DNA of 64,000 bases from an uncultured Chloroflexia bacterium (GCA_963828165.1 CAWHDR010000001.1:224001-288000), one strand, 5' to 3'. Counted from the stretch's first letter, positions 1 to 64,000 are shown. Notes: generated from the sequence alone by a model not told the origin. A program made the numbers and translations.

Positions 1-1
1 C

Positions 2-640
2 CTGCACCTGCTGTCCGTGGCCCTCATGGTGGTCACCGCGATCTGTGTCTGGGACCTCCTGGACCATGGGACGGCGTCGGCGATGACGACCGCCACGGCG
101 ATGAGCCCGATCCCGGCCGCCCTGGCGGCGGCGCTCGTCCTTCCGGCCGAGATCCAGCCCCTTCACGTGGTCGCGGCGACGATCGTGGTCGGTGGCGTGC
201 TGCTCGCGCTGGCCGACGCCTTCGGCGGCCTCGATCGTTGGGGGAGCGCCTGGCGGATCGTGGGTGCCGCCGCCGGCACGGGCATCCTCACCGTGGTCTC
301 GCGGCTGCTCGGCGACCTCGATGTCGGGCTCGTCGAGACCTATGTCGTTCGGACGACGCTCGCCGCGGTCGTGTGCATCGCGCTGTTCCCGCCCCGCGAC
401 GTGGCGCGCGGCGACGTCCCGCGGCTGCTGGTGCGCTCCGTCGTCGTGACGAGCTATTTCGTGTTCGTGATCCTCGGCGCGCAGTCGGGCAGCCCGGTCG
501 TCGTCCAGACGCTCGTGGCGACGACGCCGCTCTTCGTGCTGGCCGTCGAGTCCGTCAGGCGCCGCGCGGCACCGCCCATTCGGGCCGTCGTCGCAGCATC
601 GATCGTCGTCGTGGGCGTGATGCTGATCCTGGTGGCGTGA
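2..640 (+). CDS. DMT/EamA-family membrane transporter (5' truncated by window edge)
   Basis: Frame is open from base 2. Multiple hydrophobic helices; the C-terminal 'GSPVVVQTLVATTPLFV...IVVVGVMLIL' resembles an EamA repeat. Confidence 0.6.
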   Translation: MHLLSVALMVVTAICVWDLLDHGTASAMTTATAMSPIPAALAAALVLPAEIQPLHVVAATIVVGGVLLALADAFGGLDRWGSAWRIVGAAAGTGILTVVSRLLGDLDVGLVETYVVRTTLAAVVCIALFPPRDVARGDVPRLLVRSVVVTSYFVFVILGAQSGSPVVVQTLVATTPLFVLAVESVRRRAAPPIRAVVAASIVVVGVMLILVA

Positions 641-688
641 CCGATCCCGGTCGCGGGCCGGCTCGTCGCGGGATGCACCGCCGTTACC

Positions 689-2239
689 ATGCGACCGATG
701 GTCACCGCCGACCGCCTCTCGACCGACGAAGGCACGTCCGGCCCGCCGCCGATCCTCGAGATCCTCGGCGTGAGCAAGCAATTCGGCTCGACACAGGCGC
801 TCGACGACGTTTCGCTGACCCTGCACCAGGGCGAGATCCACGCCCTCCTCGGTGAGAACGGGGCCGGCAAATCGACGTTGATCAAGATCATGACCGGCGT
901 CGAGCAACCCGACGCCGGCACGATGGCGGTCGACGGCGCGCAAGTGTCTCTCGGGAGCGCCCTCCACGCCCAGGATCTCGGGATCGCGGCGATCTACCAG
1001 GAGCCGAACATCTTCCCCGACCTGTCGGTCGCGGAGAACATCTTCATCAGCCATCGCGACCGCGGCCGCGTGCTCGACCGTCGCGGGATGCGCCGAGACG
1101 CCGACGCGATCCTCGGCCGGCTCGGCGTCCGTTTGGACACGGACGAGCCGGCCCGGGGCCTGACCCTCGCAGAGCAGCAGACGGTCGAGATCGCGAAGGC
1201 GCTGTCACTGCAGGTCCGCGTCCTGATCATGGACGAACCGACGGCTTCGCTGTCCGCCCACGAGGTCCGTCGGCTGTTCGGGATCGTCGAGTCGCTCCGG
1301 CGCGAGGGCGTCGCCGTCCTGTTCATCTCGCACCGGATGGAGGAAGTCTTCGAGATCTCCGACCGGGTGACCGTCCTGCGCGACGGCCGCTGGGTATCGA
1401 CCCGGCCACGTTCCGAGCAGACCCCGGCGATCGCGATCCGCGAGATGGTCGGCCGGACCCTGAGCGATTTCTTCCAGCGGACGCCAGCGGAGCCCGGGGA
1501 GGTCGTTCTCGAGGTCCGTGGGCTTGGGCGCGAGGGCATCTTCGGCGATGTGTCGTTCGACCTGCGCTCGGGCGAGGTCCTCGGCTTCGCCGGACTCGTC
1601 GGAGCCCGGCGAACGGATGTCGGCCTCGCCCTGTTCGGCCTCGCCCCAGCGGACACGGGGACGATCCTCCTCGACGGCAAGGAGGTCAGGATCCGCCATC
1701 CACAGGATGCGCTGCGCCTGCGCGTCGCCTACTCGACCGAGGATCGACGCGCGCTGGGTCTCGTGTTCCCCCTGTCGATCGCGGCGAACATCTCGCTCCC
1801 GACCCTCGCGCGGTACCAGGATCGACTCGGGCTGATCCGCCGATCGGCCGAGGACGCGGCCGCTGAACGCTACCGCGAACGCCTGAGGATCCGCGCCTCG
1901 TCGGTGGGGGTGCCGGTTGCCACGCTGTCGGGCGGCAACCAGCAGAAGGTCGTCCTGAGCAAGTGGCTGGACACGAATCCGCGCGTCCTGATCCTCGACG
2001 AGCCCACGCGCGGGATCGACGTCGGGTCCAAGGCCGAGGTGCACCAGATCATCGACGAGCTCGCCCAGGAGGGGATCGCGATCATCCTGATCAGCTCGGA
2101 CCTGCCGGAGGTGCTCGCGACCAGCGACCGGATCCTGGTGATGCGCGAGGGCCGGCAGATGGCGATCCTCGGCCGCGCGGAGGCGACGGCTGAGCGGGTT
2201 CTCGCGGCGGCGATGGGCCAGGCGGCGGCGAGCGACTGA
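689..2239 (+). CDS. Monosaccharide (CUT2) ABC transporter ATP-binding protein, RhaT/RbsA-like
   Basis: Walker [14 protein letters not shown], and a second domain with LSGGNQQK and DEPTRGID. Start may be 698. Confidence 0.95.
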
Positions 2240-3294
2240 TGCGCTTGCTGCTGCGCTACGTCCGGCCCGAGCAGCTCCGTGAGCTCACGCTCGTCCTGAT
2301 CATCATCGCCGTGGCGGCCTTCTTCGCCACGCAGATCCCCGACTTCCTGTCGGCCCGGACGTTCACGCGGATCAGCACCAGCGTGGCCGTGATCGCGGTC
2401 GTCGCGGTCGGCCAGACGTTGGTCGTCCTGACCCGCAACATCGACCTGTCCGTCGGGTCGATCGTGGGCCTGGTGGCGTACTTCGCCGGCACCATGCTGT
2501 CGAACGACCCGACCATCCCCGCCCCGGTCGTCATCGCCATCTCGATCGCGATCGGCGCGGTCCTCGGCGCCGTCAACGGCCTCCTCGTCGCCTACGGCGG
2601 GGTGCCCGCGATCGTGACCACCCTCGGGACCCTCGCCTTGTACCGGGTCGCCCTCGTCGAGCTGTCCGGAGCCAGGACCGTCACCACGGACGCGTTGCCG
2701 GCATGGATGCTGGACCTCCCGCGCGTGACGCTCGTCTCGCTCGGAGCGGTCGACGTGCGCCCGCTCGTCGTCCTCGCCGTGGTCATCGCGGTGGTCTTCC
2801 AGCTGGGCCTGCGCTATCTGCCGTTCGGCCGGCGCCTGTTCGCGATCGGCTCGAATCCAGATGCCGCGAGGGTCGCCGGCTTCCCCGTCCAACGCGACAT
2901 CTTCGCGGCGTTCGTGCTCTCCGGCGCCCTCGCCGGCCTAGCCGGGTTCATGTTCCTGGCGCGGTTCGGGAACATCACCGTCACGGCCGGCCAGGGCCTC
3001 GAACTGCAGGTCGTTGCGGCCGTGGTGGTCGGCGGGGTGAACATCTTCGGCGGCGTCGGCTCGATCATCGGCGCGCTGCTCGGCGCGACACTGATCGACC
3101 TCCTGCAGCAGAGCCTGATCCGCTGGCTCGAGGTGAGCGAGTTCCTGCGCGACGCCATCCTGGGATTGCTCATCCTGTTGGCGGTCGCGTCGGACAAGGT
3201 GATCATCGGCCGGCTGCGCACGGTCTGGATCCGTGAGCGACGGCGATCGCAGGACGTCATGGAGCCCTCGGGCGAGGTCGTACCCGATGCGTGA
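2239..3294 (+). CDS. Sugar ABC permease, RhaP-like
   Basis: BPD_transp_2 motifs 'RNIDLSVGS', '[13 protein letters not shown]', '[11 protein letters not shown]'. Translationally coupled to the ATPase. Confidence 0.92.
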
Positions 3295-4300
3295 ACTGGG
3301 GTCGACGCTCCGCTCCTGGGAGGGCCTCCTGCTGGGCATCCTTGTCGTGGTCGTCGCTCTCAACGCCCTCGCGGCGCCTGGCTACCTGACGATCCAGAAC
3401 CAGATCAATCTGTTCCAGCTGAGCGTCGAGAAGGCGATCGTGGTCCTCATCATGACGTTCGTCATCGTGAGCGGCGAGATCGACCTGTCGGTCGCGTCGG
3501 TCATGGGTCTGGCCGCGGTGGTGGTGGCCTGGTTGACCAGCCAGGGGGTGTCCACGGAAGCGGCGGTCCTCATCGCCCTGGGGGTCGGCGGTCTGTGCGG
3601 GCTGCTCAACGGTTTCTGGATCGCGATCGTCGGCCTGCCCTCACTGGCCGTGACCCTGGCCGGGCTGATCGGCTATCGAGGGCTGGCGCGGGTGCTGATC
3701 GAGGACCGCTCGATCGGCGGCTTCCCCGACTGGTTCGAGGACCTCGGGCAGCAGCCGTTCATCGGACCGCTCCCACTCGCGCTCATCATCTTCGCCGTGA
3801 TGGCGGTCGGCGCCGCCATCATCCTGGGGAGGTCCGGTTTCGGTCGCTACGTCTACGTGCTCGGCAGCAATATCCAGGTCGCGCGGTTCTCCGGCGTCCG
3901 CATCGCGCGCGTGCGGCTGCTCATCTTCACGATGAGCGGGCTGATCGCCGCATTGGCCGGCGTGCTCCTGGCGGCCCGTCTCGGTGCGGTCCGTGGTAGC
4001 ACGGCGGAGGGCTTCGAGCTGGACATCATCACCATGGTCCTCCTCGGTGGGGTGAGCATCTTTGGAGGGCGCGGAACGATGATCGGGGTGATCCTGGCCA
4101 TCCTGGTGATCCTCAACCTGCGCAACGGCCTGGGCCTGGCGAACGTGACGGGCAACACCCAGACCGGCGTCATCGGCGTCCTCCTGATCCTGTCGGTGCT
4201 CGTCGCCGAACCTCGTGGGAGCCGCACGCTCGCGGTTTGCCAGGGACGAGCAGTTGACGGCCACCTCCCCAGGGATGACCCAGGTCGACTAGCGGCGTAG
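3287..4300 (+). CDS. Sugar ABC permease, RhaQ-like; probable +1 frameshift near 4204 (corrected stop at 4292)
   Basis: 'GEIDLSVAS', 'ARFSGV', '[17 protein letters not shown]'. Removing one base at 4204-4205 gives the family-like tail SVLVPNLV...TQVD*. Confidence 0.88.
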
Positions 4301-4349
4301 GATGTCGTGGCTTCGTGGCCACAGAGGCCGGCTTTTGGAGGAGACGCTG

Positions 4350-5486
4350 ATGAAGCTTCGCGTTGCGGTCGCGCTGTTCGCCACGGTCGCGATCCTGACC
4401 GGTTGTACCTCACCCGGGGCGTCATCGACGGCCGCGCCGCCCGCCACGAGCGCACCGCCGGTCGCGAGCGAGCCGGTTACGAGTCCATCCGCCAGCGCGG
4501 CCGCGGGCGGCGACGTCATCAAGGCCACGCCCGGGGAGAGCGTCAAGATGATGCTGCTTCCGAAGTTCCTGGGCATCCTGCCGTTCGATCAAGCCAACAA
4601 GGGCGCCCAGGAGGCAGAGGGCGAGCTGCAGAACCCCGAGGCCGTCGCCTTCGTCGGACCCACCGCCGAGAACAGCGTCCAGGGCCAGATCGAATTCGTG
4701 ACCAACGCGCCGACCCAGGGCCACAAGGTCGTGATGCTCTCGAACAACGCTGGTGACCAGATCGCTCCTGCGGCGGAAGCCGCGCAGGCGGCCGGCACGA
4801 AGATCGTCACGTGGGACTCGCCGATCCCCTCGGCGGCCGGCGAGAGCCTCTTCGTCGCGCAGGTCGACTTCGACTCGATCGGCGTCGTCATGGCCGACAT
4901 GGCGCTGTCGCTGACGGGTGCGGACGGTGGCGAGTTCGCGGTGCTTTCAGCCTCGCCCGACGCCGCCAACCAGAACGCGTGGATCGCGGCCCTCGAGGAG
5001 GCCCTCAAGGACCCCAAGTACGCCGCGGTCAAGCTGGTCGACACCGTCTATGGCGACGACCAGTCGGAGAAGAGCTACAGCCAGGCACTCGCGCTGGTCG
5101 ACAAGCACCCGAACCTCGAGGTCATCATGGCCCCGACGACCGTCGGCATCGCGTCGGCCGCCAAGGCGATGCAGGACGAGGACCTGTGCGACAAGGTCAA
5201 GGTCTCGGGGCTTGGTCTTCCGAGCGAGATGGTGGCCTACACCATGAACGACTGCGCCCCGCAGTTCGCGTTGTGGAGCTTCGTCGACCTCGGCTATCTG
5301 ACCTACTACGTCTCGTACCTGCTGGCCACCGGTGCCATCCAGGGCACCGAGGGTGAGCAGTTCGAGGCCGGCCGGATGGGCGAGTACACCATCGAGAAGG
5401 ACCCGACGCGCGACGCCGGCCTGCGCGTGCTGATGGGTCCATTCACCGTCTACGACAAGACCAACGTGGAGGCCGCCGCCCAGTAG
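4350..5486 (+). CDS. Sugar ABC substrate-binding lipoprotein, RhaS (rhamnose)-like
   Basis: RBS GGAGGAG at 4337-4343, lipobox LTGC, Ala/Pro/Ser linker, and RhaS-like motifs 'LPK', 'NQNAWI', 'APTTVGI', 'GLGLPSEM', 'FALWS'. Confidence 0.88.
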
Positions 5487-5506
5487 GGCTCCGCGCCACC
5501 ACTCCG

Positions 5507-5535
5507 GATCGGGCCCGCCAGCGGCGGGCTCGATC
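5507..5535. terminator. GC-rich stem-loop between convergent genes
   Basis: GATCGGGCCCGCC-AGC-GGCGGGCTCGATC: 13-bp stem with one G-U pair. Confidence 0.55.
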
Positions 5536-5540
5536 GATTC

Positions 5541-6494
5541 CTATCCGGCCTCGAGCACGGGGCGGACCTCGGTCGCCAGGCGTTCGATGGTCTCGAGGTC
5601 GAGCGGGGCAGCGATCGACGGGCTGAAGGCGTCGACACCGATGCGCCGGTAGGCCAGCAACGCCCGGGCGACCTCGTCCGAGGTCCCGGTCCAGGCCATG
5701 TCCGTGCGGACCTGCTCCGGCCAGCCATGCAACCGCATCTGCACGTCAAAAGCCCGCCGCGCCTCGGCGGCATCCCTGCGGATCACGAGCTTGCCGCCGA
5801 TCATGTGTTCGATCGTCGCGGGCTCCCGGCCGATCGCCCGGCAGTGCTCGTGGAGGACGCTGCGCTTGTGCCGGAAGAGCTCGGCGTCGTGCATGGTGAG
5901 CCACATCTGCCAGATGTCGGCATGGCGGGCGACGATCCGCAGGCCCTTCTTTTCGCCGGCCGATCCGACGACGAACGGGACGCGCGCCGAGATGGGCAGG
6001 GGCGCGTGGCATGCCCCGCTGAACCGGTAGCGAGCCGATTCGTGATCGACTGTCCCTCCGTCGAGCAGCGCCCGGATGATGGTCAGCGCCTCGTCAAGCC
6101 AGTCGAGCCGCTCCCCGACGCTTCGCCCCGGGTCCATCCCGTGGGCCGTGACCTCCAGCTCGCGATTGCCCGCCCCGAGGCCGAGCACCAGGCGGCCGCC
6201 GCTGATGTGATCGACCGTGGCCGCCATCTTCGCGACGACGCCCGGATTGCGGAACGGGTTGGCCCCGACGAGGAGTCCGAGGCGCACCTGGCGTGTCGCG
6301 GCGGCCCAGGCGGACAGGGTCGTCCATCCCTCGAAGAATGGCTGGAATGGGTCGCCACCGGTCGAGTACAGGTGGTCGTGGCCCCACAGGTAGTCGTACC
6401 CGAGGTCGTCGACGGCCTGGGCGGCGCGGAGGGATTCGGGCCAGGTCAGCCCGTAGGTCAGCGGCTGGATGCCCAGCCTGAATCCGCTCGCCAT
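5541..6494 (-). CDS. LLM-class (luciferase-like) flavin/F420-dependent oxidoreductase
   Basis: 'WGHDHL', 'FEGWTTLSAWAAAT', 'RNPGVVAKMAATVDHISGGRLVLGLGAG'. Confidence 0.9.
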   Translation of the reverse strand: MASGFRLGIQPLTYGLTWPESLRAAQAVDDLGYDYLWGHDHLYSTGGDPFQPFFEGWTTLSAWAAATRQVRLGLLVGANPFRNPGVVAKMAATVDHISGGRLVLGLGAGNRELEVTAHGMDPGRSVGERLDWLDEALTIIRALLDGGTVDHESARYRFSGACHAPLPISARVPFVVGSAGEKKGLRIVARHADIWQMWLTMHDAELFRHKRSVLHEHCRAIGREPATIEHMIGGKLVIRRDAAEARRAFDVQMRLHGWPEQVRTDMAWTGTSDEVARALLAYRRIGVDAFSPSIAAPLDLETIERLATEVRPVLEAG

Positions 6495-6526
6495 GCCGCC
6501 ATCCTACCGGAGCGCCCGCCGGAGGC

Positions 6527-6540
6527 TGGTACCGATTGCA
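6527..6540. promoter_or_regulatory. LacI-type operator candidate (TGGTACCGATTGCA)
   Basis: Imperfect CG-centred palindrome in a divergent intergenic region. The reverse strand TGCAATCGGTAC matches other island sites. Confidence 0.5.
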
Positions 6541-6610
6541 GCCCGCCCTGCTACGATGCGATCCCGCTGCCATTCGACCCGATTCCGTCGGCCCAGGAGG
6601 TTGCCCGCAC

Positions 6611-7258
6611 ATGGATCGCGCGCTGTTCTACCTTCGCATCTTCCCGGGGACCGAAGCCGAGTACGACCGGCGGCACGCCGAGATCTGGCCGGAGCTCGTC
6701 GACGAGATCCGTGAGTCGGGGCTGCGCAACTTCTCCGGCTTCCGCCGCGGGACGGACGTCTGGTACTACACCGAGGCCGACGGCGATGTCGCCGACGCGT
6801 TCGCGGTGCACGGACCCAAGCCGGCCAACCAGCGCTGGAACCGCTACTTCCGCGATGTCATCGCCCAGATCACCGACGACAGCGGCAGCCTGCTCTGGTA
6901 CGACAAGGTCTTCGAATCCGATGGCCCGCGGCTGGATGGGACGTTCGAGCGAGGCCTGTTCGGTCTCGTGATCGATCCCGAGCGGGCGGACGACTACGAA
7001 GCGCTCCACGCGAACCCGTGGCCCGACCTCATGGAGGCGATCGAAGCGTCCGGCTTCCGCAAGTACCAGGGCTTCCGGCGCGGCGCCCACGTCGTCTACT
7101 ACGGCGAGTTCTATCCCGACATGAAGTCGGTCTTCGGGCGGATGGCCGAGCACGAGGTCAACGCGCGGTGGGGGACGGCGTTCGAGGGGATCATCACCAC
7201 GATCACCGACGCCGAGGGCAACCTCCTGACCGCGGACGAGATCTACCACCAGGACTGA
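6611..7258 (+). CDS. Tandem double-domain L-rhamnose mutarotase-family protein
   Basis: Two RhaM-like repeats: 'EYDRRHAEIWPELVDEIRESGLRNFSGF' and 'DYEALHANPWPDLMEAIEASGFRKYQGF'. RBS AGGAGG upstream. Confidence 0.82.
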   Translation: MDRALFYLRIFPGTEAEYDRRHAEIWPELVDEIRESGLRNFSGFRRGTDVWYYTEADGDVADAFAVHGPKPANQRWNRYFRDVIAQITDDSGSLLWYDKVFESDGPRLDGTFERGLFGLVIDPERADDYEALHANPWPDLMEAIEASGFRKYQGFRRGAHVVYYGEFYPDMKSVFGRMAEHEVNARWGTAFEGIITTITDAEGNLLTADEIYHQD

Positions 7259-7260
7259 CG

Positions 7261-8694
7261 ATGCCCGAGAGCGCCGCCGGCCCACGACCGCGGGTCGGGG
7301 TCGTCCACCCGTACTGGACGCTCTGGGAGCACACGGCCGGCCCGACGTTCCGGGCGGACCGGATGGACCTCGCGCGCACGGTCGCGGCGGACCTCGCCGG
7401 CACGATCGACCCGGTCGCCGTCGTCGAGATCGCCTCGGCCGAGGATGGGGCGGCCGTCGGGGGGCGGTTCGCGGACCTCGACGTCGAGGTGATGCTCGTG
7501 CTGCAGACGATGGCGGTCCCGGCAGCCTGGACCATGGCCGCGATCGATGCGCTGCCGGGCGTCCCGGTCGTCGTCTGGGCCCTCCACGAGACCGGTCTCG
7601 TCGACGGCGGATTCGACCACGGCTCCATCACGACCCAGGGGGCGACCGTCGGCGCACCGATGCTGTCCAACCTCCTGTCGCGGGCCGATCGACCGTTCGA
7701 CCTGGTGCTGGCCCGTCGCTCGGACGAGGAGGGCCTCGGGCGCGTGCGCGCTGCGCTCCGACTGGCCGGCATCGCCCGCCGCATCGCGCGGAGCCGCCTC
7801 GGGCGGATCGGCCGGCCGGTTGACGGCTACGCCCATGTCGATGTCGACGACGCCGCCCTGCGGGCAGCGACCGGCATCGAGCTCGTGGCCATCGACCCCG
7901 ACGAGGTCGTCGAGCGCTACCGAGCGGTCGCCGACGCCGACGTGAAAGCGCTCGAGGCCGACGTGCGTCGCGACTGGGCGGTCGAGGCCGACGTCGTCGA
8001 TGGCGAGTCCCTCGATCGGTCGCTGCGTGCGGCGCTCGCGCTCGAGGCCGTTGTCGACGCCCACGCGCTGGACGGCGGAGCCTTCAATTGCCACGTAGCG
8101 CAGTTCCGGTTCGGCGAACCGATCGGGATCGCGCCGTGCTGGGGACTCGGCCGGCTGACGTCCGGCGGCCGGCCGTTCACCTGCACCGGCGACATCGTCA
8201 CGGCCGTCGCGATGTTGACGACGAAGCGGCTCGGCGGGGCGGCCGTCTATCACGAGATCGAGGCGATCGACTACGCCACGGGCGAGGTCGTCATCGCGAA
8301 CTCCGGCGAGCACGATCTGGCCTGGCTGGCGGACGGTGAGCGACCCAGGCTCCAGCGCAACGGCTGGTTCTGTGGCAAGGATCCGCACTGCGGGGTGTGC
8401 GCCGCGTTCGAACCCGATCCGGGGCCGGCAACGCTGGTCGGGTTCACGCCGCATCCACGCTCGCGCGGCGGCTTCCGCTACGTCGTGGCGCGCGGCGAGC
8501 TGACCGCGCGGCGGTTCCCGGAGACGGGCACCGTCAACGGCGCATTCCGGTTCGCGGACGGACCGGTCGAAACCGCGTGGGGTCGCTGGGCGAGCGCCGG
8601 CGTGAACCACCACAGCTCCGCGTCGCCCGGCGACCTGGCCGCGGATGTCGTCGCGGTCGCCGGCCATCTGGGTATCGACGCGGTGGTCGTGTGA
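7261..8694 (+). CDS. L-fucose/L-arabinose isomerase-superfamily protein
   Basis: Family-like segments 'RLGRIGRPVDGY', 'AFNCH', 'PFTCTGDIVTA', 'NSGEHD' and C-terminal 'GVNHHS'. Confidence 0.7.
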   Translation: MPESAAGPRPRVGVVHPYWTLWEHTAGPTFRADRMDLARTVAADLAGTIDPVAVVEIASAEDGAAVGGRFADLDVEVMLVLQTMAVPAAWTMAAIDALPGVPVVVWALHETGLVDGGFDHGSITTQGATVGAPMLSNLLSRADRPFDLVLARRSDEEGLGRVRAALRLAGIARRIARSRLGRIGRPVDGYAHVDVDDAALRAATGIELVAIDPDEVVERYRAVADADVKALEADVRRDWAVEADVVDGESLDRSLRAALALEAVVDAHALDGGAFNCHVAQFRFGEPIGIAPCWGLGRLTSGGRPFTCTGDIVTAVAMLTTKRLGGAAVYHEIEAIDYATGEVVIANSGEHDLAWLADGERPRLQRNGWFCGKDPHCGVCAAFEPDPGPATLVGFTPHPRSRGGFRYVVARGELTARRFPETGTVNGAFRFADGPVETAWGRWASAGVNHHSSASPGDLAADVVAVAGHLGIDAVVV

Positions 8695-10004
8695 CGACCC
8701 TCGCGCCCCGGCCGCTCGCGCCGATCTCCCTGCGCGACCTCCGGGACGTCGATCCGTATCCAGCGTACGAGGCGATGCGGGCCGTCGGCCCGGTGGTGTG
8801 GGACGACCCGATGGGAACGTGGCTCGTGCTATCGCACGACGGGTGCACCTTCGTCGAACGTCGCGAGGATTTGTTCGAGGAGCCCACGGGCACCCTGCCG
8901 GGCGCCGCCGAGATCGTCGGTCGGCGGGACTTCCGCTCGCTCGTCGGGACGGAGCACGAGGTCCTCCACCGGTCCCTCTCGCACGCGTGGCGGCCCGACC
9001 CGATCGCTCCCCTGGCCGTGGCCGCCGTGCGACCGCTCGTCGCGGACCGGCTCGCCGGGCTCGCACCGCGCGGTTCCCTCGAGCTGTTCGCGGACTTCGC
9101 CCGCCTGCTGCCGATCTCGGTCATCGCCCGCGTGCTTGGCCTGCCGGATGCCGACACCGAGACCCTCGACCGAGCCAAGGGCTGGATGGAGGCGGTCCTC
9201 GCCTGGCGGCATTCGTACGGCGAGGATCCGGGATCGCGAGCGGCAGCCGTGGAAGCGACGCGGATGCTGGAGCCGGCGCTCCTCGATACGGTCCGCGAGC
9301 GGCGAGACGACCCGCGCGACGACGCCATCAGCTTCCTCTGGACGAAGGGCCGCGAGGTGGCGGACGACTGGGGCGAGCAGGATGTGCTCGACAACGCCAA
9401 GTTCCTGTTCGAGGGCGGCTCGGAGACGACGGCATTCCTCGTCTGCAACGCGGTGCACCTGCTGCTCGGACTGCCGGCCGACACGCGGGCGTCGACGCTG
9501 GCAGATCCCGATGCGCTCTCGCGCTTCATCGAGGAGGTCCTGCGGCACACGACGATCGTCCACCTCCGGGCTCGCCGCGCGACGGCGGACGTGGAGCTGG
9601 GTGGGGTGACGATCCGGGCTGGCGAGCGCGTCATCGCGATCAACGCGGCGGCCAACCGGGATCCCGACCGCTGGGAGCGTCCGGACGTCTTCGACCCGGG
9701 GAGGCCGCGGCTGTTCGGGCATCTCGCGTTCAACGTGGGGCCGCGCCATTGCGTCGGGGCGCACCTCGCGCGGATGGAAGGGACCGAGGCGATCCTCGGG
9801 CTGTGGCGGGCGTTCCCCGACCTGGCCGGCGCGGGCGCTGGTGCGCCGCCCGCGGCGCCGATCGGGTTCGTGTCGCGGGCCTGGCGCCCGATCCATCTTG
9901 TCCACGCGCCCGTGTCCCCGGACGCGGTTCGGGAGCGGGTCCTCCTCAGTCCCGAGCGCGCTCCCAGGTCAGCCGCTGGCTACGGGTCGCCCCACCCAGG
10001 CTGA
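8691..10004 (+). CDS. Cytochrome P450
   Basis: I-helix GGSETT, K-helix EEVLR, 'ANRDP', heme-thiolate motif FNVGPRHCVG. The GTG start overlaps the isomerase TGA (GTGA). Confidence 0.93.
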   Translation: MTTLAPRPLAPISLRDLRDVDPYPAYEAMRAVGPVVWDDPMGTWLVLSHDGCTFVERREDLFEEPTGTLPGAAEIVGRRDFRSLVGTEHEVLHRSLSHAWRPDPIAPLAVAAVRPLVADRLAGLAPRGSLELFADFARLLPISVIARVLGLPDADTETLDRAKGWMEAVLAWRHSYGEDPGSRAAAVEATRMLEPALLDTVRERRDDPRDDAISFLWTKGREVADDWGEQDVLDNAKFLFEGGSETTAFLVCNAVHLLLGLPADTRASTLADPDALSRFIEEVLRHTTIVHLRARRATADVELGGVTIRAGERVIAINAAANRDPDRWERPDVFDPGRPRLFGHLAFNVGPRHCVGAHLARMEGTEAILGLWRAFPDLAGAGAGAPPAAPIGFVSRAWRPIHLVHAPVSPDAVRERVLLSPERAPRSAAGYGSPHPG

Positions 10005-10389
10005 TCGGCGGGGAGCTGAGGGTGAGCTGCCGGCCCGTCTCGTCCAACTCCCAGCGGCGCCGCTGGACGGTCCCGACCCAGTTCGGGAACAGGCTCGTCT
10101 CGACCCGGTGCTCGACCGTGTCGCCGTCGACCTCGTAGGTGCCGCCGTACGCGAGGTACGTCGAGAACGCGCGGGCGCGCTCGTCATCGGTCCCGCCGGT
10201 CACGTCGTCCGAGTCGAATGGCGGGCGGTCGCCCCGGCCGAATCCGGCGAGCATCGAGCCGTCGGCGGCATAGACGAGGAGACCGTCCGGGGCGTCACCC
10301 ATGGGCAGGGATTCAGTGCCGTCGTCGGCCATTGCCGCCCAGCGCCGCAGGCGCCACGAGCCGACGAGCGGATGATCGGGGGCCGTCAC
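9946..10389 (-). CDS. Lipocalin-like domain protein
   Basis: 'LVGSWRL', 'GLLVY..DG.M', 'YLAYGGTY', 'HRVETSLFPNWVGTVQRR', 'LTWER'. Confidence 0.78.
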   Translation of the reverse strand: MTAPDHPLVGSWRLRRWAAMADDGTESLPMGDAPDGLLVYAADGSMLAGFGRGDRPPFDSDDVTGGTDDERARAFSTYLAYGGTYEVDGDTVEHRVETSLFPNWVGTVQRRRWELDETGRQLTLSSPPISLGGATRSQRLTWERARD

Positions 10390-11441
10390 GCAGGGGCCGT
10401 GGCGGCGGCCGGGGTCGACTCACCGGGCACGGGCGCGTCCTCACGGAGCAGGCCCTCGTGCTTGAGCTCGGCCCATAGCTCGGCGGGGATCGAGGTTTGG
10501 AACGCCTCCACGTTCCGTGCCTGCTGGGCCGGGCTGGACGCACCGGGGATCACGGACGCGACGGCGGGATGCCCAAGCGGGAATTGCAGCGCCGCCGCGG
10601 CCAGCGGGACGCCGTGACGGTCGCAGACCGCGGCGATCCGGCGTGTCCTCTCCATGACCGCAGGCGAGGCGTCGGCGTAGGCGTACCTGGCTCCCGGAAC
10701 CGGACCCTTGGCCAGGATCCCGGACGCGAACACCGCGCCGACCACGTACCCCACGCCGCGCTCCACGCCTGCCGGGAATTCGGCATCGAGCACGTCCTGG
10801 TCCAGCAGCGTGTACGGCATCGCCACGAGGAACGCGTCGATGTCCCCGATGTCCAGGAACCGCGGCATGAGCCCGAGGTCGTTGATCCCGGCACCGATCG
10901 CGCCGATCTGGCCGCTGGACCGCAGCTCCTCGAGCGCCCGCCAGCCGGACCCGGCGAGGTCGCGGAAATGGGCGTCGATGGTCGGTGCATCGAAGTACAG
11001 GTGGTCGAGGTCATGGATGAACGCGACGTCGAACCGGGTGATGCCCAGCCGCAGCCGGCTGCCCTCGACCGAGCGCATGATCCCGTCGTACGTGTAGTCG
11101 AAGACGACCTCGTTCGGCGAACCACCCAGCCACGGTGCGCCATCGAAGCCTTCGCGATCGGCCGGTCGCAGATATCGTCCGACCTTCGTCGAGAGGGCGA
11201 ACTCGCCGCGTGGATGGTCGCGCAACGCGGTCCCGGTGCGCAGCTCGGACAGGCCACGGCCGTACCAGGGCGCGGTGTCGAAGTAGCGCACGCCGGCATC
11301 CCAGGCGGCCTTGAGGGCCGCGCCGGCGTCGGCCTCGGTGACGCGCACGAACAGCTCCCCGATCGACGCACCACCGAATCCGAGCTCGGTGACCTCCACG
11401 GCCGTCCGGCCAAGGCGTCGGCGCGCCGTCACTTCCGCCAT
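10386..11441 (-). CDS. Aldo/keto reductase, D-threo-aldose (L-fucose) 1-dehydrogenase-like
   Basis: 'FDTAPWYGRGLSE', 'LSTKVGR', 'FDYTYDGIMRS', 'IHD', 'AAALQFPL'. Confidence 0.88.
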   Translation of the reverse strand: MAEVTARRRLGRTAVEVTELGFGGASIGELFVRVTEADAGAALKAAWDAGVRYFDTAPWYGRGLSELRTGTALRDHPRGEFALSTKVGRYLRPADREGFDGAPWLGGSPNEVVFDYTYDGIMRSVEGSRLRLGITRFDVAFIHDLDHLYFDAPTIDAHFRDLAGSGWRALEELRSSGQIGAIGAGINDLGLMPRFLDIGDIDAFLVAMPYTLLDQDVLDAEFPAGVERGVGYVVGAVFASGILAKGPVPGARYAYADASPAVMERTRRIAAVCDRHGVPLAAAALQFPLGHPAVASVIPGASSPAQQARNVEAFQTSIPAELWAELKHEGLLREDAPVPGESTPAAATAPA

Positions 11442-12256
11442 GGCTGCGTCTCCCCTGCCTCGCCCCAGGAAGGGATCGGCGCCTGGAGCGGGTCCTCGAC
11501 CCAGCAGAAACGCCCATTGACGTCGGCACCCTCGTCGCTCGTGAGACGGAGCACGAGATCGACCGCCTTGTGCGGCGGATCGCCGCCGGTCTCCTCGACC
11601 CAGGCCGCCCATTGGCGGTACGGCTCGGCTTCGGGACCCATCACGGCGACCCGGTCGTGGATGTCCTGCCACATGTCGGTCTTGACGTCGCCCGGATGGA
11701 GGACGTTGGCTGTCACGCCGGTGCCTTCGATCTCGGCCGCGAGGTGCCGCGTGAGCTGGTTCAGCGCCACCTTGGACGTGCCGTAGGCGCTGTTGAGTGG
11801 CCCCGGCGGATGGAGCGAAGCGGCTGAGGTGATATTGACGATGCGCCCCCAGCCCGCGTCGATCATCCCGCCCACGAACGCCCGACTCGTGAGATACGGC
11901 GCGATCGCGTCGATCATCACGGTCTGGACCCAGGCGTCCGGGTCGGTGTCGCGGATCATGGCGATCGGCCCGAACACCCCGGCAGCGTTGACCAGGATCG
12001 CCGGAGCGCCTACCTCGTCGTGCACGAATGCCGCCAGGTCCGCCACGGCATTCGCGTCGCTGACGTCGGTCGGGCGGGTGATCATCCGGCCGCCTTTCGC
12101 CGCGATGAGGTCCGCGGTCTCGGCCAGCTGCGCTTCGTTCCGGGCGACACCCACGACCGGGTGGCCGCGCGACGCCAACGCGACCGCGACGCCGCGACCC
12201 AGCCCTCGCCCGGCGCCCGTGACGACCGCGACGCGGTCACGCGCTGCGTCATCCAT
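11429..12256 (-). CDS. SDR-family oxidoreductase
   Basis: TGAGRGLG, NAAG, YGTSK. RBS AGGAGG before the ATG at 12256. Confidence 0.92.
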   Translation of the reverse strand: MDDAARDRVAVVTGAGRGLGRGVAVALASRGHPVVGVARNEAQLAETADLIAAKGGRMITRPTDVSDANAVADLAAFVHDEVGAPAILVNAAGVFGPIAMIRDTDPDAWVQTVMIDAIAPYLTSRAFVGGMIDAGWGRIVNITSAASLHPPGPLNSAYGTSKVALNQLTRHLAAEIEGTGVTANVLHPGDVKTDMWQDIHDRVAVMGPEAEPYRQWAAWVEETGGDPPHKAVDLVLRLTSDEGADVNGRFCWVEDPLQAPIPSWGEAGETQPWRK

Positions 12257-12279
12257 GTCGGCCTCCTGTCCCGCCTCGG

Positions 12280-12600
12280 TCAGCTCGCGTTGGTCCGCAG
12301 GTTGAACACTTCGCGGAGCTCGCTCGAATCGACGATGCCCTCCTCGTTGAACTCCATGAGCGGGTCCATGATCTCGCCCCACTTGTCGTGGATCTCGGTG
12401 TGCCACAGGCGATCCCAGGCTTCTTCGTCCCGGATCTCCGAGTACAGGAACAGGACCGGATCCGCTTCGAAGATCGTGATCTGGGCGATGCCCTGGCGTT
12501 CGATCTCGTCGACCAGCTCCTGCCAGATCCTGTCGTGGTGGGACCGGTATTCGGCCAGGCCGCCAGGCTTGAGGCGCATCGTGAAGGCGCGACGGATCAT
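12280..12600 (-). CDS. rhaM: L-rhamnose mutarotase-family protein
   Basis: 'RRAFTMRLKPG..AEYRSHHDRIWQEL', 'ITIF', 'LFLYSE', C-terminal 'LREVFNL'. Confidence 0.8.
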   Translation of the reverse strand: MIRRAFTMRLKPGGLAEYRSHHDRIWQELVDEIERQGIAQITIFEADPVLFLYSEIRDEEAWDRLWHTEIHDKWGEIMDPLMEFNEEGIVDSSELREVFNLRTNAS

Positions 12601-14180
12601 GGGGCGATCTCCTCGGTGGTGGTCCGGCCGGGCGGTGCTGCGTCGGGTGATCGGCCGGTGTTGATGGCGTGGAGCAGGCCGTGGTCGTCGATCTCGCCAC
12701 CGTTCGCCTCGGCGGCCAGCCGGCCGCGGTACAGGACGAGGATGCGATCGGCCAGCCCCACGACCTCGGGTAGTTCGGTAGAGCGGAAGAGGACCGTTCG
12801 GCCGCTGTCTGCGAGGTCGCGGATGAGGCGGTAGATCTCGCGCTTGGCACCGACATCGACGCCGCGGGTGGGGTCGTCGAGCAGGAAGACCGTCGGCGAG
12901 ATCTCGAGCCACTTCCCCACGACCACCTTTTGCTGGTTGCCCCCTGACAGCCGTCCGACGATCGCCCCCGGGCCGTCCGCCTGGATCCGCAGGGCGTCCA
13001 TCTGGCGTCGAGCGGCGGCGCGCATGGCCCGACGATCCAGCCACGGGCGGCGCGACGACAACGTCCCCACGGCGACGTGGGCGATGTTCATCTCCACGCT
13101 TGACTCGAGCATGAGGCCCTGGATGCGCCGATCGGCCGGGACGAGGCTGATCCCCCGGCGGGCGGCCGCGGTCGGCGACGCCGGGGCACCACGGCCGTCA
13201 GCGAACCTGATCTCGCCCGCGGTGGCGCGGCGCGTCCCGAACAGGACGCCGAGCAGGGTGGCCACGCCGGATCCTTCGAGGCCGGCGAGTCCGATGATCT
13301 CGCCCGGTCGGGCCTCGAACGAGACATCGCGCAGCTCTGCCTCGACGGTGAGACCCTGGACGGTGAGGCTAGGCGCCGGGGCGGCGGCGTCCGGCGCAAC
13401 CACTCGCGACCCACGTGTCGGGAACAGTTCGGCCGGCGACGTGCCGACCATCGCCTCGACGATCCGGGAAATGGTCACCGAAGCTCGGTCAACGGTCGTC
13501 ACGATGGCCCCGTTGCGCATCACGGTGATCCGGTCGGCGATCTGGAACACCTCCTCGAGACGGTGCGATACGTAGATGATCGTGATGCCATCCGCGGACA
13601 ACTCACGCAGCACCGCGAACAGCCGGCTGGTCTCGCGCTCGTTGAGCGCGGAGTTGGGTTCGTCGAGGATGAGGACCCCCGGACGTTCGATCAGCACCCG
13701 GCACAGTTCGACCAGCTGACGTTCGGCGATGCCAAGGTCGCCGACGCTGGTATCCGGGTCGGCGGCAAGTCCCAGCCGCGAAAGCGCCGGTGCCGCACGA
13801 CGGCGCATCTCGGCACGGTCCACGAGACCGAACCTGGTCGGTTGCCGGTCGGGGAACAGGTTGGCCAGGATCGACCGCTCCGGAAAGAGGCTCAGCTCCT
13901 GGTAGACGATGCCGATCCCGAGCCCGCGTGCGTCCGCCGGTGAACCCAGCTGGACCGGATCGCCGGCGACGCGGACCTCGCCGTGGTCCGGGTGGACCGC
14001 GCCGGCGAGGATCTTCATCAGGGTGGATTTCCCGGCACCGTTCTCGCCGACGACGGCGTGCACGGTGCCGGGCTCGATGGCGAGATCCACGCCCGCGAGG
14101 GCCTGGATCCCGCCGTACGCCTTGCGCAGATCGGCGACGGCGATCGCGGGTGTCGACGCCGCCGTCGATCCACTGGTCAT
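12597..14180 (-). CDS. Monosaccharide ABC transporter ATP-binding protein
   Basis: [29 protein letters not shown]. Confidence 0.95.
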   Translation of the reverse strand: MTSGSTAASTPAIAVADLRKAYGGIQALAGVDLAIEPGTVHAVVGENGAGKSTLMKILAGAVHPDHGEVRVAGDPVQLGSPADARGLGIGIVYQELSLFPERSILANLFPDRQPTRFGLVDRAEMRRRAAPALSRLGLAADPDTSVGDLGIAERQLVELCRVLIERPGVLILDEPNSALNERETSRLFAVLRELSADGITIIYVSHRLEEVFQIADRITVMRNGAIVTTVDRASVTISRIVEAMVGTSPAELFPTRGSRVVAPDAAAPAPSLTVQGLTVEAELRDVSFEARPGEIIGLAGLEGSGVATLLGVLFGTRRATAGEIRFADGRGAPASPTAAARRGISLVPADRRIQGLMLESSVEMNIAHVAVGTLSSRRPWLDRRAMRAAARRQMDALRIQADGPGAIVGRLSGGNQQKVVVGKWLEISPTVFLLDDPTRGVDVGAKREIYRLIRDLADSGRTVLFRSTELPEVVGLADRILVLYRGRLAAEANGGEIDDHGLLHAINTGRSPDAAPPGRTTTEEIAP

Positions 14181-14189
14181 GGCCCGGGC

Positions 14190-15362
14190 CTACTGCGACT
14201 CGTTGGCGATGGGCTCGACGTTATTCGCCCAGTCGGCGATCTGGCCGTCGACGAGCGGCTGGTAGTACTCGCGGGCCTTCTCCGGTGATGCCGCGATCTC
14301 CTCCAGCTCCGCGAACGTGAGCGGAGGCAGGTCGAAGGGCTCCTCCACGCTGTCCGCGGTCACGATCTCCGTGCCCGCATCCAGGAAGCCACCTGCCTTG
14401 AGGTCGACGGTGGTGGTCCCGCGGATGGTGTCGGCCAGCATCTTGATCGGCAGGTAGCCCTGCATGAATGGGGTCTGGCCCAGGCTCACGTAGGCGTTGC
14501 CGGCCTTGATCTCGGCCAGGTTTTCGGCGGTCAGGTCGTAGCCACCGGACACGAACGGGGTGCTCGCATTGGCGGCCTGCAGCTTGCCCAGGCTGGCGAT
14601 GTCCGGGGCGCACAGGCCGACGAGGGCCTTGGCGTCCTGGTTGGCGGTGAGGAGCGCCTCCCAGGCGGCATAGTTCTCGGTCGCGGTGACCTTGACGTCG
14701 AACGGCCCGAGGACCTCGATGCCCGCCGCGGCGGCCAGCGACTCCTGGACACCCTTGGCGCGATTCTCCAGCACGGGGAAGCCCGGGAAGCAGTTGCCGA
14801 CGATGACCTTGCCGGTCGTGCTCGCGCCACCGAGCTTCTCGAGGACCTTCTGGCCGAGGATGCGTCCGCTCTCGACGGACCGTTCGCCCACGTAGGGCGC
14901 GTTGACGGAGGTCACGAGCAGGTTGAACTGGACGATGGGCGTGCCCGCCGCGACGATCTCGTTGAGCCGGCTGGCCATCGACTCGCCCGGGACGGAGGTG
15001 GCGATTCCCTCCACGCCGGAGGCGACCAGGGACTCCACGAGACCGAGCTGGGTCTCCGCGCTGCCGTCCTCCGGTCCGGTTACCTGAAGCTCGACGTTGA
15101 GGTCTTCTGCGGCGGCCTCCGCGCCATCGACGATCTGCTGGATGAACGGGTTGCCCAGCACGTGGGTCACGAACCCCAACTTGATCGACTCCGGGACCGG
15201 GGTAGCGGACGGGGCCACCGATGCTGGCGCCTCGCTGGCCGGTGCCTCACTCGGTGGCGCCGCAGATGGGGCCGTGGTCGCCCCACCGCCCGTGTTGCAG
15301 GCTGCGAACAGCAGCGTGAAGGCCGCGATCAGTGCGAGCCAACGCAAATTCGTCCTTGTCAT
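14190..15362 (-). CDS. Sugar ABC substrate-binding lipoprotein (periplasmic-binding protein type 1)
   Basis: Lipobox FAAC, Ala/Pro/Ser linker, 'NPFIQQIVDGA', 'ENRAKG', 'GYD', 'QTPFMQGY'. Confidence 0.9.
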   Translation of the reverse strand: MTRTNLRWLALIAAFTLLFAACNTGGGATTAPSAAPPSEAPASEAPASVAPSATPVPESIKLGFVTHVLGNPFIQQIVDGAEAAAEDLNVELQVTGPEDGSAETQLGLVESLVASGVEGIATSVPGESMASRLNEIVAAGTPIVQFNLLVTSVNAPYVGERSVESGRILGQKVLEKLGGASTTGKVIVGNCFPGFPVLENRAKGVQESLAAAAGIEVLGPFDVKVTATENYAAWEALLTANQDAKALVGLCAPDIASLGKLQAANASTPFVSGGYDLTAENLAEIKAGNAYVSLGQTPFMQGYLPIKMLADTIRGTTTVDLKAGGFLDAGTEIVTADSVEEPFDLPPLTFAELEEIAASPEKAREYYQPLVDGQIADWANNVEPIANESQ

Positions 15363-15469
15363 CCGTTCCTCCTACTCAGATTGCCGCTCGGTCGGCCGTA
15401 TCGCTCCATGGACCGTGCTCGGTGAATCGCTCGGATCAGATGCCTCCTCTCATGCGCACGCCCCCTTCC

Positions 15470-16510
15470 TCATGAGAGGTCGACGACGTCGCGCGCCCGT
15501 CGCGCTCGCTGACGACGGACCAGCTGGTCTACCGCGACCGCGATGATGATCACGGCGCCCGTGACGAACGTGCTCCATTTGACGTCGACACCGAGGAACA
15601 GGATCCCGGTGGTGATGACCTGGATGATCAGCGCGCCGATGACGGCGCCCACGATGGTCCCGCGACCGCCCGATAGGGGCGTGCCGCCGATGATCACCGC
15701 GGCGACGACCGGCAGCAGGTAGTCACCGCCGGTGACGGGATCGATGGCTTCACGAAATCCCAGGAACATGGCGCCGGTCAGGCCGCAGACGGCGCCCATG
15801 AGCACCAGGACGAGGATCCGGGTGCGGTCCACCGGGATGCCGCTGAGCCGGGCCGCGTCGGGGTTGCTCCCCATCGCCTGGACCCGGTACCCGAACCGGG
15901 TCCGGTGAAGCAGCAGGTGCAGGAGCACGGCCAGGACGAGGAACAGCACGGCGACGATCGGGATGAGTCCGAAGACCTTCACGTCGAACAGGGCGAAGAA
16001 GGAGCTGGATTTGTCGGTCGGCACGACTGCGCGCGATTCGTTGACGACCAGGCTCAGGCCGCGGTAGGCGGACAACGTGCCAAGCGTGATGATGATCACG
16101 GGGATGCGAAGCGAAACCGCGAGGACGCCGTTGATCAGGCCGAGTCCAGCGCCGAAGGCGATTCCGATGCCCGCCGCGATCCATGGATCGACGCCTGCGA
16201 CCATCGCCTTGGCCGCGATGACCGCAGAGAAATTGAACATCCATCCGATCGACAGATCGATATCGCGGATGACCACGACGAAGACCATCGCCAGGGCCAG
16301 CATGCCGATGAACGCGGCGCCTGACAGCTGCTGGAACAGCGTCGCCGGCAGGAAGAAGTTCGGGCGCAGGACGCCGACGATGAGCACGAGCGCGACCAGT
16401 GCGACGAGCACGCCCGTCTCGTCCGGCAGGCGGCGAAGGCGACGAGCGCGGGTGGGCGCAGACGGCTCGGGGACGGGCAGCGGGTCGGTCGCGGATGTTC
16501 CTGCAGTCAC
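15470..16510 (-). CDS. Sugar ABC permease
   Basis: 'DIDLSIG', '[13 protein letters not shown]', 'AAVIIGGTPLSGG'. GTG start after GAGGAG. Confidence 0.92.
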   Translation of the reverse strand: MTAGTSATDPLPVPEPSAPTRARRLRRLPDETGVLVALVALVLIVGVLRPNFFLPATLFQQLSGAAFIGMLALAMVFVVVIRDIDLSIGWMFNFSAVIAAKAMVAGVDPWIAAGIGIAFGAGLGLINGVLAVSLRIPVIIITLGTLSAYRGLSLVVNESRAVVPTDKSSSFFALFDVKVFGLIPIVAVLFLVLAVLLHLLLHRTRFGYRVQAMGSNPDAARLSGIPVDRTRILVLVLMGAVCGLTGAMFLGFREAIDPVTGGDYLLPVVAAVIIGGTPLSGGRGTIVGAVIGALIIQVITTGILFLGVDVKWSTFVTGAVIIIAVAVDQLVRRQRARRARDVVDLS

Positions 16511-16604
16511 GTGTCTCCTCACTTCGCGCGTCCCCGCGAAGCCACGGACGGGTCTCAGATCGGCACGGACAACCAAGGATCCAGGCCCGGGACAGAAGAT
16601 ACAG

Positions 16605-16614
16605 GAAACGTTTC
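16605..16614. promoter_or_regulatory. LacI-type operator candidate (GAAACGTTTC)
   Basis: Perfect 10-bp CG-centred palindrome between divergent genes. Confidence 0.6.
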
Positions 16615-16739
16615 GATGAGATGCATCCGGACTCGACATTCTTGCCCGGGCCATGGACGATAGACGACCGACCGAGCTTCAGACTGGCCTCCCGAACGCG
16701 AACGCGATCGTGTTCCCCACCTTCCCGAAGGAGTGACGC

Positions 16740-17843
16740 ATGAGCAAGAACGGCGCCGTTCATCTGGTCGGCAGTGTCCCGCTCGAGAGCGTCGAGGACG
16801 TGTTTCGTACGTGCGCTGACGCCCTCGGAACGCGCGTCTCCTCCTATCCCGACGGGGAGGTCGGCCAACGGAAGTACTGGACCTTCTACCTTCCTACCCG
16901 AACGTATTCGGTCCACCCCGATCTGGAAGCGGTCAATGCGCCCCCAGACGGTCAGGTTCGACAGCCGACAGCGGGGGCGAGCCAGAAGGAATGGAACGAA
17001 TCGTGGTGGACCTTCAAGCTGCGGCCGGGCGTGAGCCACCTGACGTTCGAAAGCCTTCACTACGTCGAAGAAGCGACGCGATCCTACGAGATCTTTCGAA
17101 GGCTCCGCGCCGACGGCGTCATCCCGGTGGATGCCCGGTTCCAGGTGAGTTTTCCCGCCACTGGCTCGGCGGTGATGGGCTTTTTCGCGCGACCGGCGGA
17201 CTGGCCGACGGTCTATGACGCGTATCGGCGGGCGATCCGCCAAGAGGTGGCGCAGATCGTCACCTCGATCCCGCACGACGATCTGGTGATCCAATGGGAC
17301 ATCGCCAGCGAGGTCCGCGACATCCTGGCCGGCGACGCACCACTTCTGCCCTGGTCGCCGGAGACATCGCTCGAAGAGAAGTGGCAGCGCCATCTCGGTG
17401 ACATGGGCCACCTGTCCGCCGACATCCCGGAAGACGTCGTCCTTGGCTACCACTTCTGCTTCGGCACCTGGGGTGGCTGGCCGAAGTCCGTGGCGCCCGA
17501 CATGGGGGTCGCTGTCCGTCTCGCCAACGAAGCGGTCGCCCGGGCTGGACGTCGCGTCGACTACGTGCATCTGCCGGTGATGCCGGACGCCGACGATGCC
17601 TACTTCGGACCGATGCAGGGACTTGCGATCGGGAACACCTGGCCGTTCCTCGGGATCGTCCTCGACGACGGCTTGGACGCCTTCGAACGGCGTGCCCGAG
17701 CCGCGCAACGGTATGTGCCCGAATTCGGCATCGCGTCGTATTGCGGCTGGGGCCGCGAAGATCCCGCCCGAGTGCCATCGCTCCTGCGGAACCTTCGGGA
17801 GAGCGCCGAGCGCTTGACCAAGGTCTTGTCGCCCGTGTCGTGA
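16740..17843 (+). CDS. UROD/MetE-fold protein (cobalamin-independent methionine synthase catalytic-domain-like), function unknown
   Basis: 'HLVGSVP', 'PDGE', 'IQWD', zinc-type H-x-C ('YHFCFG') and C-terminal Cys ('SYCGWGR'). Confidence 0.65.
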   Translation: MSKNGAVHLVGSVPLESVEDVFRTCADALGTRVSSYPDGEVGQRKYWTFYLPTRTYSVHPDLEAVNAPPDGQVRQPTAGASQKEWNESWWTFKLRPGVSHLTFESLHYVEEATRSYEIFRRLRADGVIPVDARFQVSFPATGSAVMGFFARPADWPTVYDAYRRAIRQEVAQIVTSIPHDDLVIQWDIASEVRDILAGDAPLLPWSPETSLEEKWQRHLGDMGHLSADIPEDVVLGYHFCFGTWGGWPKSVAPDMGVAVRLANEAVARAGRRVDYVHLPVMPDADDAYFGPMQGLAIGNTWPFLGIVLDDGLDAFERRARAAQRYVPEFGIASYCGWGREDPARVPSLLRNLRESAERLTKVLSPVS

Positions 17844-17873
17844 GCGGTCGGACGCCCGAGAGCATGCCGGCCT

Positions 17874-18896
17874 TCAGGGCAGGAGCACGCTCCTGAGGAC
17901 GCGCCCGGCTCGCAGGTCATCGAGTGCATCGTTGGCAGCATCAAGCGGACGCACTGCCTGGACCAGGTGGTCGACCGTGATCGTCCCGTCAAGATAGAGG
18001 TCGATGGCGTCGCGGATGTCGTCCGGCACAAACCCCCGCGACCCGAGGACGGCGAGCTCCCGCCAGAAGATGTCCACGGCTCGTGCCTGGAACGGATCGA
18101 CGCTCGCACCGATCAGTACGACCCGGCCGCCTGGACCGCCCATGGCGATGGCTTGCTCATCGACGGCCGCCGAGCCGACGCACTGGATGACGACATCCGG
18201 TCCGTGGCCACCTGTCAGGGCCTTCACGGCAGCGACCGGATCGCCATCGTCGGCGGCCACGGTCTCGTCCGCGCCGAGCTCACGGGCCAGCCGCAGCTTC
18301 GCCGCCGACCGTGTCACGGCGATGACTCGTGCCCCCATCGCCTTCCCGATCTGCACGGCATTGGATCCCAGGCCGCCCACACCAAGCACGACCAGGGTCT
18401 CGTCGGGCTGCAGCTTCGCGACTCGCTTGAGACCATGGAGCGGCGTGGCGACGGCGTCGGTCAGGACGGCCAACACGGGGGGCGGCACCGGGGCGCGCGG
18501 GACGATGAGTGCTTCCGGCGGGCGGAGAACGTACTCGGCGAACGCGCCATCGACGTCCACCCCCATGCGCGTCACGTGTGGGCTGATGTTCGGCCGCCCA
18601 CGGGCCGCCCACGGATCGTCGGCCGGCGTCGTGATGTAGTAGAGCGCGACCTGGTCCCCGACCGCCACGCCTTCGACCCCATCGCCGAGCGCATCCACCA
18701 CGCCGGCGGCCTCATGCCCGGGGATGACCGGCAACGAGACGGAGTCGCCGAAGCCGCCCTTCTGCAGGAACACGTCCGAGCCGCACACCCCGCACGCTTC
18801 CACCCGGACGCGAACCTCGCCGGCTCCGGGCTCCGGTATGGGCCGCGACGTCAGCCGAAGTGGCGCGCCGACCGCTGGCAGCTCCACCGCCCGCAT
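17874..18896 (-). CDS. Zn-dependent MDR-family alcohol/polyol dehydrogenase
   Basis: CGSD, PGHE, TDAVAT, GVGGLG. The cysteines of the structural zinc site are absent. Confidence 0.9.
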   Translation of the reverse strand: MRAVELPAVGAPLRLTSRPIPEPGAGEVRVRVEACGVCGSDVFLQKGGFGDSVSLPVIPGHEAAGVVDALGDGVEGVAVGDQVALYYITTPADDPWAARGRPNISPHVTRMGVDVDGAFAEYVLRPPEALIVPRAPVPPPVLAVLTDAVATPLHGLKRVAKLQPDETLVVLGVGGLGSNAVQIGKAMGARVIAVTRSAAKLRLARELGADETVAADDGDPVAAVKALTGGHGPDVVIQCVGSAAVDEQAIAMGGPGGRVVLIGASVDPFQARAVDIFWRELAVLGSRGFVPDDIRDAIDLYLDGTITVDHLVQAVRPLDAANDALDDLRAGRVLRSVLLP

Positions 18897-18919
18897 CGTG
18901 GCCACCGCGATCCGGTCGC

Positions 18920-19687
18920 TCAATACATCAGGAATCCACCCGACACGTTGAGCGTCGAGCCGGTGATGTACTTGGCATGATCCGACGCGAGGAAGACGAC
19001 CGGGCCGGCCAGCTCCTCGGGCTCGGCCACGTAGCCGAGCGGCGTCTGCTTCTTCATCGATTCGTAGATCTCGGGAGCGAGGCCGGTCATGAGCATCGGC
19101 GTGTGGACCTGGCCCGGGGAGACGCAATTGACCGTGATCTGATGCGGCCCGAACGTCCGCGCGAGGCCGCGACACATCGTCGTGACGCCGCCCTTCGAAG
19201 ACGCGTAGGCGACCGAGCCACCGAAGCCGCCGGTCCACCAGCCCTGCGAGGTGAACAGGATGATCCGGCCACCCTGCTCCGCCTTGATCATCGCGTTGCC
19301 CGCGGCCCGGGCGAGGAAGAACGCCGACTTCACGTTGACGTCGTGCTGGAAGTCCCAGTCGTCCTCGGTGACCTCGTCGAGCGAGCCCCGGCGCCGGAGG
19401 ACGGCGGCGAGGTTCGCGAGGACGTACAGCCCACCGAGTTCCTTCTCCGCCCGCGCCACGAGCGCTTCGTGGCTGGCGAGATCGCTCAGGTCGGCGACCG
19501 CGGCCACGTGGCCGCTGCCGTCGAGCGAGCCGACCAGGTCGTCGAGTCGTGACTGATCCAGGTCCACGGCCATGACCTTCGCCCCTGCGCTGGCGAACCC
19601 CCTGGCCACGGCCGTCCCGATACCACCGGCGGCACCGGTCAGGATGACTCCGCGGCCCTCGAGCCCGGCGCCCACGCTCCACGTCAT
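18920..19687 (-). CDS. SDR-family oxidoreductase
   Basis: TGAAGGIG, YASSK, 'VNCVSPG'. RBS GAGGAGGAG. Confidence 0.92.
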   Translation of the reverse strand: MTWSVGAGLEGRGVILTGAAGGIGTAVARGFASAGAKVMAVDLDQSRLDDLVGSLDGSGHVAAVADLSDLASHEALVARAEKELGGLYVLANLAAVLRRRGSLDEVTEDDWDFQHDVNVKSAFFLARAAGNAMIKAEQGGRIILFTSQGWWTGGFGGSVAYASSKGGVTTMCRGLARTFGPHQITVNCVSPGQVHTPMLMTGLAPEIYESMKKQTPLGYVAEPEELAGPVVFLASDHAKYITGSTLNVSGGFLMY

Positions 19688-19736
19688 GTCGCTCCTCCTC
19701 TCCCCTGCCCCGCGCCACGCATCAGCGCCCGCGTCC

Positions 19737-20882
19737 TCACCCGCCGCCGAGCACCTTCTCGCTCCGGTATCGATCGACGACCTCCTGGCTGACGTCGATC
19801 CCGAGGCCCGGCTTCGTCGGCGGGTAGAACCAGCCATCCTTGTGCTCGATCGGCTCGGGCACGAGCTCGTGCTGCATCGGATTGCGGAGTGGCTTGACCT
19901 CGATCAGCTTGAAGGCCGGTGAGCTGAAGCTCATCGCCAGACTGGCCGCGGTGACGATGGCGGACGACCAGCAGTGGGCGTTCGCCTGGCGCCGGTAGAA
20001 CTCGATCCGTTCGACGGCGCGCTTGAAGCCGGTGATCCCCTCGGCTCGCCCGGGGTCGATGCCGACCACGTCGACCGTGCCGGTGCCGAGCACCCGCTCG
20101 AAGCCCTCCACGTTCCACTCCTTCTCGCCGTACGCGATCAGGCTCGTGGTCTTGCTGCGCAGGTTGGCGTAGCCCTCCGGATCCCACGCGCCGAGCGGTT
20201 CCTCGATCCAGTGGAGGCCGTACTCATCGAACGCCTGGACGCGCCGGACGGCCGTCATGACGTCCCATTTCACGTTCCACCCGCAGTCGATCATGATCAT
20301 CTGCTCGGGCCCAAGCCCCTCGCGCATCTTGCGGATGTACTCGACGTCCCGATCGTGCTCGTACCCGAGCCGGGCGTTGCCCCGCTTGCCGAAGCCGACC
20401 TTGAGGCCATGCATCCCGGGGGCGACCCATTCCTGGGCCTCTTCGACCATCCGGTCGATGTCCTCGTAGTGGGCATGGCTCGAGGCCACGGCCGGCAGCT
20501 TCTCGTGGACCGCGCCGCCCAGGAGCTGGACGACCGGTACCTCCAGGAGCTTGCCCTTGATATCCCAGAGCGCGATGTCGATCGCGGCGACGGCATAGCT
20601 CGCGATGCCGCCGTTGTAGCCGTACCACCACATCTGGTCACGAAGCGAGTGCCAGATCGCGATGTTGTCGAGCGGGTCCTTGCCGACCACCCGCTCCGCC
20701 ATGCCCTCGATGATCGCCTTGACCGCGAAGTTCGCCTCGGGGAACTGGGTGATGGACTCACCCCAGCCCACGACACCGTCGTCGGTCGTGATCTTGACGA
20801 GGCAGAGGTGCCGGAGCGCATCGTAGTCGTTCGGCTCCGGGTAGCTCACGGGGATGGCTTCGACCGTCTGGACCTTGCTCAC
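19737..20882 (-). CDS. Enolase superfamily, mandelate racemase subgroup (acid-sugar dehydratase-like)
   Basis: 'IDIALWDIKGK', metal ligands D(CG), E(EP), (G)E, His in 'NAHCW', 'PGLGID'. RBS AAAGGAG. Confidence 0.9.
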   Translation of the reverse strand: MSKVQTVEAIPVSYPEPNDYDALRHLCLVKITTDDGVVGWGESITQFPEANFAVKAIIEGMAERVVGKDPLDNIAIWHSLRDQMWWYGYNGGIASYAVAAIDIALWDIKGKLLEVPVVQLLGGAVHEKLPAVASSHAHYEDIDRMVEEAQEWVAPGMHGLKVGFGKRGNARLGYEHDRDVEYIRKMREGLGPEQMIMIDCGWNVKWDVMTAVRRVQAFDEYGLHWIEEPLGAWDPEGYANLRSKTTSLIAYGEKEWNVEGFERVLGTGTVDVVGIDPGRAEGITGFKRAVERIEFYRRQANAHCWSSAIVTAASLAMSFSSPAFKLIEVKPLRNPMQHELVPEPIEHKDGWFYPPTKPGLGIDVSQEVVDRYRSEKVLGGG

Positions 20883-21042
20883 GAGGGACAGGCTCCTTTC
20901 GGGAGGATGGCTGGGCGATCGACCCGCCGAGCGGGCCCTCCTTGCCCGGCCGATACAGCACGGGACAGCGGCTCGGCACGCCCGAGCACCACGGTTTCGA
21001 CCGGCTGGGACAGGTTGCAGATCCAAGCGTGAATCGCGTCTG

Positions 21043-21066
21043 ATATCATTTCCAGACTCGTTTCCA
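21043..21066 (-). promoter_or_regulatory. Tandem LacI-type operator candidate (TGGAAACGAGTC-TGGAAATGATAT)
   Basis: Two adjacent 12-bp units in a divergent intergenic region. Confidence 0.6.
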
Positions 21067-21150
21067 CCCGACGGTCATCGTAGGGTCGCCCTTCTCCTGC
21101 GTCAATCCGGATCGAGGCCCTGACGGGCCCCGCGAAAGGAGTCCAGATCG

Positions 21151-22218
21151 ATGGCGAAGCTCCGCCTCGGCGTCATCGGTGCCGGGTCGTGGACGCTTGG
21201 TTCCCACTTGCCGAATCTGGCCAAGCACCGGGACGAGGTCGAGTTCGTCATCGTCAACCGGCGCAATCCGGACCTGCTCTCCAAGATCCAGTCGGAATGG
21301 GGCTTCGCCAAGTCCTCGACGGACTGGCATGACGTCATCGCCGAGAAGCCGGACATCGTCGTGATCGGGAGCCCACCCGGTTACCACTGGGAGCAGAGCA
21401 AGGCCGCGCTCGAGGCCGGTGCGCAGGTCATGTGCGAGAAGCCCTTCACGATCGACCCGGCGCATGCCTGGGACCTCGACGAGACCACCCGTCGGACGGG
21501 GAACCACCTGATCCTGTCCTACGGCTGGAACTACCGGCCGATGGTCATCGACGCGCACCGGATGATGCACGAGGATGGTGGCGTCGGCGAGATCGAGCAC
21601 GTCGCGCTGCACATGGACTCCGTGACCCGGGAGCTGCTGTCCGAGACGGGCGACTACCCCGGCGCCTCGCCCGAATCCATCCCCCAGCCGGACACGTGGT
21701 CGCGTCCCGAGACATCCGGTGGTGGCTACGGGCAGGCCCAGCTGACCCACCTGCTCGGCGTCTCGCTCTGGCTGACCGAACTGCGCGGCCAGGACGTGTT
21801 CGCATTCATGTCCGCTCCACTGGACGCCAAGGTGGAGCTCCACGACGCGGTCTCGATCCGGTACACGAATGGCGCGATCGGCACGATGAGTGGCGCGTCG
21901 AGCCACCTCGGCGGCGCGAACAACCGTCATGCCGTGGAGGTCCGCGTGGTCGGCTCGAAGGGCATGTTCCACCTCGATCTGCGCGACAACGTCCTGTGGC
22001 GCTATCGCTCGCCGGCGGACGACGTCCGCGTCCCACTCGAATCCGACGCCGGCCTGTACGACTGCACGGGACCGATCGAGGCGCTCGTGGCGGCCGGCGC
22101 CGGCCGGCCGTTCGACAACAATTCACCGGCCGAGCTCGGTGCCCGGACCGTCGAGATCCTCGAGGCCGCGTACCGCAGCGCGGGCAGTGGGGCTGCGGAG
22201 CGGGTGAAGACGCTGTGA
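21151..22218 (+). CDS. Gfo/Idh/MocA-family oxidoreductase
   Basis: GAGSW Rossmann motif, 'CEKP', 'WSRPETSGGG', 'THLL'. Confidence 0.92.
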   Translation: MAKLRLGVIGAGSWTLGSHLPNLAKHRDEVEFVIVNRRNPDLLSKIQSEWGFAKSSTDWHDVIAEKPDIVVIGSPPGYHWEQSKAALEAGAQVMCEKPFTIDPAHAWDLDETTRRTGNHLILSYGWNYRPMVIDAHRMMHEDGGVGEIEHVALHMDSVTRELLSETGDYPGASPESIPQPDTWSRPETSGGGYGQAQLTHLLGVSLWLTELRGQDVFAFMSAPLDAKVELHDAVSIRYTNGAIGTMSGASSHLGGANNRHAVEVRVVGSKGMFHLDLRDNVLWRYRSPADDVRVPLESDAGLYDCTGPIEALVAAGAGRPFDNNSPAELGARTVEILEAAYRSAGSGAAERVKTL

Positions 22219-22266
22219 TGATCCCTCCCGCCAGGTCAACGAACCAGAACGTCATGGAGTGTCGCG

Positions 22267-23376
22267 ATGCTCGCTGAAGTCACCAGCCCGCTCAAGGGCG
22301 AATGGATGACGCCTCGACGGCGCTTCCTCTCGGCTGTCTATCGCGGCAACGTCGACAAGGTGCCGGCCTGTACGCTCAGCTCGGTCGTGACGGTCGAGAT
22401 GATGGACCTGGTCAATGCGCCCTTCCCCGAGGCGCACCTGGACGCCGAGCTCATGGCCAGGCTCGCGGCGACCGCGCACGACGTGTTCGGGATGGACACG
22501 ATCATGCCGGTCTTCCATTCCCAGCTCGAATCGGATGCGCTCGGCGGCGAGACCGAGTGGGCCGAGAAGGACAACTGGCCATCGCCGTCGCGGTTCACGA
22601 TCGAGGAGCCTGACCAGGTCAAGATCCCCGACGACTTCGTCGAGCGGCCGACCATGGCCGCGGTCACCGGCGCGATCAAGCTGCTCCGCCATCGCTACCC
22701 GGACGTCGCCATCGTCGGCAAGGTCTACGGCCCGTGGTCGGTCGGCTACCAGATGGTCGGCATCGAGAGCTTCCTGATGGACGTCATGCTCGATCCGGAC
22801 AAGATCAAGCGCTACCTGGACGCGTTCGTGCCGGCCTGCATCGCCTCCGCCCAGGCGCAGTTCGAGGCGGGTGCCGATGCCGTGATGTGGGCCGACCACA
22901 CGACCGGCGACCTGTGTCGTGCCGAGACCTACCGCGACTTCCTGCTGGAGATGCACCAGCACATCACCCAGGAGATGGGCGGGCCCGGCATCTTCCACTG
23001 CTGCGGCAAGACCATCGACCGGGTGCACCTCTTCGCCGCGGCCGGCTGGGATGTCTTCCACTTCGAGTCCCAGGTCGACGCCCGCGAGGCCCGCGAGATG
23101 GCCGGCGAGCGCATGGCGCTGATGGGCAACCTCAACAACCCGACGCTGCTCTGGCAGGGCACGCCCGAGGAGGTCTACAAGGCGTGCTGGGACCTCATGG
23201 ATGCCGGCGTCGACGGGCTCGCGCCTGAGGGCTCGGTCCCGCTCGTGACCAAGAAGGAGCCGCTGATGGCGATCGCCCACGCGGCCCGCGACTGGTCGGC
23301 ACTGCATCGTGGCGACGACGGCGTCGTCCATCGCCCCGACCCATCCACCAGCACGTATCCCGGCTACCCGGGCTAG
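22267..23376 (+). CDS. MtaA/CmuA-like (UROD-fold) corrinoid methyltransferase
   Basis: MtaA-like N-terminus 'DKVPAC...VEMMD...FPEAH..AELMARLA', 'GPWS', 'FHCCG', 'GNLNN'. Directly upstream of a corrinoid protein. Confidence 0.85.
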   Translation: MLAEVTSPLKGEWMTPRRRFLSAVYRGNVDKVPACTLSSVVTVEMMDLVNAPFPEAHLDAELMARLAATAHDVFGMDTIMPVFHSQLESDALGGETEWAEKDNWPSPSRFTIEEPDQVKIPDDFVERPTMAAVTGAIKLLRHRYPDVAIVGKVYGPWSVGYQMVGIESFLMDVMLDPDKIKRYLDAFVPACIASAQAQFEAGADAVMWADHTTGDLCRAETYRDFLLEMHQHITQEMGGPGIFHCCGKTIDRVHLFAAAGWDVFHFESQVDAREAREMAGERMALMGNLNNPTLLWQGTPEEVYKACWDLMDAGVDGLAPEGSVPLVTKKEPLMAIAHAARDWSALHRGDDGVVHRPDPSTSTYPGYPG

Positions 23377-23412
23377 GCCACAAGAACCAGAGACGTAGGA
23401 GAACCACGGAGC

Positions 23413-24075
23413 ATGGCGGACCTGAAGCGACTCCAGACGGCTGTCGAGGTCGGCGACCGCGAGACCGCGGTCGAGGTGACCCAGCAGGCGATCGACGAGG
23501 AGATCCCTCCGAAGACCGTGCTCGATGCGATGACCGACGCGATGGGGGTCGTCGGTCAACGCTTCCAGGACAACGAGATCTACGTCCCCGAGATGCTGAT
23601 CAGCGCCCGGGCCATGAAAGCGGCCGTCGCGCTCCTGGAGCCGCTGCTCATCGGCTCGGGCTACAAGCCGGACAGCGTCGCCGTCATGGGCACGATCAAG
23701 GGCGATCTCCACGACATCGGCAAGAACCTCGTCGGGATGATGCTCAAGGGCGCGAACTTCGAGATCTTCGACCTGGGCACCAACGTCTCGGTCGACAAGT
23801 TCATGGCCGCCGCACGCGAGCACAAGGCGGACATCATCGGGATCAGCGCCCTGCTGACGACGACCATGGGCGGCATGCGCGGCGTGATCGAGGCCGTCCG
23901 TGCCGCGGACGACCTGCCGAACCTCCCGGTCATGGTCGGCGGCGCGGCGGTGACCAAGGAGTTCGCCGAGCAGATCGGCGCCGACGGCTGGGCGCCGGAC
24001 GCCGGCTCCGCGGTCATCCTCGCCCGGCGCCTCGTCGCCGAGGCACGCGCGGCGCGAGCCGACAACGTCGCCTGA
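23413..24075 (+). CDS. Corrinoid (B12-binding) methyl-carrier protein
   Basis: Cap domain 'YVPEMLISARAM', D-x-H-x-x-G motif 'GDLHDIGKNLV', 'SALLTTT', 'VGGA'. Confidence 0.95.
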   Translation: MADLKRLQTAVEVGDRETAVEVTQQAIDEEIPPKTVLDAMTDAMGVVGQRFQDNEIYVPEMLISARAMKAAVALLEPLLIGSGYKPDSVAVMGTIKGDLHDIGKNLVGMMLKGANFEIFDLGTNVSVDKFMAAAREHKADIIGISALLTTTMGGMRGVIEAVRAADDLPNLPVMVGGAAVTKEFAEQIGADGWAPDAGSAVILARRLVAEARAARADNVA

Positions 24076-24083
24076 CGGGACGG

Positions 24084-25154
24084 CTAGGGCGCGGGCGACC
24101 CCACGGATGGCGCCGGCGTTGCCGCCGGCAGGCGCCCGGCCCGGAACGCATCGATGAACTCCACCCCGAAGGCGTCGACGCCGGTCAGGAGATCCGCGGC
24201 CAGTCGGTAGGACTCGGCCTCGCGGTCCGGCGCCAGCGCGCTGCGGATGTCGGCCGCGACCGGGTCGACGATCCCGCTGTCCTGGCCCGCCACCACGCAC
24301 AGGTCGAGGAAGACGTCGCTGATGAGCCGGCGCGCCGGCATCCCGAACGACACGTTGGACACGCCGCTGGTGATGTGGAGCTCCGGTCCGTAGCGGGCGC
24401 GTAGCTGGCGGACGGCCTCGAGGTAGGCGGACCCGCCATCCGGGTCGACACCGATCGGGATGACCAGCGGGTCCACGTGCAGCGCGGCGAGGTCGAGACC
24501 GTGGGCGACTGCCATCTCGATCAGCTCGACCGCGCGGACCATTCGCTCCTCGGTGCCGGTCGGCATCGTCGCCCCCGTCGAGGACAGCACGACCGGCGAG
24601 CCACGATCAGCCGCCATCCCAAGGACGTCGACTCTGTCGGCCGCTGCCGAGTTCAGCATCGGTGGAGCCCCGCCGGCCCAGCCCGGGTCCAGGAGCTCGA
24701 GCCCGACGGTCATCACCGACGAGTCGGACGAGTCGATGGAGAGTGGGACGCTCGACACCGGGCCGACCGCCCGGACGAGCCAGGCCATGGCCTCGAGGCG
24801 ACCGTCGACATCGGGTGAGACCTCGTCGACGTTGATGTCGAGATAGGCCGCGCCGCCGGCGATCTGGCGAGCTGCCATCCAGCGCACATACGCGGTGGCG
24901 ATCGCGGCATCGGGGCCGTTGGCCATCCCCTCCAGCACGGCGGCCATCACGTGCTTGACACGGCCAGACTGGAATTCGCGCGTGTCCTGGATGACCGGCG
25001 GGACCGGCAGCAGGGCCTCGCCGTCCTCGAGCGGGACCCGGACGGCCGGCTGGCCCGACGGTGTCTCGGCGATCCGGCTACCGTCGCGGCGGACGACCCG
25101 GCTCGTGTGGATGTTCTCGCCGATGATGATGAACGGCACTGGCGGGACGGACAA
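24084..25154 (-). CDS. Pterin-binding methyltetrahydrofolate:corrinoid methyltransferase (AcsE/MeTr-like)
   Basis: 'IIGENI', 'YLDINVD', 'LSIDS', 'LNS', 'VDPLVIP', 'GVSNVSFGMP'. TTG start after GGAGGA. Confidence 0.85.
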   Translation of the reverse strand: MSVPPVPFIIIGENIHTSRVVRRDGSRIAETPSGQPAVRVPLEDGEALLPVPPVIQDTREFQSGRVKHVMAAVLEGMANGPDAAIATAYVRWMAARQIAGGAAYLDINVDEVSPDVDGRLEAMAWLVRAVGPVSSVPLSIDSSDSSVMTVGLELLDPGWAGGAPPMLNSAAADRVDVLGMAADRGSPVVLSSTGATMPTGTEERMVRAVELIEMAVAHGLDLAALHVDPLVIPIGVDPDGGSAYLEAVRQLRARYGPELHITSGVSNVSFGMPARRLISDVFLDLCVVAGQDSGIVDPVAADIRSALAPDREAESYRLAADLLTGVDAFGVEFIDAFRAGRLPAATPAPSVGSPAP

Positions 25155-25188
25155 CGAGCGATCCTCCAAGTCGGTAACGGGCGCCGCG

Positions 25189-26800
25189 TCAGGCGGCGAT
25201 GGGCACGAATCGGCAGCCGTCGACGAACAATTCGAAGAAGTCGTCCTCGGTCTCCAGCTCGACGTGCTCGATCCGCCCGACGAGCGCGTCGAGAGCGTCG
25301 CGCCGGCTCCTGGACAGCAGCAGGCCGGCGGCGCCATGGAGCGCCGCGTTGCCGACGCGGACCACGCGATCGACGGGGACCGGCGCGAGCAGGCCGATCT
25401 CGATCGCGTTCTGCACGTTCACGGCGTTGGCGAACCCGCCCGCGAGATAGACCCGGTCGACCTGGTCGGCGGTCACCCCCAGGCGGCGGAGCAGGATCCG
25501 CTGGCCACAGGCGTTCGCGGCCTTGGCCTGTGCGAGCAGGCTCGCGTCCGACCGCGAGAACGTGATGCCCTGCTCAGGCGCGACGAGAAACTCGTCCAGG
25601 TCGTCACGGAACCGACCCTCTTCGTTCATCCAGCGCGCGCGCCGGAGTTCGGCCAGGACGTCGACGAGTCCCGAACCGCAGATGCCGACCGGGTCGACGT
25701 CCCCGATCGTGCCCAGCGTGAATGCCTCACCCTCGAGTTGGATCGTTTCGATGGCCCCGTCGGCGCCCGACATCCCGAAGCGCAGCAGGCCGCCCTCGAA
25801 CGCCGGGCCGGCCGGGCACGAGGCCGCCAGGAAGCGCGTCCCGTCGGTCACCACGACTTCGGTGTTCGTGCCGATGTCGATGAGCATCCGGATGCCCTGG
25901 CCCGTGGCGAACTCGACCGCGACGAGGTCGGCCGCGGTATCGCCGCCGACGTGACTGGCGATGACCGGGGCACCGACCACGCGGCCATGGGGGTTCATGA
26001 GCAACCCGACCTCGTGGCCGCGCCGCCGGACCCAGGTCGAGTCGCTCTGGCCGGCGAGCATCGCGACTTCCGTGATCGACTTGTACGGGAACTCGCCGAT
26101 CGGCCCGATGTCGATGCCGAAGAACAGGTCGCGCATCGTGCTGTTGGCGACGATGATCGCCTCGTAGACCTCGTGTCGGTCGATCCCGTGCTCCCGGTAC
26201 AGGTCGCGCAAGGCGTGGTTGAGCGCGCGGCGAACGGCCAGCCGCATCGCGCCCGGGAAATCCTTCTCGTAGGAGATGCGGGTCATCACGTCGCTGCCGC
26301 CGAAGCGCTGCGGGTTCTCGAGGGCGCCGCCCGCGACGGCTGCGCCGGTCAGCAGGTCGATGATCCGGAAGACGACCGTCGTCGTGCCGATGTCGATCGC
26401 CAGCCCGAGCACATGGTTCCGCCGGAGCCCGATGGGCTGGCCCGCATAGAACACCGCCGTGTCGTCCGCGGTGACGACGGGGTCCAGCCGGGTGGCCGGC
26501 GCTTCCATCGATTCGAGGATGCGCATCCGCCGGCGGATGATGGCGAAGTCGATGTCGGTCGTCGCGGTCTCGATCGTGGCCTGGCAGGCGAGACGGAAGC
26601 CGCCCTTCAGATACGCCTCCGGCAGCGTCCGCGGCGAGAGACCTTCGAACCCCTGGCGGACCTCGACCACGCACTCTCGGCAGCGACCGGTCCGGCGACA
26701 CGATTGCGGGCACCGCCGACGACACCTCGTCGGCGTAGTCGAACAGCGTCCGCCCGACGACAAGCGGACGGTGCTCGATCCCCTGGATGACTTCAGGCAA
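25189..26800 (-). CDS. ASKHA ATP-dependent reductive activator of corrinoid proteins (RACE/RACo) with N-terminal [2Fe-2S] domain; apparent +1 frameshift at 26708-26710
   Basis: 'SCRRTGRCREC...RLACQ', 'IDIGTTT', 'IDIGTNTE', 'PAGPAFEG', 'GICGSG', 'LAGGF'. The N-terminal 'PEV...RTLFDYAD...AVP' lies in another frame. Confidence 0.88.
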
Positions 26801-26891
26801 GCTGGCGGACCTCGGGTGGCACTGTCGACTGACCGGCGCCGTTTGTCGCCGGCCGTCGATCGCTGTGTGCGCGGCGACGACTATCCCACGC

Positions 26892-26915
26892 TGGTAGCGG
26901 TTCTGCAATCGTTAC
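26892..26915 (+). promoter_or_regulatory. Tandem LacI-type operator candidate (TGGTAGCGGTTC-TGCAATCGTTAC)
   Basis: Two adjacent 12-bp CG-centred units upstream of the activator gene. Confidence 0.55.
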
Positions 26916-26971
26916 CGACGGGGTCGGCCCGTCTGGAGCCGGCGCGGGGCTGCGCCAGGGCTCCGCAGCGA

Positions 26972-28015
26972 TCAGCCGGCGTGTGGGACCGGGCCGCAGC
27001 TCGGGCGGGGCGTAAAGGTCGTCGGAAGCAGGACGGTGCGCGGTTCGCCCCCGCCCAGCCGCTCCAGCAGGAGCTCGGCGGCCGTGCGGCCCAGCAGCAG
27101 GGTGTCGCGCGCGACCGACGCGATCGGCGGGTCATGCAGCTCCGACAGGTCGACTTCATCGCAGGTCACCAGCGAGATGTCGGTCGGGATCTTCACGCCG
27201 TGCCGGACCAGCGCACGCACGCAGCCGGCGAGGACCTGGTTGCCGCCCGCGACGATGGCGGTCGGTCGCGGGTCCATCGTCAGCAGCTGCTCGGTCGATG
27301 CCTCGCCGTGCTCCGCGGACAACGATCCAGCCAGGGTGATGGTCTCGTCGCGGATGCCTTTGGCGGCAACGGCATCGGCCATGCCGGCGATCCGTTCGCG
27401 AACGGGCCACAGGTCGAGAGGGCCGGTGATGAGCGCGATCCGGCGGTGTCCGAGATCAAGCAGGTGCTCGACCGCGGCTCGCATCCCCGTCTTGTGATCG
27501 TTGCGCACGATGCTCGCCCGCAGATCGCCGGGGACGTCTCGGTCGATCATGATGATCGGGACGTCGACCTGGGTCAGGACGTCGAGGGTCCCCGAGCGCC
27601 GTTCGCTCGCGAGGGACAGGATCATGCCGTCGACACGCCGCGCCTGGAAGAACCGGATGTGGGCGGCGTCGAGCTCGGGGTCGTTCTCGGAATTCATCAG
27701 GAGCATCGAGTAGCCCGCCGAGCGGAGCGCGGACTCGGCACCCGACGTGATGGTGGCGATCAGCGGGTTCGAGATGTCGCCGACCACGTACCCGACGGAC
27801 AGGGTGGCGCCGCGACGCAGGCTCTGGGCCAGGAAGTCCGGCTCGTACTCCAGCTCCTGTACGGCGGCCAGGACGCGCTCGCGCATCTCGAGGCTGACAT
27901 CCGGATGCTCCGAGAGGACGCGGGAGACCGACGAGATCGCGACGTCGGCCAACTCGGCGACCTCGCGCATGCTGGCCCGCTTACGCCGGAGGTCCATCCG
28001 CCTGCCATCGTTCAT
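26972..28015 (-). CDS. LacI-family transcriptional regulator
   Basis: HTH 'SMREVAELADVAISSVSRVL', hinge 'YEPDFLAQSLRRG', sugar-binding domain. Start is 28015 or 27997. Confidence 0.95.
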   Translation of the reverse strand: MNDGRRMDLRRKRASMREVAELADVAISSVSRVLSEHPDVSLEMRERVLAAVQELEYEPDFLAQSLRRGATLSVGYVVGDISNPLIATITSGAESALRSAGYSMLLMNSENDPELDAAHIRFFQARRVDGMILSLASERRSGTLDVLTQVDVPIIMIDRDVPGDLRASIVRNDHKTGMRAAVEHLLDLGHRRIALITGPLDLWPVRERIAGMADAVAAKGIRDETITLAGSLSAEHGEASTEQLLTMDPRPTAIVAGGNQVLAGCVRALVRHGVKIPTDISLVTCDEVDLSELHDPPIASVARDTLLLGRTAAELLLERLGGGEPRTVLLPTTFTPRPSCGPVPHAG

Positions 28016-28188
28016 CCACGATCCCTCCCGTCGCGTCGTTGACCCGTCGCCGAGCGCGGTCGGGCGGCGGATTCGTCGTTCCAGTAACGGTTTCAGCGAC
28101 GGTAGCATAGCCAGCGTTGCCGTGCTGTTCCGTTCCCGCCCCAGGGATCGCCCGTGATTGACGATTCCGCGGCCCGGATGCCACGATG

Positions 28189-28216
28189 TGTAAACGAAAC
28201 TGGAAACGGTACCGCC
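28189..28216 (+). promoter_or_regulatory. Tandem LacI-type operator candidate (TGTAAACGAAAC-TGGAAACGGTAC)
   Basis: 28198-28216 is identical over 19 bp to 40781-40799. A further unit (TGAAACCGTTAC, minus strand) lies at 28084-28095. Confidence 0.7.
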
Positions 28217-28277
28217 CGGTCACCCCCCTTCCTCGCCCGGCCCGGCGGCCTTCTGAACCCTGGAGGCGCACACCACG

Positions 28278-29243
28278 ATGACCGCCACTTCCACCCCAGA
28301 TCGGCTCGACTGGTACCGGACGATGCTCCGGATCCGGCTCTTCGAGGAGAAGGTCCAGGAGCTGTTCATGACCGGGCAGATCCAGGGAACCACCCACCTC
28401 TGCCAGGGTCAGGAAGCCGTCTCCGTCGGCGCGATCGCGGCGATGCAGCCCGGCGACGTGCAGACCAACACGTACCGCGGCCACGGCGAGGCGCTGGCTC
28501 TTGGCATGGACCCGGAAGTGGCTTTTGCCGAACTCATGGGGCGGCGGACCGGCGGCTCCGGCGGCGTCGGCGGGTCGATGCACCTGATCGACTTCAGCAA
28601 GGGCAACATCGGCGCGAACGCCATCGTCGGGGCCGGGCTGCCGATCGCGGTCGGCGCAGCGGTCGCCTTCCAGATGCAGAAGAAGCCCAACGTCGCGCTC
28701 TCGTTCTTCGGGGACGGCGCGACGAACATCGGGACGTTTCACGAGGCCCTGAACATGGCCGCGGTCTGGACGGCCCCGGTCGTGTTCATCATCACCAACA
28801 ACCTGTACGGCGAGTACAGCCCGCTGCGGGCGACGACTCCCCTGGACGACCTGGCCCGGCGCGCCGATCCGTTCGGCATGCCCGGGATCATCGTCGACGG
28901 CCAGGACATCGACGCGGTGCACAGCGCGACGGTCGAGGCCGTCGAGCGGGCGCGCGGCGGTGAGGGGCCCAGCCTCCTCGAGATGAAGACGTATCGCTAC
29001 CGCGGCCACAGCCGGTCCGACCCCGCGAAGTACCGACCGGAGGGCGAGCTCGATCGCTGGAAGGCACGCGACCCGATCGAGCTTCTGGGCGCGCTGCTGG
29101 TGGCGGAGTCGATCATCGGACCGAACGACGCCGGCGAGATCCGGACCGAGACCCAGGCCGAGATCGATGCCGCCGCCGAGCGAGCGGCGAGTGCCCCCTT
29201 CCCCACCCTGGAGGAGACGCGACCCTATGTCTACGCTGAGTGA
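28278..29243 (+). CDS. TPP-dependent dehydrogenase E1 alpha subunit (acetoin/pyruvate dehydrogenase-like)
   Basis: 'GQEA', 'YRGHG', 'GGSMH', TPP motif 'GDGATN...NN', 'YRYRGHS..DP'. Confidence 0.95.
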   Translation: MTATSTPDRLDWYRTMLRIRLFEEKVQELFMTGQIQGTTHLCQGQEAVSVGAIAAMQPGDVQTNTYRGHGEALALGMDPEVAFAELMGRRTGGSGGVGGSMHLIDFSKGNIGANAIVGAGLPIAVGAAVAFQMQKKPNVALSFFGDGATNIGTFHEALNMAAVWTAPVVFIITNNLYGEYSPLRATTPLDDLARRADPFGMPGIIVDGQDIDAVHSATVEAVERARGGEGPSLLEMKTYRYRGHSRSDPAKYRPEGELDRWKARDPIELLGALLVAESIIGPNDAGEIRTETQAEIDAAAERAASAPFPTLEETRPYVYAE

Positions 29244-30243
29244 GGCGGCGCCGGCGGAGACCGGGAGCACGACCGAGCTGACCTACCGCGAGGCGATCAA
29301 CGCCGCGCTCGACGATGCGATGGCGGCGGATGACGCGGTCCTGCTCATGGGCGAGGACGTGTCCGCCGATGGCGGCGTCTTCAAGACCAACATCGGGCTG
29401 TCCGAGAAGTACGGGCTCGAGCGTGTCCGGAACACGCCGATCTGCGAGAACGGGTTCCTCGGCGTTGCCCTTGGCATGAGCCTCGTCGGGATGCGACCCG
29501 TCGTGGAGATCATGTTCGCCGACTTCCTGCCGACGGCCGGGGACGCCATCGTCAACCAGCTCCCGAAGTACCGGTACATGTCCGGTGGCCAGACATCGGT
29601 GCCGGTGACGGTCCGATCCGTCAGCGGCGCAACCGGGCGCTTCGGCACCCAGCATTCGGCGACCGGCGAGAGCTGGTTCATGCACCTGCCAGGCCTCCGG
29701 GTCGTGACCGCCTCGTCGCCCGGGTCGGCCTACAGCCTGCTCCGGGCCGCCATCGACGATCCGAACCCGACGCTGTTCTACGAGCACAAGGGCCTGTACG
29801 CGCGCAAGGGGCCGGTGGTCCGCGGCGAGATCGCGGAGATCGGGAAGGCGCAGGTCGTCCGCCCGGGCAGCGACGTCACGATCGTGACGACGCTCCTGAT
29901 GGTCGAGCGCAGCCTGGCGGCGGCCGAGCAGCTGGCGGAGGATGGCATCGACGCCGAGGTCATCGACCTGCGCTGGCTCCGTCCGCTCGATCTCCCGGCG
30001 GTCCGAGCCTCGGTCGAGAAGACCGGTCGGATCGTCGTCGCCGAAGAGCAGGTCCATGCCGCCGGCTGGGGCGCGACGATCGTGAGCGAGCTGACCATCG
30101 GCGGGGTCGAATGGGCCAGCGCGCCTCGCCGCGTGAGCTTGCCCGACGACCTGCCGATCCCATACACCCCGCCACTCGAGGACGAGGTCCTGCCGTCGAC
30201 CGAATCGATCGCCGCGGCGGCCCGGGCCAGCGTCGGGCGTTGA
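29227..30243 (+). CDS. TPP-dependent dehydrogenase E1 beta subunit
   Basis: 'GEDV...GGVF', 'NTPICE', 'EIMFADF', 'QHS', 'EHKGLY', 'IDLRWLRPLD'. Confidence 0.95.
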   Translation: MSTLSEAAPAETGSTTELTYREAINAALDDAMAADDAVLLMGEDVSADGGVFKTNIGLSEKYGLERVRNTPICENGFLGVALGMSLVGMRPVVEIMFADFLPTAGDAIVNQLPKYRYMSGGQTSVPVTVRSVSGATGRFGTQHSATGESWFMHLPGLRVVTASSPGSAYSLLRAAIDDPNPTLFYEHKGLYARKGPVVRGEIAEIGKAQVVRPGSDVTIVTTLLMVERSLAAAEQLAEDGIDAEVIDLRWLRPLDLPAVRASVEKTGRIVVAEEQVHAAGWGATIVSELTIGGVEWASAPRRVSLPDDLPIPYTPPLEDEVLPSTESIAAAARASVGR

Positions 30244-31428
30244 GCGAAGCCCCGAGCGCATCGGTCGCGCCGCGGACGCTCGACCGGAACGCGCTCATCG
30301 TCGACCGGATCGAGACCGTCGCACTTCGTGCGCCGCTCGGTCGACGGTTCTCGGGCAGCGCCTACAGCATGGACAACCGGTGCACGATCGTGACTCGGCT
30401 GCACACCCACGACGGCCTGGTGTCGGAGGTGTACACCGGCGATACCGACGTCGAGCAATCCATCATCGTCGCGATCATCCATGACGAGCTGGCGCCCCGC
30501 TTGCTGGGACGAACGGCGACCGATCCCGAGGGCGCGTGGCGAGCCATGGAACCCGCCACCAACGACATCCTGCGCGATCGGGGCCTGGCGTTGCAGGCGA
30601 TCTCGTGTGTCGATGAAGCCATCTGGGACGTCTTCGGACGGGCCATCGGCCTGCCACTGCACCGCATCTGGGGGAGCACCGGCGACACCGTCCCGATCAG
30701 CATCATCGGCGGCTATTACCACCTGTCGATCGACGAGATGGCCGAGGTCATCCAGGGCTATGTCGAGGCCGGGTTCGCGGGCATGAAATTCAAGGTGGGT
30801 GGTCGCACTCCGGCGGAGGATGCCGCCCGCGTGCGTGCGGCTCGGGGGGCGGCGGGCCCGGACTTCGCGCTGATGGTCGACGCCAACCAGGGCTACGACC
30901 GTGCGCAGGCGGTGAAGTTCGCCCAGCTCGTGTGGGACCTCGACATCCGCTGGTTCGAGGAGCCATGCCGCTGGACGAACGACGCCCGCTGGATGCGCGA
31001 TGTCCGGTACCAGACGGCCATCCCGGTGTGCGCCGGACAGAGCGAGACGACCCTCGTCGGCATCCGCGACCTCATCGTCGGCGGCGCCATCGACGTCTCC
31101 AACTTCGATGCCTCCTGGGCAGGCGGCCCCACGATCTGGCGCAAGGCAGCCGGCCTCGCTGCCGCGTTCGGGGTCGAGCTCGGACACCACGAGGAACCGC
31201 AGATCGCGTCGCACCTGCTGGCCAGCGTGCCCGAACCACACGTTCGTCGAGTGCTTCGACGAGGAGCGCGACCCGTTCTTCTGGCGCCTCACGGACATGT
31301 CGACGCGGATCCGGGACGGGGGCTACACGCTGCCGGACCGCCCCGGGTTCGGCATCGAGCTCGATATGGATTACGTACGACGCCACACCGTCGCGACGCG
31401 GTCGACCGACCGCCACAGCCTCACGTAG
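30240..31428 (+). CDS. Enolase superfamily, mandelate racemase subgroup; apparent +1 frameshift at 31230-31232
   Basis: 'MKFKVG', 'VDANQ', 'FEEP', 'GQSE', 'GHHEE'. The C-terminus 'NHTFVECF...RDPFFW...PGFGIELD' lies in the next frame and aligns with paralog 39574-40713. Confidence 0.85.
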
Positions 31429-31439
31429 GAGGGACGCCG

Positions 31440-31895
31440 ATGGCGGCCGTCACCGGGTTCTTCCACGGCGGGATCACCGTCAGCGACATGGAGCGCGCCC
31501 TGGTCTTCTACCGCGATGGATTGGGCCTGGAACAGGAATTCGACCGGATCCTCGACGCGCCGTACCTGCCCGCGGTGCTGGGTCTCGAGTTCGACCACAT
31601 CCGGGCCGTCTACCTCCGGATCCCCGGCGGCGGCTTCGTGGAGCTGCTCGAGTACGTCGGCATCGAACGGATGTCCGCTGCGTCGCGACCATGCGATTAC
31701 GGGGCGGGCCACCTGTGTCTCTACGTGGACGACGTCGAGGCGATGCACGCGCGGCTGGTGAAGCTTGGGTTCGCGGCCCGCTCGGAACACGTCGTCGATA
31801 TCACGGCGGGTCCCAACCAGGGTGCGCGCAGCTGCTACATGGCCGATGCCGACGGGTATGCCGTCGAGCTGTTCCAGAAGCGCCCCGGAGGCTGA
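31440..31895 (+). CDS. VOC/glyoxalase-family metalloprotein
   Basis: H/E/H/E motifs 'HGGITVSD', 'VELLEY', 'GHLCLYVDD', 'VELFQ'. Has its own RBS AGGAGG. Confidence 0.88.
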   Translation: MAAVTGFFHGGITVSDMERALVFYRDGLGLEQEFDRILDAPYLPAVLGLEFDHIRAVYLRIPGGGFVELLEYVGIERMSAASRPCDYGAGHLCLYVDDVEAMHARLVKLGFAARSEHVVDITAGPNQGARSCYMADADGYAVELFQKRPGG

Positions 31896-31905
31896 GGAGG
31901 ACACC

Positions 31906-32793
31906 ATGCGGCGACCGATCGATACGCTCGCGAGCGGCCTCGGCCACCCGGAAGGCCCGGACATCCTGCCCGACGGACGGATCGTCATGGTCGAGACCTA
32001 CACCAGCAAGATCGTGGCGTGGTCCGAGGAGCGCGGGCTCCACGACTACGCCGACTGCGGCGGCGGGCCCAACGCCTGCATGCTCGGCAGCGACGGGGCG
32101 GTCTACATCACCCAGAACGGCGGGACCGTCGGCGCATGGCGGGCCGAGGTGATGGGTCGCCCCTCGATCCAGAAGGCCTGGCCGGACGGCCGGGTCGAGG
32201 AGGTCGTCGCCGAGATCGACGGCGTGCCGCTCACGGCGCCGAACGACCTGACCTTCGGACCGGACGGGCGTCTCTATTTCACGGACCCCGCGGACTATCT
32301 GCCCGACGACCGCAAGCCGGGCCGCATCTGGGCCCTGGAGCCGGACGGGACGGGCGAGCTCCTCGAGGAGATCCCGAGCGCCTACACGAACGGGATCGCG
32401 GCCGAGCCGGACGGGGCGCTCGTCTGGGTGGATTCATATGAGCGGGGGATCTATCGCAAGCGCCCGGGCCAGGCGTCCGAACAGATCGCCCGCCTGCCCG
32501 TGGGCCACGTGCCCGACGGCCTCAAGGTCGCGGCGAACGGCGACCTGTGGGTCACCGCGTTCATGGGCGGCGGGGTCGACATCCTCAAGCCCGACGGCAC
32601 GATCGTCGATTTCCTCGAGACGGGCGGCGTCCCATTGAACTGCGTCTTCCACGAGGGCTCGTTGATCATCACCGACTTCGGCGACATCACCGCCGTCACG
32701 GACCAGGCGCCGATGGACGGTCGGCTGTGGCGCGTCGACGTGGGTGTCGAGGGGATGCCGCTCTTCCGGGGGTCGATCGCCGCGCGATCGTGA
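31906..32793 (+). CDS. SMP-30/gluconolactonase-family lactonase
   Basis: 'PEGP', 'PND', 'LYFTD', 'NGI', 'PDG'. RBS GAGGAGG. Confidence 0.9.
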   Translation: MRRPIDTLASGLGHPEGPDILPDGRIVMVETYTSKIVAWSEERGLHDYADCGGGPNACMLGSDGAVYITQNGGTVGAWRAEVMGRPSIQKAWPDGRVEEVVAEIDGVPLTAPNDLTFGPDGRLYFTDPADYLPDDRKPGRIWALEPDGTGELLEEIPSAYTNGIAAEPDGALVWVDSYERGIYRKRPGQASEQIARLPVGHVPDGLKVAANGDLWVTAFMGGGVDILKPDGTIVDFLETGGVPLNCVFHEGSLIITDFGDITAVTDQAPMDGRLWRVDVGVEGMPLFRGSIAARS

Positions 32794-32844
32794 CGGGGGC
32801 TGGTGCCCGGCGAATGCCGGCGCGACGTGGCCGGACGGCGACCG

Positions 32845-33639
32845 TCAGGTCACCCCGCGACCGCCGTCATGTGGCGCGTTCTGCAGCCAATCAGGCCGAT
32901 CGTGCATGCCCAGGATCGACCACCCGCCGTCGACGACCAGCGTCTGGCCGGTGATGTAGGCCGCGTCCGATGACGCGAGGAACAGCACGGCCGCCGCGAT
33001 GTCCGCCGTCGTCGCGAGCCGACCCATCGGGATCTCCGGGAGCATCGCATCCAGCCGGATCGAGCCGTTCGCGATGCCCTCTTCCACGATGGCGGTGCGG
33101 GCCATCCCAGGCGCGACGGCGTTGACGCGGATCCCGAGATCCGCCACCTCGACCGCCATGACTCGCGACAGGCTCATCATCGCCGCCTTCGCGGCCGAAT
33201 ACGGCCCGCGACCGGGAAGCGCGATGAGCCCCGCCACGGACGCGACCTGGACGATCGCCCCGCCGCCGTGCTCGCGCATGGATCGGATCGCCATGGCGCT
33301 GCAGTGGAAGGTTCCCATCAGGTGGGTCTGGACGATCAGCTCCCAGGTCGCCGGGTCGAACGTCTCGGTCAGCCCGACTCGCTGGATCCCTGCGTTGTTG
33401 ACGAGGATGTCGACGCTTCCCTCGGTCGCCTCGATGTCTGCGAATGCCGTCTCCACTGCCGTCCGGTCGGTCACGTCCACCGTGAGGTAGCGGACGCCGG
33501 GCAACGGTCGCGCCGGTGCGTCCAGGTCGGTCACGACCCCGCGAGCACCTTCCGCGACGGCGCGCGCCACGATCTCCGCGCCGATCCCGCGCGCGCCGCC
33601 TGTCACGACGATCACCTGGCCATCGAAGCGTCCGACCAT
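32845..33639 (-). CDS. SDR-family oxidoreductase
   Basis: TGGARGIG, NNAG, YSAAK, 'ITGQTLVVDGG'. Confidence 0.93.
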   Translation of the reverse strand: MVGRFDGQVIVVTGGARGIGAEIVARAVAEGARGVVTDLDAPARPLPGVRYLTVDVTDRTAVETAFADIEATEGSVDILVNNAGIQRVGLTETFDPATWELIVQTHLMGTFHCSAMAIRSMREHGGGAIVQVASVAGLIALPGRGPYSAAKAAMMSLSRVMAVEVADLGIRVNAVAPGMARTAIVEEGIANGSIRLDAMLPEIPMGRLATTADIAAAVLFLASSDAAYITGQTLVVDGGWSILGMHDRPDWLQNAPHDGGRGVT

Positions 33640-33682
33640 CGTGGCCCTCCGGTCGCGCTGCAAAGACTCGGTCCCGTATCAT

Positions 33683-33696
33683 CGGAACCGTTTCCG
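33683..33696. promoter_or_regulatory. LacI-type operator candidate (CGGAACCGTTTCCG)
   Basis: Near-perfect palindrome between two divergent SDR genes. Confidence 0.6.
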
Positions 33697-33753
33697 GTGA
33701 GGATACCGAGCCGGCGTGCGGCGTGGAAGCCGGGTCCACGAGGGAGGTCCGAG

Positions 33754-34497
33754 ATGGGCGCAACGGGCAAGTCAGCCGTCGTCACCGGGGCGGCCAGCGG
33801 CATCGGCCAAGCGGTGGCCCGGCGTCTGCTGCGCGAAGGGGCCGCGGTCATCGCGGTCGATCGGGATGCGGCCGGTCTCGAGGCGGTGGTCGCGGACGGG
33901 GCGACCTCGTTCGTGGCAGACCTGACGGACCCGGCGGACCGCGATCGCCTCGTCGCAGCGGGCGACGGGGCGACCTACCTGGTCAATGCGGCGGGCATCA
34001 TCCTGCTGAAGCCCATCCTCGAGTTCACCGTCGATGACATCCGACGGATCTACGCCATCAACGTCGAGGCGACGTGGGACCTCGTGTCGCGGATCGGTCG
34101 CACGATGCCGGGCGGGGGGGCGATCGTGAATCTTTCGTCGTCGTCGGCCAAGCTCGCGACGACCACGGAGGCGGCCGTGTACGCCTCGTCGAAGGCCGCC
34201 GTGTTGTCGATCACGCGCTCCTTCGCGTACGCCTTCGCGCCGAACGGCGTCCGGGTCAATGCCATCTGCCCGGGCATCATCGACACGCCGATGCAGGAGC
34301 GCGTGCTTGCCGACGTCGCGGCCAAGCGCGGGATCACCGCCGAGGAGCTCTCGACGGCGCGGAACAAGACGGTGCCGCTTGGCCGGGCGGCCTCCGCGGA
34401 CGAGTGCGCCGGGGCCATCTGGTTCCTCCTCAGCGATGAGGCTGGGTACATGACGGGCCAGGCCATCAACTACACCGGCGGCCTGGTCATGTGGTGA
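33754..34497 (+). CDS. SDR-family oxidoreductase
   Basis: TGAASGIG, NAAG, YASSK, 'VNAICPG'. Confidence 0.93.
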   Translation: MGATGKSAVVTGAASGIGQAVARRLLREGAAVIAVDRDAAGLEAVVADGATSFVADLTDPADRDRLVAAGDGATYLVNAAGIILLKPILEFTVDDIRRIYAINVEATWDLVSRIGRTMPGGGAIVNLSSSSAKLATTTEAAVYASSKAAVLSITRSFAYAFAPNGVRVNAICPGIIDTPMQERVLADVAAKRGITAEELSTARNKTVPLGRAASADECAGAIWFLLSDEAGYMTGQAINYTGGLVMW

Positions 34498-34531
34498 GCG
34501 CTTGCCGCGCAACCGCACCCGGGGCTAGCGA

Positions 34532-34579
34532 CAATCCTTTCCAGAAACGTTGACATGGCTCGGGACTGGAAACGATACT
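34532..34579 (+). promoter_or_regulatory. Sigma70-like promoter overlapped by LacI-type operator candidates
   Basis: TTGACA at 34550-34555 and GATACT at 34574-34579. Unit TGGAAACGATAC at 34567-34578, and a minus-strand tandem TGTCAACGTTTC-TGGAAAGGATTG at 34532-34555. Confidence 0.6.
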
Positions 34580-34641
34580 GACGTCGACCCTGGGAGGGAA
34601 CGGGCGTGCCATCCGACCGCCCGAACGAGGAGGAGATTCGC

Positions 34642-35793
34642 ATGCTGATCCGATCACGACGGGCGTTTGCGGTGCTGACCGCGGCGTCCCTGCTCGTCGC
34701 GGCCTGTAGTACCGGAGCGCCCTCTGCCTCGGCTCCTGCAGCGACCGCGGCCCCGCCCGCGTCGAATGCCGCGTCGGTGGCACCGTCTGCCGCGGCCGGC
34801 CTGCCGTTCCAGGGCACCCTGAAGGACGGGTCGACCTTCACGCTCAACCCGCGAGTCGCGGACAAGCTGAAGAACGGCGAGCCGATCAACTACGTGTTCT
34901 CGTACGGATCCACCGCGATCCCGTTGTTCTCGCCGCAGTACAAGGCCGGCTACGAGCGGACCCTGCCCGAGGCGCAGAAGATCCTGCCGATGAACGGCCA
35001 GGCCATCGCCCCGTCTTCGGCCGTCCAGGACCCCAATGAGCAGATCGCCCAGTTCGATGCGCTGTTCAAGGCGGACCAGATCGACTGCCTGTCCATCCAG
35101 TCGACCGGCACGGATGCGTTCACGAAGATCGTGAACGACTACATGGCTGCGGGGATCCCCGTCTTCACCGTCGGCGTCGAGTCGAACGGCAACGAGTTCT
35201 CGAACTTCACCCAGATCTCCGACAAGGAAGGGCGCCAGGCTGCCGGGATCGTCGTCGACTACATGAAGGCCAAGGGCCTCGACTTCAAGAGCTTCGCGGT
35301 ATCCGGCGGCGATCCGACCCAGAACTGGGCCCAGGGCCGCATGCAGGGCTTCATCGACGGGATCACCGAAGCCATCCCGGACGCCAAGTTCATCAACACC
35401 GCCGCGACGGCGCTGGTGACGACGTACGACCCGGCCGGCACCTATGACGCCTACAAGGCGTTCATCCAGGGCAACCCCGAGGTCCAGGTCATCGAGAACG
35501 TGGACATCGGCGGCGAGCACGCAGCTCGGGCCATCGCCGACTCCGGGAACACCGGCAAGATCTTCTCCCTCGGCTGGAACGTGAGCATCGGCCAGCTGGA
35601 TGCCATCGAAGCCGGCACGCAGATCGTCGCGCTCGACCAGCAGTGGGGCGATCAGGCCGGATTCGGAGCGCTCGCCTGCGCCGAGCTCCTCAAGAACGGC
35701 AAGGTGCTGCCGAACACGAACACCCTGAAGCCGATCACGACGGAGAACGTCGAGCAGGCTCGCAAGGACTTCATGGCCATCGCCGGCGGTTGA
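34642..35793 (+). CDS. Sugar ABC substrate-binding lipoprotein
   Basis: RBS GAGGAGGAG, lipobox VAAC, Ala/Pro/Ser linker, 'WAQGRMQGF', 'GWN', 'DQQWGDQA'. Confidence 0.88.
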   Translation: MLIRSRRAFAVLTAASLLVAACSTGAPSASAPAATAAPPASNAASVAPSAAAGLPFQGTLKDGSTFTLNPRVADKLKNGEPINYVFSYGSTAIPLFSPQYKAGYERTLPEAQKILPMNGQAIAPSSAVQDPNEQIAQFDALFKADQIDCLSIQSTGTDAFTKIVNDYMAAGIPVFTVGVESNGNEFSNFTQISDKEGRQAAGIVVDYMKAKGLDFKSFAVSGGDPTQNWAQGRMQGFIDGITEAIPDAKFINTAATALVTTYDPAGTYDAYKAFIQGNPEVQVIENVDIGGEHAARAIADSGNTGKIFSLGWNVSIGQLDAIEAGTQIVALDQQWGDQAGFGALACAELLKNGKVLPNTNTLKPITTENVEQARKDFMAIAGG

Positions 35794-35812
35794 TCCCGAC
35801 GACGTTGACTCT

Positions 35813-35844
35813 CCGGACCGGTCGGCATTCGTCGACCGGTCCGG
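35813..35844. terminator. Intercistronic stem-loop after substrate-binding protein gene
   Basis: CCGGACCGGTCG-N8-CGACCGGTCCGG: perfect 12-bp stem with no U-tract, so more likely an mRNA-stabilising or attenuating hairpin. Confidence 0.55.
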
Positions 35845-35881
35845 CTGTATCCGAGGCTGACCAGCGAGGAGCGGTCCACGG

Positions 35882-36940
35882 ATGACCCAGAACAGTGCGC
35901 CCATGCAACCGGTGAAACCGCCCGGCGCGGTGTCGGCCGGCGATCGCTGGTCGGGACGGGCCCTGGCGGCCGGGATCCGCATCGGCGGGCTGGTCATCGC
36001 GATCTTGATCGTGATCGTCGTCTTCACCGCGCTCAGCAAGCCGAACACGTTCCTGACCGTCACGAACGCGGTCGGCATCCTGCGGTCGATGAGCACCATC
36101 GCCATGGTGGCGCTCGGGCTCACGCTCGTGATCGTCGTGGGCGAGATCGACCTGTCGTTCGGCTACGTGTACGGGCTGGCGTCGATCCTCATCGGCGTGG
36201 CCTGGATCATCTGGGGCTGGCCCATCTACGCTGCGATCCTGCTGGCCTTCGGGGCGGCCGTCGTCGTTGGCTCGGTCAACGCGTTCCTGGTGACGGTGCT
36301 CAAGATCCCCTCCTTCATCGTCACGCTCGGCACGGGGCAACTCGTGTTCGGCACCACCCTGCTCGTCTCCAACACGGCGACCCTCAACCCCGCGTATCCG
36401 CCGCCCGGCAAGGTCGTGCCCACGGAGCAGGTCGACTGGTTCTTCGGCCTGTCGAACCAGGACCTGCCGTTCGACATCCCGATGCAGGCGATCTGGATGA
36501 CCGGCGTCGCGATCATCATCGGCTTCATCCTCAGCCGCTCGCTGTTCGGTTTCCGGCTCAAGGCCATCGGCGGCAACCCCGCCGCCGCCGAGCTCGCGCG
36601 GCTACCGATCGTCAAGTACAAGTTCGCGGCGTTCATCATCTGCTCGCTCCTCGCGACGCTTGCGGCGATGCTCGACTTCGCGTTCATCGGCTCCGTCCAG
36701 CCGAACGCCGGGGTCGGGCTGACGTTCCCGATCTTCGCGGCCGTCATCATCGGCGGGGCGAGCCTGGCGGGCGGTCGCGGGACGGCCATCGGCACGCTGA
36801 GCGGCGCGCTCCTCCTCGCCATCATCGCCAACGGCCTGGCCCTGCTCTCGGCGGGCGCGTACCTGAGCAACTTCGTCTCTGGCGCCGTGACGATCGCCGC
36901 CGTCGTGCTGGACCGCTTCACGCAGAGCCTCCGCAAATGA
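35882..36940 (+). CDS. Sugar ABC permease
   Basis: 'GEIDLSFG', 'AIGGNPAAAELA', 'AAVIIGGASLAGG'. Confidence 0.92.
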   Translation: MTQNSAPMQPVKPPGAVSAGDRWSGRALAAGIRIGGLVIAILIVIVVFTALSKPNTFLTVTNAVGILRSMSTIAMVALGLTLVIVVGEIDLSFGYVYGLASILIGVAWIIWGWPIYAAILLAFGAAVVVGSVNAFLVTVLKIPSFIVTLGTGQLVFGTTLLVSNTATLNPAYPPPGKVVPTEQVDWFFGLSNQDLPFDIPMQAIWMTGVAIIIGFILSRSLFGFRLKAIGGNPAAAELARLPIVKYKFAAFIICSLLATLAAMLDFAFIGSVQPNAGVGLTFPIFAAVIIGGASLAGGRGTAIGTLSGALLLAIIANGLALLSAGAYLSNFVSGAVTIAAVVLDRFTQSLRK

Positions 36941-38496
36941 GCGAGGAGGCGGCGGCCGTGGGCGATGCGGCGACCGATGCGACGACCGATCAGGCGGCCG
37001 CCTCCGGCGTGCGCGGCCTCCGGATCCACGGGCTGGTCAAGTGGTACGGCGACACCCACGCCATCGATGGACTCGACCTCGATGCGAGGGCCGGCGAGAT
37101 CCTCGGCGTGGCCGGGCCGAATGGCGCCGGCAAGAGCACGCTCATCAAGGTCCTCGCCGGTGAGACGCTGGCGGATTCCGGCGACATCGAGCTCGACGGC
37201 CGTCCCTGGGATACGGCCTCGGATCGCGATCGGGTCGCCGTCGTCCACCAGGAGCCACAGCTCTTCCCGAACCTCACCGTCGCGGAGAACCTCATGGTGG
37301 GTCGCGAGGGGACCCGGGCGACCGTCCGGCGCCTGACCGCGCCGGAGCGCTCGCTGATGCGGGACCTCGCGATCCTGGAGGTCGCCGACCGCAAGCTCGC
37401 CGATGTCCCGCTGGCGATCCATCAGCGGGTCGAGATCGGTCGGGCGCTGGCGCGTGATGCGCGGGTGTTCCTCTTCGATGAGCCGAACTCCGCGCTGACC
37501 CAGGAGGAGTCCAAGGACCTGTTCCGCCGGATGCACCTGCTCGCCGATGCGGGCAACGTCGTGCTGCTGGTCTCGCACCGGATCGCCGAGCTGGCCGAGC
37601 ACACCGACCGCGTCGCCCTGATCCTCGACGGCGTCTGTACGGACCTGCTCGAGGGCGAGGCGCTGACCCCGGACGGCATCGCGGCCGGGCTCGTGAGCGG
37701 ACAGGCCGCGCGCGATACCAGTGAGCCGGTGGTCGCGCGCTCCGAGAGCGAGGTCACCGGTCTGCGGCTGACCGGGTGGACCCACGCTGGAGGCGAGTTC
37801 GAGGGGATCGATCTGCATGTGAAGGTCGGCCAGATCGTGTCGATCGTGGGGGTCGAGGGGTCGGGCGCGCGCGAGCTCGTGCGCTCGATCGCGGGGTTCG
37901 AGCGCACGACGGGCGAGATCGAGGTCGGTTCGCGCTCCGGGGCGTCCGCCGTGACGAAGGGCACGAGCCTCGTTTCGGCGGACCGCCACACGAGCCTCTT
38001 CGCCAACCTGACGATCGGTGACAACATGGTGTCCCGACTCGGCCGGGAGATCGCCCCTGGCGGCATCGCGCTGCGCCCGCGCCGGATGCACCGGATCGCG
38101 AACGAGCTACGTGACCAGTTCCAGGTGAAGGCCGCCTCGGTCCGGCTGCCGATCGGGTCGCTATCGGGCGGCAACCAGCAGAAGGTCGCCATCGCGGCGG
38201 CCATCGTGAAGCGCCCGAGCGTCCTCGTGCTCGAGGAACCAACCCGTGGTGTCGACGTCGGTTCGAAACGCGAGATCTACCGGCTCATGCGCGAGTACGC
38301 CGGGCGCGGCCACGCGGTGATCATCTACTGCACCGAGATCCCCGAGGTCTTCGAGACGGCAGACCTCGTCTACGTCGTGTCCGATGGGCGCCTGTCGGAT
38401 CCCCTTATGGTGACGACCTTCCCGGATGTCGAGGCGCTGGCGCGCGCGGTCACCCGCCTGGAACGGCATGGCGCGGTGCCAGCCCTGGCCTCGTGA
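36937..38496 (+). CDS. Monosaccharide ABC transporter ATP-binding protein
   Basis: [29 protein letters not shown]. Confidence 0.93.
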   Translation: MSEEAAAVGDAATDATTDQAAASGVRGLRIHGLVKWYGDTHAIDGLDLDARAGEILGVAGPNGAGKSTLIKVLAGETLADSGDIELDGRPWDTASDRDRVAVVHQEPQLFPNLTVAENLMVGREGTRATVRRLTAPERSLMRDLAILEVADRKLADVPLAIHQRVEIGRALARDARVFLFDEPNSALTQEESKDLFRRMHLLADAGNVVLLVSHRIAELAEHTDRVALILDGVCTDLLEGEALTPDGIAAGLVSGQAARDTSEPVVARSESEVTGLRLTGWTHAGGEFEGIDLHVKVGQIVSIVGVEGSGARELVRSIAGFERTTGEIEVGSRSGASAVTKGTSLVSADRHTSLFANLTIGDNMVSRLGREIAPGGIALRPRRMHRIANELRDQFQVKAASVRLPIGSLSGGNQQKVAIAAAIVKRPSVLVLEEPTRGVDVGSKREIYRLMREYAGRGHAVIIYCTEIPEVFETADLVYVVSDGRLSDPLMVTTFPDVEALARAVTRLERHGAVPALAS

Positions 38497-39548
38497 CGGA
38501 TCGACCCGTTCGCGTCCTCCTCGTCGGCTTCGGCAAGACCAATCAGGCGGTCCTCGAGCTGGCGCTGACGCGCCCGTGGCTGGACGTCTGCGGCATCGTC
38601 GTTCGCTCGGCGGAACGCGACGGGGAGGCAGCAGCGAGCCGTGTCGAGGGTGCCCCCGAGGACCTCCGCTGCTCCACCGATCTGGCCGAGACCCTGCGCA
38701 CGACCCGCCCCGACGTCGTCGTGGTCGCGACGGCGACCCGGCTCGTGGACGTCCTGCCGGTCCTCGCCGCGATCGCCCCCAGTGGCGTGCCGATCGTCTG
38801 CACCGCCGAGGACCTCGCGTTCATCCGGGCGGGCGATTCCGACGACGCGTCACGGATCATCGGGCTGGCCGAAACGCATCAGATCCCGATCGTCGCGACG
38901 GGAGCGAACCCAGGTTTCGTCCTGGACCTCTGGCCGCTCACGCTGTCGGGTCTGGCCTGGGACGTCGAGCAGCTGCGCGCGCGTCGCATCGTCGACGTGA
39001 GCGTGTTCGGACCGCGCGTCCGGGCATCGCTCGGGATCGACCTGACGCCGGCGGCATTCCGGGCCGGGATCGCCGACGGAACGGTCGTCGGCCATGCGGG
39101 CTTCCCGGAGAGCCTGCGCATCCTGGCTGCGGCCATGGGCCGGGACCTCGAACGGATCGAGATCGTGTCGGATCCGATCGTGGCCACCGAAACCCTCACG
39201 ATCGCCGATGGGACGGTCATCGCCACGGGCCGGACGGTCGGTGCGGACCAGCGCGCGATCGGCTGGTTCGATGGTCGGCCGTGGCTGGACATCTCGATGA
39301 CCCTGCATGTGCAACCGGCATCGGCCGGCCTGCAACCCACGGACGAGATCGCGCTTGATGGTCGTCACGGCCTGCACGTCCGTGTCGAACCCGGTTGCCG
39401 GGCGCTCCTCTCGACGGCGGCCATGATCGTCAACGGCCTCCCCCAGGCGATGGCCGCATCGCCCGGTGTGCATGGTCCCGGTGACCTGCCGCCGGTTGCC
39501 CCGTGGCTCGGCGAGCGCCCGCCCGCGTGGGTGCCGCTACGCGACTGA
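38493..39548 (+). CDS. NAD(P)H-dependent amine dehydrogenase / 2,4-diaminopentanoate dehydrogenase-like protein
   Basis: DapB-type Rossmann 'LVGFGKTN', 'CTAEDL', 'TGANPGFVLD', 'GHAGFPES', C-terminal 'TAAMIVN..P....PG'. Confidence 0.72.
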   Translation: MTDRPVRVLLVGFGKTNQAVLELALTRPWLDVCGIVVRSAERDGEAAASRVEGAPEDLRCSTDLAETLRTTRPDVVVVATATRLVDVLPVLAAIAPSGVPIVCTAEDLAFIRAGDSDDASRIIGLAETHQIPIVATGANPGFVLDLWPLTLSGLAWDVEQLRARRIVDVSVFGPRVRASLGIDLTPAAFRAGIADGTVVGHAGFPESLRILAAAMGRDLERIEIVSDPIVATETLTIADGTVIATGRTVGADQRAIGWFDGRPWLDISMTLHVQPASAGLQPTDEIALDGRHGLHVRVEPGCRALLSTAAMIVNGLPQAMAASPGVHGPGDLPPVAPWLGERPPAWVPLRD

Positions 39549-39573
39549 GCGTCGACTGACGCCGGCCCGTCCC

Positions 39574-40713
39574 TCAGCGATCGACGCGGTACTTCTCGAT
39601 GAAGGCCTCGTCGAGCACCCAGCCCAGGCCCGGCCGCTCGGGCAGCGGGAAGTGCCCGTCCACGAGCGCCGGCCGGTTCTCGATCATCTGCCAGAAGATC
39701 GGATCCCGTGCGGGAGAGAACGTCTCGACGTAGGTGCCGTGCGGTTGCGAGGCCAGGAGGTGGGAGGCGACCTGCGCCTCCTCGTGATGCCCCAGCTGGA
39801 CGTCGAAGGCCGACGCCAGCGCAGCGATCCGTCGCCACTCGGTCGGTCCCCCGCCCCACGACGCGTCGTAGTTGCAGACGTCGATGGCGCCGGCGGCCAT
39901 CATCTCGCGCATCCCCACCCGGCTGATCTCACTCTGCCCGGCGGCCACGTTGACGTTGCCACGCATCCGGACGTCCCGGAGGCCACGGAAGTCGGCGTGC
40001 CAGCGGGTCGGCTCCTCGAACCAGCGGATCGCGATCCCCTCGGCACGGATCACCTCGAGGAACTCCAGGGCCTCGGCGACGGTATAGCCCTGGTTGGCGT
40101 CCACCACGAACAGGAAGTCGTCCCCGGCATGCCGCCGCGCTCGCACGAGGCGGGCGGCATCCACCGGCGGCGGCTCCGCGCCGATCTTGAACTTCATCCC
40201 GACCATGCCATGCTCGGACTGGAAGAAGTCGATCTCGCGTTCGATCTCCTGGCCCTTCGCGCTCTCGTCGTCGGGGATGTAGTAGCCGCCGATGCCGATC
40301 ATCGGGATCCGGTCGCGATAGCCGCCCCAGATCCGCCACAACGGTTGACCCATGGCCTGCCCGACGGCATCCCAGACCGCGGTGTCGATGCAGGCCATGG
40401 CCTGCATCGCGTACCAGCGCGGGCGGAGCTGGTCGAAGGTGGCCGGGAGCATCGCCTCCCAAACCCGTTCGGTCCCGAAGGCGTCGAGGCCGATGACCTG
40501 GGGCACCAGCTCGTCGTGCAGGATGCTCAGGATCTCGGACTGGAGCGGCTCGTCCTCATCGGCGTTGTACGCCTGACCGACGATCCCTTCTGACGTCTTG
40601 ATCCGCGTGATGATCGTGCAGCGGTTGCGCATCTTGTAATAGCTGCCCTTGTAGGTGAAGGGCAGCGGGACGCGGATCGGGATCGTCTCGACGGATTCGA
40701 TCTTCAACTGCAT
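39574..40713 (-). CDS. Enolase superfamily, mandelate racemase subgroup
   Basis: 'IDTAVWD', 'MKFKIG', 'VDANQ', 'FEEP', 'GQSE', 'GHHEE', 'PGLGW'. Confidence 0.9.
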   Translation of the reverse strand: MQLKIESVETIPIRVPLPFTYKGSYYKMRNRCTIITRIKTSEGIVGQAYNADEDEPLQSEILSILHDELVPQVIGLDAFGTERVWEAMLPATFDQLRPRWYAMQAMACIDTAVWDAVGQAMGQPLWRIWGGYRDRIPMIGIGGYYIPDDESAKGQEIEREIDFFQSEHGMVGMKFKIGAEPPPVDAARLVRARRHAGDDFLFVVDANQGYTVAEALEFLEVIRAEGIAIRWFEEPTRWHADFRGLRDVRMRGNVNVAAGQSEISRVGMREMMAAGAIDVCNYDASWGGGPTEWRRIAALASAFDVQLGHHEEAQVASHLLASQPHGTYVETFSPARDPIFWQMIENRPALVDGHFPLPERPGLGWVLDEAFIEKYRVDR

Positions 40714-40771
40714 GCGAGGACCTCTGCGGACAGGACGAGTTGACGCACGATGCCACAGGATGCGACCATCT

Positions 40772-40799
40772 CGCAATCGTAACTGGAAACGGTACCGCC
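40772..40799 (+). promoter_or_regulatory. Tandem LacI-type operator candidate (CGCAATCGTAAC-TGGAAACGGTAC)
   Basis: Divergent intergenic region; 19-bp identity to 28198-28216. Confidence 0.7.
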
Positions 40800-40846
40800 G
40801 GTCCCTCGATCCGCGTACCGACCCCGGTCTTCACCGGAAGGAGCCC

Positions 40847-42133
40847 ATGACGGCGGGCCCGCAACCCCATGACCCCGACGCCGCCGGGCGCCCCTCGGCC
40901 GCGCCGCTCTCCGGCGTCCGGATCGTTGCCGTGGAACAGTACGGCGCGGGTCCGTTCGGGACGATGTACCTGGCTGATCTGGGCGCGGAAGTCATCAAGA
41001 TCGAGGATCCCGGGACCGGCGGCGACGTCAGCCGCTGGATCCCGCCCGGACGCGCCGGATCGGACAGCCTGTTCTTCGAGGCCTTCAACCGGAACAAGCG
41101 CAGCCTGTCCCTCGACCTCAAGACGACCGGTGGACGGGACGTGTTCGAACGGCTCGTGGCATCCGCGGACGCCGTCATCAGCAACCTGCGCGGCGACCAG
41201 GCGGAGCGACTTGGCCTGACCTACGCCCGGCTCGGGGAGATCAACCCTGCGATCGTGTGCGTCGCGCTGACCGGGTACGGAAGCGTCGGGGAGTCCGCGC
41301 GCTGGCCGGGCTACGACGCCCTGATCCAGGCAGAGGCGGGCTGGGCCTCCCTGACTGGTGCCCCGGACGAGGCACCCACCAAGAGCGGCCTCTCGCTGGC
41401 GGACTACATCGCCGGCCTCACCGCCGCGCTTGGCCTGATGGTCGGTGTCTTCGATGCTCGCCGCACCGGGCGCGGTCGGGACGTGGAGACCAACCTGTAC
41501 GACTCGGCGCTGGCGATGCTCAGCTATCCCGCGACGTGGTTCCTGTCGCAGGGCTTCGTGACGGAGCGCAAGCCGATGTCGGCCCACCCGAGCGTGGTCC
41601 CGTTCCAGTTCTTCCCGACCGCCGACGGGCACCTGGCCATCGCCGCTCCGAAGGAGAAGTTCTTCCGATCCCTGATCGCCGCGATGGATCTCCCGGAGGT
41701 CGGCGCGGATCCGCGGTTCGCGGACTTCGAGTCACGCGATCGGCATCGCGAGGCCCTGCTCGACATCCTCACCAGGCGCTTCGCCGAAGAGACCACCGCG
41801 GTCTGGCTCGAGCGGCTGCGTGGCCTGGTGCCGGTCGCTCCCGTCCGATCCTTGACGCAGGCACTGGATCCCGACGAGCTTCGCGCCAGGGACATGCTGG
41901 CCGAGTATCCCCACCCGGCATTCGGGCAGGTGCGCTCGATCGGGCTTCCGATGACGATGGGCGGCTTCGAGCGGACCTATCGACACGGACCGGCCCTCGA
42001 CGGCGACCACGCCGCGATCCTCGCCGAGTTGGCCTATGACGAGCCGGCGATCGAGGCGCTTCGGGCCGGTGGGGCGTTCGGCATCGTCGACGGAGACGAC
42101 CCCGACGGTCGAGCCGTCAGCGAGCCGGGCTAG
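40847..42133 (+). CDS. Family III (CaiB/BaiF) CoA-transferase
   Basis: 'AGPFGTMYLADLGAEVIKIE', 'NRNKRS', 'GYDALIQA', catalytic Asp in 'LADYIAG'. Confidence 0.93.
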   Translation: MTAGPQPHDPDAAGRPSAAPLSGVRIVAVEQYGAGPFGTMYLADLGAEVIKIEDPGTGGDVSRWIPPGRAGSDSLFFEAFNRNKRSLSLDLKTTGGRDVFERLVASADAVISNLRGDQAERLGLTYARLGEINPAIVCVALTGYGSVGESARWPGYDALIQAEAGWASLTGAPDEAPTKSGLSLADYIAGLTAALGLMVGVFDARRTGRGRDVETNLYDSALAMLSYPATWFLSQGFVTERKPMSAHPSVVPFQFFPTADGHLAIAAPKEKFFRSLIAAMDLPEVGADPRFADFESRDRHREALLDILTRRFAEETTAVWLERLRGLVPVAPVRSLTQALDPDELRARDMLAEYPHPAFGQVRSIGLPMTMGGFERTYRHGPALDGDHAAILAELAYDEPAIEALRAGGAFGIVDGDDPDGRAVSEPG

Positions 42134-42283
42134 CAGGCACCCGCCCCGCGGCGGACATGCCAGCGGGCCGATCGACTACGGCGACCCTGGCGCCGACACT
42201 ACGATACGGATGCTGGTAGCCGCCGCGCACCCGCTGGCGCTAGCTCGCTCGAACGAAGACCGGTACCGGATGGAGACGGCCCA

Positions 42284-42925
42284 ATGGACGATGACGCTCG
42301 GCGGACGGCCCTGCTGTCCGCGCTGACGACGGAGCATTTCGTGCTGCAGACCGCGTCGACGTCCACGATCTCGGAAGCAGCCGGACGCAGCTCCCTCTAC
42401 ATCTTCGCCCTGTCGAGTTCGCTGGTCGCGCTGGGCTTCCTGTCCCAGTCGCCAGATGCCTTGGTGCCATTTTTGGCAGTGGTCCTGCCCGCGCTCTTCA
42501 TCCTGGGGATCTTCACCGTGGTCAGGCTCGTCGACACGGTGGCCGAGAACATGCAGTACCTGGCGGGCATCGCACGCATCCGCGGCCACTATCGGGACCT
42601 GATCCCCGGATCGGAGGCCTATTTCTCCACTGAGACGGGTCGCTGGCCCGAGGCCCGGGACGACCCTTCGCTCATCCACGGTGCGACCTTCGCGTTCTTC
42701 GGCACGACGGCGAGCATGGTCGCGTTCATCGACAGCGTGATCGCCGGTGTCGGGACCACGCTGCTGATGACGAACCTCGCCGGCGTGCCATCGGTGCTCG
42801 GGGTGATCTCCGGCGTCTTCGTGGTCGCGATCCTGATGTATGTGTTTTTTCGCTACGAGCGCTGGCGCATCGAGGTCCTTCGGATCGACGAGCACGCTGA
42901 CGTCGGCGAACGGTCCGACACGTAA
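42284..42925 (+). CDS. Uncharacterised membrane protein (about 4 TM)
   Basis: Clean ORF with hydrophobic helices and 'LTTEHFVLQTA...ISEAAGR' N-terminus. Confidence 0.7.
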   Translation: MDDDARRTALLSALTTEHFVLQTASTSTISEAAGRSSLYIFALSSSLVALGFLSQSPDALVPFLAVVLPALFILGIFTVVRLVDTVAENMQYLAGIARIRGHYRDLIPGSEAYFSTETGRWPEARDDPSLIHGATFAFFGTTASMVAFIDSVIAGVGTTLLMTNLAGVPSVLGVISGVFVVAILMYVFFRYERWRIEVLRIDEHADVGERSDT

Positions 42926-42992
42926 CGTCCGCGCCGACCCGGCGGGAGGCCGGGCCGCCGACCGGGCCCCGTGAGTCGCGTTCCGAGCGCCG

Positions 42993-43382
42993 TCAGGTCG
43001 CCCGGTCGACGCGAGCCGTGAGCTGGCTGAACACGACCGTGGTAGCCACCGGGATCCACGCATACAGCGGCGCGAACGTCGTCAGATACGACCCGATGTC
43101 CGCTGGCTCCATGAACAGGAGATGGCCGATGTCGTTCGCCACCATGAGGAGCGCCCACAGGATGCCGACCGCGAGGCCCTCTCGGATCGAGCCATGCTCG
43201 ATGCGCCGCAGGTAATCGACCGCAAAGAGCAAGACAAGCAGGACAAGGACCAGGAGACGGACCGATGGGAAGGCCGGCGAGGACGTGACGCTGGCCGGGA
43301 TCAGCTGGGAAATGCCGATAAATCCGAACCAGATCCACCAGATGGCAAATCCGTAGGCAAGGGCACGGATGGGTCGCTGCAT
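42993..43382 (-). CDS. Small membrane protein, unknown function
   Basis: RBS AAGGAG and four hydrophobic segments. Confidence 0.65.
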   Translation of the reverse strand: MQRPIRALAYGFAIWWIWFGFIGISQLIPASVTSSPAFPSVRLLVLVLLVLLFAVDYLRRIEHGSIREGLAVGILWALLMVANDIGHLLFMEPADIGSYLTTFAPLYAWIPVATTVVFSQLTARVDRAT

Positions 43383-43590
43383 GTGCGTCTCCTTCGGGGC
43401 CGCGTCGGGGACGAGACCGTTGGAATCGGACGTGTCGGAGGTATCGCTCCGATACTCCCCCCCAGTATATGATCGCGGCCTTCATCGGGTCAACCTCCCC
43501 AAGCCGGCCGCTCGCTGGTCGGCTACCTTGGGTCAGGTCATCGTGTGAACACCCGCGCCGGCGACGGCTGTGAAGCAAAGGCGAGAGCGA

Positions 43591-43746
43591 GTGTCCTTCC
43601 AGGCGTACCTCGACATCATCGAAGGGAAGACCGAGCTGACCCGGCGTCAGATCGACTCCAAGCACGTTGGCTCGGGCGGCACGCATCGCGACCCCTCGGA
43701 CATGCTGTGGCTGGACGGTAAGGCCACCGATGCGGGATCCCCGTGA
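43591..43746 (+). pseudogene. Internally deleted DUF4287-like remnant (51 aa)
   Basis: Reads MSFQAYLDIIEGKTELTRRQ-IDSKHVGSGGTHRDPSDMLWLDGKAT. The recalled DUF4287 termini are present but the 'WLK..GLG.GHA' core is missing. Confidence 0.55.
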
Positions 43747-44474
43747 GACCCAGCGATCGACTGCTTGCGGCCGCCGTGCTCACCGTCGCGTTGGCCGCGT
43801 GCGGGGGTGGGGGCGCCACGGGCGCGCCGGCAGGCTCGTCGGCCACGATCGCGCTCTCCCCTGGCGCCACCGCGGCACCGCTCGCTACCGAGGTCGGCTC
43901 GATCGGTCCCTTCTCCCCGGAAGCGTGCCCGGTTCCGGACCCGGCGTTCTGCACACCCGCCGCGGCCGTGGCGGAGGCGATCGTGGCGGGCGACACGCCC
44001 TCGATCGTGGAGCTCAGCCGGCCGGACGTGTTCCGCTGCGCGGACCTTGACGCCTCGATCTTCACGGGCTGTCAGTCGGCCGACGTCCTCGAGGGCCACC
44101 CGATCGGGACGGCCAGCGGCAGCATCGAGGTTCATCCGCCAGCGGACTACGCAGACGAGCTGGACGCGACGATCGAGGCGATCGATCCGGCATTCCGCGA
44201 CGAAGCCGGATCCGGCGAGGCGCGTGTCCTCGGCACGAGCGCGTGCGGGCCCGACGATCCGGAACGTCGCTCGTACTACGTCGCCTGGACCGCGGGGATA
44301 GGAGCGGGATCGGGCGACGCCGAGCGCGTCGTCGGGCTGTACGAATTCACGTTCCGCGACGATCAATGGCTGGTCGGGATCCTGTATCTCGACAGCGTCG
44401 CTGCCTGGCAGACACGCCACGACGACCCGCTTCGGGACGTCGGCTGCGGGATCTCCCCCTGGGCGGCGGGCTAG
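43743..44474 (+). CDS. Hypothetical lipoprotein
   Basis: Lipobox LAAC, acidic mature domain with six further Cys. Confidence 0.7.
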   Translation: MRPSDRLLAAAVLTVALAACGGGGATGAPAGSSATIALSPGATAAPLATEVGSIGPFSPEACPVPDPAFCTPAAAVAEAIVAGDTPSIVELSRPDVFRCADLDASIFTGCQSADVLEGHPIGTASGSIEVHPPADYADELDATIEAIDPAFRDEAGSGEARVLGTSACGPDDPERRSYYVAWTAGIGAGSGDAERVVGLYEFTFRDDQWLVGILYLDSVAAWQTRHDDPLRDVGCGISPWAAG

Positions 44475-44498
44475 ACCGGTCGATCGCTGGAGGGCACC

Positions 44499-45119
44499 TT
44501 GGACGACCGACTGCTCGCATTCATCGCCGTCTGTGTCGCCGTCGTCGTCATCCCCGGTCCGGACATGGCGCTGGTGGCGCGCAACGTGCTTCGCCACGGG
44601 CGGTCGGCAGGCGTCGCGACCTCGCTCGGCATCTGCACCGGCGTGCTGGGCTGGGCGATCGCGGCCGCGCTCGGCGTCGCGACGATCCTGGCCACCTCGG
44701 CAACGGCCTTCACGGTCCTCAAGCTGGCGGGGGCCGCATACCTCATCTACCTCGGCATCGCGACGCTTCGGGCGCCCGACGATGCCGGGGACGCTGACGT
44801 GAACGGTGGATCGGCCCTACCGTGGCGCCGCGCATGGATGCAGGGCGCGCTCTCGGCCCTCCTCAACCCCAAGCTCGGTGTCTTCTTCCTCACGCTGCTG
44901 CCGCAGTTCATCTCGCCCGGCGACCCGCCCGCGGTACGGGCGCTGCAGCTGGCCGTCATCTTCGAGCTCATCGGGCTCGCCTGGTTGTTGATCTATACGG
45001 CGATGCTCGGAGCGCTCGGCTCTGCGCTCGGACGCCCGGGGCCGCGACGGTTCATGCGCTGGGTCACTGGCACGGTGCTGGTCGCGCTCGGCGCGCGCGT
45101 GGCCCTCGAACGCTCCTAG
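44499..45119 (+). CDS. LysE/RhtB-family translocator
   Basis: 'PGPD', 'LKLAGAAYLIYLG', 'LLNPK..VFF'. Confidence 0.92.
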   Translation: MDDRLLAFIAVCVAVVVIPGPDMALVARNVLRHGRSAGVATSLGICTGVLGWAIAAALGVATILATSATAFTVLKLAGAAYLIYLGIATLRAPDDAGDADVNGGSALPWRRAWMQGALSALLNPKLGVFFLTLLPQFISPGDPPAVRALQLAVIFELIGLAWLLIYTAMLGALGSALGRPGPRRFMRWVTGTVLVALGARVALERS

Positions 45120-45126
45120 CGCGAGG

Positions 45127-45474
45127 TCAATGCAGTCGGTCTTGCCAGTCGTCCGGCACGCGCCCGGCGGGTCCCGGTGTGGGCTGGTCGAGCGGGTGCG
45201 AATCCGGCGGCGCCAGGGGCGGACCCTCGCCGTACTGCTCGACCGTATAGCTCCAGAACCAGTCCTCATCGGGCTCGAAGCTCTGGACCAGCGGGTGGCC
45301 GGCCTCCTGCGCGTGGTGGCTCGCGTGCTGGGATGGCGATGAGTCGCAGCACCCGACATGGCCACAGGCAGTGCAGCGCCGGAGGTGAAACCACCAGCCG
45401 TCGGTAGCGAGGCACTCGACGCATCCCGTCCCGCTCGGCGGGACCGTTGGGTCGATCTCGTTGTCAGCCGCCAT
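45127..45474 (-). CDS. UBP-type zinc-finger domain protein
   Basis: 'CVEC...WFHLRRCTACGHVGCCDSSPSQHASHH', 'SFEPDEDW'. Confidence 0.9.
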   Translation of the reverse strand: MAADNEIDPTVPPSGTGCVECLATDGWWFHLRRCTACGHVGCCDSSPSQHASHHAQEAGHPLVQSFEPDEDWFWSYTVEQYGEGPPLAPPDSHPLDQPTPGPAGRVPDDWQDRLH

Positions 45475-45532
45475 CGATCATCCTCGGCGCATGCGCATGT
45501 GAACCGACATGGTAGAGCCCTTTCGCTGGTCG

Positions 45533-45832
45533 TTAGAGCTCCGTTGCGATGCGCTGCGCCGTGTACGTGGCCCACGGCTTCCTGGACTCGACTTCGACCC
45601 GCTCAAGGTCGCGGTTGCTGCGTTCGAGGAACGTCGCCAGCTGCTCCGTCGTGACGGGATGGCCGAGCACGTCGCCGATCCCGTGTTCGATCGCGTGGAC
45701 TGCATACCACTGCGGCCATTCCTGGTCGTAGACCCCGTTCAACTCCGTCTCCTCGTACCTGCCATGCGCCTCCCCCGCCTGCACGAGTAGCGCGTTGATC
45801 TGGGCGACGCGCTCGCCGTCGATGTCTCCCAC
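45533..45832 (-). CDS. Hypothetical protein
   Basis: Protein-like ORF 'GEAHGRYEETELNGVYDQEWPQWYA'. Start uncertain (GTG 45832 chosen). Confidence 0.6.
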   Translation of the reverse strand: MGDIDGERVAQINALLVQAGEAHGRYEETELNGVYDQEWPQWYAVHAIEHGIGDVLGHPVTTEQLATFLERSNRDLERVEVESRKPWATYTAQRIATEL

Positions 45833-45906
45833 GAATCTGGACCCCCTGCGCTGCTGCCGTCGCTGACAGTCTGGCCTTCGCGGCTGGCGAACGCATCCAG
45901 CCACCG

Positions 45907-46581
45907 TCAGACCGGGTCCCGCACCCGCTCGAGGCCGTCGAGGATGACGTCGAGGCCGTATTCGAACTCGTTCGCATAGTCGTAGCCGGGCTTCATCGCG
46001 TGCTCCGTGATGAAATCGGCGAGGTTCTGGTACTCACCGGGCGCGAACGGCGCGAGCATCGTCTCTGACATCTCGACGATGTCGGAGGTGTCCTCGAACG
46101 GGAGATTCATCTTGGTCATGGCGAACCCGTAGATGTAGCTGTCCAGGAGCGAGTAGGCGGTCGCGGTCGCCGCCATGTCGAAGCCAGCCGCCCGGAGACA
46201 GCCGATCACCGCGTCGTGATGTCGCAGGTTCGCGGGACCCGGATTGGTCCGCGACTCCATCAGGCCGATCGCCCATCGATGGCGGAGCAGCGCATCGCGG
46301 ACCGAGATGGCCCGCTGACGCATGGCGGTCTTCCAGTCCGCGCCGGCAACCGGCACATCGATCTCCGTGTAGACCAGGTCCACGATGCCGTCGAGGACTC
46401 GCTCCTTGTTGGCGAAATGGTAGTAGAGCGCCATCGCCTCGACCCCGAGCGCCTGACCGAGCTTGCGCATGCTGAGGCCCTCGAGCCCGCTCTGATCGGC
46501 GAGTTTCATCGCGGCATCGAGGACCCGTTCGCGGGTCAATGGGATCCGACGCTGCGCCGGCCTCCTGGCCTGGGTCGTCAT
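45907..46581 (-). CDS. TetR-family regulator (TetR_C type)
   Basis: HTH 'LSMRKLGQALGVEAMALYYHF', C-terminal 'FEYGLDVILDGL'. Confidence 0.95.
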   Translation of the reverse strand: MTTQARRPAQRRIPLTRERVLDAAMKLADQSGLEGLSMRKLGQALGVEAMALYYHFANKERVLDGIVDLVYTEIDVPVAGADWKTAMRQRAISVRDALLRHRWAIGLMESRTNPGPANLRHHDAVIGCLRAAGFDMAATATAYSLLDSYIYGFAMTKMNLPFEDTSDIVEMSETMLAPFAPGEYQNLADFITEHAMKPGYDYANEFEYGLDVILDGLERVRDPV

Positions 46582-46617
46582 GGGCTCCTTCCTCCCGCGA
46601 TCGGCGGGTTTCGGGGG

Positions 46618-46671
46618 TTGACAGTTCTGACTTTACACCGTACATTCACGCCGTTGGCTTTACAGCGTACA
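46618..46671 (+). promoter_or_regulatory. Sigma70 promoter with two TetR operator candidates
   Basis: TTGACA (46618)-N17-TACATT (46641). Repeats CTTTACACCGTACA (46631-46644) and CTTTACAGCGTACA (46658-46671). Confidence 0.7.
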
Positions 46672-46690
46672 GTAACAGAAGGACGGATCG

Positions 46691-47707
46691 ATGCAAGCAC
46701 TGGTTCAGGAGACCTACGGCTCAGCCGAGGTCACGCACATGACGGAGATCGACAAGCCGGAGATCGGCGACAACGAGGTCCTGCTCCGGGTCCGCGCCGC
46801 GGGCGTCAACCCGGCCGACTGGGCGATCATGAGCGGTCTGCCCTACGTCGCCCGACCGGTCTACGGCCTGCGCAAGCCGAAGGTTGCCACCCGTGGAACG
46901 GATGTCGCGGGCGTGGTCGAAGCGATCGGCTCCGCTGTCACTCGTTTCATCGTCGGTGACGAGGTCTACGGATCGGCCAAGGGCTCGTACGCGGAGTACG
47001 CGGCCGCCGCCGAGGACCAGCTTGCCCCCAAGCCCGCCAGCCTCACGTTCGAGGAGGCAGCGGCCGTGCCGATGGCCGGTCTCGTCGCCCTGCAGGCCGT
47101 GCGCGACCACGGCAAGGTCCACGCGGGCCAGAAGGTCCTGATCAATGGGGCCTCGGGCGGCATCGGCACCTTCGCCGTCCAGATCGCCAAGGCCCTCGGC
47201 GCCGAGGTGACCGCGGTCGTCAGCACACGGAACATGGCGCTGGTCCGCTCGATCGGCGCGGACCACGTCATCGACTACACGAAGGAAGACTTCACCAAGA
47301 GCGGCCTGCAGTACGACTTCATCCTCGACAACGTGTCGAACCACTCGCTGTCCGACCTCCGCCGTGTCCTCGCGCCGGCCGGGATGCTCGTGCCGAACGG
47401 CGGGCGCTTCGACAAGACGTGGATGGCCAGTGGCGGTCGGATCGTCCAGGGCAAGGTGCGGTTCCAGTTCGGAAGCCAGACCTTCGGCAACTTCCTCGTG
47501 AAGATGGGCCATGAAGGCCTGCTGGCCCTGACGGAGCTCATCGAAGCCGGCGACGTCGCACCGGTGCTCGATCGCAGCTTTGCGCTGAGCGAGACCGCCC
47601 AGGCGCTCGACCACGTCGGCGCGGGCCATGCCCGAGGCAAGACCACGATCGCGGTCGACGCGGCCGACGAGCGAAGCGTCGTCACCCCGCTGCGTGCGGT
47701 CGCCTAG
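46691..47707 (+). CDS. Zn-independent MDR (quinone oxidoreductase-like) protein
   Basis: 'AAGVNPADW', 'GTDVAG', 'NGASGGIG', 'HARGK'. Confidence 0.9.
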   Translation: MQALVQETYGSAEVTHMTEIDKPEIGDNEVLLRVRAAGVNPADWAIMSGLPYVARPVYGLRKPKVATRGTDVAGVVEAIGSAVTRFIVGDEVYGSAKGSYAEYAAAAEDQLAPKPASLTFEEAAAVPMAGLVALQAVRDHGKVHAGQKVLINGASGGIGTFAVQIAKALGAEVTAVVSTRNMALVRSIGADHVIDYTKEDFTKSGLQYDFILDNVSNHSLSDLRRVLAPAGMLVPNGGRFDKTWMASGGRIVQGKVRFQFGSQTFGNFLVKMGHEGLLALTELIEAGDVAPVLDRSFALSETAQALDHVGAGHARGKTTIAVDAADERSVVTPLRAVA

Positions 47708-47794
47708 CGGCAACCCAGCGACTCACCGAGCCGCAGTCGGCGCCATCTCCAGCCAATGACCACCACCGTTTCGACGGATCGAAAGGAATCCATC

Positions 47795-48202
47795 ATGACC
47801 AAGGCAACCGTCAAGAGACTCTTCATCGGCAGCATCCTCGCCGTGACCGCCGGCACCATCGTCGCGATCAGCGCCGTGTGGCTCGCGATCGCCAACGACA
47901 TCTTCGTCATGGACGGAGCCGACATCGTCGGCATCCAGGGCAGCGCCCTCACGTGGGTCCTGGGCGCGTTCGGCATCGCCGGCGCTCTCGCCTTCACGGG
48001 TGGACTGATCGGCGGCCTGAGCTCCTGGATCGGGGCCCTCCTGAACACCTCGCAGCTCGAGAGCAAGACCTGGTTCCTCGCAGTGCTCGTGCTTGGGATC
48101 TTCAACTTCGGCTTCTTCGCGATGATCGCCTACCTCATCGCCGGGCCGGACGGCACGTCGGCCGCGACCTCGCACCGAGCGCCGGTGACCGCCACCGCGT
48201 GA
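47795..48202 (+). CDS. Small membrane protein
   Basis: RBS AAAGGA, hydrophobic helices, 'MIAYLIAGPDG'. Confidence 0.7.
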   Translation: MTKATVKRLFIGSILAVTAGTIVAISAVWLAIANDIFVMDGADIVGIQGSALTWVLGAFGIAGALAFTGGLIGGLSSWIGALLNTSQLESKTWFLAVLVLGIFNFGFFAMIAYLIAGPDGTSAATSHRAPVTATA

Positions 48203-48220
48203 CCCAGGCGCCGCCGCCAC

Positions 48221-48252
48221 GACGCCCGACGTCCTTTCGTACGTCGGGCGTC
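48221..48252 (+). terminator. Stem-loop terminator candidate
   Basis: GACGCCCGACGT-N8-ACGTCGGGCGTC: perfect 12-bp stem. Confidence 0.6.
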
Positions 48253-48357
48253 CCTGATTCCGCCTCCGACCGGTCACATTCGGGCGTCCCGCGGGGTCCT
48301 TGGGTTGACAAGCAAACACCGGTCGCCACAGATGGCGGCCAACCAGGAGCTCGCCGC

Positions 48358-48783
48358 ATGAACGCACCCTTCCCCGCCCGACCGATCAACCTCATCGACG
48401 CCGCCCTGCGAACCGCGATCGTCGGCCTCACGCTGGCCACCGCGTCCATCCACGCGACCCTGGGTGGCGCGCTGTTCACGCTGAACGCCATCGGGTACGT
48501 CGTCCTCGCCACCGCCATGGTCGCGCCGCTCGTGATCGCCAGCCGATTCCGCTGGATCGTGCGCATCGCGCTGGCTGGGTACGCCGCCACCACGATCGTC
48601 GGATGGGCGATCCAGGGGCCGTTCTACACGACCGCGTACGTCGCCAAAGCCATCGAGGTGACCCTGATCGTCCTTCTGGCCATCGATTTCGTGCGCTTCG
48701 ATGGCAACCCGTTGACCGTCATCCGGCGCGAGCTTCGGAGTCTTTCCCGGCTCCTGCCGGTGTGGCCGCAGCTGCTGGGCTAG
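48358..48783 (+). CDS. Small membrane protein
   Basis: RBS AGGAG, four hydrophobic helices. TTGACA upstream at 48305. Confidence 0.68.
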   Translation: MNAPFPARPINLIDAALRTAIVGLTLATASIHATLGGALFTLNAIGYVVLATAMVAPLVIASRFRWIVRIALAGYAATTIVGWAIQGPFYTTAYVAKAIEVTLIVLLAIDFVRFDGNPLTVIRRELRSLSRLLPVWPQLLG

Positions 48784-49271
48784 GGCGTCCGCCGCTCGAT
48801 CAGCTCGGCGGTCCATTCACGCAACCGGCCGAGATGGTCGGCGAAGTGGTCACCGCCAGACTTGCGGATCCACCACGCGGCTTCGTCGGTCGGCTGTTCG
48901 AGGATCGACCACTCCTCGACCATCCTCGTTCGGCCCGCGTGTGCCTGGATCCAGGCGACCTCCCAGGGTTGGCCCGCCATCGCCGCCAGGAACCTCGCGT
49001 TGAGCGCATCGATGTCGATCTCGTGGCCCTCGTAGGTCCCGGCGCTCATCCGTTCGAACTGGACCTCCGCCTCGGCGAGCCAGGTCCCGACATGCGCGAC
49101 GACGTCACGGACGGTCCAGTCCGGGTCGCGGTAGTAGCCGGGGATCACGCACTCCTCGGGCGTGAGGGTGCGCACGAGGGTCGTGAGCTCGTACCAGCCC
49201 GACCGCTCCGCCTCGAGTTCCGCGGCGTACGGATGATCGAGCCGTGCGACTGGCTGCCGGTCGACAGTCAT
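48780..49271 (-). CDS. DinB-superfamily (ClbS/DfsB- or MDMPI-like) four-helix protein
   Basis: 'WTVRDVVAHVGTW' and C-terminal 'HFADH'. Confidence 0.8.
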   Translation of the reverse strand: MTVDRQPVARLDHPYAAELEAERSGWYELTTLVRTLTPEECVIPGYYRDPDWTVRDVVAHVGTWLAEAEVQFERMSAGTYEGHEIDIDALNARFLAAMAGQPWEVAWIQAHAGRTRMVEEWSILEQPTDEAAWWIRKSGGDHFADHLGRLREWTAELIERRTP

Positions 49272-49639
49272 GGCGCGGCCACGAACTCGCCCTCGAGCGG
49301 GAGGCCGGCGTCCTCCCAGTCGAGCAGGCCACCGGAGTAGCGCCGCACGTTCCGGTAGCCGCGCCGGACCAGGTCGCGGTAGAGCGCGACGCTCGAGAGG
49401 CAGTCGACATGTGAGCAATACACGACGACTTCGTCTTGGGGCGAGACCGCGGCGTACAGCTCGTCGGGCGTGTCGAAGTGGATCGAGCCGGGGATGTGCT
49501 TCGCGTCGAACGCCCAGCGGTTGAGCGCCATGATCAGCTTGACGTTCTCGCCGGCATCGAGTTTCGACTTGAGCTCGTCGCGGGCGATCGTGCGGATCGG
49601 CTCGAGTCCCAGGGCGGCATTCGGGCGGGGCTGGTCCAT
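49268..49639 (-). CDS. Rhodanese-like domain protein
   Basis: 'HIPGS', 'VVVYC', 'YSGGLLDW..AGLPLE'. Confidence 0.9.
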   Translation of the reverse strand: MDQPRPNAALGLEPIRTIARDELKSKLDAGENVKLIMALNRWAFDAKHIPGSIHFDTPDELYAAVSPQDEVVVYCSHVDCLSSVALYRDLVRRGYRNVRRYSGGLLDWEDAGLPLEGEFVAAP

Positions 49640-49712
49640 GGTCCGATCGATTATCGCTCCGCGGATCGATCCATTGCCCAGCGGCGGCTGCGTGCCGCCT
49701 CACCACCACCGA

Positions 49713-49913
49713 CTAGCGCATCGCGCGCTGGCGTCTGCCGCCGCCATGAGTCCCCTCGTTCACCTCGCCCTTGTTCTCTGCGAACGCGGCCAGCACTTCC
49801 CCCTTCTCCTGCTCGGGCACCTTGAAGTGATGGAGCGTGCGCCCCAGCTCAGCCGCGACGTCATCGAATTCCTCAGGCGAGATCTGAAGGTTGCGTTGCG
49901 CTTCCTCCAGGCC
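49713..49913 (-). pseudogene. C-terminal fragment of a group I truncated hemoglobin
   Basis: 'GLEEAQRNLQISPEEFDDVAAELGRTLHHFKVPEQEKGEVLAAF' matches the recalled trHb F-H helices. The N-terminal half is absent and the proximal His reads Gln. Confidence 0.55.
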
Positions 49914-49957
49914 CGATCGCGTTTGTGCGAGGACGACACGAGCTTGTTCCTCTCGAC

Positions 49958-49985
49958 CGATGAGTTTTGCGGCCGATCTCGGTCT
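49958..49985 (+). promoter_or_regulatory. SigG-type ECF promoter candidate upstream of the MFS-sigma operon
   Basis: CGATGA-N18-GTCT; a matching copy lies at 53143-53170 on the minus strand. Confidence 0.6.
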
Positions 49986-50022
49986 ACATAGGCGAACCTC
50001 GAACCCCAGGAGATCGACCGAG

Positions 50023-51642
50023 ATGACCACAACCGAAATCCGACAAGCAGGCCGGCGCGAATGGATCGGACTTGCCGTCCTCGCGCTCGCGTGCCTGCTC
50101 TACGTCATGGACCTGACCGTGCTGCACCTGGCCGTCCCGTCCATCAGCGAGGACCTCAAGCCGAGCAGCGCGCAGCTGCTCTGGATCATCGACATCTACG
50201 GGTTCATGGTCGCTGGGTTCCTCATCACGATGGGCACGCTCGGTGACCGGATCGGTCGACGCAAGCTCCTGCTCATCGGCGCCGCGGCGTTCGGCGCGCT
50301 GTCGCTCCTGGCCGCGTTTTCGACCAGCGCGGAGATGCTGATCGTCAGCCGGGCGCTGCTCGGCATCGCCGGAGCGACACTCGCCCCGTCGACACTGTCG
50401 CTCATCTTCAGCATGTTCCCGGACCCGAAGCAGCGCGCGGTCGCCATCGGCGTCTGGATCTCCGCCTTCTCGGCCGGCAGCGCGATCGGACCGGTGCTGG
50501 GCGGAATCCTGCTCGAGCACTTCTGGTGGGGCTCGGTCTTCCTGCTTGCCCTGCCCGTGATGGTCCTGTTGCTCATCCTCGGTCCCATCGTCCTTCCGGA
50601 GTACCGCGACCCCGATGCGGGGCGCCTCGACCTGGCCAGTGCCGTGATGTCGCTCATTGCCGTATTGGCCGTGATCTTCGGACTCAAGCAGATCGCGCAG
50701 GACGGTTTCGGGCCCCTCCCCGTCTCGAGCGTCCTCCTCGGCATGGGCGTCGGCTTCGTGTGGGTCCGCCGGCAGCTGTCGCTGGCCGACCCGATGATCG
50801 ACCTGCGCCTCTTCCGCATCCCGTCGTTCAGTGCTTCGCTCGTCATCAACTTCCTGGCCATCTTCGTGGCGGTCGGTTACTTCCTGTTCGTGGCCCAGTA
50901 CCTGCAGCTCGTGGTCGGGCTATCGCCGCTCGAGGCGGGTCTGTGGTCCGTGCCCTCCGCGATCGGCTTCATCGTCGGGTCGAACCTGGCTCCGCGGATC
51001 GTCCAGCGCGTGCGAACGGCCTACGTGATGGGCGGCGGGCTGGCGATCGCAGCCGTCGGTCTCGGCGTTCTGACGCAGGTTGGCGGTGTGGACGGCCTGG
51101 CGGTCGTCGTCGCGGGATCCGTCGTCATCTCCCTGGGGCTCGGCCCGGTCCTGGCGTTGACGACCGAGCTGATCGTCGGGTCCGCACCGCCGGAGCGTGC
51201 CGGCGCCGCCTCCGGGATCTCCGAGACCGGCGCCGAGCTCGGTGGAGCGCTCGGGATCTCGATCCTGGGCAGCATCGGGATCGCCATCTATCGGAATGAT
51301 GTGGCGAGCGGGCTCCCGGCCGGCGTGCCGGCGGAAGCCGCGACCATCGCCCGCGACACGCTCGGCGGTGCGGTGGGTGTTGCGGAACAGCTCCCAGGGC
51401 AGCTGGGCGTGACCGTGCTCGAGGTCGCTCGGGAGGCGTTCGTCCAGGGGATGCAGGTGGCCGCCGGCATCAGCGCCGTCATGGCCATCGCGGTCGCCGT
51501 CGTAGCCTTGATCGTCCTGCGCGACATGACGTCCAGCGGGGAGTCCGGAACACCGGCCGAGACAGACACGGACGGACCCGTGGACGCCGGTGGCAAGCGT
51601 CGCAAGGTGCTGAGCACAGGCTCCGCCCCGTCGGGCGCGTGA
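50023..51642 (+). CDS. MFS DHA2 (14-TM) efflux transporter, SmvA/QacA-like
   Basis: 'MDLTVL', 'LLWIIDIY', motif A 'GTLGDRIGRRK', 'GPVLGG', 'WGSVF'. Confidence 0.93.
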   Translation: MTTTEIRQAGRREWIGLAVLALACLLYVMDLTVLHLAVPSISEDLKPSSAQLLWIIDIYGFMVAGFLITMGTLGDRIGRRKLLLIGAAAFGALSLLAAFSTSAEMLIVSRALLGIAGATLAPSTLSLIFSMFPDPKQRAVAIGVWISAFSAGSAIGPVLGGILLEHFWWGSVFLLALPVMVLLLILGPIVLPEYRDPDAGRLDLASAVMSLIAVLAVIFGLKQIAQDGFGPLPVSSVLLGMGVGFVWVRRQLSLADPMIDLRLFRIPSFSASLVINFLAIFVAVGYFLFVAQYLQLVVGLSPLEAGLWSVPSAIGFIVGSNLAPRIVQRVRTAYVMGGGLAIAAVGLGVLTQVGGVDGLAVVVAGSVVISLGLGPVLALTTELIVGSAPPERAGAASGISETGAELGGALGISILGSIGIAIYRNDVASGLPAGVPAEAATIARDTLGGAVGVAEQLPGQLGVTVLEVAREAFVQGMQVAAGISAVMAIAVAVVALIVLRDMTSSGESGTPAETDTDGPVDAGGKRRKVLSTGSAPSGA

Positions 51643-51706
51643 TCCACCTCTCCCGCTCGGCGACGGCGCCAGGGCTGCCGCAGACCGACCCGGGTAGAAT
51701 CGGTCG

Positions 51707-52717
51707 ATGACCGAACTTGCAGCCCCGATCGTCGCGACGCAGACCGTTCCACCGGCAGCGGCAGACGGCATCGAGCTCCAGCTGGAGCAGCATCGCGTGG
51801 AGCTGACCGCCTATTGCTACCGGATGCTCGGTTCGGCGTTCGAGGCGGAGGACGCCGTCCAGGAAACGATGATCCGGGCCTGGAAGGCGATCGATCGGTT
51901 CGAGGGACGAGCGGCGCTACGCTCGTGGCTCTATCGCATCGCGACGAACGTCTGTCTCGACATGCTCAACGGCCGTGCGCGGCGAGCCCGGCCCATGGAC
52001 CTCGCCCCGGCCAAGTCGGCGGACACCCCGCTCGGGGCGGCGCTGTCCGACGGTGCGTGGGTCGAGCCGATGCCCGACAGCCGGATCGTCCCGGTCGGGG
52101 GCGATCCCGCCGACATGATGGTGCTGCGCGAATCGATCCGCCTGGCTTTCGTGGCCGCGTTGCAGCACCTGCCGCCCCGGCAGCGAGCCGTGCTGATCCT
52201 TCGGGAGGTCCTCCAGTGGCAGGCGACGGAGGTCGCGGAGCTCCTCGACACGTCGGTGGCATCGGTCAACAGCGCGCTCCAACGAGCGCGAGCCACGCTC
52301 GCGACGAAGGACGCCGCCGAGACGCCGTCCCAGCCGACGGATGACCAGCAACGCGCCCTCCTGGCCCGCTATGTCGACGCCTTTGAGCGCTACGACCTCG
52401 ACTCGCTCACAGCCCTTCTGCACGAGGATGCCAGCTGGTCGATGCCGCCGTACGAGCTCTGGCTGCAGAGCCACATCGACATCCGCAAGTGGTGCCTGGG
52501 ACCGGGCATCGCCTGTCGCGGCTCGCGCCTGATCCCGACCGTGGCGAACGGATCGCCTGCGTTCGGGCAGTACAAGCCGAGCCCGGATGGTGGCTTCGAC
52601 CCGTGGTCGCTCCAAGTGCTGGACATCAAGGACGACCGGATCAACGGGATCATCTTCTTCCTGGACACCCCGAACTTCTTCCCGCTCTTCGGACTGCCGC
52701 CCCGCCTCGAGGCGTGA
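51707..52717 (+). CDS. ECF sigma factor with C-terminal SnoaL-like domain (SigG-type)
   Basis: 'CYRMLGS..EAEDAVQET', 'WLYRIATNVCLD', 'SVNSALQRAR', SnoaL-like 'RYVDAFERYD...SMPP'. Confidence 0.92.
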   Translation: MTELAAPIVATQTVPPAAADGIELQLEQHRVELTAYCYRMLGSAFEAEDAVQETMIRAWKAIDRFEGRAALRSWLYRIATNVCLDMLNGRARRARPMDLAPAKSADTPLGAALSDGAWVEPMPDSRIVPVGGDPADMMVLRESIRLAFVAALQHLPPRQRAVLILREVLQWQATEVAELLDTSVASVNSALQRARATLATKDAAETPSQPTDDQQRALLARYVDAFERYDLDSLTALLHEDASWSMPPYELWLQSHIDIRKWCLGPGIACRGSRLIPTVANGSPAFGQYKPSPDGGFDPWSLQVLDIKDDRINGIIFFLDTPNFFPLFGLPPRLEA

Positions 52718-52724
52718 GATCGCG

Positions 52725-53066
52725 TCAGGCCGTTCCGAGGAGGTCGTCGAGCCCCACGAAGCACATCAGCGCTCGCAGCTCTGGCGAGACACCGCGCAGG
52801 AGAAGGCGTCGGCCGGCGCGCTTGGCGGTCAATCGCACGCGAGCCAGGGCATCGACCGCAACGCAGTCAGGGTCGGCCAGGCTGGCGACGTCACACACGA
52901 CGAGCTCAGCGTCGCTCGCAACCACGGCGAGCTGAACGCGCGCACACAGCGCGGGGATGTCGGCGCGATCGATGCGACCGCCGATCTCGACGACGATCGC
53001 GCTCGGAGCGGCCTTCGGTCGCAGGGGACGCTTGGTGCCCGGCGCCAATTCCTCGGGGGCGACCAA
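52725..53066 (-). CDS. STAS domain protein
   Basis: 'VVCDV...DCVAVDALAR..L', 'LRALM.FVGL'. Start uncertain (TTG after AAGGAA). Confidence 0.78.
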   Translation of the reverse strand: MVAPEELAPGTKRPLRPKAAPSAIVVEIGGRIDRADIPALCARVQLAVVASDAELVVCDVASLADPDCVAVDALARVRLTAKRAGRRLLLRGVSPELRALMCFVGLDDLLGTA

Positions 53067-53142
53067 CAGCGGGTTCCTTCCGTGCTCCTGGCGATGAGGT
53101 TCGGAGGCGCCGACGAGTGATCTCGTCGGGCGCCACTTACTA

Positions 53143-53170
53143 AGACCGCCCATCGAGCCGAAACTCATCG
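53143..53170 (-). promoter_or_regulatory. SigG-type ECF promoter candidate upstream of the STAS gene
   Basis: Minus strand reads CGATGA-GTTTCGGCTCGATGGGCG-GTCT. Confidence 0.6.
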
Positions 53171-53196
53171 GTGCGCGCAGGATCAGGGCTCGACCG

Positions 53197-56100
53197 TCAG
53201 GCCTCGAGGATCTCGACCGAGTCCTGGATCAGGGGCAGTCGGACCGTGAAGGTCGTATCGCCGACCTCGCTCGCGACGGTGATGTTGCCGCCGTGCTGCT
53301 CGACGATGTGCCGGGTCCCAGCGAGTCCGATGCCACTGCCGCTGACCGTTCCCGCCGTGTTCGACGCTCGGTAGTAGGGCTCGAAGACGCGATCGACCTC
53401 GGCGGGCGGGATACCGATCCCGTTGTCCCGCACGACGAGGATCGCCCACTCCTGGTGGCCGATCTGATCCTGCCTGACCTGGAGGGTGATCTCGCCGCCT
53501 TTGGGGCTGTACTTCACGGCATTGGAGATGAGGTTGCCGACGATCCGCTCGATGCGGGCCTCGTCCCAGTCGCCGAGCACGCGCGGGATCTCGGTTTCCA
53601 GGGTGATCGTATGGCGCGGACTGATCTTCTGGTACTCGGTAGCAAGCCGGCGCACGATCCTGACAAGGTCCGCCGGGCCGACGTCGAGCTCCAGCTCGTG
53701 GCCCATCCGCAGTCGCGTGAGGTCAAGAAGCTCATCGACCAGGCGCACGAGCTGCGCCGTGCTCTCGTCGATGACTTCGAGGCCTTCCGCGATCTGCGCC
53801 GATCCTTCGTCGCCCCGCGAGACCGCGCGCTGGAGGAGATTGGCATTGCCCTTGATGATCGTCGCCGGCGTCTTGAGGTCGTGGGAGATCGCCGCGAGGA
53901 ATTCGTCCTTCTGACGATCGAGATCGCGCAGCGGGCTGATGTCCTGGAAGACCGCGACACCCCCTGCTGGATGGCCCTGTCCATCGCTCAACGGCGCGCT
54001 GTTCACGAGGATGGGCACGTCCTGGCCGGTGATCGAATTGGTGATGACGAGCTGCTCGCCCCGCACCACTTCGCTGTGGAAGACCGCCCGCGCCAAGGGA
54101 TGATCCGCCGTGACATGCGCGCCAACCTCGGCTCGCCGCGTGCCGGGGGCACCGTCCACCATGGTCCCGACCGATTCGGGGACAGTGCCCATGATCTCGG
54201 CGGCCGCTGCGTTGCTCAGGTAGACCCGCCCGGTCGCGTCGGCGATGAGGATCGCCTCGGGCATCACGTCGACGACCTGCCGCAGGCGGGCCAGGCCGTA
54301 TTCGGCTTCCGCGCGGGCCGCCTGCTCCTGCACGAGGTCCTCGGCCCGCATGTTCGCCGTGATGGTGCTCAGGACGATCCCGATGCTCTCCCCCAGCTGG
54401 TCCAGGAAGGCGATCTGGATATCGCTGAGATCCTCGATGGATGCGAGCTCGATCACGGCGCGCGTCTCGTCCTCGAACAGGATGGGAAGGAGGACGATGG
54501 ATCGGGGCGTCGCGCCGCCCAGCGCCGAAGAGATCGATGCGTAGTCAGGCGGAACGTCATGAAGATGGATCCGCCGGCGGTCCTCGGCAGCCTGGCCCAG
54601 CAGGCCCTCGCCGAACCTGATCATCTCCGGCGGCTCCGGGGAGATGTGGCGCGGATAGGTCGCCAGCAGGCCGAGTCGGGACGGCTCGCCATCGAGGTTC
54701 GCGAGGTAGAACACGCCGCGCTGGACACCGACCAGCGGGGCCAGCTCGGTCAGGATCAGCCGGCCGACCATCTGGAGGTCGCGTTGGCCCTGGAGCAGCT
54801 GACCGAATCGCGCGATGTTCGTCTTGAGCCAGTCGCTCTCCCGGTTCCGCTGCGTCGTCTCGCGCAGGTTCCTGATCATCTCGTTGACGTCGTCCTTCAG
54901 GAGCGCGACCTCGCCTTGCGCATGAACCTGGACGGATCGGGAGAGGTCCCCGCGGGTCACCGCGGTGGCGACCTCGCCGATCGCCCGCACCTGGGTCGTG
55001 AGATTCGCGGCGAGCTGGTTGACCGAGTCGGTCAGGTCCTTCCAGGTCCCGCCCACGCCGCGGACGTCGGCCTGACCGCCGAGCTTGCCTTCGGTGCCGA
55101 CCTCCCGGGCGACGCGCGTGACCTCGCTGGCAAAGGCGTTGAGCTGGTCGACCATGGTGTTGATCGTGTCCTTGAGCTCGAGGATCTCGCCGCGGGCATC
55201 GACGGTGATCTTCTTGGAGAGGTCGCCATTGGCGACGGCGGTCGTCACGTCGGCGATGTTGCGGACCTGGCCGGTCAGGTTGCCCGCCATCGAGTTCACG
55301 TTGTCGGTCAGGTCCTTCCATGTGCCGGCCACGCCCGGGACGTCAGCTTCGCCGCCGAGCTTGCCTTCGGTGCCGACCTCGCGGGCGACGCGCGTGACCT
55401 CGCTGGCGAACGCGTTGAGCTGGTCGACCATCACGTTGATGGTGTTCTTCTGCTCGAGGAACTCGCCGCGGACGTCGACCGTGATCTTCTTGCTCAGGTC
55501 GCCCCGGGCGACCGCCATCGTCACCTCGGCGATGTTGCGGGCGCGGGCGGTGAGGTTGAGGGACATCGTGTTGACGTTGTCGGTCAGGTCCTTCCAGGTC
55601 CCGGCGACGCCGCGGACATCGGCCTGGCCGCCGAGCTTGCCCTCCGTGCCCACCTCATGTGCCACGCGGGTCACTTCGCCCGCGAGCAAGTTGAGCTGGT
55701 CGACCATCGTGTTGATCGTGTTCTTGAGCTCGAGGATCTCGCCCTGCACGTCCACGGTGATCTTCTTGGAGAGGTCACCCTTGGCGACGGCGGTGGTCAC
55801 CTCGGCGATGTTGCGGACCTGCGCGGTCAGGTTGCCTGCCATCGAGTTGACTGAATCGGTGAGGTCCTTCCACGTCCCGCCGACGCCGTGGACGTCGGCC
55901 TGGCCACCGAGCTTTCCCTCCGTGCCAACCTCTCTGGCGACGCGCGTGACTTCGCTCGCGAACGCGTTGAGCTGGTCGACCATCGTGTTGATCGTGTCGG
56001 CCAGTCGCTTGTACTCGCCCTTGAGCGGCTGACCATCGATCTCCATCGCCATCCGCTGCGACAGATCGCCCCGGGCTACCGCATCCATCACGCGACTGAT

Positions 56101-56463
56101 CTCGAGCATCGGCTCGGTCAGGTCGAAGACCAGCTGATTGACCGCCGCCTCGTTGCGCGCCCAGCTTCCCGCCGGCCCGATCGAGACACGGTGGCTGATC
56201 CGGCCCTCACGTCCGACCGCACGGCTGATCCGGCGCAGCTCCTGCGCGGTGCGCTGGTTCAGCTCGACGATGTCGTTGAAGGCCTCGGCGACGGCTCCCG
56301 CCATGCCGGCCTCCCCTTCCGGCAGGCGGACACGGAGGTCGCCGTTGCGCAGCGCCCGGAGCGCACTGAGCAGGGCCGCGCCATCAAGCCCGTCGTGCTG
56401 CCGTGCGGCCGTCTCGTCATTGGTGACGCGCTGCAAGCTCCGAATCTCGTACGCACCTTCCAT
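53197..56463 (-). CDS. Cytoplasmic poly-HAMP/GAF/PAS sensor histidine kinase
   Basis: 92-aa repeats '[19 protein letters not shown]', GAF and PAS segments, H-box 'ISHDLKTP', 'NAVKY', 'DNGIG', 'GIGLA'. No receiver domain. Confidence 0.93.
55144..55983. repeat. 276-bp intragenic tandem repeat (poly-HAMP); coordinates span the anchor motifs only
   Basis: CTGGTCGACCAT recurs at 55144, 55420, 55696 and 55972. Confidence 0.9.
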
Positions 56464-56592
56464 CGGCCCTGTCGGGTGCGAACGAATGTAGCGGCTTACC
56501 GCCGCCCCTCACCTTGCAAGGCCGTTACTGCCGGGGAGGGTTCTGTCACAAGCTCGCGCGAGGTGTGGGCTCGAGGCGCGCCAGGTTGCCGA

Positions 56593-57633
56593 TCACGGAG
56601 CGGCGATGGCCGAGCGGAGGTGTTCCGCGGCCTGCTCGGCGGTGAGGTCGCGCTGGGTCTCCGCGAGAAGCTCGTACCCGACCATGAACTTCCGCTTGCT
56701 CGCGGTGAGCAGCGGCGGGAAGAAGTGAGCGTGGAGCTGCCAGTGAGGCTCGGGGCCCCCACGGAACGGTGCCTGGTGCCAACCCATGGAATACGGGAAC
56801 GAGAGGCTGAACAGGCGATCGTAAGCGCCCAGCAGCTGGATCACTGCGGCGGCCAACGAATCGCGCCGTGCATCGTCCAGATCGGGCAACCGCTGCGTCG
56901 GCTGCTTCGGGACCAGCAACGTCTCGTACGGCCACGCGGCCCAGAACGGGACCAACACCGACCAATCGGCATCTTCGAACAAGATCCTGGGTCCGCCCGC
57001 CTCCTGGGCGATGTAGTCCAGCAGCAAGGGCTCGCCGCGACCCCGAAGGTGCTCGAGCTGGGTCCGATCCTCGCGCGCCGCGACGTGCGGCAACGCGCTC
57101 CCGGCCCAGATCTGGCCGTGGGGATGCGGGTTGGACGCACCCATGGCCTCGCCCCGGTTTTCGAACACCTGGACCCATTGGAACCGCTCGCCGAGCTCGG
57201 CGGTCTGGTCGGCCCAGAGTTCCACGACCGTGCGGACAGCGCCCCGGTCCATCGCCGCAAGCGTGAGGTCGTGACGGCGAGAGAAGCACAGGACCCGGCA
57301 GGTCCCTGCCTCGACCTCGGCGCGCAGCAGGCCTTCGGCCAGGCGTCGGTCGGGCGAGTCGGGCCGCAACGCGGCGAAGTCGTTGGTGAAGACGTAGGTC
57401 TGCTCGTAGTCGGGGTTCACCGCGCCGTTGGCCCGGCGGTTGCCCGGGCAGAGATAGCACGTCGGGTCGTACGCCATGGCGGGTGCGCCAGGCGGCACCT
57501 CCTCCTTGCCCTGCCACGGCCGCTGCGTCCGCCCGGCGGAAACGAGCAGCCATTCGTCGAGGAGCGGGTTATAGCGCCGGTGCGGATGGTCGCTCAGCTG
57601 CGCGATGGGATCGCCCGATCGGGTGACGCTCAC
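56593..57633 (-). CDS. galT: Galactose-1-phosphate uridylyltransferase
   Basis: 'HRRYNPL', 'CYLCPGNRR', 'FENRG..MGASNPHPHGQ', 'RKFMVGYE'. Confidence 0.96.
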   Translation of the reverse strand: MSVTRSGDPIAQLSDHPHRRYNPLLDEWLLVSAGRTQRPWQGKEEVPPGAPAMAYDPTCYLCPGNRRANGAVNPDYEQTYVFTNDFAALRPDSPDRRLAEGLLRAEVEAGTCRVLCFSRRHDLTLAAMDRGAVRTVVELWADQTAELGERFQWVQVFENRGEAMGASNPHPHGQIWAGSALPHVAAREDRTQLEHLRGRGEPLLLDYIAQEAGGPRILFEDADWSVLVPFWAAWPYETLLVPKQPTQRLPDLDDARRDSLAAAVIQLLGAYDRLFSLSFPYSMGWHQAPFRGGPEPHWQLHAHFFPPLLTASKRKFMVGYELLAETQRDLTAEQAAEHLRSAIAAP

Positions 57634-57703
57634 GTTGGATCTCCAGACGTAGAGATCGGTTGCAGGGCCGGCACTGGAGGAGCGAGCGCCGGCCCTGCGA
57701 GGA

Positions 57704-59605
57704 TCAACGGCGAACGCCGGACAGGGTCACGTGGTCGAACTCGGCCTCGAAGCCCGAGCCGCCCATCGACACCAGTCCGATGCGCGCGTCGCTGCCAAGG
57801 TGATGCGTCCACGTCCCGCCGCGCGTCCAGGTGACGCCGTCGAGGCTCGTATACGCCGTGTATCGCTCGGGGCCGCCGTAGGGCCCGGCGGCGGTATGCG
57901 GCCCTTCGTTTCTCTTCACGATCCGCAGCCACGTCGACTCGCCGGGCGCACCGACGACGGTGTTCCCGTAGCGCGGATAGCCGGCGGGAACGGGGAACAG
58001 CTCCTTCGCGAACTCGGTCTGGCGCGTGTTCCAGATCGAGACGTGTACGAGCTTGGTGAAGTTGTCGTCATCGTCGTAGACCACGAGTCCCGCCTGGACG
58101 AAGTTGAAGCAGCAGCCCTCGGCGGGAACGGTCAGCCGGACCTTGGTTTCGACCACCCAGTCGTCGGCGGTCACGTCGCGCGTCAGGACCGACGCGTTGT
58201 TCGAGCCCTCGAACAGGTCGGCGGCCTGGGTCTCCATCGAGAACTGGCCCCCGCCAACGCCGTAGGTGTCCGCAGCCGGTTCGCGTACCCAGGACCATTC
58301 CGGTCCGAGGCTCGACCCATCGAAGGTCTCGCGCCAGATGGTCGCGCCGGGCCGGTCGTCGCGGACCTTCGGCGCGTGATACGTCGACTTGTCGCCCGGC
58401 TGCGCGGCCGGCGCCTTGACCGGCGTGTCCGAGGCCCAGGCGCCACCGCGAACCGTTGGCCATGCGTCGATCCAGTCGAGGGGATCGAGCAATGCGGGGC
58501 GCTTCGTGAACCCGACGGCTCCCTCGAAATAGGGCTCGTTCACGTCGATGGCGTGATAGATCGTCCACCACTGGCCGGCGAGGTCCTGGAAGACCGTGTT
58601 GTGGCCGGGCCCCACCCAGCGGTTCCCGTTCATGCTGATGACGGGCGTGCCGCCGACCCGTCCGGTCGTGGGGTCGGCTTCGTTCGGGCCCTCGTTGTCA
58701 TTGAGCGAGACACCGTCGCGATCGACGAACGGTCCCGTGGGGCTGGTCGAACGACCGACGAACACGCTGTAGCCCGTCAGCGGGCCTCGGCAGCAATCGG
58801 TGGCCGAGACGAACAGGTAGTAGTGATCGCCATGCCGCTCGACCTCCGCGCCTTCGAACTTGTTCGCGACGGCGACGTTCGTCTGCGTGGCGGGATCCGT
58901 CGTGAGGCCGGTCTCGGCCAGGACGCGGACCGAGATCCCACCGAAATACGAGCCGTAGTAGAGGTAGTCGAGCCCATCGGTCCGGAGGACCTCCGGATCG
59001 AAGACCCAGCGCCGGGAATCGGGGCCGCAGCAATCGGCGCCGTGGGGCTCCACGGCCGGGGCGGCCTGGTGGCTCCAGGGCCCGAGCGGCGTCGGAGCAG
59101 TGGCCACCCCGATCGCGCTGCCGCCCCCGGGCAGCGTCGTGTCGGTGACGGTGTAGTACAGGTGGTACGAGCCGGTCTCCGGGTAATAGGCGATCTCCGG
59201 CGCCCACAGGCCGGCGGTGGCGGTGGCGTATGCGGGCCGTGTCGAGAAGGCATCGCCCTCGTACGTCCAGTTCACGAGGTCGATCGATGACAGCATCGGG
59301 ATCAATCGGAACCGGAAATCGCCGTTCGCCAGCCGATCCTCGTCGTTGAGCGGGTCCGTGGTGCAGTACATGTACCAGCGGCCCTCGCCCTCCTGGCCCT
59401 GGATCACCGTCGGATCGGCGCAGCTCTCGACGATGCCATCACCCGGCACGATCGGCTCGAGCGGATTGCGATACGTGCCGGTGCCGGCTGCCCCGACCGA
59501 CGCCGTCAATGGCGCCACCAGCGAACCTCCAAGCGCGAGGGCCACGAGACGAGCGACCGTCCGCGTCCGGCGCGACCGGATCGATGGATGCAGCACTGTC
59601 ATCAC
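57704..59605 (-). CDS. Secreted GH43 glycoside hydrolase with C-terminal beta-sandwich domain
   Basis: Signal peptide, 'ADP', 'WAPE', 'FDP', 'FEGA', 'GPGHN'. Confidence 0.9.
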   Translation of the reverse strand: MMTVLHPSIRSRRTRTVARLVALALGGSLVAPLTASVGAAGTGTYRNPLEPIVPGDGIVESCADPTVIQGQEGEGRWYMYCTTDPLNDEDRLANGDFRFRLIPMLSSIDLVNWTYEGDAFSTRPAYATATAGLWAPEIAYYPETGSYHLYYTVTDTTLPGGGSAIGVATAPTPLGPWSHQAAPAVEPHGADCCGPDSRRWVFDPEVLRTDGLDYLYYGSYFGGISVRVLAETGLTTDPATQTNVAVANKFEGAEVERHGDHYYLFVSATDCCRGPLTGYSVFVGRSTSPTGPFVDRDGVSLNDNEGPNEADPTTGRVGGTPVISMNGNRWVGPGHNTVFQDLAGQWWTIYHAIDVNEPYFEGAVGFTKRPALLDPLDWIDAWPTVRGGAWASDTPVKAPAAQPGDKSTYHAPKVRDDRPGATIWRETFDGSSLGPEWSWVREPAADTYGVGGGQFSMETQAADLFEGSNNASVLTRDVTADDWVVETKVRLTVPAEGCCFNFVQAGLVVYDDDDNFTKLVHVSIWNTRQTEFAKELFPVPAGYPRYGNTVVGAPGESTWLRIVKRNEGPHTAAGPYGGPERYTAYTSLDGVTWTRGGTWTHHLGSDARIGLVSMGGSGFEAEFDHVTLSGVRR

Positions 59606-59621
59606 GCCTCCTCCTCCGTCG

Positions 59622-60629
59622 TCAGCTCGCGACCGGCGTCCGGTCTTCGATCGGTTCGGGTTCCATCGATTCGATGCCGGCGAGGTCGTACTCGATCCGG
59701 AGCCCGAGGTCCTGGGGGTAGTTGCCGAACTCGCGCCCGAATAGGTTCATGCCCCCGACGTTCTGGGCGTCCGGGCGGACACCGATGCGGATCGTGATCG
59801 GGTCGCTGCGACGCAGCCCGAGGGCGGCGATATCGACGCCGGACAGAGCCAGCCCGTCGATGGACGTCCCGGCCGGGGATACCCGCCAGCGCTTGAGGAC
59901 GCCGAACTGCGAGTCCTTTTCCTCCCACCAGCTCGGGGTGAGCCGTCCGCGGACGCCGCCGAAATCCGCCGGACAGGTCCACTCACCGAGATGGATCCCG
60001 TTGATCCACACGCTGATATCACTCGGCCAGTCGGGGTCGTGGAGGGGTGCCTCGCTGCACACCTCCGCCGTTAGCTGCAGGGACAGGACGTGCGCCCCGG
60101 GCGGGACGCGATTGGGGAACCGGTACTCCACGTAGCCCACACGGAACCAGAGCAGCTGCGCCCGGACCCGGTCGGGCTCGTAGAACGAGTTGGGGTCGTC
60201 GAGATACCCGATCAGGCCGTCCGACGTCGCGAGGCCACAAGTCGGCTCCACGTTGAAATCGGAGTAGCCGCCGATCGGCATCGTGAGCTCGATGGCCTCC
60301 CGCGTGTGGTGCTCCCCACGCGGCAGGTCGATGACCAGTTCGTCGTACGTTCTCGCGCAGACCTTTTGAAGGCCCCGGCTCGCAGGCCGCATCTCCGTAT
60401 GGAGGAGACCAGCCTTCTCCAACACCACGATGTGCATCGTCGCCGTCGACGCGGGCAACCCGAGGTCCGCCGCGATCTGGTTGACCGACACGACCCGGTC
60501 GCCGAGGTATCGCAGGATCGCGATCCGGGTCTCGCTGCCGAGCGCTTTCAGCACGTCGAGTGCCTGGCCATCCGTGCCCGACGCATCAACATGCAGGCTC
60601 TTTCGGGCGATATGGCGCGTGCCGATCAT
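59622..60629 (-). CDS. ArsR-family regulator with large C-terminal domain (carbohydrate-locus type)
   Basis: wHTH 'KALGSETRIAIL...H..VLEKAGL', 'GLQKVC', 'PTCGL', 'CSEAP', 'WPSDI'. Confidence 0.88.
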   Translation of the reverse strand: MIGTRHIARKSLHVDASGTDGQALDVLKALGSETRIAILRYLGDRVVSVNQIAADLGLPASTATMHIVVLEKAGLLHTEMRPASRGLQKVCARTYDELVIDLPRGEHHTREAIELTMPIGGYSDFNVEPTCGLATSDGLIGYLDDPNSFYEPDRVRAQLLWFRVGYVEYRFPNRVPPGAHVLSLQLTAEVCSEAPLHDPDWPSDISVWINGIHLGEWTCPADFGGVRGRLTPSWWEEKDSQFGVLKRWRVSPAGTSIDGLALSGVDIAALGLRRSDPITIRIGVRPDAQNVGGMNLFGREFGNYPQDLGLRIEYDLAGIESMEPEPIEDRTPVAS

Positions 60630-60894
60630 CGCCAGAATGAAGGAGGTTTGGCTGCGGCTGTCATGGCAAGACGATACCGGACGTGTGCAATAGGCAGCCG
60701 GAGCAGTTCGTGATTCGGGGATATTGACGGACCGTGCTACGTTGTGCCGCATCACTCCAGTCAAAGCTGTGGGTAATCACCATGACCTGCATGGCCAACC
60801 CTGGAGTCGACTGCAGCGCCCGGGTTCGACCCAGCCAACGAGCCCGTATCACCTGCGCGCCGCCCCAGGCGGCGCACCCATGGAGGAGTCAACG

Positions 60895-62340
60895 GTGCGC
60901 AAGATCGAAGTCCCCCGTACCCGCCCGCGAAAGACGGGCAATGCTCTGCCGGACAGTATCGGCCGCCTGGCTGCCATCCTCGTGGCCTTGGTCCTCATCG
61001 TCGCTGCCTGTGGCCCGGCTGGGGGCAGCGCGGCTCCCACCACCGGGTCGGTCGCACCGCCAAGCGCGGCGCCGTCCGATGGCGCCGCACCGTCCGGCAG
61101 CGCCGCGGCAGGTGGCCTGGAGCCGCCGGCCACCAAGGTCGACCTCGTGGTCTGGAATCCCTTCACGGGACCAGACGGCGGGTTCTTCAGTGAGATCGTC
61201 GACAAGTTCAATGCCGAGACGCCGAACGTCCAGGTGACGATCGAGACGCAGGTCGGCGCGGAGTACATCGCCAAGCTCGAGGCGGCCGCCGCCGCCAACC
61301 AGCTGCCGCACGTCATCGCCGCCGGGTACGATGCCCTCCCGCTGCTCACTGAAAATGGGATCGTCACGCCGATCGACGACCTTGCCACGCAGGCCGGGCT
61401 GGACGCCTCTGACTTCCCTGAGGCGATCTGGAACGCCGGGCAGTGGAAGGACCAGCGGGTGGGCATCCCGATCGACACCCACACGATGAACTTCTACTAC
61501 AACAAGAAGCTGTTCACGGACGCTGGGCTCGATCCCGAGAAGCCGCCGGCCACCAAGGATGAGTTCGAGGCCGCCATCAAGGCCGTCCAGGACAGCACCG
61601 ACGCCGATGGATACCAGATGGTCGCCAGTGGCCCCGGAGCAAACTTCCTCGTCGGCATCCAGTTCGCGGCACTCTTCTATCAGGGCGGCGGTGAGTGGAC
61701 CAACGCCGACTTCACCGAAGCCACGTTCAACACTGACGCCGGCGTCCAGGCGGCCACGTACCTCAAGCACCTCGTCGACGACCTGGGCGTTCCGAAGGTC
61801 GAGAGCGACGCGGAGATCAACGCTTTTCAGCAGGGCAAGAACGCCATGGTCATGTCGGGCATCTGGGAGACCACCCGGTACAACGACGCCCTCGGCGCCG
61901 ATCTCGGCGTCGCGCCGATCCCGGCGATCTTCGGGGACGGCACGTGGGGCGGCTCGCACAATCTCGCCGTGACCGCCGCGGCAGAGGGCGACCTGCGTCA
62001 GGGCGCCTACTACTTCATCGATTGGTTCTCGCGCAATTCTCTCGACTGGGGCGCAGCCGGCCAGATCCCGGCCCGCAACGAGGTCCGGGAGTCGCCTGAG
62101 TTCCAGAACGCGTCCGGCGAGGGCCTCCTGCCGCTCATCGCGCAGGTCGCGCCGCTGGCCGAGTCCGTGAAGTTCCTGCCGACGATCCCGGGCGGCGGCG
62201 ACATCCTCTTCGTGGCCAATGGGGCTGGTGAGGCGGCGACGTTCGCGATCAACGGGACTGACCCGAAACAGGCGCTCGACGCCGCGGCGACGTTCAACTC
62301 GCAGATCCTCAAGGAGAACAAGACCAAGTACGGGTTCTGA
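60895..62340 (+). CDS. Carbohydrate (CUT1) ABC substrate-binding lipoprotein
   Basis: RBS GGAGGAG, lipobox VAAC, 'WNPFTGPDG', 'YYNKKLF..AG', 'GSHNL', 'GQIPAR'. Confidence 0.92.
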   Translation: MRKIEVPRTRPRKTGNALPDSIGRLAAILVALVLIVAACGPAGGSAAPTTGSVAPPSAAPSDGAAPSGSAAAGGLEPPATKVDLVVWNPFTGPDGGFFSEIVDKFNAETPNVQVTIETQVGAEYIAKLEAAAAANQLPHVIAAGYDALPLLTENGIVTPIDDLATQAGLDASDFPEAIWNAGQWKDQRVGIPIDTHTMNFYYNKKLFTDAGLDPEKPPATKDEFEAAIKAVQDSTDADGYQMVASGPGANFLVGIQFAALFYQGGGEWTNADFTEATFNTDAGVQAATYLKHLVDDLGVPKVESDAEINAFQQGKNAMVMSGIWETTRYNDALGADLGVAPIPAIFGDGTWGGSHNLAVTAAAEGDLRQGAYYFIDWFSRNSLDWGAAGQIPARNEVRESPEFQNASGEGLLPLIAQVAPLAESVKFLPTIPGGGDILFVANGAGEAATFAINGTDPKQALDAAATFNSQILKENKTKYGF

Positions 62341-62354
62341 CCCGGCGGTCGCAG

Positions 62355-62391
62355 GGGCGATCCGCGGCGGCTCCGGCTGCGCGGATCGCCC
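62355..62391. terminator. Intercistronic stem-loop after substrate-binding protein gene
   Basis: GGGCGATCCGCG-N13-CGCGGATCGCCC. Confidence 0.55.
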
Positions 62392-62418
62392 GCAACCACC
62401 TGACGCTGGAGTGACGCG

Positions 62419-63402
62419 ATGACCGACGCAAGCGTGGGGGCCGTCCACCGGACGAAGGACCAGGGCCGTCGCTCGTTCGGGCGATCCAAACGCAAGGACG
62501 TCCGCCGGCGCATTGGCGAGAAGCCGTGGACGCCGTACCTGTTCATCGCGCCGCACTTCATCATCTTCGCGATCTTCATCCTGTATCCGTTCTTCCTGGG
62601 CATCTGGATCAGCCTGCACGACTCGTCCTCGCTCCGCGACGGGCCGTTCGTGGGGTTCAACAACTACCTCAAGGTGCTCGATCCCTCGAGCATCCATTTC
62701 CCGCGCTTCTGGAACACCGTCTGGAACACGATCCTGTTCGTACTGATGAGTGTTCCGTTGCTCATCGGCGTCGGGTTGCTGCTCGCCACGCTCCTGAACC
62801 AGAAGCTCCGTGGCCGGAACGTGTTCCGGGCCATCTACTTCGTCCCGTGGACGCTTTCCGTCGCCGTCGTCGGCCTGACCTGGTGGTGGGTCTTCAACAG
62901 CAACGCGGGGTTCGTGCCACTGCTGCTCGAGTCCTGGTTCGGTGGCAGCCCCAACTTCCTCGCGTCCAATCCGTGGGCCTGGTTCACGATCAACATCGCC
63001 ACGCTGTGGTGGACGATCGGCTTCAACACGATCATCTTCCTCGCGGGCATGCAGGCGATCTCCGCGGACCTCTACGAGGCGGCGTCCGTGGATGGGGCCA
63101 ATCGCTGGCAGCAATTCCGCTCCATCACCCTGCCCAGTCTCCGTCCCATCCTGCTGCTCGTCGTGACCCTCCAGATCCTGGCCTCGTTCCAGCTCGTCGG
63201 GCAGCCCCAGATCATCACCGGCGGGGGGCCACCGAGCGCCCTCGGTGGCGAGACGGCCCCAGTGCTTCTGCACATCTACCAGACCGGCTTCGAGGGCCGG
63301 CGCGAGCTCAGCTTCGCCGCCGCCATGGCGCTCATCGTGGCCGCGATGATGGTGGTGGTCAGCGTCATCAACTTCCGCCTGTTCAGCTCAGAGCGGTCGT
63401 AG
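62419..63402 (+). CDS. Carbohydrate ABC permease (MalF-like)
   Basis: 'FVGFNNY', EAA loop 'LYEAASVDGA..WQQF..ITLP'. Confidence 0.95.
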   Translation: MTDASVGAVHRTKDQGRRSFGRSKRKDVRRRIGEKPWTPYLFIAPHFIIFAIFILYPFFLGIWISLHDSSSLRDGPFVGFNNYLKVLDPSSIHFPRFWNTVWNTILFVLMSVPLLIGVGLLLATLLNQKLRGRNVFRAIYFVPWTLSVAVVGLTWWWVFNSNAGFVPLLLESWFGGSPNFLASNPWAWFTINIATLWWTIGFNTIIFLAGMQAISADLYEAASVDGANRWQQFRSITLPSLRPILLLVVTLQILASFQLVGQPQIITGGGPPSALGGETAPVLLHIYQTGFEGRRELSFAAAMALIVAAMMVVVSVINFRLFSSERS

Positions 63403-63412
63403 GAGGGATGCC

Positions 63413-64000
63413 ATGACCAGTGCCCTCGAACGCGGCCTCGCGCACGACGAACCCACCGAGCTGAGGGTCGTCGGCCGACGGCGCACCCGAGGCGGATCCA
63501 GGATCCTCCTGATCGCCAGCCTCGTCGCGATCGCGATCTTCTTCATCTTGCCGCTGGTCCTCGTGCTGTCCGCGTCACTCAAGTTCCAGGCCGAGGTCTT
63601 CACGGACACGGGGTTCATCCCGGCAGACCCCGGCCTCGAGAACTACGAGGCCCTGTTCGGCGGGAACGCCGAGTTCGGAAGCTGGTTCATCAACAGCGCC
63701 ATCGTGGCGACGGTCGGGACCGTGCTCGTGCTGATCCTCACGTCGCTCTCGGCATACGCGTTCGCGCGCATCGACTTCCCCGGCAAGGGCCCCCTGTTCG
63801 GGTTGCTCATCGTCACGCTGCTGCTGCCGGGCGTGATGTTCCTCGTCCCGCAGGTGAAGATCATCGGGGCGCTGGGCCTGTACGACACGCTGCCGGCCAT
63901 GTTCCTGCCCGGACTCGCCGGGGTCTTCGGGCTGTTCTTCATGCGCCAATTCTTCCTGGGGCTGCCGCTCGAGTTGGAGGAGGCCGCCTACGTCGATGGC
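63413..64000 (+). CDS. Carbohydrate ABC permease (MalG-like), 3' truncated by window edge
   Basis: ATG after GGAGGG; 'NS', 'AYAFAR', 'MRQFF..LP.ELEEAAYVDG'. Confidence 0.92.
   Translation, partial: MTSALERGLAHDEPTELRVVGRRRTRGGSRILLIASLVAIAIFFILPLVLVLSASLKFQAEVFTDTGFIPADPGLENYEALFGGNAEFGSWFINSAIVATVGTVLVLILTSLSAYAFARIDFPGKGPLFGLLIVTLLLPGVMFLVPQVKIIGALGLYDTLPAMFLPGLAGVFGLFFMRQFFLGLPLELEEAAYVDG

Follow-up and report, generated by a model that had tools for sequence, protein, structure and literature searches.

Within a 64,000-nucleotide stretch of DNA from an uncultured Chloroflexia bacterium (the window), we find a block of genes that we understand, with moderate confidence, as a corrinoid-dependent methyl-X:tetrahydrofolate demethylase cassette, an accessory module of a LacI-controlled carbohydrate or sugar-acid island. 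Its gene content, its conservation as a unit, the regulatory words common to it and its surroundings and its recurring neighbours are matters of observation. Its tie to the island is supported by a shared operator word, by a promoter region divergent with an MR_MLE-SDR-Zn-ADH operon and by presence or absence as a block. Transfer would run in the catabolic direction, and the substrate would most likely belong to the methylated sugars, cyclitols or sugar acids. In a soil Chloroflexota host, the cassette hints at an undescribed removal of methyl groups from sugar-like compounds.

The cassette and its parts

Three genes on the plus strand, coding for a GFO oxidoreductase, a URO-D-fold methyltransferase and a corrinoid protein, converge on genes for a pterin-binding methyltransferase (MT2) and a RACo activator on the minus strand, followed by a LacI gene (21151-28108; Table 1). 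The five cassette genes and the adjoining LacI gene lie where the sequence-only reading had placed them, with the Pfam matches listed, and the four-component architecture of MT1, corrinoid protein, MT2 and activator that it described is real and kept as a unit, as witnessed by Pfam, PDB relatives and a survey of loci.

Table 1. Features of the cassette and its surroundings, in window positions
Feature	Position	Strand	Evidence or context
367-aa protein, MetE-C-terminal-like barrel, H-x-C ... C motif	16740..17843	+	without Pfam family
Divergent operon	17877..21026	-	Pfam; MR_MLE (enolase-superfamily) dehydratase-like 19737-21026
Zn-dependent alcohol/polyol dehydrogenase	17877-19031	-	tblastn (79% to L003), NCBIfam
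SDR of divergent operon	~18920-19837	-	Pfam
31-nt block TCTGATATCATTTCCAGACTCGTTTCCACCC	21039..21069	.	divergent promoter region, MR_MLE-SDR-ZnADH operon (-) / GFO-URO-D-corrinoid operon (+)
GFO/IDH/MocA NAD(P) oxidoreductase	21151..22218	+	Pfam GFO_IDH_MocA E 6e-17; first gene of + operon
MtaA/CmuA-family methyltransferase (URO-D fold), proposed substrate:corrinoid MT1	22267..23376	+	Pfam URO-D E 7e-55
Corrinoid carrier protein with DxHxxG	23413..24075	+	Pfam B12-binding E 2e-27, B12-binding_2 E 2e-19
Pterin-binding methyl-corrinoid:tetrahydrofolate methyltransferase (MT2)	24084..25337	-	Pfam Pterin_bind E 7e-16
RACo/RamA-type ATP-dependent reductive activator	25189..26815 (Pfam ORF 25189-26763)	-	RACo_C_ter E 2e-64, Raco_middle E 1e-35
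Exact LacI-type operator word (GGTAACGATTGCA)	26904..26916	-	upstream of RACo-MT2 operon
LacI-family repressor	26972..28108	-	Pfam LacI + Peripla_BP_1/3
TPP-dependent E1 alpha + beta	28278..30243	+	Pfam, NCBIfam; divergent from LacI, operator copy 28201-28213

For the GFO oxidoreductase, NCBIfam yields weak matches to the dehydrogenases of inositol, levoglucosan and xylose, none of which reaches its cut-off; among its relatives in the PDB are DgpA, a putative dehydrogenase (6a3f) and scyllo-inositol dehydrogenase. The DxHxxG motif claimed for the corrinoid protein is present as GDLHDIG, and the top NCBIfam matches of this protein, below cut-off, are MtgC-type corrinoid proteins. MT2 scores 165 bits against NF005719, under the cut-off of 259; in the PDB it is matched best by 4o0q/4o1e/4o1f (E 3e-28), which we take to be the MT2 of the D. 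hafniense O-demethylase, with MeTr/AcsE and MetH folate domains coming next. Its orthologues have a median length of 347 aa; since the long ORF runs into the end of the RACo gene, translation probably starts at ~25130-25190. The activator comprises [2Fe-2S], middle and ASKHA domains, and matches NCBIfam AcsV with 266 bits, below cut-off.

Regulation, island and conservation

A search for the operator word GGTANCGNTTNCA with at most one mismatch found 8 matches against 0.91 expected, a number reached in 0/100 shuffles. Besides the copy in front of the RACo-MT2 operon, exact copies precede operons at 6528 (mutarotase-like gene), 28201 (LacI/E1) and 40784 (MR_MLE/CoA-transferase). The claim that both transcription units of the cassette carry the operator is confirmed in part: the RACo-MT2 side has an exact copy, while the copy at 21043 has 2 mismatches and lies within the 31-nt block. 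This block, which occurs once in the window and has no Rfam match, is unchanged in 10/10 aligned orthologous loci while its flanks vary; on the minus strand it displays two TGGAAA(C/T)G words resembling half-sites, just downstream of a promoter-like TTGACG-17-TACGAT.

The cassette is surrounded by three ABC systems of CUT2 type and a gene resembling rhamnose mutarotase, along with several genes of the MR_MLE, SDR and lactonase families. The island is accessory, and genomes of the genus either have it or lack it as a whole: the window from 1 to ~44,400 is absent as a block from three near-complete genomes of the genus, synteny resuming at ~44,480, and a cassette match at E <=1e-60 exists in 2/151 genomes of the class (the window's own included) and in 1/9 other genomes of the genus.

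All four core genes are found together at 20 of 30 Chloroflexota and 35 of 38 Acidimicrobiia loci, or at 15/19 and 33/33, respectively, when at least 5.5 kb is available downstream, counts that overstate independence because the loci come from related genomes. Acidimicrobiia have a self-contained operon, all on one strand; at L022, E1 alpha/beta, MR_MLE, CoA-transferase, RACo, MTHFR and MT2 genes follow one another head to tail on the same strand. Among the points against the main reading, three Chloroflexota loci (L023-L025) carry a homologue of the methyltransferase but lack the three remaining core genes. The GFO gene is close to the methyltransferase at 21/30 Chloroflexota and 0/38 Acidimicrobiia loci, and a LacI gene is near the cassette at 16/30 and 2/38.

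The link between the methyltransferase and sugar genes, proposed in the sequence-only reading, is upheld in part by the neighbourhoods of its homologues. Neighbours of sugar-oxidation type recur in both phyla (Zn-ADH, SDR, PTE or SGL lactonase-like, MR_MLE, AraA-like isomerase, LacI and E1 alpha/beta); within 8 kb and at >=35% identity, they are distributed over Chloroflexota + Acidimicrobiia loci as follows: Zn-ADH 12 + 9, SDR 17 + 6, AraA/SftI-like isomerase 4 + 7, PTE 1 + 8, LacI 13 + 2, E1 beta 9 + 2, MR_MLE 16 + 1. E1 alpha/beta genes also adjoin the cassette at L022 and at the Acidimicrobiia loci L057 and L058. Among Acidimicrobiia, 13 of the 38 loci have such neighbours, and the ZnADH/isomerase/PTE/SDR context turns up in three separate groups of the URO-D tree; the other 25, which count against a sugar substrate, comprise 16 with M24/creatinase-like and amidohydrolase genes, 8 with rhodanese or a Na/H antiporter, and 1 short. 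More distant homologues (41-51% identity) sit among sugar-acid genes (LarA-like, galactarate/altronate dehydratase, MR_MLE, CdaR, glycerate kinase, TRAP) at 5 of the 10 loci examined.

The methyl donor and the fate of the methyl group

Judged by sequence, MT1 is closest to the thiol-type MtaA, and not to the solved aromatic O-demethylases. It reaches 236.1 bits with the NCBIfam model TIGR01463 (cut-off 235.4), which spans both MtaA and CmuA, and remains far under the equivalog cut-offs for MtaA (215 against 400) and MtbA (167 against 600). Among named enzymes it stands nearest to MtaA, MtbA and CmuA, and its best solved relative, aligned over the full length, is the methylcobalamin:CoM methyltransferase 4ay7 (E 8e-46). 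In its alignment the metal-type motif is conserved and many polar residues are invariant: the zinc-type H244-x-C246 is retained, while the cysteine of the MtaA PGCG is lost in PEGS, with an invariant E321, leaving MtaA's third zinc cysteine absent. OdmB and VdmB, aromatic O-demethylases of UroD type, lie outside the branch formed by MtaA, MtbA and CmuA (PMC10418091, Results), and characterised members of the MtaA-like branch act on thiols, thioethers or halides (family names; PMC10418091).

The four-component O-demethylases of anaerobes (Mtv of Moorella, Odm/Vdm of Acetobacterium, that of Desulfitobacterium hafniense and Mto of Methermicoccus) have the same parts as the cassette, namely a UroD-superfamily MT1, a DxHxxG corrinoid protein, a pterin-binding MT2 and a RACo-type activator. 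The cassette differs from them by its MtaA-type rather than aromatic-branch MT1 (PMC10418091), by its LacI-type control, by neighbours that are sugar enzymes rather than aromatic ones, and by the O2-dependent enzymes that its hosts carry in the island, namely a P450 and an oxidoreductase of luciferase-like type, perhaps dependent on F420. With the MtaA/MtbA/MtsA systems of methanogens it shares the fold, the H-x-C and an adjoining cognate corrinoid gene; unlike them, it has no MtaB, MttB or other MT1, and its partner is a tetrahydrofolate methyltransferase. Type 1 mlp clusters (Kountz and Balskus), restricted to obligate anaerobes, have two or three Mlp paralogues and no such methyltransferase, whereas the cassette has a single MtaA-like gene.

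Extrapolating from these families, the MtaA-like enzyme would use a metal site of His/Cys(/Glu) type to bind a methylated substrate, from which the Co(I) corrinoid would take the methyl group; the pterin-binding enzyme would then move it from CH3-Co(III) to tetrahydrofolate, and RACo would re-reduce accidentally oxidised Co(II) with ATP and its [2Fe-2S] cluster. The demethylated product could enter the adjoining dehydrogenase, lactonase and dehydratase route, and methyl-tetrahydrofolate would be oxidised or used by MetH; MTHFR genes inside the cluster at L022 and L026, and a full-length MetH elsewhere in the genome, speak for this catabolic direction. An O-methyl sugar is a plausible substrate. 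Against it, an aliphatic methyl ether offers Co(I) a poor leaving group; one may speculate that the GFO enzyme prepares the substrate by oxidising a neighbouring hydroxyl, making for a better leaving group. Our literature searches found no B12-dependent carbohydrate demethylase, and the sugar demethylase already known is a P450 (PMC6292453); the island's own P450, adjoining its AraA-like isomerase, also counts against the reading. In marine Bacteroidota the P450 6-O-methyl-D-galactose demethylase meets the same problem, taking a methyl ether off a sugar before catabolism, in an oxidative manner that releases formaldehyde and dispenses with the corrinoid and folate used by the cassette (PMC6292453, PMC9400963).

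Transfer from an S-methyl substrate is a serious rival to an O-methyl sugar, if on balance rather unlikely: a methylthio-sugar (e.g. 5-methylthioribose), methylmercaptopropionate or another thioether would release a thiol while its methyl group went to tetrahydrofolate. MtsA and MtpA work on thioethers, and the MtaA-like enzyme would act as enzymes of these types do. The closest named and solved relatives, thiol and thioether enzymes (MtaA/MtbA models, 4ay7), the retained H-x-C half of the thiol-type zinc motif, and the JGI name of one match, methylthiol:CoM methyltransferase, all point this way. So do sulphur-related neighbours at some loci (rhodanese immediately upstream at some of the 8 loci of the rhodanese/Na-H group, TauE at L026, a choline-sulfatase-like gene at L054), and the single NCBIfam match of the AraA-like isomerase, sulfoquinovose isomerase, at 55 bits, far below cut-off. 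Yet a conserved Glu context replaces the third zinc cysteine, the window showed neither a C-S lyase or thiol dioxygenase nor any gene for handling sulfite, and the sulphur-related neighbours are scattered and not shared with the Chloroflexota loci.

It is unlikely that the donor has nothing to do with carbohydrate (a methylated amine, a betaine-derived compound, a small ether), a mobile four-gene unit having landed in accessory DNA by accident. The varied Acidimicrobiia contexts and self-contained operon would fit, as would the wealth of further corrinoid systems in the window's genome, which has at least 5 MttB genes along with another RACo and another corrinoid protein. However, the cassette shares the operator word with the sugar operons and the invariant promoter block with the MR_MLE-SDR-ZnADH operon, and the GFO gene is co-operonic; in both phyla, and in Acidimicrobiia groups that are paraphyletic, Zn-ADH, SDR, isomerase and PTE genes are found again and again as neighbours, and the distant homologues, too, lie among sugar-acid genes.

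Because the activator gene is frameshifted, the cassette might also be decaying and non-functional in this genome, a prospect to which we give low probability. Where all orthologues read SAVPQSCRRTGRCRECVVEV in a single frame in the [2Fe-2S] region, reading in the window has to shift frame near 26707; both related contigs covering this position are one base shorter there, which indicates a 1-base insertion in the window, separating the [2Fe-2S] domain from the remainder of RACo. Of the ASKHA/[2Fe-2S] activator previously proposed, the ASKHA part is confirmed by Pfam and the [2Fe-2S] part is recovered only across the frameshift. In this assembly, the frameshift counts against a working demethylase cassette. 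Against decay, the other cassette genes are intact and 82-100% identical to their orthologues, the genome has its second RACo, and an assembly of only 6 contigs suggests long reads, in which single-base indels are common.

To return to the demethylase reading, its flow might be reversed, from methyl-tetrahydrofolate via the corrinoid to a thiol or other acceptor, in a biosynthetic methylation or an alternative system resembling methionine synthase; this we hold to be improbable. The content of the module corresponds to the four functions of MetH, the cluster includes MTHFR at the two loci cited above and DUF1638 at L018-L020, L022 and L053, and split MetH with a RamA-like activator and DUF1638 is known in aerobic bacteria (PMC5764234, PMC12478193). 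The roseobacter split methionine synthase and MtgBCD have in common with the cassette a corrinoid carrier, a pterin-binding methyltransferase, RamA/RACo, aerobic hosts and, in some relatives of the cassette, DUF1638, and differ in their substrate-side enzyme, of the MttB family or a homocysteine-binding domain instead of MtaA-like (same sources). But the cluster has no PF02574 gene, and LacI control with transporters is an arrangement of catabolic type. A plain split methionine synthase, the counter-case named in the sequence-only reading, is made unlikely by the MetH that the genome encodes elsewhere, a 1287-aa frame in which homocysteine, folate and B12 domains are all present, and by the rarity of this accessory cassette in the genus.

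The cmu gene set includes a pterin-binding partner and MTHFR. Dehalogenation of chloromethane or bromomethane of this kind, in aerobic soil or sponge bacteria, would fit the breadth of TIGR01463, the pterin-binding partner and the MTHFR adjoining in two loci, but is highly improbable, as methyltransferase and corrinoid domains are here separate genes, unlike CmuA, the metal-type motif and invariant polar residues contrast with the metal-free hydrophobic pocket of CdmB (CmuA/CmuB and CdmB in PMC13222342), and nothing in halomethane use calls for regulation and neighbours of sugar type.

The 367-aa protein may be a further alkyl-transfer enzyme of the island. Sequence and profile searches against the PDB and the URO-D alignment gave no match; its AF2 model (pLDDT 93.7) is matched best in Foldseek by methionine synthases of the cobalamin-independent kind (E 5e-8 at best, TM ~0.6), with H238 and C240 invariant and C335 nearly so.

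Layout of the cassette and nature of its methyltransferase

Since the G+C content of the window is about 69%, reading frames were picked by third-position G+C, then checked against Pfam and NCBIfam. The gene anatomy claimed by the sequence-only reading was borne out in this way, and by motifs, with two corrections: a frameshift in the gene of the RACo-type activator, and PEGS in place of the MtaA-type PGCG in the methyltransferase. The parts list of a corrinoid O-demethylase, namely a first methyltransferase (MT1), a corrinoid protein, a second, pterin-binding methyltransferase (MT2) and an activating enzyme, is encoded together in full. Gaps of 48 and 36 nt separate the plus-strand genes, whose transcription runs towards that of the minus strand, converging at 24075/24084. 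The base-off/His-on motif DxHxxG occupies residues 97-103 of the corrinoid protein.

Features of the window discussed in the text
Feature	Coordinates	Strand	Basis
Operator word, exact, before mutarotase-like gene	6528		
AraA-like isomerase	7258-8694	+	
P450	~8700-10004	+	
367-aa protein	16740-17843	+	
Zn-ADH	17877-19031	-	
31-nt block	21039-21069		
GFO/IDH/MocA oxidoreductase (GFO)	21151-22218	+	Pfam/NCBIfam
URO-D-fold MtaA/CmuA-family methyltransferase (MT1)	22267-23376	+	Pfam/NCBIfam
Corrinoid protein, both B12-binding domains and GDLHDIG	23413-24075	+	Pfam, motif
Pterin-binding methyltransferase (MT2)	24084-25337	-	Pfam
RACo-type activator	25189-26763	-	Pfam
Operator word, exact, before RACo-MT2 operon	26904		
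LacI repressor	26972-28108	-	Pfam
Operator word, exact, before LacI/E1 alpha	28201		
ORF with MR_MLE and glyoxalase/VOC domains	30111-31895	+	
Operator word, exact, before MR_MLE/CoA-transferase	40784		

The first methyltransferase reaches the MtaA/CmuA family model TIGR01463 (236.1 bits for a cut-off of 235.4), stays just under the cut-off of the subfamily NF004889 (240.1 for 244) and fails the MtaA/MtbA equivalogs (NF040654, 214.9 for 400; NF041608, 166.9 for 600). Its alignment with the solved Methanosarcina mazei MtaA (4ay7, E 8e-46) spans the full length, whereas the match to uroporphyrinogen decarboxylases reaches only E 1e-8. Its nearest named and solved relatives are of the MtaA type in both NCBIfam and the PDB, and the nearest characterised ones handle thiols, thioethers or halides. 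In MtaA, the ligands of zinc are a His-x-Cys pair and a distal cysteine. Here H244-x-C246 and E321 are kept in 19 homologues down to 45% identity, E321 being invariant (19/19), and the MtaA-like zinc site is not complete, as PEGS stands where MtaA has the distal Cys of PGCG. A harder metal site that binds oxygen would be in keeping with the missing cysteine ligand and the conserved glutamate. It is gene adjacency that suggests the predicted role of this enzyme, methyl transfer between the corrinoid protein and a small substrate: among the best 80 of 164 related loci, the corrinoid protein gene adjoins that of the methyltransferase at 27 of 30 in Chloroflexota and at 38 of 38 in Acidimicrobiia.

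A plain methanol system, which needs MtaB, is rejected because the cluster is devoid of an MtaB-like gene. In the Cmu chloromethane pathway CmuA is a fusion of methyltransferase and corrinoid domains; the protein of the window differs from it, methyltransferase and corrinoid protein being encoded by separate genes, 36 nt apart. One protein of a related locus (P0088, locus L064; 520 aa) combines B12-binding_2, URO-D and B12-binding domains and is 95% identical to the window methyltransferase over 54% of it; this protein is possibly a CmuA-like fusion, possibly an assembly artefact. As to methoxy-aromatic substrates, the aromatic O-demethylase branch of the UroD superfamily comprises MtvB, OdmB, VdmB and MtoB. 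In the accessible portion of PMC10418091, OdmB and VdmB do not group with MtaA-like proteins, and aromatic O-demethylases appear as a different branch of the superfamily there and in the available text of PMC13222342.

In a PDB comparison the second methyltransferase is nearest to 4o0q, 4o1e and 4o1f, the MT2 from the O-demethylase of Desulfitobacterium hafniense; MeTr/AcsE and the MetH folate domain come next. Of the nearest entries, 4O1E and 4O1F serve as CH3-H4F and H4F templates in the available text of PMC13222342. Solved relatives of the GFO enzyme, first of the plus operon, include sugar and inositol dehydrogenases and DgpA; one may speculate that it prepares a better leaving group.

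The middle and ASKHA domains of the activator are intact in the window according to Pfam. Its [2Fe-2S] ferredoxin part is out of frame, so that a change near 26707 (region 26700-26815) is needed for the protein to be read in one frame. Its orthologues are intact, 536 aa long, reading ...FDYADEVSSAVPQSCRRTGRCRECVVEV..., and the Acidimicrobiia copies match Pfam Fer2; the window copy follows them in one frame to about 26708 and in another beyond. At 26707 both covering contigs of related organisms have one base fewer, the sequencing-run contigs aligned there coming from relatives only. The interruption reflects an indel of the assembly or else a recent inactivating lesion.

Distribution of the cassette and its place in the host

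A scan with one genome per species yielded 164 confirmed relatives, and all counts of loci that follow bear on the best 80 of these 164. They comprise 30 loci from Chloroflexota (74-98% identity to the window methyltransferase), 38 from Acidimicrobiia (62-65%), many of them named as sponge-associated Spongiisociaceae, and 12 more distant ones (41-51%). The four core genes stand together at 20 of the 30 Chloroflexota and 35 of the 38 Acidimicrobiia loci or, where at least 5.5 kb is present downstream, at 15 of 19 and 33 of 33; locus L053 is an exception to the four-gene set. In Acidimicrobiia they follow each other on one strand as MT1, corrinoid protein, RACo and MT2. Three Chloroflexota loci (L023, L024, L025) have methyltransferase homologues of 81-82% identity but none of the other three core genes (corrinoid protein, MT2, RACo) within 10 kb; at L025 a second, shorter URO-D-family gene lies beside the homologue, and L024 retains its LacI, E1 and MR_MLE neighbours despite its lone methyltransferase. 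Among the 12 distant loci, two were too short and ten were examined: five have sugar-acid genes around them (LarA-like, galactarate/altronate dehydratase, MR_MLE, CdaR, glycerate kinase, TRAP) and no corrinoid protein, and one of the ten has such a protein. The homologues of 41-46% found in sugar-acid context, with no corrinoid protein nearby, belong to an archaeon, an Actinomycetota MAG, Lachnospiraceae and Anaerolineales (L073, L075, L076, L078, L080).

The best protein matches of the window are named Candidatus Limnocylindrales or Chloroflexota, and related loci come from Limnocylindria-type MAGs. Its own assembly (3.31 Mb, 6 contigs, 87.7% complete) has two URO-D genes, that of the cassette and another, at 399 bits, which is probably HemE. 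It also has at least five MttB-family genes. On the contig of the window (G000:C1), around 1,012,000-1,028,000, a 1287-aa MetH-like frame, a frame with an S-methyltransferase domain, an MttB gene, a second RACo and a second corrinoid protein are found close together, at least four MttB genes being located outside this region. With these MttB genes, MetH and the second activator and carrier, the host makes wide use of corrinoid methyl transfer; judging from gene content, the cassette, which brings a carrier and an activator of its own, is predicted to be a separate system.

The sequence-only reading had set against itself the case of a split methionine synthase. PF02574 has three matches in the genome, all away from the cassette, one of them within the MetH-like frame, and PF01717 (the MetE family) has none in this 87.7% complete assembly, which makes the case unlikely. 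A DUF1638 gene follows the corrinoid protein gene at some Chloroflexota loci; genetic work in the consulted part of PMC5764234 shows that the split methionine synthase of Phaeobacter requires DUF1638 and a RamA-like activator. The only DUF1638 gene of the host genome lies 47 kb to the left of the window, far from every corrinoid protein gene, where it ends a run of genes for a MaoC-like hydratase, an HpcH/malyl-CoA-lyase-like protein and a 630-aa protein with no Pfam match (G000:C1:176719-181087, that is L087:12719-17087). At two related loci (L022, L026) an MTHFR gene stands between MT2 and RACo. We favour the catabolic direction because of the repressor and transporter setting, the accessory distribution of the cassette, this MTHFR in two relatives and the complete MetH elsewhere. 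The demethylation of glycine betaine in Ruegeria uses a related core of carrier and folate methyltransferase, as the portion seen of PMC12478193 describes it, and we may conclude from these Phaeobacter and Ruegeria cases, within what both sources give, that such cores function in aerobic bacteria.

Neighbours and control of the sugar-catabolic island

Predicted proteins encoded up to 8 kb from the cassette were all clustered, and Pfam, NCBIfam and PDB searches served to name the clusters.

Sugar-type neighbours of the cassette, as numbers of loci among the best 80 of 164
Neighbour	Chloroflexota	Acidimicrobiia
Zn-ADH	12	9
SDR	17	6
AraA/SftI-like isomerase	4	7
PTE-family hydrolase	1	8
LacI	13	2
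E1 beta	9	2
MR_MLE	16	1

Recurrent linkage of methyltransferase homologues to sugar genes, put forward in the sequence-only reading as a check, is thus found in both phyla, but 25 of the 38 Acidimicrobiia loci (best 80 of 164) have other neighbours: 16 have an M24/creatinase-like gene upstream and amidohydrolases downstream, eight a rhodanese or Na/H antiporter, and one is short. The loci coming from related genomes, none of these counts amounts to a statistical test. In a tree of the URO-D proteins the ZnADH/isomerase/PTE/SDR context is seen in three separate Acidimicrobiia groups, a pattern that fits an old association with later loss in some lines. At L022 the genes for E1 alpha/beta, MR_MLE, a family III CoA-transferase, RACo, MTHFR and MT2 come in succession on a single strand.

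The cassette is rare: among 151 genomes of the class, that of the window included, two give a match at E <=1e-60, and among nine other members of the genus, one does. Three near-complete genomes from this genus have no collinear match to the window from 1 to about 44,400, only scattered matches at the level of paralogues, and regain 79-87% identity from about 44,480 on. Three CUT2 binding proteins are encoded in the window (4302-5486, 14190-15362, 34606-35793). The island extends at least 45 kb leftward, with further CUT2 and TRAP transporters, PTE, SDR, GFO, MR_MLE, a second P450 and LacI.

The operator word GGTANCGNTTNCA, with at most one mismatch, has 8 matches in the window for 0.91 expected, and its four exact copies all precede operons. 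A palindrome-like word repeated before operons is what a LacI regulon would display, and these are candidate operators. The exact word GGTAACGATTGCA, with up to three mismatches, is not enriched (11 matches for 7.2 expected), only the degenerate palindrome-like form being so. An operator-like motif had been proposed for both units of the cassette: this holds for RACo-MT2, with its exact copy, but the plus operon (GFO-URO-D-corrinoid) has no good copy. Upstream of it lies instead a 31-nt block, invariant in 10 of 10 orthologous loci with variable flanks, which contains two TGGAAA(C/T)G words on the minus strand and is directly downstream of a promoter-like site for the divergent MR_MLE-SDR-ZnADH operon. 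From this position, the two divergent operons share a control region, and the block is probably a regulator binding site. Rfam had no match for the window or for 20950-21250, hence the block is no known riboswitch. A scan for promoters and terminators gave nothing above chance but one promoter-like site, on the minus strand, and the sequencing runs listed as sharing words with 21000-27000, all with shares of at most 0.16, included no RNA run.

Methylated carbohydrates and accessory proteins

Methyl ethers on sugars block ordinary carbohydrate catabolism; xylan, for example, contains 4-O-methyl-glucuronate, pectin 2-O-methyl-fucose and 2-O-methyl-xylose, porphyran 6-O-methyl-galactose, and legumes contain pinitol. 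The best-supported reading is that of a methyl-X:THF demethylase cassette serving a carbohydrate island, and we infer the class of substrate only from neighbours and regulation. A further hypothesis, which we hold to be rather doubtful, is that a methylated carbohydrate, be it an O-methyl sugar, a methyl-cyclitol or an O-methyl sugar acid, is demethylated here with B12 and folate and independently of dioxygen, as the first case of its kind. In such a process an MtaA-like enzyme would have been re-tooled from thiol to ether chemistry, with the change from Cys to Glu in its zinc site; the cassette would be common to soil Chloroflexota and sponge-associated Acidimicrobiia, probably by transfer; and the methyl group would enter the C1 pool, when the known P450 route releases formaldehyde. 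Against a sugar substrate, the island has P450 genes of its own.

The sugar demethylase described so far, in what is available of PMC6292453 and PMC9400963, is a P450. This oxidative route, the only one found in print, differs in that it needs dioxygen and releases toxic formaldehyde. No corrinoid-dependent carbohydrate demethylase was found in print. Literature on corrinoid methyltransferases of sponge Acidimicrobiia, Limnocylindria corrinoid, Spongiisoci- and 4-O-methyl-glucuronic acid demethylation gave nothing bearing on the cassette. The type of system, MT1, corrinoid protein, MT2 and activator, is already known; the MtaA-like:THF version of it, the organisms that carry this version, the control by LacI and the carbohydrate context appear to be undescribed. 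If true, the corrinoid/folate route would conserve the methyl carbon, dispense with dioxygen and tie B12 supply to polysaccharide turnover in soil and sponges. Should the substrate prove to be an S-methyl or other compound, the cassette is still an uncharacterised MtaA-like:THF system, carried by uncultured and apparently aerobic bacteria from two phyla, and it broadens known corrinoid methyl transfer beyond anaerobes.

Several other proteins of the island deserve mention. The isomerase, distantly like L-arabinose and sulfoquinovose isomerases, is encoded directly after the mutarotase-like gene and before the P450 gene; a P450 in sugar context recalls the known oxidative methyl-sugar demethylase, and the second of the island is at L088:7045-8283. 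The start of the MR_MLE-glyoxalase/VOC frame overlaps the E1 beta gene, and this frame could represent either a fused gene or two genes read as one. The gene of the 367-aa protein is flanked by those of a CUT2 permease and the Zn-ADH. Searches with this protein gave nothing in Pfam, even at E 10, nor in the PDB by sequence or by profile, and hhalign did not relate it to the URO-D alignment. Its model is a MetE-C-terminal-like barrel (AF2 pLDDT 93.7; Foldseek matches to MetE at E ~5e-8) with a conserved H-x-C ... C motif; through this predicted fold, its only tie to MetE, it could be a further alkyl-transfer enzyme tied to the corrinoid system. A cysteine-rich family of about 375-405 aa, with invariant FDPC, C-x-Y-C-x-x-C and a later Cys, has no Pfam or PDB match and, at a medium AF2 pLDDT of 68, no Foldseek match at E <=0.001; atlas leads are unnamed clusters. 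Three paralogues are present in the island (G000:C1:222486-223703, just left of the window; L088:9790-10998; L089:13664-14854), and nine Acidimicrobiia loci also have the family (for example L043:4277-5398), the window-side copy being 65% identical to the Acidimicrobiia copy that adjoins Zn-ADH near the cassette.
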